This document shows positions 1 to 32,000 of a stretch of 32,000 nt of DNA, piece by piece; positions within the stretch are counted from its first letter, which is position 1; each line of letters starts with the position of its first letter. The DNA lies in the NCBI GenBank assembly GCA_900315615.1, contig OMZT01000027.1:5865-37864 (forward strand). The letters run 5' to 3'. This DNA is from an uncultured Veillonellaceae bacterium (GTDB lineage: Bacteria; Bacillota; Negativicutes; Selenomonadales; Selenomonadaceae). Both the position numbers and the translations under genes were made by a program. The notes under the pieces are model-generated. The model had not been told where the DNA came from, did not search any database, and saw only the letters and a program-made list of their open reading frames with translations.

Positions 1-1
1 T

Positions 2-64
2 GATCCGAGGATACGCGCGTTCATGAAGAGCGTAGAACTGCATGAAAAGGGGGAAAGGGAATGA
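2..64 (+). CDS. 3' end of upstream ABC-transporter ATPase gene (MlaF-like), partial
   Basis: Frame 2 is open from the window edge and reads ...DPRIRAFMKSVELHEKGERE*. Stop TGA 62-64 overlaps the next ATG (ATGA). A DPR[IV]RxF tail is typical of MlaF-type ATPases. Only 20 codons are visible. Confidence 0.35.
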   Translation, partial: DPRIRAFMKSVELHEKGERE

Positions 65-1347
65 GTACGGAGGCGAAGGTCGGGCTGTTTACGATCAGCG
101 GCCTTTTACTGCTTTTTATAGCGGTGCTCCATCTTTCGGGGTATAATCCTGCGAGAGACAATGACTATACGGTGTACGTCGGATTCAATAAGGTCACAGG
201 ACTGGCACCGCAGGCCGAGGTGCTGTATGCGGGTGTACATGCTGGCCGCGTCGAGTCTGTACGTCCCGATGGCAGGGGCGTAGAGGTGACGATCACGGTT
301 GATCCGTCGATAAAGATTCCGAGGGATGCGGCGGTAACGATCGGCTCCTCCGGGGTCATGGGCGATAAATACATCAGTATCCTGCCCGAGAAGTCAATCA
401 GTCCCGAGTACCTGGAGAATGGCGATTTCATAGTCGGTCAGGATGAGCAGGGCATCGATACGGTGATTGAGCAGGCTGGCAAGACGCTTGAAAGCGTCCA
501 GCAGCTTTTGGCATCTGTGAATGATATCGTCGGCAATCCAAAGCTGAAGGATTCCATGCTGAAGTCGGCGGTGAACGTGCGCGACATCACGGCGAATATA
601 CGCGATATGACGGCTGCGATATCGCGGATCGTGGTACGCAATGAAGACCAGGCAGATGCGATGATGGCGAATCTCGTGTCCGCCACGGCGAGCATGAATC
701 AGGCTATGGACACGATCAGCCGAATGGCAGATGATGTGTCTGATGATGGAGCGACAGCCGCGAATCTGAAGCTTGCCATCGTGAACCTCAGGAAGACGAG
801 CGAGGATATCTCTGCAAGTGCGAGTGCGATACGCGACGTTGTGACGGATCCCGAGAAGCAGAAGCAGATCGATCATATCATCAGCAACGCGGAAGATATA
901 ACGAAGCGCGGGCGCAAGGTGATGGATAAGATCGGTAAGGTGTCCGATATCGACGTCAAGGCGAATATCGATGTGCTGTATAGTGGCAGTGAACATGACT
1001 GGACTACGAATGCGGCACTAGACCTCTACAAGAGCCCACATCGCTACATCACACTTGGCGTGGATGACATAGGCGGAAGGAACAGCACGGTTGCTACGGT
1101 GGGACGCATAAAGAGACATTTCGGCGCGAGGGCAGGTATCATAGATAATAAGCCGGGATTTGGCGTCGATATGTTCGGAGGGAAACGATTCAAGTTCTCT
1201 GCTGATGCAAGCGATTTCGATGATATGGAATTGCGCTTGCTTACGGTGTATAATATAGCTGATGACACAGCTATCATGGCGCAGTGGAACAATGTGAATC
1301 ACAGTGACGACAGGGCAGCTTATTTCGGTATAAGGCAGAGCTTCTGA
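61..1347 (+). CDS. mlaD: MCE/MlaD-family lipid-transport protein, long form with C-terminal beta-rich OM-type domain
   Basis: 428 aa with an SD (aaggggga) upstream. N-terminal TM helix (GLFTISGLLLLFIAVL). MCE core (YTVYVGFNKVTGLAPQAEVLYAGVHAGRVESV...GSSGVMGDKYISI). About 170 aa of helical A/D/S/N-rich segment follow. The last ~130 aa have alternating hydrophobicity and end ...AAYFGIRQSF (terminal Phe). Confidence 0.8.
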   Translation: MSTEAKVGLFTISGLLLLFIAVLHLSGYNPARDNDYTVYVGFNKVTGLAPQAEVLYAGVHAGRVESVRPDGRGVEVTITVDPSIKIPRDAAVTIGSSGVMGDKYISILPEKSISPEYLENGDFIVGQDEQGIDTVIEQAGKTLESVQQLLASVNDIVGNPKLKDSMLKSAVNVRDITANIRDMTAAISRIVVRNEDQADAMMANLVSATASMNQAMDTISRMADDVSDDGATAANLKLAIVNLRKTSEDISASASAIRDVVTDPEKQKQIDHIISNAEDITKRGRKVMDKIGKVSDIDVKANIDVLYSGSEHDWTTNAALDLYKSPHRYITLGVDDIGGRNSTVATVGRIKRHFGARAGIIDNKPGFGVDMFGGKRFKFSADASDFDDMELRLLTVYNIADDTAIMAQWNNVNHSDDRAAYFGIRQSF

Positions 1348-1472
1348 CCTTAAAGTTGCTTTTGTGTACGAAACGGAATGTGATTTTATTATTTTTACAT
1401 AAGATAATTCTAATATGTGTGTTGCATAATAGACCGTAGTTTTCGTTTGAGTGAGATACGACAGGGGGAATC

Positions 1473-3098
1473 GTGTTGAATAGAACAAGGAACTTCAGGA
1501 AAGGGCTTGCTTCTTTTGTTGCAGCCTGCATTGCTATGGGTGCGAGTACAGTCCTTGCCGCAGACAGCGTGGATATAGATCTTGATGCTAGCGTCCGTAT
1601 GGCCATGGAGAATAATCGTACGATAAAGCAGTCCGTGTACGATATGGACGCTGCAGAGTGGAGCCTGTCAGAGGCGCGCCGCAACCGTGGACCAAAGGTA
1701 AACTGGACTACGAGTGCCCTGAGGACTGGTGGCGATGCGATGGCTCAGGCGCGTATGGCGTCGGGCGGACATCCAGAGTACCGCTATGGGTTCACTCATA
1801 CGGGGGCGATCAGCTACCCGCTCTATACTGGCGGAGCATATGAGAGTGCCATAAAGGGTGCCGGCTATGGCGTCAACGTCGCAGACCTTACGCTGGAGGC
1901 GACGAAGCAGCAGGTGCGCTACTATACGACGGCGCAGTATTATCAGATACTTGAGGGAAGGAATCTGATAAATGTACGCCAGAAGTCTGTGGACAACCTG
2001 CAGGCACATCTCGATAACGTTCATGCGCAGTACAATGTCGGTACGGTCGCAAAGTCGGACGTGCTCGCGTCGCAGGTGGCTCTTGCCAATGCGCAGCAGG
2101 CACTGGTGACACAGAAGAATAATTACGATGTCGCGATGGCTTCGCTCAATAATCTCATAGGTTTGCCGACGAATACGGTGCTTAATATACGCGACGAGCT
2201 GAAATACAAGGAGTATGGCCTAACGGAGCAGGGGTGCACGGAGTATGCACTCGTCCATAGGCCGGATGGCATAGCCGCAGACTATGGAGTGAAGGTGGCA
2301 GAGGCTGCCGTTAACCAGGCAAAGTCTGGCAATCGGCCCATGCTGAATGCGCAGGCACAGAAGATGCGCGGCGGTGAGGGATTCACTGAGGACAACCATA
2401 CGAGCAACAACTCGTGGACGGCTGGACTCGCTCTTTCATGGAATGTGTTCGACAACAATGTCACTGGAGCGAAGGTGAAGCAGGCGGAGTCTCAATTGAA
2501 TAAGGCTCGTCAGGCAGCACAGGCTGAGAAGGAGCAGATACAGCTTGAGGTGCGTCAGGCTTACCTTTCGATGGTTGCAGCGGCAACGAATATAAAGACG
2601 ACCCAGGTTGCTGTCGCTCAGGCAGAGGAAGACTATAAGATCGCACAGGTTCGCTACAGCGCAGGTGTCGGTACAAACCTTGATGTTATGGACGCTGATG
2701 AGAAGCTGACATCGGCACGCACGAACTATTATACGGCACTTTATAACTATAATGTGAGTAAAGCACAGCTCGATCAGGCGATGGGCATACCGGTCGACCT
2801 CGATCCTGTAGAATATAAGGCGACTGCCGAGGATGAGGTTCGCCGCCGTGAGAAGAAGGCTACGGATGAGCAGCGTGCGGAAATCTCAAAACGCCGTCAG
2901 TCCGTTGCAGCGGATGAGAAGCTTGAGGAGGAGAATCTTCAGGTCAAGAAGAATAAAGCTATAGAGAAGAAAGCTGAGGCCGACTCGCCGGCAGTGGCTG
3001 CTGCTGCGGGAGCTGCTCATGATAAGGAGACGAAGGCTCCAAATGCAGAGCAGAAGGCAGAGTCGAGCGCACAGGTCGCAGCGGAAATGAGCAAGTGA
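1473..3098 (+). CDS. tolC: TolC-family outer membrane efflux protein with charged C-terminal tail
   Basis: 541 aa. GTG start 1473 with SD aggggg at 1463-1468. Signal peptide (...GASTVLA/AD). Two-repeat OEP architecture with typical helices (LEATKQQVRYYTTAQYYQILEGRN; LDVMDADEKLTSARTNYYTALYNYNVSKAQLDQAMG). Confidence 0.85.
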   Translation: MLNRTRNFRKGLASFVAACIAMGASTVLAADSVDIDLDASVRMAMENNRTIKQSVYDMDAAEWSLSEARRNRGPKVNWTTSALRTGGDAMAQARMASGGHPEYRYGFTHTGAISYPLYTGGAYESAIKGAGYGVNVADLTLEATKQQVRYYTTAQYYQILEGRNLINVRQKSVDNLQAHLDNVHAQYNVGTVAKSDVLASQVALANAQQALVTQKNNYDVAMASLNNLIGLPTNTVLNIRDELKYKEYGLTEQGCTEYALVHRPDGIAADYGVKVAEAAVNQAKSGNRPMLNAQAQKMRGGEGFTEDNHTSNNSWTAGLALSWNVFDNNVTGAKVKQAESQLNKARQAAQAEKEQIQLEVRQAYLSMVAAATNIKTTQVAVAQAEEDYKIAQVRYSAGVGTNLDVMDADEKLTSARTNYYTALYNYNVSKAQLDQAMGIPVDLDPVEYKATAEDEVRRREKKATDEQRAEISKRRQSVAADEKLEEENLQVKKNKAIEKKAEADSPAVAAAAGAAHDKETKAPNAEQKAESSAQVAAEMSK

Positions 3099-3170
3099 TT
3101 TCGGTGATTTGACAGCCGGAGCATGGCTTGCATTTGGTATCATGAGTGTACGAATTAGCGGAGGCTCATT

Positions 3171-6100
3171 ATGAAGCACAGAAGGATCTACATAACTGCC
3201 ATAGTGGCAGCAGGCACGGTCTTGCTGTGCTTTTTTGCATTGCTGATGTATATGAGAAGTGCGGGATTTTCCGAGCAGGCTGCTAGGATCGTATCGGAAA
3301 AGGCGACGCAGACGCTTGAGACGCGCATTGAGCTTGGCAGCGTGAAGATTGACGACAATAAGGATATCGTCATCAATGATGCTGCGATATACGATAAGCA
3401 AGATAAGATCGTCGCAAAGATTCCTGAGGCTGTAGTAAAGCTTAGCTATATGGCAGCAATCAAGGGCGCATCTGCCGGCTCTGTGAGCGAGGTATCCGTG
3501 AAGAACCCTGAGGTCTGGCTAAGTGAACGGGATGATGGCAGCTGGAACGTGCAGGACCTCTTGAAGGAGAGCAGTGAGGAGAGCGGATTCCGCGGCAAGG
3601 TGAGGTTGAGCGGAGGTACCGTCACGGTTTCCATGCGTGGACAGACGCTGAAGCTGCGTCAGGTGGAAGGCACTGTCGATATGGCTGACAGCCCATCGGC
3701 AGATATAGATGTGGACTGCATGAGTATGTATTCTCCCATCCATGCTGAGGGAACCGTATCCTCTGATGTGCAGGATGTCAAAGTAACGATCGATGACGTG
3801 GGGATTGAGGATTACATGAAGTACCTCACGTTATTGCCGCCTCTGCCGGAGGGGATAGATATAAAGAGCGGCACGATAGATCACGCTGAGGCGTATATCC
3901 GTCATGATGGCGACGGACTAGCACTCAAAGGGCGTGCGGCTTTCCATGATGGCGCGGTGACCGCCATGGGAGTCGATATAGCTAAGCTGCAGGGACAGGC
4001 GAACTTCGACCAGTCGTCTGCCATGCTGTTCATCCATGCGGAGGCAGCTGGTGAGCCTGCGGCCATACATGGCAGGATAAGATGGGATGAGGAATCACCA
4101 AGGCTCGCCCTTGTGGCGGAGTCTGAGGGTTTTGATCCATCTAAGGTCATGGTAGATTTGCCGTTTGCAGGGAAGGTCTCCTTCCGTGCGAGCGTAGGCG
4201 GAACGCTCGATGCACCGGTCATCAGAGGCAAATTCGAGACGGCTGAGGCGGTCGCGTATGGGATTCCTCTGCAGGACGCGCGTGTGGATCTCACCTATGA
4301 TGGTATGGATGCCGATTTGCGCCATTTCGAGGCGGATATCCTCGGCGGTCATGCGGAGGGCGAGGGACGGCTACATATGGATGACCTCTCCTATGATCTG
4401 CACGTGAAGGCGGCAGGAATCGACATTGCAGGGCTGTCTGATCTGGTGGGGCAGGATATGGCCGGTACGGCAGATGGTGATATCGCACTCAATGGCGTCG
4501 GGACAGATACCGCTGGTATCTCGGTCTATGGCAGCGCTAGCATAAAGGATGGCAGGCTGAAGGGAGCCGAGTTCACACGGGCAGATGCATCATTCTTCGT
4601 GAGTGATGGTATGACCGTGATAGACGCGGCTAATGTCCTCTTCCCAGGTGGCGGAGAGATCGGCGCAACGGGGTCGATACGCAACGCAGATGAGATAGCA
4701 CTCGATTTCTATGGCGCGCATATAAACCTTCGTAATCTCGCGAACGCATTTCCAGACTATATAGATGCGGGCGGTATAGCGGATATCGATGGCTCGGTAC
4801 ATGGAAGCCTTTCCAATCCGATGGTAGAGGCCGATCTATCTGCAGTGGACGGGCATCTCTTCAAGCAGCCGTTTGAGCTTTTGCGTACGTCTGTGTCGGG
4901 CAGCCTTGATGGCATCGGTGTCGACTATTTCCAATTGGAGAATAACGGCAAAAATACATGGTATGTGAAGGGGTCTGTGGGCTTTACCAGAGATAAGAAG
5001 ATCGATCTACAGATAGATACGGTCGGTGCGCGTATGGAAGATATCGCGGCACTCGTAGCGCCAGATCAACCCATCACAGGTAATGTCGATAATATCATAA
5101 AGATAACGGGTACACTCGACAATCCGTCTGCTGTTGGATACGTCCATTTCTATCGTGGAAGCTATCGCGGCTATCTGCTTTCAGGTATGGATGGCGACTA
5201 TACATATAAGGATAAGGTCGTCACGGTGCAGGACTTCCATATTTTCTCACCGATTGTCGATATGGATCTGAATGGCACGATCGATCCGAAGTATGATATC
5301 AATATGAAAGTCGAGGCGCATGATATAGACCTGAAGCGCATGGCGTCAAGACTGCCATATCCTGTGGAGGGTCATGCAAAATTCTCAGGACTTATCGCGG
5401 GTAATGTGTCGGCACCTGTGTTCGATGGTAAACTGACTGGTGACAAGCTGACATTGAACGGTCAGGATATAGCGGATGTAAGGGGCGACGTGCATTACCG
5501 CGATCATATCGTCAGTGTCGAAGGCTTCACGTTCCACCAGAATGACGGTATCTTCGGGATGGACATGAAGGCAGGGCTCAATGATAAGAGCTTGTCCGGC
5601 AAGATCGATATCACGAACGGTGACGTACAAGCCATTGCCGCGTTCGCGGACCTTAAAAATGATATATTCACGGGCAGGCTTTCCGGTACGCTCGATATCG
5701 CGGGCACGATGGATAATCCAAAGGCACATCTCGAGGCCGTAGTGCCCGATGGCAAGCTCAGGGAGTATTCACTTACGGATGTTGCAGTAGATGCAGATTA
5801 TGAGGATGGAGTTTTGACGCTCAGCGAGTTCAGCGGACATCAGGATGATGGCTTCTTTATCGCTAGCGGTGTCATGGACAGTAACCGTGATATCGATGCC
5901 GAGGCTAATATCGAGAATGCTCCGCTGGGGCTTATTGCCGCATGTGCTGGCTCGAGTGCCAAGGTCAGCGGTACGGTCAATGCACAGGCAAAGATCAGTG
6001 GCAACCTCTCGAGCCCGCGTGCTGTGGTGACGCTGCAGGCGAAGAATGGAGGTGTCGGCACGGCGACGTTCGACAACCTCACGGGCGACTTGAACCTGGA

Positions 6101-7520
6101 TCATGGTGTTCTCGAGGTGCATGAGCTTCGTATGGAAAAGCAGGGGAAAGACAAGGTGTATAGCCTCAGTGCTGCGGGAACAGCACCTCTAAAGGCGATC
6201 ATGGCGAAGGATAACAACATAGGCAGCGCGTATGACCAGTTCAACCTGACGGTCAACCTCGAGAATGCTGACCTGGGACTTCTACCAGCACTTTCCCGGC
6301 AGGTAGACTGGGCGATGGGCCCTCTGACGGGCAAGTTGAACGTGACGGGCACGCTAGCAAGACCGCTCGTCAATGGCGAGGTTAAGCTGTCGGGTGGTGC
6401 CATGAAGCTGAAACTCCTGAAAGATCCAATCACGGATATGGAGTTTGATATAAAGGCAGCTGGAGACCGCCTAAACATAGAAAAGGGCTCGCTCAAAATG
6501 GGCGGCGGAAAGGCTGAACTGACTGGCAGCACGCTCTTTACGGGGAATGGTTTCAGCGGATATGATATCGCTCTAAAAGCCGATAAGCTCGGCGTGAACA
6601 GTACCGTATACAAGGGACCTCTTGATGGAGAGCTCAGACTGTCTGAAGGCGTTATAGGCAAGGGAAAGCCATGGGAGAAAACACTGCCAGAGCTTTCGGG
6701 GCATTTAGATATCAGCGATGTCACAATCTCAGTGCCAAGCCTGCCATCAGGCGATAGCGAGCTGCCGGATATCATTCTCGATTTTGATGTGAATCTCGGT
6801 AAGAAGGTACACCTTTACAGTGCGTCACTCTATGACATGTGGTTCAGCGGAGGCGTACATTTCGGAGGTACGACGAAGCATCCTAGGACCTCCGGAACCG
6901 TGAAGGTACAGAGGGGCTCTATCACCTACAACAACACGATATTCCGCGTGTCAGAGGGAGAAGCTTATTTCAATCAGGTTGATTCATTCCTGCCGAGCAT
7001 ACATTTCGTTTCATCGGCGCGCGTCAATAGGGTAAAGATATCCTTGACTGTTGACGGACCGCTTGAGCATATGGATTTCAAGCTTTCGTCGAGCCCATCG
7101 ATGAGTCAGACGGAGATCATACGCCTGCTGACATTCCATAACAGCAGCATGGATACGCTGGACTCGGAGCTGAATGCACAGGATCTCGTAAGCTTCGGTC
7201 TCAGGATGAGTGTCCTGAATGAACTGGAGAATTCGATGAGAGATCTTTTGCATCTCGATCAGTTCACGATATCAGGTGAGGCAGGTCATCTGTCTACGGA
7301 TAACAAGGGCGGCAGCAGACAGTCTCAAGACGTCGTCTACAGCGTTGAGATGGGTAAGTATATCGGCGATAAGGTCATGGTCAATTACAAACAGGCTTTC
7401 AATGATGATGAATACCGCGTCGGTATGATGTATGAGTTCAATGATAGATACAGTCTGATAGCCGGTCGGGATACGGAGAAGGGCTTCATGACGGGTATAC
7501 TTGCGAAGATAAGGTTCTAA
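3171..7520 (+). CDS. tamB: TamB / AsmA-like translocation-and-assembly-module protein
   Basis: 1449 aa. N-terminal signal anchor (IYITAIVAAGTVLLCFFALLMYM). The long beta-rich body carries recurring G-[TSN]-[LMV]-x-x-P motifs (GTLDAPVIRG, GSLSNPMVEA, GTLDNPSAVG, GNVSAPVFDG, GTMDNPKAHL, GNLSSPRAVV, GTLARPLVNG). DUF490-like C-terminus (...VMVNYKQAF..YRVGMMYEFNDRYSLIAGRD...). Confidence 0.85.
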   Translation: MKHRRIYITAIVAAGTVLLCFFALLMYMRSAGFSEQAARIVSEKATQTLETRIELGSVKIDDNKDIVINDAAIYDKQDKIVAKIPEAVVKLSYMAAIKGASAGSVSEVSVKNPEVWLSERDDGSWNVQDLLKESSEESGFRGKVRLSGGTVTVSMRGQTLKLRQVEGTVDMADSPSADIDVDCMSMYSPIHAEGTVSSDVQDVKVTIDDVGIEDYMKYLTLLPPLPEGIDIKSGTIDHAEAYIRHDGDGLALKGRAAFHDGAVTAMGVDIAKLQGQANFDQSSAMLFIHAEAAGEPAAIHGRIRWDEESPRLALVAESEGFDPSKVMVDLPFAGKVSFRASVGGTLDAPVIRGKFETAEAVAYGIPLQDARVDLTYDGMDADLRHFEADILGGHAEGEGRLHMDDLSYDLHVKAAGIDIAGLSDLVGQDMAGTADGDIALNGVGTDTAGISVYGSASIKDGRLKGAEFTRADASFFVSDGMTVIDAANVLFPGGGEIGATGSIRNADEIALDFYGAHINLRNLANAFPDYIDAGGIADIDGSVHGSLSNPMVEADLSAVDGHLFKQPFELLRTSVSGSLDGIGVDYFQLENNGKNTWYVKGSVGFTRDKKIDLQIDTVGARMEDIAALVAPDQPITGNVDNIIKITGTLDNPSAVGYVHFYRGSYRGYLLSGMDGDYTYKDKVVTVQDFHIFSPIVDMDLNGTIDPKYDINMKVEAHDIDLKRMASRLPYPVEGHAKFSGLIAGNVSAPVFDGKLTGDKLTLNGQDIADVRGDVHYRDHIVSVEGFTFHQNDGIFGMDMKAGLNDKSLSGKIDITNGDVQAIAAFADLKNDIFTGRLSGTLDIAGTMDNPKAHLEAVVPDGKLREYSLTDVAVDADYEDGVLTLSEFSGHQDDGFFIASGVMDSNRDIDAEANIENAPLGLIAACAGSSAKVSGTVNAQAKISGNLSSPRAVVTLQAKNGGVGTATFDNLTGDLNLDHGVLEVHELRMEKQGKDKVYSLSAAGTAPLKAIMAKDNNIGSAYDQFNLTVNLENADLGLLPALSRQVDWAMGPLTGKLNVTGTLARPLVNGEVKLSGGAMKLKLLKDPITDMEFDIKAAGDRLNIEKGSLKMGGGKAELTGSTLFTGNGFSGYDIALKADKLGVNSTVYKGPLDGELRLSEGVIGKGKPWEKTLPELSGHLDISDVTISVPSLPSGDSELPDIILDFDVNLGKKVHLYSASLYDMWFSGGVHFGGTTKHPRTSGTVKVQRGSITYNNTIFRVSEGEAYFNQVDSFLPSIHFVSSARVNRVKISLTVDGPLEHMDFKLSSSPSMSQTEIIRLLTFHNSSMDTLDSELNAQDLVSFGLRMSVLNELENSMRDLLHLDQFTISGEAGHLSTDNKGGSRQSQDVVYSVEMGKYIGDKVMVNYKQAFNDDEYRVGMMYEFNDRYSLIAGRDTEKGFMTGILAKIRF

Positions 7521-7521
7521 T

Positions 7522-8133
7522 ATGGATATAGCAGCATATATCAAAGAATTGAATAATATCAGTATGCTCAGCGAAACTGAGGAAAAGCAGCTTTGGGAGC
7601 AGTGCTGTGCGGGCGATGAGTCTGCCCGCCAACGTATCATAGAAGCATATCAGCCTTTGGTGTTCAAGACGGCTTTACCGTACAGGAGCATGGATCAGGT
7701 GATGGATATCATCCAGGAAGGAACTGTCGGGCTGATAGAGGCCGTTGACAAGTACAATCCGTCCAAAGGGGTGGCATTTAGCCTGTATGCTGTGCACCGC
7801 ATAAGAGGCCGTATGCTGGATTTCATCAGAAAGGAATGTGCGGGCACCGTATCGACTCTCAATTCGGAGGATGGTATCGAACCACAGGATACGGCTCCGG
7901 CTGTGCCTGAGCAGGCAGAGGAAAATTTTCTCGTTCAGACGGTGAAGTCTGCGATAGCCAGGCTCCCAATGAAGGAGAAAGCTGTGATAGAGGGCATATA
8001 TCTAAGGAGCCGTGAGGTATCTGATGTGGCTGAGAGCCTGGATATCAGCGCGTCGCATGTGTACCGCCTGCAGAAAAGCGGCGTGAGGCGCGTGCGCGGG
8101 ATGCTGTCCAGATTCATATATCAATGGAAGTAG
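7522..8133 (+). CDS. sigma-70-family RNA polymerase sigma factor, group-3 / FliA(sigma-28)-like, short region 3
   Basis: 203 aa. ATG 7522 lies 1 nt after the tamB stop (TAA 7518-7520). Region 2: IIEAYQPLVFKTA...DIIQEGTVGLIEAVDKYNPSKGVAFSLYAVHRIRGRMLDFIRKE. Region 4 HTH: LPMKEKAVIEGIYLRSREVSDVAESLDISASHVYRLQKSGVRRVRGML. Confidence 0.85.
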   Translation: MDIAAYIKELNNISMLSETEEKQLWEQCCAGDESARQRIIEAYQPLVFKTALPYRSMDQVMDIIQEGTVGLIEAVDKYNPSKGVAFSLYAVHRIRGRMLDFIRKECAGTVSTLNSEDGIEPQDTAPAVPEQAEENFLVQTVKSAIARLPMKEKAVIEGIYLRSREVSDVAESLDISASHVYRLQKSGVRRVRGMLSRFIYQWK

Positions 8134-8291
8134 TAGAAATACGCTAAAAAAGAGAGATATACCGAGAAAAATGTATATGATGCTGTTTTTTTGGTATATA
8201 CGGCTTGCAGTTATCATGAGATATATCGGATATATATATAAGAGTTGAAGGGGTTTCGGCTCTGTGTTTTTACTGGCAAGGGGGGATCTTT

Positions 8292-8834
8292 ATGCATGGT
8301 GGCAGACGTAATCTTAGAAAGCATATACGAGCTGCAAGGGACTGGCTGAGCCGTGCGGATGACTCACTTGGCAGGGAGAATGATGCGGCGGGTGAGCTTC
8401 ATCTAATGCTGGCCCGTGCTGAGATGCAGCGCGCCAGCGAATCTACAAAACCGCGCACGTTCTTGCGGAGGGCTCTGCCGCTGTGTACGGCGGCAATCAT
8501 AGCGGCGGTGGGTTTTTCCATATGGCACCACGCGTCAACGCAGCCGATGACAGAGCCTCCTTTAGAGGTGCAGCCTGTAGAGACCACAGAGGTGCACGCT
8601 GCAGTACCGCCACAGGAGCAGGCAGTGACGAAAGACGTGTCAAATGAAAAATACGTTCCTGTAGTGGCGAAAAAACAGGAAACAGTGTATAATAAGGAAT
8701 CAGTGTTGGATGAGAAGGCACAGCAAGCTCAGCAGCCTGCTGAGACCAGACGTGACACGGCAAAGCCAGCTCCTCCTGACGAGGCGGTACAGAAGCTCAT
8801 GCGTCAGGCGGGCAGGACACTTAAAGCACAGTAA
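8292..8834 (+). CDS. hypothetical single-pass membrane protein (anti-sigma-like topology)
   Basis: 180 aa with a strong SD (aagggggga) 5-6 nt before the ATG. The first ~60 aa are basic and helical. One TM helix (LPLCTAAIIAAVGFSIW). A P/E/Q/V/A-rich low-complexity C-terminal half follows. I recognise no family motif. Confidence 0.6.
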   Translation: MHGGRRNLRKHIRAARDWLSRADDSLGRENDAAGELHLMLARAEMQRASESTKPRTFLRRALPLCTAAIIAAVGFSIWHHASTQPMTEPPLEVQPVETTEVHAAVPPQEQAVTKDVSNEKYVPVVAKKQETVYNKESVLDEKAQQAQQPAETRRDTAKPAPPDEAVQKLMRQAGRTLKAQ

Positions 8835-8849
8835 TCTTGAGTGAGTCAT

Positions 8850-8868
8850 TCCGGCAGCGGCTGCCGGA
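8850..8868 (+). other. perfect 19-nt palindrome (GC-rich hairpin) between the hypothetical gene and bamA
   Basis: tccggcagc-g-gctgccgga. There is no following T-run, so it is not a canonical terminator. It could be an RNA-stability or processing hairpin. Confidence 0.4.
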
Positions 8869-8903
8869 GTGTTATACGTTAGAATCTAGGGAGGATTGTC
8901 AAC

Positions 8904-11282
8904 TTGAGTACTAGGAGATACAGGGCATTCGTGGCAGCAGCGATCGTTGTTGGGGTTGCAACGGCTGCTGGCACAGCAGTGTATGCTGAGGGCGCGGTCA
9001 TAGCACCAGCACTGCCTCAGGATATGACGATAACGTCGGGAACCGCATCTTCATCTGGGAGCAGTGCGGAAGCCAAGAAGGGGAAAGACGCTGGACAGAC
9101 CTCTCAGACAGAGAGTAATGGAGAAAAGCCCACCGATAACACCACGGCACAGAGTGGTCAGACGGTCTTAGCACCGGCACTGCCGCAGGGCATGTCCATA
9201 AAGGGCGGCACGGCGTCACAGTCTGATATACTCACTGTAGACCCTAAGGCTCCTGATATAACAAACCCGAATGCGGAGGAAAAGCCCGCAGAGACAGCAC
9301 AAAAGATGGAGGCTGCACCAGCTGCAACGGAAGCAGCACCAACTGCACCGTCGCCAGCTGCAACAGAAGCTGCACCAGCTGCAACGGCACCAGCACCGGC
9401 TGCAACGGAAGCGGCACCAGAGAGTGCACCATCATCAGGGACACCGTCTGCTGGGGCTCAGTTACCTGCACCGACTCTGCCGTCACCATCAATGCCAGGA
9501 TCGTCATCGACAGATTTCGATTTCGGCACACCAAAGTCAGAGCGTGGCACCAGTGTGTCCGGCGTCGATGCCGACCCTAGAATGGTGGAATGGAATTCCA
9601 AACGCCCTGAGGAGCAGAAGATACATGAGCGTCTTCAGAAGATAGAGGGGAAGACAATCGTTGACGTCGTCTGTGAAGGTGCAAGCGAGTCTACGCTTGC
9701 TACCGCGAAAGCAGCACTGACAGAGCGTGCAGGGGACAAGTTCAGCGTGGATGTCATGGAGAACGACCGCTCTGCGATATATTCGACAGGCTATTTCTAC
9801 GATCTCTATCCGAGCTTTGAAGAGGTGCCAGAAGGCGTTGTCGTGACCTTCCATCTGCTGGAGAATCCTATACTGAAGTCTGTTGATATCGCCGGCAATA
9901 CAGTTGTGAAGACAGAGACACTCAGGTCGCTGCTCACGGTGAAGACTGGAGCAATCATGAACAGCGCCGAGCTGCAGCGCAATATCAGGGATATGCAGCA
10001 GGAATACCGCAAGGATGGCTATATACTTGCAAAAGTAAGTGACCTGCGTATGGATATGGATGGCTCCTTGCATATAAGGATCAATGAGGGAACTCTCGAG
10101 GGCTATAAGATAAAGGGCAACAAGAAGACGAAGGATTATGTTATCCTGCGTGAGATGAGGCAGAAAGTCGGAGAGCCGTTCAACGCGACGAAAGCGCGTC
10201 GAAGCATGCAGCGCGTGTATAACTTGGGATTCTTCGAAGATGTCAACATGAAGCTCAATCCTGGTATAGAGCCGAATGCCGTCGTGCTCGAGATAGATAT
10301 CAAGGAAAAATCAACGGGTACATTCGGTGTAGGTGCAGGCTATAGCAGTGAAGATGGCATCATCGGTATGTTGAACCTCGGTGATACGAACTTCAGGGGC
10401 ACTGGCGACGCCGTGAATATCATGTACGAGATGAGCGGCGACGATGATGATGCACATGGATATACATTCTCATATCGTCATCCGTATATGGATAAGCATG
10501 AGACGACGGGTACGTTCCGCATATATAACCGTACCTATCAGTATGATGACTACGATTCGGACGGCGACTTCATCGAGGAATACATGAGGAAGTACAAGGG
10601 CGGCGAGATAACGGTCGCAAGGCCTGTGAGTGAGTATTCGACGAATGTCATAACGCTCAGGAACCGCGATGACAAGTACGTCAAGTACGAGGAAGACGAG
10701 GGCGGCATAGACCGCAGCGGCGAAAACTACAGGTGGTGGCGTGAGAAGAACTTCGGCCTCACGAGAAGTGTCACGCTTGCACATATCACGGATAACCGCG
10801 ATAATATATATTTCCCGACGATGGGCGGCCGTATAGAACTTTCGACTGAGATAGCGGGCTTCGGAGGAGATTTTGACTTCCAGAAGTACGTGATAGAGGA
10901 TCAGCGCTATTTCAAGGTCGGTCATGCGCAGGTCATAGCTACGCGCGCACAGGCCGGCTATGGTCACGGCAGTATCTCTGAGTCCAACCAGTTCCGTATC
11001 GGTGGTCAGGACACGATCAGAGGCTATCGTGAGCAACAGTTCCGCGGCAATAAGATGCTGCTGGGAACCGTTGAGTACCGCTTCCCGATAACAGGAAAGG
11101 TGCAGGGCGCGCTCTTCACAGATTGGGGTAATGCGTGGGAGGATAAAGGCGCTCCAGACGAGGTGCATGGCAGCTTCGGCGCAGGTCTTTCATTGAATAC
11201 GCCGCTCGGTCCTATCCGTATAGATTGGGGTCGTGGCTCGCAGGGTAGCCGTGTGCACTTCATGGTTGGTAATTCGTTCTGA
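8904..11282 (+). CDS. bamA: BamA/Omp85 outer membrane protein assembly factor with long disordered N-terminal extension
   Basis: 792 aa. TTG start with SD gggagga at 8888-8894. Signal peptide (...AAGTAVYA/EG). About 200 aa are low-complexity. Three POTRA-sized units span aa ~248-468. The Omp85 barrel starts at KSTGTFGVGAGYSSEDG and contains RIGGQDTIRGY. It ends ...RVHFMVGNSF. Confidence 0.9.
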   Translation: MSTRRYRAFVAAAIVVGVATAAGTAVYAEGAVIAPALPQDMTITSGTASSSGSSAEAKKGKDAGQTSQTESNGEKPTDNTTAQSGQTVLAPALPQGMSIKGGTASQSDILTVDPKAPDITNPNAEEKPAETAQKMEAAPAATEAAPTAPSPAATEAAPAATAPAPAATEAAPESAPSSGTPSAGAQLPAPTLPSPSMPGSSSTDFDFGTPKSERGTSVSGVDADPRMVEWNSKRPEEQKIHERLQKIEGKTIVDVVCEGASESTLATAKAALTERAGDKFSVDVMENDRSAIYSTGYFYDLYPSFEEVPEGVVVTFHLLENPILKSVDIAGNTVVKTETLRSLLTVKTGAIMNSAELQRNIRDMQQEYRKDGYILAKVSDLRMDMDGSLHIRINEGTLEGYKIKGNKKTKDYVILREMRQKVGEPFNATKARRSMQRVYNLGFFEDVNMKLNPGIEPNAVVLEIDIKEKSTGTFGVGAGYSSEDGIIGMLNLGDTNFRGTGDAVNIMYEMSGDDDDAHGYTFSYRHPYMDKHETTGTFRIYNRTYQYDDYDSDGDFIEEYMRKYKGGEITVARPVSEYSTNVITLRNRDDKYVKYEEDEGGIDRSGENYRWWREKNFGLTRSVTLAHITDNRDNIYFPTMGGRIELSTEIAGFGGDFDFQKYVIEDQRYFKVGHAQVIATRAQAGYGHGSISESNQFRIGGQDTIRGYREQQFRGNKMLLGTVEYRFPITGKVQGALFTDWGNAWEDKGAPDEVHGSFGAGLSLNTPLGPIRIDWGRGSQGSRVHFMVGNSF
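9312..9428 (+). repeat. imperfect in-frame tandem repeat encoding (P)AATEAAP units inside bamA
   Basis: The DNA repeats gcaccagctgcaacggaagc / gcaccagctgcaacggcacc / ggctgcaacggaagcggcacc. The protein reads AAPAATEAAPTAPSPAATEAAPAATAPAPAATEAAPES. Confidence 0.7.
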
Positions 11283-11298
11283 TCATATCAACTTTTCA

Positions 11299-11333
11299 AG
11301 GACTGCAGGAGAATACCCTGCGGTCCTTTTGTT
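11299..11333 (+). terminator. rho-independent terminator after bamA
   Basis: An 11-bp stem aggactgcagg / cctgcggtcct (one G-U pair) with a 7-nt loop, followed by ttttgtt. Confidence 0.6.
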
Positions 11334-11369
11334 CAACATATACGAATCCTTTGCTGGAGGTGAGGTTGC

Positions 11370-12662
11370 TTGAGGTTTTTAGAGAGATACGCTGCTATAG
11401 CTTTGATCATGGCCGTTCTCATGCTTGAGGTACATACGGTGCAGGCGGCATCCGAAGAACGGATAGAGAGCATTGATGTATCGGTAAGTGCAGGCAGCCT
11501 TCCACCTGCAGTTGGAAAGCGCATGGAGGACAGTATACGCGTGATCGCTTCGCAGCTGATGGATGGAAAGACCATCAAGGCTGCTGAGGAATCTAAGGAG
11601 CATGACGCATCTCTCATACATGAAGTGTTTGATAAGCTGCTCGTGGGATATACGGTCGAGGATGTAAAAGTCGTGCCGGGCAGGACGGCTTCGATACAGG
11701 TATCTCTCATACCGTGGGACTATATCATACAAAGGACTGTGGTATCGGTAGATGTCGAGGGAATGCCGGATGAGGTACGTACCATGGTGCTTCATGACGC
11801 GAAAGGGCTGGAAATGGTGTTCGATTCCGTCATGACGGGATTGCCAACGGCCGCTGCGGACTGGACCAATGGCGTATTGAAACATAATGTCGACAGCTTC
11901 ATGAACGAGCATTTGCCAGAATTCAGGGCTGACTTTGAGGTAGAGCCGGATGAGATAACGAAGGTTCATGTGGTGCTTTATCCGAGACTTCCAGTAGTGA
12001 GGACGACGGATCTGTCGATGCGCTCCGATACCGTACCGAATCTCTTCCTTGTGAATCATAGGAAACTGATGGAGGAGAGGACTCATCTCTTCCTCGGGGT
12101 ACCGTCTGCTTTCGTTGGGCGTCATAGGCAGGAGATAGAGAAAATGCTTGCAGAGACGCTTGACTCCAGGAGAGAGTTCATGGCAGCGGGAATACATACG
12201 AAGGCTTCTATCGAGCCCGGCGAGTATATGACGATCATGCTCAGGTCTGATACCGCGAAGTATCGCTGGAGGATAGAGGGCTATGCGGATGTTTCGCGTG
12301 ACGGAAGCGGTGACCGCGATACGCGGGTTCGTATGTATGCGGGCGGAATGCTCAGCAGCAGGGATATGCTATATGCGAGGCTCGATTTCTATCCGCAAGC
12401 GGTCGATTGGAAATTTGCCGCAGGGTATGAGAGACGGCTCAGGAAATGGCTTTTTGCGGATTTCGTGTTCGATGCAGAGTATGGCAAGGCTGAGCTTGGC
12501 ATGAGGGCGATACTTTCACCATTTTGGCAGCTTAGATATGAATACCGTTATGCAGATCATATGGGTGAGGGAGCATTACGCTACAAGCTGCATGATTTCT
12601 TGAGCCTGGAGTATGCTGCTGATCCTGATGGACGCTGGCTGCGTGTTATCGGTGATTTCTGA
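11370..12662 (+). CDS. hypothetical secreted protein with OMP-type C-terminal beta region (unknown family)
   Basis: 430 aa. TTG start with SD ggaggtgagg at 11356-11365. Signal peptide (AAIALIMAVLMLEVHTVQA/AS). The N-terminal domain is ~290 aa of mixed alpha/beta character. The last ~135 aa have aromatic-alternating strands (YRWRIEGYADV, VRMYAGGML, LYARLDFYP, WKFAAGYERR, LFADFVFDAEY, WQLRYEYRYA, ALRYKLHDFLSLEYA) and end RWLRVIGDF. Confidence 0.65.
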   Translation: MRFLERYAAIALIMAVLMLEVHTVQAASEERIESIDVSVSAGSLPPAVGKRMEDSIRVIASQLMDGKTIKAAEESKEHDASLIHEVFDKLLVGYTVEDVKVVPGRTASIQVSLIPWDYIIQRTVVSVDVEGMPDEVRTMVLHDAKGLEMVFDSVMTGLPTAAADWTNGVLKHNVDSFMNEHLPEFRADFEVEPDEITKVHVVLYPRLPVVRTTDLSMRSDTVPNLFLVNHRKLMEERTHLFLGVPSAFVGRHRQEIEKMLAETLDSRREFMAAGIHTKASIEPGEYMTIMLRSDTAKYRWRIEGYADVSRDGSGDRDTRVRMYAGGMLSSRDMLYARLDFYPQAVDWKFAAGYERRLRKWLFADFVFDAEYGKAELGMRAILSPFWQLRYEYRYADHMGEGALRYKLHDFLSLEYAADPDGRWLRVIGDF

Positions 12663-12740
12663 TAAGGCTTGCGGCTCATGAAACGATGAACGCGTATGAT
12701 CTGTCGGGAAAACTTTACGCTATATGGTGAATATAAAAAT

Positions 12741-12782
12741 GTGACCATTGCAACATCTTAGAGGTTTTCTTCATGATATAAT
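12741..12782 (+). promoter_or_regulatory. promoter of the Crp/Fnr-ccm operon: extended -10 plus upstream Crp/Fnr-type half-palindrome
   Basis: TGaTATAAT (TG 12774-12775, TATAAT 12777-12782). GTGAC-CATT-GCAAC at 12741-12754 is centred 41.5 bp upstream of the inferred +1 (~12789). No good -35 is present. Confidence 0.45.
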
Positions 12783-12797
12783 AAGGCAATACCTGTT

Positions 12798-13499
12798 TTG
12801 AAGGGGATGAAAATACTGGTTATGGAACTTTGCGGCGCGGATCTCATGGGATTGCCCTTGTTCAAGGATTTGTCTGAAAAGGAGATCGATCAATTCTTGC
12901 AGGCTACGGGTGTGCAGATAAAAACGTATGGAAAAAAAGAGCGCATCCTGAGGGCTTACGAGAAAAACAACTGTATCGGTGTCATCGTAGAGGGCGAGGC
13001 ATTTGTCATAACAGAGGACAGGTTCGGCAATGAGTCGATCAGTCATCAACTGCAGCGTGGCTCGATGTTCGGCAGCACATCGGCCATTCTGCCAGTGACA
13101 AATATCAGCTCAATCGAGACGATTACGCCGACTACGGCTATCCTCGTGACCTATCATGATCTTATTACTGTGGGCCCGCGGTTAGGACGTATTCATGGCG
13201 TTGTCATGAAGAACCTCCTCGAGGCATTCTCGCGAAAGAATTTCCTTATGATGCAAAAAGTCGAGCTGCTCACACAGAAATCACTGCGCGAGCGGATTAT
13301 CCTCTATCTCCTTCAGCAAGAAAAACAAGAGCGTGGAGAAAATGGGAAGATACCGGTGCCAGGACGCATACGTCTCGCAAAGATACTTGAGTGCAATCGC
13401 AGTGCACTGACGCGCGAGGTCAGATCCATGGAAGAGAAGGGAATCCTGATATGCGGAGAGGACTGGATGCAGCTCGTCAAGGATAAGTTGAATGACTGA
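12798..13499 (+). CDS. Crp/Fnr-family transcriptional regulator
   Basis: cNMP-binding-like beta-roll (LPLFKDLSEKEIDQFL...IGVIVEGEAFVI...GSMFG). C-terminal HTH (RIRLAKILECNRSALTREVRSMEEKGIL). There is no FNR-type N-terminal Cys cluster. The start is ambiguous: TTG 12798, ATG 12807 or ATG 12822. Confidence 0.85.
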   Translation: MKGMKILVMELCGADLMGLPLFKDLSEKEIDQFLQATGVQIKTYGKKERILRAYEKNNCIGVIVEGEAFVITEDRFGNESISHQLQRGSMFGSTSAILPVTNISSIETITPTTAILVTYHDLITVGPRLGRIHGVVMKNLLEAFSRKNFLMMQKVELLTQKSLRERIILYLLQQEKQERGENGKIPVPGRIRLAKILECNRSALTREVRSMEEKGILICGEDWMQLVKDKLND

Positions 13500-13535
13500 T
13501 TCGTTTCGGCGTAATCGGTCATCGAGGAGAAGTGT

Positions 13536-14156
13536 ATGATCGAGATTACCTTTGAAGATGTATGCGCGGCCTATGGAGAGCATGTGATATTTTCCCATTT
13601 ATCGAAAAGGGTCATCGGAGGCCACATAACGGCTGTCACGGGTGAGAATGGCAGCGGGAAATCGACACTCCTGCGTCTGGCAGGGCATTTACTTCATGCA
13701 CAGGTGGGGCATGTCTTAGTGCGTGTCGATGGCAAGGAGATTCGTCAATCTGAGCTGCGCTCACATATCGCGATGGTGACACCAGAGATGAAGCTATACG
13801 ATCAGCTGACGGCGCGTGAAAATATGGATTTCTTGCTTAGACTTCGTGGCGTCGCACTAACGGATGCGATGTATAAGGATTGTATCCGCCATGTCGGGCT
13901 TTCTGAGGAGGAACTAGAGGGTAAATATATAGGCACATTTTCGACGGGTATGCGGCAGCGCCTAAAGCTTGCCGTCCTATTCCTTTCGGGGGCGGATATA
14001 TGGCTCCTTGATGAGCCCGGGGCGAACCTTGATGCGGCTGGACGTGGAATGCTCCTTCAGGCGTCGCGTCAGGCGGCCGATATGGGGCGTATCGTCCTCA
14101 TTGCGACGAATGATAACGAAGAGGAGGCGGCAGCCGATGATACCATCCGCCTTTGA
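13536..14156 (+). CDS. ccmA: heme exporter ATP-binding protein CcmA
   Basis: 206 aa. Walker A GENGSGKST, signature-like FSTGMRQRLKLA, Walker B IWLLDEP. Operon context with ccmBCEF. Confidence 0.85.
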   Translation: MIEITFEDVCAAYGEHVIFSHLSKRVIGGHITAVTGENGSGKSTLLRLAGHLLHAQVGHVLVRVDGKEIRQSELRSHIAMVTPEMKLYDQLTARENMDFLLRLRGVALTDAMYKDCIRHVGLSEEELEGKYIGTFSTGMRQRLKLAVLFLSGADIWLLDEPGANLDAAGRGMLLQASRQAADMGRIVLIATNDNEEEAAADDTIRL

Positions 14157-14808
14157 GGGAGCGCGCATTGTCATGTGCAAGGAGCTGCGCGTAAGCTTTA
14201 GGCAGCAGGCGGGCTGGTGCGCGATGCTCATGTTCGCACTCACGACGCTTGCCTGCGTGAGCCTGAGTCTCTCTGGCGGCATTTTAGAGCCTAAGCTGCA
14301 GGCAGCTCTCCTTTGGGTGATCTTGTTTTTCTCCTCTATGGCGGGTGCTGATCGCGGATTTGCCGATGAGGATATGGCGGGGACGCTTCCCACGCTTCGG
14401 CTCTATGGAGCTTCGCAAAGTGTGCTCTGGGGAAAAGTAGGATATACGTTCTGTCTGCTGCTAATACTTGCTGCTTTCTTAGTGCCGCTCTACCTGATTT
14501 TTCTCGATGTGATGATCTTAAGGCCGCTATGGCTGCTGGCAGCCATTATCGTTGGGATGGCAGGCCTCTCGATTGCAGGTACGCTTCTCGGTGCACTTGC
14601 CACGGGTGCGAGCGTGCGCGGCGGAATATTTACCGTACTCATGCTGCCAGTGATATTGCCGGTATTCCTTCCGGGCATCGCACTTACAGACATGGCATTT
14701 GGTGGTGAAGGTGGCTCAGGCTCATATCTTTTAGGAATGATACTTTACGACCTCATGCTAGGTGTGGCGGCATCATTGCTTTTCGATTATCTCTGGTATG
14801 ATGATTGA
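14137..14808 (+). CDS. ccmB: heme exporter membrane protein CcmB
   Basis: The ORF-track frame starts at 13969, but that part overlaps ccmA. I trimmed it to ATG 14137, which has SD gaggagg at 14121-14127. The KELRVSFRQ N-terminus resembles E. coli CcmB LELRVAFR. The protein is polytopic and hydrophobic. Confidence 0.8.
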   Translation: MIPSAFEGARIVMCKELRVSFRQQAGWCAMLMFALTTLACVSLSLSGGILEPKLQAALLWVILFFSSMAGADRGFADEDMAGTLPTLRLYGASQSVLWGKVGYTFCLLLILAAFLVPLYLIFLDVMILRPLWLLAAIIVGMAGLSIAGTLLGALATGASVRGGIFTVLMLPVILPVFLPGIALTDMAFGGEGGSGSYLLGMILYDLMLGVAASLLFDYLWYDD

Positions 14809-14845
14809 TTGTCTATGGGAATAAACTGAAAAGAGAGGGACATCT

Positions 14846-15499
14846 ATGCCTGTGATTCATTACATTGCTTTTGCCCTGACAGCAGCCGTGATCTTCACGG
14901 TGGTCTTTGTCGTACCGCCAGCAGAGGGATTAGGAAACTACGTGCGGCTTGCCTTTTTTCATATCCCAGTGGCATGGGTGTCAGTGCTCGCATTCCTGAT
15001 GAGTGCGTGGTGGGGGCAGAAGGTCCTGCGTCATCACGACATGCTGGCAGATGCGAAGTCTGCGGCTTCGGCAAGGCTCGGCTTTATCTTTACGGTGCTT
15101 GCGACAGTCAGCGGTGCAGTCTTTTCTAAGCTGACCTGGGGCAGCTACTGGAACTGGGATCCGCGACAGACGACGATTTTCGTGCTGCTTCTTATCTACG
15201 GTGCTTATCTTACGCTGCGTGCAGCGATACCTACGCAGCGGCGTGCAAGGGTCTCTGCCGTATATGCGCTGTTCTCGTTCTTGACGGTGCCTTTCCTCGT
15301 GTTCATCATTCCGAGACTTTATTTTTCACTGCACCCACAGCCCGTGATAAATGGTAGCGGTCATATCGAGATGGATCCTGTTTTTCTCTGGACACTGATT
15401 GCAGCACTCCTGGATATGACAATCATCTATTGGGGTCTGCTGTACCATATCGTATGTGGTCATAGACATAAAGATGGGAAGGATGGTGAAACCATATGA
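14846..15499 (+). CDS. ccmC: heme export/handling protein CcmC
   Basis: 217 aa. WWD-type Trp-rich motif WGSYWNWDPRQT, flanked by conserved His in FFHIPVAW and YFSLHPQP. Confidence 0.9.
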   Translation: MPVIHYIAFALTAAVIFTVVFVVPPAEGLGNYVRLAFFHIPVAWVSVLAFLMSAWWGQKVLRHHDMLADAKSAASARLGFIFTVLATVSGAVFSKLTWGSYWNWDPRQTTIFVLLLIYGAYLTLRAAIPTQRRARVSAVYALFSFLTVPFLVFIIPRLYFSLHPQPVINGSGHIEMDPVFLWTLIAALLDMTIIYWGLLYHIVCGHRHKDGKDGETI

Positions 15500-15879
15500 G
15501 CAAGAAAGGGAAATTGATGCTGCTTGTCCTTCTTGTCGTCGGATTTGTCGGCTATGCGGCATGGAGTTTTTCGGATTCTGTGACGCCATATGTGGGAGTC
15601 GACGAAGCAATGAAGTCGAATGGCAATGTGCAGGTCAAGGGGCTGCTCGATAAGTCCGCCGCGCCTTCGCATATGGAGGGAGAAGATTTCGTCTTTACAT
15701 TAAAGGATCAGGATACAGGCTCGACATTGCCGGTCCGTTATCACGGCACGAAACCGGATCAGTTCGATGAGGCTTACCATATCGTAGCTATCGGGAAATA
15801 TCGGGATGGAGAGTTCATAGCAAGCAAGCTCCTGATCAAATGCCCGTCCAAGTATGAAAAAGAAAAGGGGAAAGTCTGA
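15496..15879 (+). CDS. ccmE: heme chaperone CcmE, CxxxY variant
   Basis: 127 aa. The ATG overlaps the ccmC stop (ATGA). N-terminal TM anchor followed by an OB-fold-like body. The C-terminal KCPSKY sits where canonical CcmE has H-x-x-x-Y. Confidence 0.85.
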   Translation: MSKKGKLMLLVLLVVGFVGYAAWSFSDSVTPYVGVDEAMKSNGNVQVKGLLDKSAAPSHMEGEDFVFTLKDQDTGSTLPVRYHGTKPDQFDEAYHIVAIGKYRDGEFIASKLLIKCPSKYEKEKGKV

Positions 15880-17981
15880 TGAATGGTGATATCATGCTGG
15901 CAATGGCAATGCTCTTATCGCTATCTGCCATGCTCGCATACGTTGCGGGATACGGTGGAAAGGCGACGTGGGGAAAACGCCTCACAGTGATTGCCACCAT
16001 ATTTATCGTCGCTGCCAGTGCCAATCTCTGGATGATGATTTTCCAGAATCGCTTCGACATTGCTTATGTGGCGAATTACTCTTCGGCAGAGCTCTCGCCG
16101 ATGTACAAGGTCTCGGCATTTTGGGCTGGTCAGCAGGGGTCGTTCCTCCTCTGGCTGCTCATCCACGCGGTGGCAGGGCTTTTCCTTTGCTATCGAAGTC
16201 GCATGAAAAATGCGGGTATGATCGTGTATCTGCTCCTGCAGTCGGTGCTCTGTGTGCTCGTCATCGCAAAGAGTCCGTTTGAACCGGCAGCGCAGACTAT
16301 GATGAATGGTCATGGTCTTAATCCATTGCTTGAGGATCCATGGATGGCCATCCATCCACCGGTACTGTTTGTAGGGTATGCGCTCATGGCCGTGCCATTT
16401 GCATATTCGGCCTATGCACTCATATCTGGGGACAAGGGAACTGAGTGGCTGGAATCTACACGCAAATGGGCACTCGCAGCATGGGCGTTCCTCGGAGCAG
16501 GTATCTTCATCGGTGGCTACTGGGCATATAAAGTGCTAGGTTGGGGTGGCTTCTGGGGCTGGGATCCGGTCGAGAACTCCTCGCTTGTCCCATGGCTTTT
16601 ATCGGCGGTTTTTATCCATCTCCTTGCCGTGTCGCGCGTGCGCAAGCCGACGTTATCGGTCATGCATCTCTCCATCATATTCGTTTATGCCTCTGTGCTT
16701 TATGGTACATTCCTCACGCGCAGCGGCATCCTTGGAGATTTCTCGGTGCACTCATTCAGCGGATCGAGTATAGGTCTCACGATTGCCGTCGCCAATGGCC
16801 TCGTGCTTATTGCAGGACTCTTGCTGCTTATGTTCCGCGTGAATACTCTGCCTCAGGGAAAAATGTATACGGGATATAACAGCCGTGAGTTTCTCGTGCT
16901 GCTTGGTATGCTCTTGACGGTGTTCATCGCGGTGATCATTTTCCTCGGGATGTCCATGCCGATGCTTACGCAGCTGTTCGGTCGTCCGGCTTCCGTCGAT
17001 ACGTCATTCTATGTGCGCACGACGATGCCGCTAGCTATCGTGCTCATGCTAGTGCTGACCTGTGCATGTATTCATCGCTATGGCGATGGCAACCTCTTGC
17101 CGAAGACGAAAGTGACTTTTGTGGCATTCGTGATTGGCGCCGCCTGGGCTTTTGCGATCGGTGCGCATCAGATCATGCCGATTGCCCTTGCGGGTGCATC
17201 GGGTATGGCCGCCTATGCTTCGGTATATGCATGGCGTCATCATGCTCTGCGCCTTGGTGGTATGGTAGCTCATGTCGGCCTTGGTCTCGCCATGATCGCG
17301 ATGGTTCTGGCAGGCAGTGGCAGCCGTGAAATACAGCAGGAGATCGTGCCAGGGAATACGGTCGATGTGCTCGGCCATACGATTGCCTATCAGGGACAGG
17401 AATTCGCAGAGGATGGACGCTCGAAATACTACGTTTATACGGTAGATGGCAGCGAGGTGAAGGCACTCACGAAGCTTCATGCTAGTGGAGAAGATGCGGC
17501 GCGTGAACCAGCCATTGCGCGATTGGTGACGGGCGATGTCTACATTGCTCCGGTTCCACCTAAAGAGGAGGGACGTGAAGAGATGATCCTGAAGCGTGGC
17601 CACATGCAGATGGATGAAGACTACGCTTACCGCTACGATGATGTACGTATCGAGCCGCATGGCGGCGGATCGATGCTGGTGACAGCTGAAATTGCCATCA
17701 CGGATGGCGATACGGTCGAGCATGTAGAGCCGACCATTATCGCAACGATGGATGGCGGCAACTCTCACCCGATTGAGATATATGGCGGTGCTAAGCGCAT
17801 ACGCCTTACAGGAATATCAAGCGATAATATGCAGGCACGCATAGAAGTCCTGCCATCCGTTCAGGAAATGGCGACGGAGCCGGTTACAGCAAAGATCAGT
17901 ACGAAACCATTCATATGGCTGCTGTGGCTTAGTGCATGCTTGGTCGTCATCGGTATGGCTTTCGGCATCAGAAAAAGCTGA
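15879..17981 (+). CDS. ccmF: cytochrome c heme lyase subunit CcmF
   Basis: 700 aa. The ATG overlaps the ccmE TGA by 1 nt. WWD motif WGGFWGWDPVENSSLVPWL. Many TM helices, with a soluble C-terminal domain and a final TM. Confidence 0.9.
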   Translation: MNGDIMLAMAMLLSLSAMLAYVAGYGGKATWGKRLTVIATIFIVAASANLWMMIFQNRFDIAYVANYSSAELSPMYKVSAFWAGQQGSFLLWLLIHAVAGLFLCYRSRMKNAGMIVYLLLQSVLCVLVIAKSPFEPAAQTMMNGHGLNPLLEDPWMAIHPPVLFVGYALMAVPFAYSAYALISGDKGTEWLESTRKWALAAWAFLGAGIFIGGYWAYKVLGWGGFWGWDPVENSSLVPWLLSAVFIHLLAVSRVRKPTLSVMHLSIIFVYASVLYGTFLTRSGILGDFSVHSFSGSSIGLTIAVANGLVLIAGLLLLMFRVNTLPQGKMYTGYNSREFLVLLGMLLTVFIAVIIFLGMSMPMLTQLFGRPASVDTSFYVRTTMPLAIVLMLVLTCACIHRYGDGNLLPKTKVTFVAFVIGAAWAFAIGAHQIMPIALAGASGMAAYASVYAWRHHALRLGGMVAHVGLGLAMIAMVLAGSGSREIQQEIVPGNTVDVLGHTIAYQGQEFAEDGRSKYYVYTVDGSEVKALTKLHASGEDAAREPAIARLVTGDVYIAPVPPKEEGREEMILKRGHMQMDEDYAYRYDDVRIEPHGGGSMLVTAEIAITDGDTVEHVEPTIIATMDGGNSHPIEIYGGAKRIRLTGISSDNMQARIEVLPSVQEMATEPVTAKISTKPFIWLLWLSACLVVIGMAFGIRKS

Positions 17982-18016
17982 GCATATTTTATAGGTGATA
18001 GTAGGAGCTTTCATAG

Positions 18017-18052
18017 TCCGCTTGCTTTTTAAGGAGCAGGCGGATTTTTTTT
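18017..18052 (+). terminator. rho-independent terminator after ccmF
   Basis: A 10-bp stem tccgcttgct / agcaggcgga (one G-U pair) with an 8-nt loop, followed by T8 at 18045-18052. Confidence 0.8.
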
Positions 18053-18070
18053 GTTGAAAAATTTTTTATA

Positions 18071-18112
18071 GTTGCTTCAGCAACATCATGAAAAATTAAT
18101 GAATGCTATAAT
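18071..18112 (+). promoter_or_regulatory. nrfHA promoter: perfect 5-4-5 palindrome at -41.5 plus consensus -10
   Basis: GTTGC-TTCA-GCAAC at 18071-18084 and TATAAT at 18107-18112. The inferred +1 is ~18119, placing the palindrome centre at -41.5 (class II activator geometry). No -35 hexamer is present. Confidence 0.55.
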
Positions 18113-18186
18113 AAGATAAATCGAGATAATACATCATTGAGACTATGGGGGAAAGGCATGATATCCTTGAGAGGAGGGAAGCAGGA

Positions 18187-18678
18187 ATGGAATGGAAATC
18201 CTTGATTCATAAGCACACGCTGGCTTGTCTGGCTGGTGGATTCGTCATCGGCTTGGCAGTTTGTGGCGTAGGATCGGCGGCCATGTCATTCTCCGGTTCT
18301 GCAACATTCTGTGGTAATGCATGCCATGCGATGCAGAGTGAAGGCTGGACGTTTGCCGAGTCCTCACATCGAAATCAGGAGTGTGTGGAATGCCACCTGC
18401 CCCATGACAATATGGCTATTTACCTTATTGAGAAGGGGCGGACTGGTATGGTGGATACCTACCATGAGGTTCTGCGTGATTATCCGGCACACATCAAGCT
18501 GTCCGCTGAGGGCAAGAAGACAGTTAATGCCAACTGCCTCCGCTGCCATAAGGCCACCGTGGGGAAGGTACATGCTGACATCGGAGTGGACATGGACAGC
18601 GGCGGTGACTGCATGAAATGCCACAGCAGTGTCGCTCATGGCGCGAATCACATAGAGAGGGGGATAAAAGTTGAGTAA
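18187..18678 (+). CDS. nrfH: NrfH, membrane-anchored tetraheme quinol dehydrogenase (NapC/NirT family)
   Basis: The ORF opens at 18145, but ATG 18187 has the best SD (gaggaggg at 18171-18178). TM anchor LACLAGGFVIGLAVCGV. Heme sites CGNACHAM (CX3CH), CVECH, CLRCH and CMKCH. Confidence 0.9.
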   Translation: MEWKSLIHKHTLACLAGGFVIGLAVCGVGSAAMSFSGSATFCGNACHAMQSEGWTFAESSHRNQECVECHLPHDNMAIYLIEKGRTGMVDTYHEVLRDYPAHIKLSAEGKKTVNANCLRCHKATVGKVHADIGVDMDSGGDCMKCHSSVAHGANHIERGIKVE

Positions 18679-19951
18679 GCTGCAGAAAATCATAGCGGGA
18701 ATCTGCGCAGTGTGCGTTGTGTTCTTTGGCTTCGTGGTGCTCCGCATTGCAGCCGCACCGAATGACAGCAGCGTGAAGCTGGCCAAGATCCCGGAAGATA
18801 AGAAACTTACAACTGAAGCATATAAGGATGCGTATCCGCTAGAGTACGAGTCCTACATGAAGAATAATATGGGTGGCGCGTCGCCTACTGGTTATGGTGG
18901 CAGCGATCCGGGTGTCTCGTACCTCGAGATGCAACCGGAAATGCTTGAGAACTTCAAGGGATACAAGTTCTCTATCCAGTATGACGTTGCACGCGGCCAT
19001 ACGCACGCCGGCGAGGATTTCCTTGCGACGAAGCGCCTGCCAGGGCAGAAGGGCTCATGCATTACATGTAAAGGCTCGTACATGTACGACGTCTACTTCA
19101 AGCAGAGCGGCTGGGATTATGCTTCTAAGCCGATCGATGAGGTTAAAGCACCGATTGGGGAAGACGAGTGGTTCGGATGCTCATCATGTCATGATCCTGA
19201 TACGATGGAACTGCGTGTCTATCAGCAGGGATTTGTTGAAGCCATGGCTCGCCGTGGCATAGACGTGAACAATGCTTCGCATAACGATAAGCGTGCTTAT
19301 GTATGTGCTCAGTGCCATAACGAGTACTATTTCATGTCAGAAGACGGACGGGTCAACCACCCATGGGACAATGGACTTGAGCCTGAGGATGAGTTCCGCT
19401 TCTATCAGTCCGGTCAGGCTGGCGGATTCCAGCAGGATTGGATTCATCCGGATTCCAAGACGAAGATGCTCAAGGCACAGCATCCAGATTTCGAGATATG
19501 GGCTACGAGCGTACATGCCGATAATGGTGTGACCTGCGTTGACTGCCATATGCCATATATGCGTAAGGATGGTCAGAAATACACGTCGCATTGGATGACG
19601 AGCCCGCTCAAGACCATTCAGGAGTCATGCCTGAAGTGCCATGATGAAAGCCCGGAGACTTTGACTGCACGTGTAAAGACGATTCACGATAATAACTATA
19701 AGCTTCAGCGCCGTGCCGGTCAGGCAGTCGCAAAGGCTCATCTCGCTATCAAGGCTGCGATGGATGCAGGTGTTCCGGACGAACAGCTTATGGGTGCTCG
19801 CCTGAAGCTTCGTGAAGCATCGTTCTACTGGGATTGGATCGCTGCCGAGAATGGTAATGGCTTCCATAACCCAGATAAATGTATGCGCGTCAGTGGTGAA
19901 GCAATCGATCTCGCACATCAGGTCATTGAGGAAGCCAATGCGCTCCATTGA
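18671..19951 (+). CDS. nrfA: NrfA, pentaheme cytochrome c nitrite reductase (ammonia-forming)
   Basis: 426 aa. TTG start overlaps the nrfH end by 8 nt, with SD gaggggg upstream. N-terminal signal/anchor. Active-site CITCK (CXXCK) plus CSSCH, CAQCH, CVDCH and CLKCH. Confidence 0.95.
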   Translation: MSKLQKIIAGICAVCVVFFGFVVLRIAAAPNDSSVKLAKIPEDKKLTTEAYKDAYPLEYESYMKNNMGGASPTGYGGSDPGVSYLEMQPEMLENFKGYKFSIQYDVARGHTHAGEDFLATKRLPGQKGSCITCKGSYMYDVYFKQSGWDYASKPIDEVKAPIGEDEWFGCSSCHDPDTMELRVYQQGFVEAMARRGIDVNNASHNDKRAYVCAQCHNEYYFMSEDGRVNHPWDNGLEPEDEFRFYQSGQAGGFQQDWIHPDSKTKMLKAQHPDFEIWATSVHADNGVTCVDCHMPYMRKDGQKYTSHWMTSPLKTIQESCLKCHDESPETLTARVKTIHDNNYKLQRRAGQAVAKAHLAIKAAMDAGVPDEQLMGARLKLREASFYWDWIAAENGNGFHNPDKCMRVSGEAIDLAHQVIEEANALH

Positions 19952-20025
19952 CTATAACAGTGGAGTGATACGAGGTACAAGATGATAGATAGGTGAATCC
20001 TTCAATCTATGCTGGTATGTAAAAA

Positions 20026-20058
20026 GGGGACTGTCTGGCTGGGCAGTTTCCCTTTTTT
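20026..20058 (+). terminator. probable rho-independent terminator after nrfA
   Basis: An imperfect stem ggggactg...cagtttccc, flanked by A5 upstream and T6 (20053-20058) downstream. Confidence 0.55.
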
Positions 20059-20188
20059 GCGTTCAATATGGGTTGCTAAGACTTAAGGTCCATCGCGTAA
20101 TATTCTATAGCGACAGATAGCTTATTTTTATCTGTTCTGATGTAAGAAATCTTGTCGGAATTTAATCAGTCCTTTTTTTCATTACTAC

Positions 20189-20217
20189 TTGAATTACTGA
20201 CGCGCCTTTGATATAAT
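20189..20217 (+). promoter_or_regulatory. strong sigma-70-type promoter for the skp-lpx operon
   Basis: TTGAAT (20189-20194), a 17-bp spacer, then TATAAT (20212-20217), with extended TG at 20209-20210. The 5' UTR contains the hairpin ggctgg-gtatag-ccagcc (20240-20257). Confidence 0.7.
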
Positions 20218-20297
20218 AAGTGATGTTTTAGAACAGGAAGGCTGGGTATAGCCAGCCAGAATGACTGACCCGAAAGGGCAAAGGAGTTAGAGACAGA

Positions 20298-20768
20298 ATG
20301 GTAAAATTGCAGAAGAAGACGGTAAAGATTGCAAGCGTCCTCATCGCACTTGTATTTATCGGCAGCGTAGTTGCACTGGGTGTATCTGAGTATGCTTCGT
20401 CAGGCACTGCATTCGCTGCATCCTCCAACGTTGGAGTTATTGATTATCGTCAGGTCATGAGCCAGCATCCAGATCTTGCAAATGCGAATACACAGATGCA
20501 GACTGAAGTAGAGAATGCCAAGAAGGATTTCGATGAGAAGTCCAAGAACATGAGTGAACAGGAGAAGGCATCCTACTATCAGCAGACACAGCAGCGTCTG
20601 CAGCAGAAGCAGCAGGAGCTTATAGAGCCGATCCAGAAGAATATCGAAGATACCGTCAAGAAGGTCGCTGAGCAGAAGGGCCTTTCGGTTGTTATCGATA
20701 AGAATGCAGTCGTGTACGGCGGTCAGGACATCACACAGGACGTCGTAAACAAGGTTGCAAAGAAGTAA
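20298..20768 (+). CDS. skp: Skp/OmpH-family periplasmic chaperone (paralogue 1)
   Basis: 156 aa with SD aaaggag. N-terminal signal peptide or anchor. OmpH signature layout: VGVIDYRQVM..., a Q/E/K-rich coiled arm, then ...LSVVIDKNAVVYGGQDITQDVVNKV. Confidence 0.8.
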   Translation: MVKLQKKTVKIASVLIALVFIGSVVALGVSEYASSGTAFAASSNVGVIDYRQVMSQHPDLANANTQMQTEVENAKKDFDEKSKNMSEQEKASYYQQTQQRLQQKQQELIEPIQKNIEDTVKKVAEQKGLSVVIDKNAVVYGGQDITQDVVNKVAKK

Positions 20769-20789
20769 TAAATATCTAAAAGAGACTTC

Positions 20790-20824
20790 AGTACCGAGCC
20801 AGTAACTGTGCTCGGTACTTTTCT
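20790..20824 (+). terminator. terminator/attenuator-like hairpin between skp paralogues 1 and 2
   Basis: A perfect 10-bp stem agtaccgagc / gctcggtact with a 10-nt loop, followed by ttttct. Confidence 0.5.
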
Positions 20825-20840
20825 GAAAGGGGACGTATCC

Positions 20841-21932
20841 ATGCCGGAAGAGCCGGATGAGAAAACGGTTGAGCATGAAGAGAGTGCCTACGAGTGGCTT
20901 AAGCGTCATAAACTGCTTTGTTTCGCGTGCGTTGCCGCTGGGATTGCGATAGCGGGTCTTGGCGCGTGGATCATGAAGAGTGCCATGCCGAAGCCACTTC
21001 CAGCAGCGAGTACGGATACGGCTCCGGATGTTGGTATCGTGGATCTGAGTCAGGCATTTCAGGCTCATGACGCATATGCTGAGTTCATGCAGCTGCAGCA
21101 GGACAGGGATGAACTGCTGTCTGAGCTTGCGTCGTATGATGGACAGCTGACCGTCATGGCGCCACAGCTGGTGCCGGATGCATTCCAGCAGGTTGCAGAC
21201 AAGAAGGCCCAGCATTTGGACATCAAGTCGCATAATGAATATCTGGATTTCCGCAAGAAGAAGGCTGATGAGTGGCAGGATGCTCATGGTGCACAGTTCG
21301 ATGCTAGAAGTAAGGAACTCGATGACGCATATCTGAACCGCATAATCAATTTGCGGCTGAAGATAGATAACAGGGAGAGCATGCGCCTTACTGACAGTGA
21401 TGTGAGCAAGCTGGAAGCTGAGCTCAAAGAGGTTCAAAGCGAGCGCGGGATGAAGCAGCGTGAGCTGCACGAGGAGTATCGCTCCGAGCTCATGGCGTAT
21501 ATGTCATCGCTGGATCAGCAGCATTCTGCGGAAATGCGCAGGATACAGCAACAGCATGCGGAGCAGGCGAATGCAGAGATGGCGGCAAAGATGCAGGAGG
21601 CCCAGCAACGCGATGCAGAGGCGATGGCGGCAGCTGCTGCCGATCAGACCAGCAGCCAGCTGGAAGCTCTTGAAAAAGCGCTTGAGGCTAAGGACGAGGA
21701 AATTGCGACAATGGAGGAACAGATGCTCGATGATATAGCGGGCAGAGCTTCTAAGCTCGCAATCATCCATCACCTGACGATGATATATGCAAGCTTTGGT
21801 GCTGACATACATACCATTAGCCCAGACGGCAATATGTTCGATCTGGGTCCAATGGAGCAAGTGCCGATTTTTGGGACGGAGAAAGGGACGATTGATCTGA
21901 CAGAAGAACTCCTTTCTGAGATGTCCGATTGA
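20841..21932 (+). CDS. large membrane-anchored Skp/OmpH-like protein (paralogue 2)
   Basis: The ORF-track GTG 20808 lies inside the upstream hairpin. ATG 20841 has SD aaagggga. The protein is 363 aa. It has an acidic N-terminus and one TM helix (LLCFACVAAGIAIAGLGAWIM). The OmpH-like ends are VGIVDLSQAFQ... and ...GTIDLTEELLSEM. Between them lies a ~230-aa Q/E/A/D/R-rich helical insert. Confidence 0.6.
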   Translation: MPEEPDEKTVEHEESAYEWLKRHKLLCFACVAAGIAIAGLGAWIMKSAMPKPLPAASTDTAPDVGIVDLSQAFQAHDAYAEFMQLQQDRDELLSELASYDGQLTVMAPQLVPDAFQQVADKKAQHLDIKSHNEYLDFRKKKADEWQDAHGAQFDARSKELDDAYLNRIINLRLKIDNRESMRLTDSDVSKLEAELKEVQSERGMKQRELHEEYRSELMAYMSSLDQQHSAEMRRIQQQHAEQANAEMAAKMQEAQQRDAEAMAAAAADQTSSQLEALEKALEAKDEEIATMEEQMLDDIAGRASKLAIIHHLTMIYASFGADIHTISPDGNMFDLGPMEQVPIFGTEKGTIDLTEELLSEMSD

Positions 21933-21966
21933 TTCATTTTTATAGATAGTTCTTGGAGGGACCAGG

Positions 21967-22401
21967 ATGAGATTTGGCAAGAAGTCTGCGTTAGTCGCGG
22001 CTTTGGGTGCAATGCTTGTGCTTTCAGCAGGATGTGGTAAGGCAAGTATAGGCTATGTAGATGGCAGTAAGGTAATGGAGGCTCCGCAGATCAAGCAGCT
22101 CGTCGAGGAGGGCAACGCGAAGCTTGCAGAGGCAGAGCAGAAGGCGGAGGCAGAGCTCCAGAAGGATCAGGCTTCCATGTCGGCTGAGGAGTTCCAGAAG
22201 GCACAGCAGCAGCAACAGCAGAAAATGGTCGGCATACAGCAGCAGTATGCGACGCAGCTGAAGCAGAAGGTTGATGCAGCCGTGCAGACTGCCGTGAAGG
22301 ATAAGAAGCTCGATGTAGTTGTCGATAACGAGGCTAATTCCAAGATTGTCATAACCGGCGGTATCGATGTTACGGATGATGTTGTAAAGAATCTGCAGTG
22401 A
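21967..22401 (+). CDS. skp: Skp/OmpH-family chaperone, lipoprotein form (paralogue 3)
   Basis: 144 aa. Lipobox LVLSAGC at aa 17-23. OmpH layout: IGYVDGSKVM..., a coiled arm with a QQQQQQ run, then ...LDVVVDNEANSKIVITGGIDVTDDVVKNL. Confidence 0.8.
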   Translation: MRFGKKSALVAALGAMLVLSAGCGKASIGYVDGSKVMEAPQIKQLVEEGNAKLAEAEQKAEAELQKDQASMSAEEFQKAQQQQQQKMVGIQQQYATQLKQKVDAAVQTAVKDKKLDVVVDNEANSKIVITGGIDVTDDVVKNLQ

Positions 22402-22411
22402 GGTGACTGTA

Positions 22412-23428
22412 ATGAAGAAGACTTTGGCTGAAATCGCAGAACTGACATGCGGCAGGCTGGCTGGAGACGGTGATATCTGTGTCACGGGCGTCAGCAGCCT
22501 GGATGATGCATCGTCTTCTGAAATCACCTTTGCGGATGAAAAGCATCTTGATGAGGCGAGGTCCACACATGCCGCTGCATATATACTGCCGGAGGGGGCT
22601 GGGGATTTTCCTGCACCAGCGGTATATGTGGAGGATGTGAGAGCGGCGTTTGCACGTCTATTGGAGGCTTTTACCCCAAAACTCGTGTTGCCGGAGGGAG
22701 TAAGTCCAGAGGCGCATGTAGGCAAGGATGTGAAGCTCGGGCACGGCGTTCGCATATTGCCGTTTGCCGTGGTCGATGACCATGCGCAGATCGGCGATCA
22801 TACCATCATATACCCGCATGTGTATATTGGACAGTATGCGTCAGTAGGTGCAGATACGCTTATATATAGTCATGTGACGATACGCGAGCATTGCGTCGTT
22901 GGAGATAGGTGCATCATCCAGCCGTCTGCGGTCATCGGGTCAGATGGGTTCGGATTCACCACGAAGGATGGCGTGCATACGAAGGTCCCACAGGTGGGGA
23001 ATGCCGTCATCGAGGATGACTGTGAGATCGGTGCGAATGACTGCATAGATCGTGCCACTACAGGATCCACCGTGATCGGGCATGGCACGAAGATTGACAA
23101 CCTCGTGCATATAGGGCATAATTGCAAGATCGGCGAAGGCTGCCTTATAGTCGCCCAGACAGGCATATCCGGCTCTACACAGGTCGGACATCATGTGACG
23201 TTTGGTGGTCAGACGGGTACCGTTGGGCATATCAAGATCGGTGCGAACTCTCTTTATGCAGCACGTACAGGTATCATCGGGAATATGCCGGAGGGTGTGT
23301 TCTGCGCTGGCTTCCCGGCACAGCCTCATAAAGAATGGCTGAAGATGCAGGCTATGATGAAGCGCCTTCCAGAGCTTCGTAAGGAGATAAAGGAACTTCG
23401 TAAGCAGCTTGCCGATAAGCAGAAATAA
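22412..23428 (+). CDS. lpxD: UDP-3-O-acylglucosamine N-acyltransferase LpxD
   Basis: N-terminus TLAEIAELTCGRL...ITFADEKHLDEA, followed by a long hexapeptide (LbH) repeat region and a C-terminal helix. ATG 22412 is preferred (SD gtgaggtga). GTG 22403 is the alternative start. Confidence 0.9.
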   Translation: MKKTLAEIAELTCGRLAGDGDICVTGVSSLDDASSSEITFADEKHLDEARSTHAAAYILPEGAGDFPAPAVYVEDVRAAFARLLEAFTPKLVLPEGVSPEAHVGKDVKLGHGVRILPFAVVDDHAQIGDHTIIYPHVYIGQYASVGADTLIYSHVTIREHCVVGDRCIIQPSAVIGSDGFGFTTKDGVHTKVPQVGNAVIEDDCEIGANDCIDRATTGSTVIGHGTKIDNLVHIGHNCKIGEGCLIVAQTGISGSTQVGHHVTFGGQTGTVGHIKIGANSLYAARTGIIGNMPEGVFCAGFPAQPHKEWLKMQAMMKRLPELRKEIKELRKQLADKQK

Positions 23429-23442
23429 CAACCCATGATTCA

Positions 23443-23465
23443 TAGGAGCCTGTAAGGCTCCTTTT
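23443..23465 (+). terminator. weak terminator-like hairpin after lpxD
   Basis: aggagcc-tgtaa-ggctcct followed by tttt. The stem is only 7 bp. Confidence 0.4.
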
Positions 23466-23485
23466 TAGTAAGGGGGCATAGAAGG

Positions 23486-24349
23486 ATGGGATACTATCTG
23501 ATCAAGCTGATCAGCCGCATTGCCTGTATGCTTCCAGCCAGTGTATGTGATTGGCTCGGAAAGCGCTTGACAGATATTTTGTGGCCGTTTGTGCCGACAA
23601 AGCGTAAGCGTATGGCTGAGGGGAATGTGAAGCTATGCCTTGGTGTCGATGATGATGAGGCACGCAGAATCGTCGAGGCGAGCGCCAAGAGATTCGGCCC
23701 CATGCTGTTCGAGGTGCTTCGTTTCCCGGTGATAAACAAGCATATGGATGACTATGTTGAGGTTGTCGGTAAGGAATATATGAAAAAAGGCCTTGAACTG
23801 GGGCGCGGTGCTGTTATCGCGACATCGCATAGCGGCAACTGGGAACTGATGGGCGGCGCACTCTCACATGCTGGATTCCCCATCGTGGGCGTCGCGATGA
23901 AGCAGAAGAATGCAGCAATGGATCGCTTCATAAACGAGTACCGCAGGCTCATAGGCATGCACATCACATATAAGAACGATGTGCGTGAGATGCTCAGGAT
24001 GATGAAAGACGGCTGGGTCATCGGCCTTTTGATGGATCAGGATACAAATACGCATGATGGCATCATACTTGATTTCTTTGGAAGGAAAACGAACTGCGTC
24101 CCAGGCCCGGCATCAATGGCGCGTTTCCGGGATGTGCCTATATTCCCCGTTCATGTGACGAGGCTGCCGAATGGCAAGCACCGCGTAATCATAAATCCGG
24201 CTATCTTTGTCGAGAAGACGGCCGACAAGAGGGCGGACATAGCCGAGACGATGCAGAAACTGAACGATATCCTCGAAAAGCATGTAAGGGAGCATCCAGA
24301 GGAGTGGTTCTGGCTGCACGACCGCTGGAAGTCCATGAGAGAGGAATAG
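23486..24349 (+). CDS. lpxL: lipid A biosynthesis (Kdo)2-lipid IVA acyltransferase, LpxL/HtrB family
   Basis: 287 aa. Catalytic HSGNWE (HX4E) motif. The family-typical C-terminus is HPEEWFWLHDRWKS. It sits within the lpx operon. Confidence 0.8.
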   Translation: MGYYLIKLISRIACMLPASVCDWLGKRLTDILWPFVPTKRKRMAEGNVKLCLGVDDDEARRIVEASAKRFGPMLFEVLRFPVINKHMDDYVEVVGKEYMKKGLELGRGAVIATSHSGNWELMGGALSHAGFPIVGVAMKQKNAAMDRFINEYRRLIGMHITYKNDVREMLRMMKDGWVIGLLMDQDTNTHDGIILDFFGRKTNCVPGPASMARFRDVPIFPVHVTRLPNGKHRVIINPAIFVEKTADKRADIAETMQKLNDILEKHVREHPEEWFWLHDRWKSMREE

Positions 24350-24352
24350 AGC

Positions 24353-24381
24353 TTGATAAAATATTCGTTCTCATGTAAAAT
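24353..24381 (+). promoter_or_regulatory. sigma-70-type promoter upstream of lpxC
   Basis: TTGATA (24353-24358), a 17-bp spacer, then TAAAAT (24376-24381), within an AT-rich 90-bp gap. Confidence 0.55.
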
Positions 24382-24439
24382 GAAAATATATTTTGCCGTA
24401 TATTTACACTTATAGATTTATAGCAGGGAGGGATGACTG

Positions 24440-25264
24440 TTGCTGCAGACGACATTGAGAGAGGTCGTTTCGTATGAAGGCGTCGGCCTGCATTCGGGCA
24501 AGATGGTACATATGAGACTGCTGCCTGCAGGAGCGGATACAGGGATCGTCTTTGAAAGGACTGACCTCGACGAAAGGCCTAGGGTGCGTGCGACAGCAGC
24601 TAATGTCACGTCGACTCTGCGCGCGACTACTATAGAGGATAATGGTATAAAGATGTTCACGATTGAGCATCTTATGAGTGCAATACATATGTCAGGGCTG
24701 GATAACTGCTTGATTGAGATGGATGCAGAGGAACCTCCAGTAGCCGATGGCTCAGCAAAGGTGTTCTGGGAACTGCTCCAAAAGGCGGGCTTGAAGGAAC
24801 TTGAGGCAGAGCGGCGCGTGATTGAGATAGATAGGACGTATCGGATAGATGATGACGGAAGATTCGTGATGGTCGTACCATATGATGGCATCAGGGTGAG
24901 CTTCCTATCGATCAATGAACATCCGCTTATAGGCTATCAATACGAGGACTTTGAGCTCGATGCAGATACTTATGGCAAAGAGATTGCTCCTGCAAGGACG
25001 ATAGCATATGAGGGCGAGATCGATGCACTACGTAAGGCAGGTCTCGGACTCGGCGGAACGCTTGAGAATGTCATCGTATATAATGATGCTGGCTGGCTGA
25101 ACGAATTGCGCTATTCGGATGAGCTTGTGCGCCATAAGATACTCGATCTACTTGGCGACTTACGGCTCGCAGGCCCCATTAGGGGCCATGTCATAGCAGT
25201 CAAGTCCGGGCATGCGCTCAATACGAGGCTGGCGAAGGAAATACTCGAAGCCTTTCCACTATGA
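24440..25264 (+). CDS. lpxC: UDP-3-O-acyl-GlcNAc deacetylase LpxC
   Basis: 274 aa. TTG start with SD agggaggg. Motifs: QTTLREVVSYEGVGLHSGKMVHMRLLPA, TIEHLMSA, HKILDLLGDL and the GHALN region. Confidence 0.9.
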   Translation: MLQTTLREVVSYEGVGLHSGKMVHMRLLPAGADTGIVFERTDLDERPRVRATAANVTSTLRATTIEDNGIKMFTIEHLMSAIHMSGLDNCLIEMDAEEPPVADGSAKVFWELLQKAGLKELEAERRVIEIDRTYRIDDDGRFVMVVPYDGIRVSFLSINEHPLIGYQYEDFELDADTYGKEIAPARTIAYEGEIDALRKAGLGLGGTLENVIVYNDAGWLNELRYSDELVRHKILDLLGDLRLAGPIRGHVIAVKSGHALNTRLAKEILEAFPL

Positions 25265-25302
25265 CTATGACAGTAAAAAATAGTGCAGTTTTAACGATGA
25301 AA

Positions 25303-25311
25303 TGATATAAT
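25303..25311 (+). promoter_or_regulatory. extended -10 element (TGaTATAAT) upstream of fabZ
   Basis: TG at 25303-25304 and TATAAT at 25306-25311. The -35 is poor (gtgcag). Confidence 0.4.
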
Positions 25312-25344
25312 TATAGTTATGAACCTATGAGAGGATGGTATAAT

Positions 25345-25788
25345 ATGGTGCTGGATATCAACGAGATACAGAAGATACTGCCGCACAGACCACCTATGCT
25401 GTTGGTGGATCGCATACTTGAGCTGGATCCGTTCAAGTCTGCTACAGGCTTGAAGAATGTAACAATGATGGAGAATTTCTTTCGGGGGCATTTCCCGGGT
25501 AAGCCGATCATGCCGGGTGTGCTGATACTTGAAGCCATGGCGCAGGTCGGTGGCGTTGCTATGCTTTATCCTGAGGAGAACCGTGGGAAGATCGCACTGT
25601 TCGGCGGGATGGATAACGTGAAGTTCAAGCGTCCTGTCGTGCCTGGAGACCAGCTCATCACGAAGGCAGAGCTGATGAAGGTACATGGCGACTTCGGCAA
25701 GCTCCATACGGATGGATTTGTTGATGGCAAGCTCGTAGCGAAGGCAGACTTTACATTTGCACTGCAGCGCCCTGAAAAAATGAGCTAA
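25345..25788 (+). CDS. fabZ: 3-hydroxyacyl-ACP dehydratase FabZ
   Basis: DINEIQKILPHRPPMLLVDRI...FFRGHFPGKPIMPGVLILEAMAQ. ATG 25345 is preferred over ATG 25327, which would leave almost no leader after the predicted promoter. Confidence 0.9.
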   Translation: MVLDINEIQKILPHRPPMLLVDRILELDPFKSATGLKNVTMMENFFRGHFPGKPIMPGVLILEAMAQVGGVAMLYPEENRGKIALFGGMDNVKFKRPVVPGDQLITKAELMKVHGDFGKLHTDGFVDGKLVAKADFTFALQRPEKMS

Positions 25789-25961
25789 TGATTTGCATTA
25801 CCAAGTAAATAGGAGCAGGATACTGCTCAGTCCCCAAAATGGCAAAATACGCCTGTAAATCGACTGCACAGATTTGTGCATATGGAGGGATTATATCATA
25901 AAAGTCCAGGGAATCTGTACGGAATATTGTACAGAGCCGGAATAGATAGGGGATGCAGATT

Positions 25962-26774
25962 ATGAACGCGGACAACAAAGTTGTTGCTTTTATACATGAC
26001 ACGGCTGTCATCGATCCCGGTGCACGTATCGGTAAGAACGTCAAGATCGGTCCATATGCTGTTATAGGTCCTCATGTTGAGATCGGTGAGGGAACCGTTG
26101 TGGGTCCACATGCCTGCATTACGGGATATACGAGCATAGGGAAGGATTGCCATATATTCCAGTTCGCATCGGTTGGTGATGTACCGCAGGATTTGAAGTA
26201 TAAAGGTGAGAAGAGCTATACATTTATTGGTGACCGTACATCGGTCAGGGAATTCGTTACGATACATGCGGCTACGGGTGAAGGCGAGGAGACGCGCATA
26301 GGCAATGACTGCTTGCTCATGGCATATGTGCATGTGGCGCATAATTGCGTTGTCGGGAATAACGTCATCATGTCGAACGCTGCGATGATCGCAGGACATG
26401 CGATCGTTGAGGATCGTGCTGTGCTTGGCGGGAAGTGTGGTGTGCACCAGTTCGTGAAGATCGGTAGGAATGCTATGATCGGCGGAGCATCTAAGGTGAC
26501 GCAGGATGTCGTGCCATACACGATCGTGGATGGTAATCCGTGTAAGGTAGCCGGGCTCAACAGCGTCGGTATCTCACGTGCGGGAATACCGCTTGAGTCC
26601 AGACGCAAGATCAAGCAGGCGTACAAGATACTGTACCGCTCGGGTCTCAGTCTTGCACAGGCGATAGCTATGATAGAACAGGAAGTGGATTCCTGTGAGG
26701 AAGTGGAGCATCTGCTCCGTTTTTTGAGGAATGCGGAGCGCGGCATATGCCGTGAACGCCGTGGAAGTGACTGA
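25962..26774 (+). CDS. lpxA: acyl-ACP--UDP-GlcNAc O-acyltransferase LpxA
   Basis: FIHDTAVIDPGARIG followed by hexapeptide repeats. C-terminal helical domain GLNSVGISRAGIPLESRRKIKQAYKILYRSG. ATG 25962 has better SD spacing than ATG 25953. Confidence 0.9.
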   Translation: MNADNKVVAFIHDTAVIDPGARIGKNVKIGPYAVIGPHVEIGEGTVVGPHACITGYTSIGKDCHIFQFASVGDVPQDLKYKGEKSYTFIGDRTSVREFVTIHAATGEGEETRIGNDCLLMAYVHVAHNCVVGNNVIMSNAAMIAGHAIVEDRAVLGGKCGVHQFVKIGRNAMIGGASKVTQDVVPYTIVDGNPCKVAGLNSVGISRAGIPLESRRKIKQAYKILYRSGLSLAQAIAMIEQEVDSCEEVEHLLRFLRNAERGICRERRGSD

Positions 26775-26791
26775 TTTCAGGAGGCTCGTGA

Positions 26792-27598
26792 ATGGAGAAG
26801 GTTGGACTGCTTGCCGGTGTCGGAAGGCTTCCGGTCGAGTGCGCTAAGGCTGCAAAGGATATGGGCTATGAGGTTTGTGCTGTTGCTCTTTTGCCAGATA
26901 CAGATCCTGAGCTTAAAGAAATAGTCTCGGAATACACAGAAATCAATGTCGCGAGGCTTGGCGAGATCATCGCCTGGCTGAAGGCTAATGGCATTCGCCG
27001 TGTCACCATGATAGGAAAGGTCACCAAAGAACTGCTGTTCAGTGGCCAGCATGCAGAGCCTGATGCGACGATGATGCAGCTTTTGGCAACATTGCCTGAC
27101 CGCAAGGATGATACGATAATGCTTCATTTTGTTGCGGCTCTCGCACATGCGGGTATGCAGGCGCTCGACCAGACGGCGCTCATCAGACGACTAATGCCGC
27201 AGCATGGTGTGCTGACGGCGCGTAAGCCGACCGAGAAGGAGCAAAATGATCTTAATCTCGCATATCGTATGGCGAGAGAGGATGGCAGGCTGGATGTTGG
27301 TCAGACGGCTGTCGTGAAGGATATGGCCGTGATGGCTCTCGAAGCAATTGAAGGAACGGATGAATGCATAAAGCGAGGCGGCAAGCTCGCACGTGGCGGG
27401 GCTGTCGTTGCCAAGGTCGCCAAGCCCAATCAGGACATGAGGTTCGATGTGCCGACCGTTGGTATGCAGACGATTCGTTCTATGATAGAAAGCGGCGCGA
27501 CTGCACTCGCTATAGAGGCGGGAAAGACACTCCTTGTCGAGAAGGATAAGGTTGTAGCGCTGGCTGATGAGAATGATATAGCGATAGTGGTTATGTAA
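26792..27598 (+). CDS. lpxI: UDP-2,3-diacylglucosamine hydrolase LpxI (DUF1009 family)
   Basis: 268 aa. VGLLAGVGRLPVECAKAAK at the N-terminus. LDVGQTAVVKDMAVMALEAIEGTDECIKRGG...VAKVAKPNQDMRFDVPTVG matches my recall of Caulobacter LpxI. Its position between lpxA and lpxB is classic. Confidence 0.85.
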   Translation: MEKVGLLAGVGRLPVECAKAAKDMGYEVCAVALLPDTDPELKEIVSEYTEINVARLGEIIAWLKANGIRRVTMIGKVTKELLFSGQHAEPDATMMQLLATLPDRKDDTIMLHFVAALAHAGMQALDQTALIRRLMPQHGVLTARKPTEKEQNDLNLAYRMAREDGRLDVGQTAVVKDMAVMALEAIEGTDECIKRGGKLARGGAVVAKVAKPNQDMRFDVPTVGMQTIRSMIESGATALAIEAGKTLLVEKDKVVALADENDIAIVVM

Positions 27599-27639
27599 GG
27601 GTCTGCTGGCTGTGTTGGCCAGTATATCCGTATGAGTCA

Positions 27640-27680
27640 GCGGATGCGGCTAGGGCATAAGGCCGCATCCGCAATTTTTT
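27640..27680 (+). terminator. strong rho-independent terminator between lpxI and lpxB
   Basis: A perfect 11-bp GC-rich stem gcggatgcggc / gccgcatccgc with an 11-nt loop, followed by aatttttt. Confidence 0.8.
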
Positions 27681-27699
27681 ACATAAGGGCTGATAGACT

Positions 27700-28866
27700 G
27701 TGAAGATCATGCTTTCCGCTGGTGAGGCATCGGGAGACCTGCATGGCGCGAGTATAGCTGAGGCACTTTGCACCATGGATCCCGAGGTACAGCTTTTTGG
27801 CTTTGGCGGCCCGGAAATGGAAAGGGCCGGCGTACGCCTGGTAGAGAACTATCAGGATTACAGTGTGATGGGCTTTTGGGAAGTCCTGAAGAATCTCAGT
27901 AAGATCAGGCATCTTTTGGATAGGCTGACTGACGAAATGGCGAAGGAGAAGCCTGACCTCCTGGTGCTGATCGACTATCCGGATTTCAATTGGCGGCTGG
28001 CAAAGCGTGCAAAGAAGCTTGAGATACCGGTTTTTTCGTATATTCCTCCATCTGCATGGGCATGGCGCAAAGGACGTGCGAAGTCATGCGCGAAGCTTGC
28101 AGAAGAATTTGTTGCCGTTTATCCGTTTGAAACGGAGGTATACCGCAAAGCAGGAGCGAATATATCATTTGTCGGAAACCCGCTCGTCGATACGGTTCAT
28201 GCAGACCTTACGCATCTGGAGGCAGAGCAGTTCTTCGGCGTAAAGCGCTCAGAGCATCCAGTGCTCCTGATGCCTGGCAGTCGTCGTCAGGAGGTAGAAA
28301 TCATCTATCCCATAATGCTACGGGCTGCTAAGCTCCTAAGGCGCAATGAGCCGTCTACACGATTCTTTACCCCAGCAGCTCCGGGAGTACCAGTTAAGTG
28401 GCTGCGTGAGCAGGCTGAGCGTGCGGGCGTCGATGTCAGCGTGGTGACTGAGCATAGGTATGATCTAATGGGATTGGCGGATTTTGCGATTGCCGTATCT
28501 GGCACGGTCGTGATGGAGGCAGCATTGATGAATCTGCCATGCGTCGTTCTTTACCGCATGTCACCCATTACGTATGCCATCGGGAAGTTATTCGTGCATG
28601 TAGATCATTTCAGCCTTCCGAATATCCTACTCGATAAGAGGCTGCAGCCAGAGCTGCTGCAGGATGAAGTGAATCCTGAGCGTATAGCAAGGGAAGGCGC
28701 GAAGCTCTACCGTGGTATGAAGGATGCATTGCGCGTAAAGGTCGGGCTGAAGCATGCATCACAGCTTCTCGGACCACCAGGCGCCGCTGAGCGTGTCGCA
28801 GATCGTATATGGATGGCGGCGAAGCGCAGCAGCGACCGAAAACGGAATATTGGAGATATGAAATGA
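27700..28866 (+). CDS. lpxB: lipid-A-disaccharide synthase LpxB
   Basis: 388 aa. GTG start (ATG 27709 is the alternative). KIMLSAGEASGDLHGASIAEAL N-terminus; GSR and GT-B type motifs (LLMPGSRRQEV, SGTVVMEAAL). Confidence 0.9.
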   Translation: MKIMLSAGEASGDLHGASIAEALCTMDPEVQLFGFGGPEMERAGVRLVENYQDYSVMGFWEVLKNLSKIRHLLDRLTDEMAKEKPDLLVLIDYPDFNWRLAKRAKKLEIPVFSYIPPSAWAWRKGRAKSCAKLAEEFVAVYPFETEVYRKAGANISFVGNPLVDTVHADLTHLEAEQFFGVKRSEHPVLLMPGSRRQEVEIIYPIMLRAAKLLRRNEPSTRFFTPAAPGVPVKWLREQAERAGVDVSVVTEHRYDLMGLADFAIAVSGTVVMEAALMNLPCVVLYRMSPITYAIGKLFVHVDHFSLPNILLDKRLQPELLQDEVNPERIAREGAKLYRGMKDALRVKVGLKHASQLLGPPGAAERVADRIWMAAKRSSDRKRNIGDMK

Positions 28867-30593
28867 AAAATTACTGGCGGCTTCTCCTATACATAAAACC
28901 ATATATAAGACGGCTGATGCTCGCGGTTATATGTATCATCATGGCTGCGGCAGCGAATCTCTATGTACCATGGATCATCAAGGATATGATCGATAAGGTG
29001 CTCGCAGACAGGGACCTTATGATGCTCAATCTCATTGCGGTTGGAATCATTGTCGTGTTCTTTTTTCGCGGGATATTCTATTATGGGCAGAGCTATCTCG
29101 TGTCATACGTGGGCGAGCGCGTGATCATAGACCTCAGGGATGTGATATTCCGCAAGTTCCAGAGGCTTCCAATGGCTTACTATGACAAGCATCAGACCGG
29201 CGAGATCATGAGCTATATCACGAACGATGTCGGTGCGGTGCAGAATGCGTTGGTTGGGCAGCTGATAGATGCATTTACCGAGGGTTCTATACTCATCGGC
29301 TCTATTGTCATGATGTTCATACTGGATTGGAAGCTTACGTTTGTGACACTCATAACCGTCCCCCTTGTCGGGCAGGCGATGAAGATATTCGGGCGCAAGC
29401 TCAAGAGCTCGAGTCGCGAGGTGCAGGAGCAGCTCGCGAACATCACGGCGCTCATGCAGGAGAGCATATCGGCTGAGCGTATAGTGAAATCATTCGTGCG
29501 CGAGGATTATGAGGGCGTAAGGTTCCATAAGCAGAATGAGCGTAACTTCGATGCTAAGATGAAGAACGTCAGGCAGTCGAGCTTGCTCACGCCGACCGTT
29601 GAGTTCCTCGCAGCTATCACGGTCACGTTTATCTTATGGATAGGCGGATATGAGGTCGTGACCGGCGCTCTGACTGCCGGCTCATTGATCGCTTTCCTCA
29701 CGTATTCAGTAAACCTCGCGAATCCGGTAAAGAGACTCAGCCGCATATATGGCAATCTTCAGCAAGCTATGGCGGCTATAGACCGCGTGTTTGGCATACT
29801 CGATCTTCCAGAGCCGATAAAGGATAAGGATGACGCTGTAGAGCTTCCTAAGATAAAGGGACATGTCATCGTCAAGGATGTGGATTTCTCGTATAAAAAG
29901 GGCGTACCGGCACTCCAGGATGTGAATCTCGAAGCCATGCCAGGGCAGATGATAGCATTTGTGGGACCGTCGGGAGCCGGAAAGTCGACCATAGCGAATC
30001 TCTTGCCGCGCTTCTACGATATAGATTCCGGTTCTATACAGATTGACGGATATGATATCCGCGATGTCACCTTGGGGTCTCTTCGCGGTCAGATAGGTAT
30101 CGTGCCTCAGGAGACGGTGCTATTCAGCACCACGGTGCGCGAGAATATCCGCTATGGGAGGCTGGATGCAACCGATGAAGAGGTTGAGGCTGCTTCGCAT
30201 GCGGCGAATGCAGATGAATTCATAATGCAGCTTCCGGATGGATATGATACAATGATAGGTGAGAGAGGCCTGAACCTTTCGGGCGGGCAGCGCCAGCGCA
30301 TGGCCATTGCACGTGCTATATTGAAGAATCCGCAGATACTGATACTTGATGAGGCAACCTCTGCGCTAGATACGGAGAGCGAAAAGATTGTCCAAGCAGC
30401 GCTTGACAAGCTGATGGTCGGACGCACGTCATTTGTGATAGCGCATAGGCTGTCCACTATCTTCAATGCGGATCAGATATTTGTTATTGACCATGGCAAG
30501 ATAAGGGAACATGGCACACATGAAGAACTATTGCGTTTGGGCGGGCTATACAGTACGCTTTACAATATTCAGTTCAAGAAGCAGGCACAGTGA
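28863..30593 (+). CDS. msbA: lipid A export ABC transporter MsbA (fused TMD-NBD)
   Basis: I trimmed the ORF-track start (28809) to ATG 28863, which overlaps the lpxB stop (ATGA). Six-helix TMD. Walker A GPSGAGKST, signature LSGGQRQR, Walker B LILDEATS. The lpx context supports MsbA. Confidence 0.85.
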   Translation: MKNYWRLLLYIKPYIRRLMLAVICIIMAAAANLYVPWIIKDMIDKVLADRDLMMLNLIAVGIIVVFFFRGIFYYGQSYLVSYVGERVIIDLRDVIFRKFQRLPMAYYDKHQTGEIMSYITNDVGAVQNALVGQLIDAFTEGSILIGSIVMMFILDWKLTFVTLITVPLVGQAMKIFGRKLKSSSREVQEQLANITALMQESISAERIVKSFVREDYEGVRFHKQNERNFDAKMKNVRQSSLLTPTVEFLAAITVTFILWIGGYEVVTGALTAGSLIAFLTYSVNLANPVKRLSRIYGNLQQAMAAIDRVFGILDLPEPIKDKDDAVELPKIKGHVIVKDVDFSYKKGVPALQDVNLEAMPGQMIAFVGPSGAGKSTIANLLPRFYDIDSGSIQIDGYDIRDVTLGSLRGQIGIVPQETVLFSTTVRENIRYGRLDATDEEVEAASHAANADEFIMQLPDGYDTMIGERGLNLSGGQRQRMAIARAILKNPQILILDEATSALDTESEKIVQAALDKLMVGRTSFVIAHRLSTIFNADQIFVIDHGKIREHGTHEELLRLGGLYSTLYNIQFKKQAQ

Positions 30594-30617
30594 GAGTGCT
30601 GAGAGAGAGGTTTGATT

Positions 30618-32000
30618 ATGCAGCTGGTCTACAATCTGGCGGCTATACTCATAGTGATACTGATACTTCCGGTATTTGCGATGAGGTCGGTGCGCGAGCG
30701 TGGCTTCGTTGAAAGGCTTCGTCAGAGCCTTTTGGGATTCTATCCGAAGCATGCACTGGATAAGGTCGCAAAAAAGAATTGTATATGGGTGCATGCGGCA
30801 TCGGTCGGTGAGATCGTTGCGGCCAGCCCTCTTATCAAGGAGTTTCATAAAGAATTCCCGCGCAGCCCGATACTCGTATCTGTCGTGACATCGAGTGGCT
30901 ACGAGATGGCGAATCGCATCATAAAGGATGCTGACAGCATAATATATTTCCCTATAGACCTGCCGTGGCTTTCAGCGCGCATACTTTATCGTATCAGACC
31001 ACGCGTGTTCTTGCCGGTGGAGACTGAGCTGTGGCCGAACTTCCTGAAGACAGCGAAGTCACTTCATATACCGGTCATGATGGTGAATGGACGTATAAGC
31101 GACCGTAGTGTCAGACAATACAAATTCTTGTTCAGCATACTGGACGATATGATCGGTACGGTGACGAAGTTCGCGATGCAGTCGCCGATAGATGCTGAGT
31201 ACATCATCCGCCTAGGCGCAAATCCTGATCTCGTAACGGTAACGGGAAATACGAAGTTCGATCAGACGTATACGGATGTCAGCCCGGATGAGAAAAAGCA
31301 GATTATTGATGAGATGGGACTTGCCGATAATGAGGGCATATTCCTTGCAGGCAGCACGCACAGGCATGAAGAAGAGCCCGTGCTCGATGCGTTTCGCGAA
31401 GTGAGGAAAGATTTCCCTAAGGCACGGCTAGTGATTGCACCACGCGAGATATTGCGTACATCAGAAGTCGTGCATATATGCAAGAAGTATGGCTTCAATG
31501 TCGCGACGCGCACCGAGCTGCAGAAGCATCCCTCAACTGATCATGATATTGTGATCCTCGATACGATCGGTGAGCTCGGCAAGGTGTACAGTATCGGTGA
31601 TGTCATATATGTAGGCGGCAGTCTCGTACGGCATGGCGGTCATAACATACTTGAGCCGGCAGCGCATGGCAAGGCTATCATAGTCGGACACCATATGTTC
31701 AACTTCAAGGATACGCATGCGCTATTCTCTAAACGCAATGCGTGCATCACGGTAAATAACGGCAGCGAGCTCGTGCGTGAGGTATCGCGTCTTTTCCATC
31801 ATCCTGAGGAAAGGCAGCGCATGGAGGATGAGACACTCACAATCGTGAAGGAGAATAAAGGTGCTTCCCGCAAGTCCGCTGTGCTCCTTCATAAAATGCT
31901 TGATGAATATGAGCAGAAAGAGCGTGCCGGAAAGGTGCATGCACTTGAAAAGGTGGAGAACCTGCAGACATACTTCGTGCATATCGTGCATGATAAGGAG
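30618..32000 (+). CDS. waaA: Kdo transferase WaaA (KdtA), 3'-incomplete; frame still open at window end (461 codons)
   Basis: This ORF is not in the ORF track because it has no stop in the window. ATG 30618 follows SD gagagagagg. My translation reads MQLVYNLAAILIVILILPVFAMRS...CIWVHAASVGEIVAASPLIKE...VNGRISDRS...VTGNTKFDQ...ILDTIGELGKVYSIGDVIYVGGSLVRHGGHNILEPAAHGKAIIVG... These are canonical WaaA motifs. Confidence 0.85.
   Translation, partial: MQLVYNLAAILIVILILPVFAMRSVRERGFVERLRQSLLGFYPKHALDKVAKKNCIWVHAASVGEIVAASPLIKEFHKEFPRSPILVSVVTSSGYEMANRIIKDADSIIYFPIDLPWLSARILYRIRPRVFLPVETELWPNFLKTAKSLHIPVMMVNGRISDRSVRQYKFLFSILDDMIGTVTKFAMQSPIDAEYIIRLGANPDLVTVTGNTKFDQTYTDVSPDEKKQIIDEMGLADNEGIFLAGSTHRHEEEPVLDAFREVRKDFPKARLVIAPREILRTSEVVHICKKYGFNVATRTELQKHPSTDHDIVILDTIGELGKVYSIGDVIYVGGSLVRHGGHNILEPAAHGKAIIVGHHMFNFKDTHALFSKRNACITVNNGSELVREVSRLFHHPEERQRMEDETLTIVKENKGASRKSAVLLHKMLDEYEQKERAGKVHALEKVENLQTYFVHIVHDKE

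What the first reader, a model, noticed from the sequence alone, without database searches (positions are those of the whole stretch)
11370..12662. Uncharacterised 430-aa secreted protein with OMP-type C-terminus immediately downstream of bamA
The ORF has a good SD and a clear Sec signal peptide (…HTVQA/AS). Its ~290-aa N-terminal domain matches no family I recognise. The ~135-aa C-terminal segment has short strands with alternating aromatic residues and ends in ...RWLRVIGDF, a terminal Phe as in BAM substrates. That size fits a small (~8-10 strand) barrel. It is separated from bamA by a terminator-like hairpin (11299-11333) and only 36 nt. Expression is therefore probably by read-through, meaning sub-stoichiometric co-expression with BamA. 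The window has TamB but no TamA, and BamA but no BamB-E. A periplasmic domain fused to a small barrel next to bamA could therefore be a lineage-specific BAM/TAM accessory component.
Basis: inference. Interest (0 to 1): 0.7.

Follow-up and report, generated by a model that had tools for sequence, protein, structure and literature searches.

The report
SonA: small POTRA-barrel protein beside bamA
The gene after bamA encodes this bacterium's copy of SonA, an outer-membrane protein (three POTRA-like periplasmic repeats on a ten-stranded barrel) that was first described in February 2026 and whose function is still unknown.

Summary
The ORF is real: 11370-12662, + strand, TTG start, 430 aa, with a Shine-Dalgarno site and a Sec-type signal peptide. 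It has more than 470 full-length homologues. No Pfam or NCBIfam model matches it. AlphaFold2 (pLDDT 88.7) predicts three beta-alpha-alpha-beta-beta repeats followed by ten strands. The best PDB matches of the whole model are TamA and BamA. The C-terminal 139 residues modelled alone (pLDDT 93.2) best match a designed 10-stranded transmembrane barrel.

The protein is the orthologue of Acetonema longum SonA (F7NM22): BLASTP 26% identity, E 8e-54, over the full length. The gene order is also the same: mlaD-tolC-tamB-sigma-sonB-bamA-sonA. SonA was published in Nat Commun 2026 (PMC13018214) as a 10-stranded barrel with three POTRA domains in a conserved sonB-bamA-sonA-skp1 cluster of Negativicutes.

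The proposed BAM/TAM accessory role remains untested. In A. longum, cross-linking co-immunoprecipitation of BamA did not recover SonA. The terminator-like hairpin exists but is not conserved, so the read-through argument is weak.

Small additions from this work:
- Homologues with the same synteny occur in MAGs labelled Armatimonadota and Firmicutes.
- The three repeats are an internal triplication.
- NCBI's name "acylphosphatase" is unsupported.

The parts
11370..12662 (+). sonA orthologue, 430 aa, TTG start, stop codon included
   Evidence: The ORF is listed. BLASTP against A. longum SonA (F7NM22 = P0152) gives 26% identity and E 8e-54 over 407 aa. The family profile hits P0152 at E 5.2e-86.
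11356..11363 (+). Shine-Dalgarno sequence GGAGGTGA, 6 nt upstream of the TTG start
   Evidence: Read directly from the sequence.
11370..11447 (+). Sec-type signal peptide, residues 1-26, predicted cleavage after VQA
   Evidence: Read from the sequence. Residues 2-21 are helical in the model. An equivalent leader is seen across the alignment. There is no lipobox.
11457..11723 (+). POTRA-like repeat 1 (residues ~30-118; beta-alpha-alpha-beta-beta)
   Evidence: DSSP on the AF2 model. hhalign of repeat 1 against repeat 2 gives Prob 97.5, E 5.6e-12.
11724..11993 (+). POTRA-like repeat 2 (residues ~119-208), carrying the conserved GLPxAAxDW and HLPEFRADF motifs
11994..12257 (+). POTRA-like repeat 3 (residues ~209-296), carrying the conserved MRS..P and GVPxAF motifs
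   Evidence: hhalign gives Prob 95-96 against repeats 1 and 2.
12258..12659 (+). C-terminal 10-stranded beta-barrel (residues ~297-430) ending in the conserved W-L-R-V-I-G-D-F motif
   Evidence: The barrel-only AF2 model has pLDDT 93.2, pTM 0.81 and ten strands. Its best PDB match is the designed 10-stranded transmembrane barrel 8uzl (TM 0.56), followed by Ail, PcoB and KdgM. The strands are amphipathic. The C-terminal motif is conserved.
11298..11334 (+). Terminator-like hairpin (12-bp stem, 7-nt loop) plus TTGTTC tail in the bamA-sonA spacer
   Evidence: Folding gives -20.3 kcal/mol for the hairpin and z = -2.8 for the whole spacer. The terminator scan did not report it. It is not conserved in relatives.
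8904..11282 (+). bamA (792 aa; POTRA x3 plus Omp85 barrel, with a long low-complexity N-terminal extension)
   Evidence: Pfam PF01103 and PF07244, and TIGR03303.
8292..8834 (+). sonB orthologue (180 aa; N-terminal ~60 aa, one hydrophobic helix, then a Pro/Glu/Gln-rich tail)
   Evidence: BLASTP against the A. longum 186-aa protein in the SonB position gives E 2e-15. It is conserved upstream of bamA in the loci examined.
7522..8133 (+). Sigma-70 family (ECF-sized) sigma factor between tamB and sonB
   Evidence: Pfam Sigma70_r2 and r4, and TIGR02937. It is conserved in this position in all lineages examined.
3171..7520 (+). tamB (1449 aa)
   Evidence: Pfam PF04357.
20298..20768 (+). skp1 (OmpH family). 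In relatives this gene directly follows sonA; here it lies 7.6 kb away.
   Evidence: Pfam PF03938, E 1.2e-19. Synteny.

Best explanation
The ORF is the Selenomonadaceae orthologue of SonA, the 'small version of BamA' described in Acetonema longum in 2026.

Shown here by computation:
- It has full-length homology to A. longum SonA.
- It sits in the same position, between bamA and the skp genes, in the conserved outer-membrane biogenesis cluster mlaD-tolC-tamB-sigma-sonB-bamA-sonA-(skp)-lpxD.
- It has a type-I signal peptide.
- It has three mutually homologous ~88-aa repeats with POTRA topology.
- It has a compact C-terminal 10-stranded amphipathic barrel with a conserved aromatic or hydrophobic C-terminal motif.

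Inferred mechanism:
- The protein is exported by Sec.
- The 134-residue barrel acts as an outer-membrane anchor rather than a channel or insertase. Its inward faces are charged, its loops are minimal, and there is no Omp85 loop-6 motif.
- The three POTRA-like repeats hang in the periplasm as a docking scaffold for the outer-membrane biogenesis machinery encoded around it (BamA, TamB, Skp). On this view it is a barrel-anchored substitute for accessory lipoproteins in organisms reported to lack the Lol pathway.

The identity as SonA is firm. The docking role is a hypothesis.
For: Homology:
- P0152 is UniRef F7NM22, i.e. SonA.
- The family profile hits it at E 5.2e-86 across the whole length.
- Pairwise BLASTP gives E 8e-54.

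Synteny:
- The A. longum locus L084 has MlaD-TolC-TamB-sigma-186aa-BamA-SonA-Skp-319aa-Skp-LpxD.
- The window has the same order.
- About 70 Selenomonadaceae loci have TamB-sigma-SonB-BamA-SonA-h374-LpxD.
- Members at 17-25% identity still sit between BamA and Skp.

Structure:
- The AF2 model has pLDDT 88.7 and shows three beta-alpha-alpha-beta-beta units plus 10 strands.
- Foldseek's top hits are TamA (E 1.8e-11), BamA, Toc75 and Anabaena Omp85 POTRA1-3.
- The barrel alone has pLDDT 93.2 and best matches a designed 10-stranded transmembrane barrel at TM 0.56.
- The strands are amphipathic.
- The three repeats are an internal triplication.

Published experiments on the A. longum orthologue (PMC13018214):
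- It is predicted to be an outer-membrane protein.
- It is co-expressed with BamA and SonB.
- It became protease-protected when incubated with liposomes at 30 C.
Against: Against the proposed role (not the identity):
- Cross-linking co-immunoprecipitation with anti-BamA serum in A. longum recovered no SonA.
- SonA and SonB are reported absent from V. parvula and A. fermentans although these keep BamA and TamB. SonA is therefore not an obligate partner of either.
- There is no sequence-level relationship to POTRA or Omp85 families. None of 41 members hits those Pfam models, and hhalign against BamA gives Prob below 1%. 'POTRA' is a predicted-fold statement only.
- Global TM-scores to TamA and BamA are low, 0.14-0.25.
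Confidence: 0.85

Rival explanations
1. SonA is specifically the outer-membrane partner of TamB. On this view it is a functional analogue of proteobacterial TamA, which also has three POTRA domains. It would receive the C-terminus of the TamB bridge for phospholipid or outer-membrane protein delivery, rather than working with BamA.
For: The best structural match of the whole model is TamA (8us1, E 1.8e-11). SonA has exactly three POTRA-like units. tamB lies in the same conserved cluster in Negativicutes and in the distant MAG loci L082 and L085. No TamA was reported in diderm Firmicutes (PMC5007114). The authors of PMC13018214 also mention possible interaction with TamB.
Against: TamB is retained in V. 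parvula and A. fermentans, which are reported to lack SonA. In loci L081 and L086, BamA-SonA-Skp are adjacent with no tamB called immediately upstream. A 10-stranded barrel with a charged interior has no obvious lateral gate to receive a TamB strand (inference). No interaction data exist.
Confidence: 0.2
2. SonA is a self-inserting pioneer outer-membrane protein. Its job would be to seed conversion of the outer spore membrane into an outer membrane during germination, as in the published model for A. longum.
For: SonA became protease-protected with liposomes at 30 C and is upregulated with BamA during germination in A. longum (PMC13018214).
Against: The paper itself reports that presence or absence of SonA homologues does not correlate with sporulation ability. 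From my own knowledge, not tested here, Selenomonadaceae such as Selenomonas and Mitsuokella are non-sporulating, yet the gene is conserved in ~80 genomes of that family. Spontaneous liposome insertion is a general property of small barrels (stated).
Confidence: 0.1
3. SonA is a miniature Omp85-type translocase or insertase in its own right. It would move or fold a dedicated substrate through or beside its barrel.
For: The overall architecture, POTRA repeats followed by a barrel, mirrors BamA, TamA and TpsB.
Against: The barrel has 10 strands in 134 residues, not 16. Its nearest structures are minimal anchors or small barrels such as a designed TMB10 and Ail. The inward-facing residues are mostly Arg, Glu, Asp and Tyr. 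There is no conserved RG[YF] loop-6 motif and no Omp85 Pfam match.
Confidence: 0.05
4. It is an acylphosphatase enzyme, as NCBI names several Selenomonas and Mitsuokella homologues.
For: Only the database name attached to homologues P0007, P0017, P0019, P0027, P0053, P0080 and P0094.
Against: No acylphosphatase model matches the protein in Pfam or NCBIfam at E<=1, nor any of 41 members in Pfam. The protein carries a signal peptide and a membrane barrel. The A. longum, Megasphaera and Azotosporobacter homologues are named 'hypothetical protein'.
Confidence: 0.01

Closest known systems
SonA (Acetonema longum F7NM22; Beskrovnaya et al., Nat Commun 2026, PMC13018214)
   Same: Full-length homologue at 26% identity, E 8e-54. 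Similar size (430 vs 426 aa). Sec signal peptide. Three POTRA-like repeats plus a 10-stranded barrel. Same position after bamA, with sonB before bamA and tamB plus a sigma factor upstream.
   Different: In this window a 7.6-kb block (Crp-family regulator, ccm genes, nrfHA) separates sonA from skp1. A terminator-like hairpin sits between bamA and sonA. From my own knowledge, the host family does not sporulate.
TamA / BamA (Omp85 superfamily)
   Same: A predicted N-terminal array of beta-alpha-alpha-beta-beta units followed by a C-terminal outer-membrane barrel. There are three units, as in TamA and in diderm-Firmicute BamA. These proteins are the best Foldseek hits (E 1e-11 to 1e-8). The gene sits in the same operon-like cluster.
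   Different: The barrel has 10 strands, not 16. There is no loop-6 RG[YF] motif. There is no Pfam POTRA or Omp85 match and no profile-profile similarity to the neighbouring BamA. Global TM-scores are only 0.14-0.25.
Small 8-10-stranded outer-membrane anchors (Ail/OmpX, designed TMB10 barrels; barrel-anchored MlaD of diderm Firmicutes)
   Same: A compact barrel with minimal loops. The best structural match of the isolated C-terminal domain is a designed TMB10 barrel (TM 0.56). As in the long MlaD encoded in this same window, a periplasmic module is tethered to the outer membrane by a small barrel rather than by a lipid anchor.
   Different: The periplasmic module here is a POTRA-like triplet, not a coiled coil or an MCE domain. 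No sequence similarity was detected.
BamB-E accessory lipoproteins of Proteobacteria
   Same: A possible functional analogy: a periplasm-facing, outer-membrane-anchored partner encoded beside bamA.
   Different: It is not a lipoprotein (type-I signal peptide, no lipobox). The folds are unrelated. No physical association with BamA was detected in A. longum.

Membership tests
SonA family (PMC13018214) | Full-length sequence homology to A. longum F7NM22 | tested here: met
   P0152 is UniRef100_F7NM22. The A1 profile hits it at E 5.2e-86 over profile positions 12-435. BLASTP gives 26% identity, E 8e-54, aligning residues 32-430 with 27-426.
SonA family (PMC13018214) | Three N-terminal beta-alpha-alpha-beta-beta (POTRA-type) units followed by a ten-stranded barrel | tested here: met
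   The AF2 model has pLDDT 88.7 with units at 34-115, 122-205 and 212-295, then 10 strands at 298-429. The barrel alone has pLDDT 93.2 and 10 strands, and best matches a 10-stranded transmembrane barrel.
SonA family (PMC13018214) | Synteny sonB-bamA-sonA-skp1 | tested here: met
   sonB (8292-8834; E 2e-15 to the A. longum protein), bamA and sonA are contiguous. skp1 is present but displaced to 20298 by an inserted Crp/ccm/nrf block. In relatives, h374 and LpxD follow sonA with a gap that fits one skp gene. Skp directly follows SonA in A. longum, Megasphaera and the distant loci.
SonA family (PMC13018214) | Sec/SPI signal peptide and outer-membrane localisation | tested here: inconclusive
   A signal-peptide-like N-terminus with VQA/AS and no lipobox is seen, and residues 2-21 are helical. 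No signal-peptide predictor was available, and localisation cannot be tested in silico.
Omp85 superfamily (BamA/TamA/TpsB) | POTRA domains recognisable by family models (PF07244, PF08479) | tested here: not met
   None of 41 members matches at E<=1. hhalign of each repeat against a BamA alignment gives Prob below 1%.
Omp85 superfamily (BamA/TamA/TpsB) | 16-stranded Omp85 barrel (PF01103) with a conserved loop-6 RG[YF] motif | tested here: not met
   Only ten strands in 134 residues. No PF01103 match. RG[YF] is absent from the window protein and found at non-equivalent positions in only 5 of 41 members.
Omp85 superfamily (BamA/TamA/TpsB) | Fold-level resemblance of the whole protein | tested here: inconclusive
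BAM accessory lipoproteins (BamB-E) | Lipobox with +1 Cys; physical association with BamA | tested here: not met
   There is no lipobox in the window protein. Association is not testable here. The published co-immunoprecipitation in A. longum was negative.
Acylphosphatase (NCBI name of homologues) | Match to an acylphosphatase family model | tested here: not met
   No such hit in Pfam or NCBIfam at E<=1.

The most novel reading that the evidence does not exclude
SonA is an ancient, Lol-independent outer-membrane docking subunit of the TamB/BamA/Skp machinery. It would be the functional counterpart of TamA or of the Bam lipoproteins. Its range would extend beyond Negativicutes to other diderm lineages such as the MAGs labelled Armatimonadota and Firmicutes, all of which keep the module TamB-sigma-SonB-BamA-SonA-Skp-LpxD. 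If so, it would be the missing outer-membrane partner that explains how TamB and BamA work without TamA or BamB-E in these bacteria.
Probability: 0.25. Interest if true: 0.75.

Novelty: already known. Interest (0 to 1): 0.3.

Why it matters
Diderm Firmicutes build an LPS outer membrane with BamA and TamB but without TamA or BamB-E, and A. longum is reported to lack the Lol pathway (PMC5007114, PMC13018214). SonA is the most conspicuous conserved unknown inside that gene cluster, so its function bears on how a minimal, possibly ancestral, outer-membrane assembly machine works.

The family, its architecture and its synteny were published in February 2026, so this window adds no new kind of object. 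What this analysis adds is modest:
- The gene is kept in ~80 genomes of Selenomonadaceae.
- The same module is kept in far more distant MAGs.
- The POTRA-like region is an internal triplication with no detectable sequence link to BamA.
- The public annotation 'acylphosphatase' is wrong.

Tried and rejected
1. Pfam and NCBIfam scans of the protein and of 41 family members gave no meaningful family. The only near-hit, talAB transaldolase at E 0.01 and 15 bits, is noise.
2. A PDB sequence-profile search returned only polyubiquitin chains (best E 2e-6). Single ubiquitins score about 10 bits, so the multi-copy chains inflate the score. I judged this spurious and unrelated to the predicted fold.
3. 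hhalign of the SonA profile against the window BamA, against a 12-sequence BamA alignment, and repeat by repeat found no similarity (Prob below 1%). A recent duplication of bamA is therefore not supported.
4. A genome scan with the divergent alignment A2 failed because it had no conserved stretch. A1 was used instead and returned only Selenomonadaceae.
5. Two further homologue searches with divergent profiles added little. One relisted the close hits. The other found only four proteins.
7. The paper's supplementary tables are not held. The link to SonA was made instead through the UniRef accession of a cluster representative.
8. The idea that the hairpin is a conserved attenuator was rejected on comparative grounds.
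Full report
**Observation.** The ORF at 11370-12662 (+) exists. It starts with TTG and encodes 430 aa. GGAGGTGA lies at 11356-11363, 6 nt upstream of the start. The N-terminus (MRFLERYAAIALIMAVLMLEVHTVQA/AS) looks like a type-I Sec signal peptide. It is modelled as a helix at residues 2-21 and has no lipobox. The bamA-sonA spacer holds a 12-bp hairpin at 11298-11328 (-20.3 kcal/mol) followed by TTGTTC. The terminator scan did not report it; the eight bases after the stem hold 4 T against the scan's threshold of 5. No promoter-like site lies between the hairpin and the start codon. The protein ends in ...RWLRVIGDF.

**Is it a real, conserved gene?** Yes. A word-indexed search found 470 homologues at E<=1e-3, all about 410-470 aa. 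An exhaustive profile search of 1.84 billion cluster representatives found 333 at E<=1e-3, and the complete ones are nearly all 413-451 aa matched end to end. Neither Pfam nor NCBIfam recognises the protein. None of 41 diverse members hits POTRA, Omp85 or any other family convincingly. NCBI names several Selenomonas and Mitsuokella homologues 'acylphosphatase'. No acylphosphatase model matches, so that name is unsupported.

**Structure.**
- AlphaFold2 on a 35-sequence alignment gave a confident model (pLDDT 88.7, pTM 0.71).
- It shows a signal helix and three units of strand, helices, strand, strand at residues 34-115, 122-205 and 212-295. This is the beta-alpha-alpha-beta-beta order of POTRA domains, with a short extra helix.
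- Ten consecutive strands follow at residues 298-429.
- Foldseek against the PDB ranks TamA first (8us1, E 1.8e-11). Dozens of BamA entries, Toc75, CdiB and Anabaena Omp85 POTRA1-3 follow, all at probability about 1.0 but with TM-scores of only 0.14-0.25. That pattern is expected if the domains match but the barrel size and inter-domain angles differ.
- The C-terminal 139 residues were modelled alone to test the barrel claim. This gave pLDDT 93.2, pTM 0.81 and again ten strands.
- The best PDB match of that model is a designed 10-stranded transmembrane barrel (8uzl, TM 0.56, rmsd 4.3 A). Ail, PcoB and KdgM come next.
- Each predicted strand has one hydrophobic or aromatic face and one strongly polar face rich in Arg, Glu, Asp and Tyr. 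This fits a lipid-embedded barrel with a filled polar lumen.
- The C-terminal motif [WFY][LIVF]R[LVIF][IV][GA]x[FL] recurs in members down to 17% identity.
- The three N-terminal units are homologous to one another (hhalign Prob 95-97.5%, E 2e-8 to 6e-12). The periplasmic region is therefore an internal triplication.
- No profile-level similarity to the neighbouring BamA, its POTRA domains or its barrel could be detected.

**Context.** The window carries, in order:
- a long MlaD (61-1347), TolC (1473-3098) and TamB (3171-7520);
- an ECF-sized sigma-70 factor (7522-8133) and a 180-aa protein with no family (8292-8834);
- BamA (8904-11282) and the target;
- a Crp-family regulator, ccm genes and nrfHA (12798-19951);
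- Skp (20298-20768), a 374-aa protein with no family (20808-21932) and a second Skp (21967-22401);
- LpxD, a lipid A acyltransferase, LpxC, LpxA, LpxI, LpxB and an MsbA-like ABC exporter.

In 80 Selenomonadaceae genome loci, covering Selenomonas, Mitsuokella, Megamonas, Schwartzia, Anaerovibrio and Propionispira, the order TamB-sigma-180aa-BamA-target-374aa-LpxD is essentially invariant wherever the contig is long enough. The Crp/ccm/nrf block in this window is thus a local insertion; only L022 shows a ccmA match downstream.

**Identification.** A literature search found Beskrovnaya et al., Nat Commun 2026 (PMC13018214). They describe two previously uncharacterised proteins in the A. longum bamA operon. 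[quoted passage not shown] SonB (F7NM24) is the other. The arrangement sonB-bamA-sonA-skp1 is syntenic across 36 Negativicutes, and SonA and SonB are missing only from V. parvula and A. fermentans.

One of the cluster representatives found here, P0152, is UniRef100_F7NM22. The family profile hits it at E 5.2e-86 over its whole length. BLASTP of the window protein against it gives 26% identity and E 8e-54 over 407 residues. The A. longum locus has the same gene order as the window. The 180-aa protein upstream of bamA matches the A. longum protein in the SonB position (E 2e-15). The target is therefore the SonA orthologue.

**What is known and unknown about function.** In A. longum, SonA is co-expressed with BamA and SonB and is upregulated at germination. 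It becomes protease-protected when incubated with liposomes at 30 C. The authors suggest a role in protein transport or an interaction with TamB, and a role in seeding the outer membrane on germinating spores. However, cross-linking co-immunoprecipitation with anti-BamA serum did not recover SonA. The authors also note that presence of SonA does not correlate with sporulation. From my own knowledge, not tested here, the Selenomonadaceae that carry the gene do not form spores.

My best mechanistic reading is inference, not demonstration. The small barrel is an anchor, and the POTRA-like triplet is a periplasmic docking scaffold for the neighbouring BamA, TamB and Skp machinery. A barrel anchor makes sense because A. 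longum is reported to lack the Lol pathway that would deliver accessory lipoproteins. Rival readings are scored in the report sections: a TamA-like partner for TamB, a germination-specific pioneer, an autonomous mini-translocase, and an acylphosphatase.

**The hairpin.** In 77 related loci the bamA-sonA spacer is mostly 50 nt or less and has no stable hairpin. Ten loci have a hairpin of -15 kcal/mol or stronger, and only two of those have a T-rich tail (start codons were chosen heuristically, so spacer lengths are approximate). The hairpin in this window is therefore a local feature. It may attenuate transcription here, but it is not evidence for a family-wide sub-stoichiometric design.

**Beyond the published range.** Members at 17-25% identity keep the same neighbourhood.
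- Two MAGs labelled Armatimonadota (L082, L083) carry S55 peptidase-TamB-sigma-232aa-BamA-SonA-Skp-371aa-Skp-LpxD-LpxC-FabZ-LpxA-LpxB-LptC.
- A 'Firmicutes bacterium' MAG (L085) has the same core.
- Two unlabelled assemblies (L081, L086) carry BamA-SonA-Skp-~350aa-LpxD.
- Megasphaera, in the Veillonellaceae, also has the gene in the canonical position.

The true taxonomy of these MAGs was not verified.

**Verdict.** The object, however, is an already described family (SonA) whose function remains open. Novelty: already known. Interest is modest at 0.3. It would rise substantially only if SonA were shown to be the missing outer-membrane partner of TamB or BamA.

Noticed in passing
window 8292-8834 (+), with 7522-8133 (+): The SonB orthologue does not look like an outer-membrane lipoprotein. 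It has a ~60-aa charged helical N-terminus, one hydrophobic helix (about residues 61-83) and a Pro/Glu/Gln-rich tail. No lipobox is conserved between the window and A. longum sequences. It always follows an ECF-sized sigma-70 factor, which is the classic position and topology of a membrane anti-sigma factor. A sigma/anti-sigma pair controlling the bamA-sonA cluster is a testable idea.
   Followed up: partly
window 12798-19951: A ~7.2-kb block (Crp-family regulator, ccmA-like ABC ATPase, ccmC, ccmF, nrfH, nrfA) is inserted between sonA and skp1. This breaks the sonA-skp adjacency seen in A. longum, Megasphaera and the distant loci. Of 80 related loci only L022 shows a ccmA match downstream of sonA.
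   Followed up: partly
window 20808-21932 (+): A 374-aa protein with no Pfam match lies between two skp (OmpH) genes. An equivalent 312-371-aa gene occupies the same slot in every lineage examined (A. longum, Megasphaera, the Armatimonadota-labelled and Firmicutes-labelled MAGs), sometimes with weak or faint OmpH hits. It is another conserved unknown of the outer-membrane cluster.
   Followed up: no
window 8904-9650 (+), N-terminus of BamA: BamA here is 792 aa, against 567-599 aa in A. longum and the distant MAGs. The difference is a ~250-aa low-complexity Ala/Pro/Thr/Glu-rich N-terminal extension. It contains two copies of a motif like APALPQ[DG]M[TS]I..GTAS. Megasphaera BamA (766 aa) is also long.
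   Followed up: no
homologues P0007, P0017, P0019, P0027, P0053, P0080, P0094: NCBI and UniRef name these SonA orthologues 'acylphosphatase'. No acylphosphatase model matches any family member, so this looks like a propagated misannotation.
   Followed up: yes
L082/L083 359-2164 and L085 1-704: A peptidase S55 (SpoIVB-like) gene sits immediately upstream of tamB in the distant MAG loci. In A. longum a peptidase S55 protein (F7NM31) was one of only two proteins co-eluting with BamA (PMC13018214). This is a possible conserved link that nobody has explained.
   Followed up: no
P0263 (representative search): A 2002-aa protein matches profile positions 272-320 of SonA (end of repeat 3 and first barrel strand) in 31 separate stretches, at E 3e-26. 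It could be a repetitive protein built from a similar beta-hairpin unit, or a compositional artefact.
   Followed up: no
window 61-1347 (+): The MlaD here is 428 aa, the long form described for V. parvula and A. longum. The A. longum counterpart is annotated with a periplasmic needle and a 10-stranded outer-membrane barrel. It is a second example in this window of a periplasmic module tethered by a small barrel.
   Followed up: no
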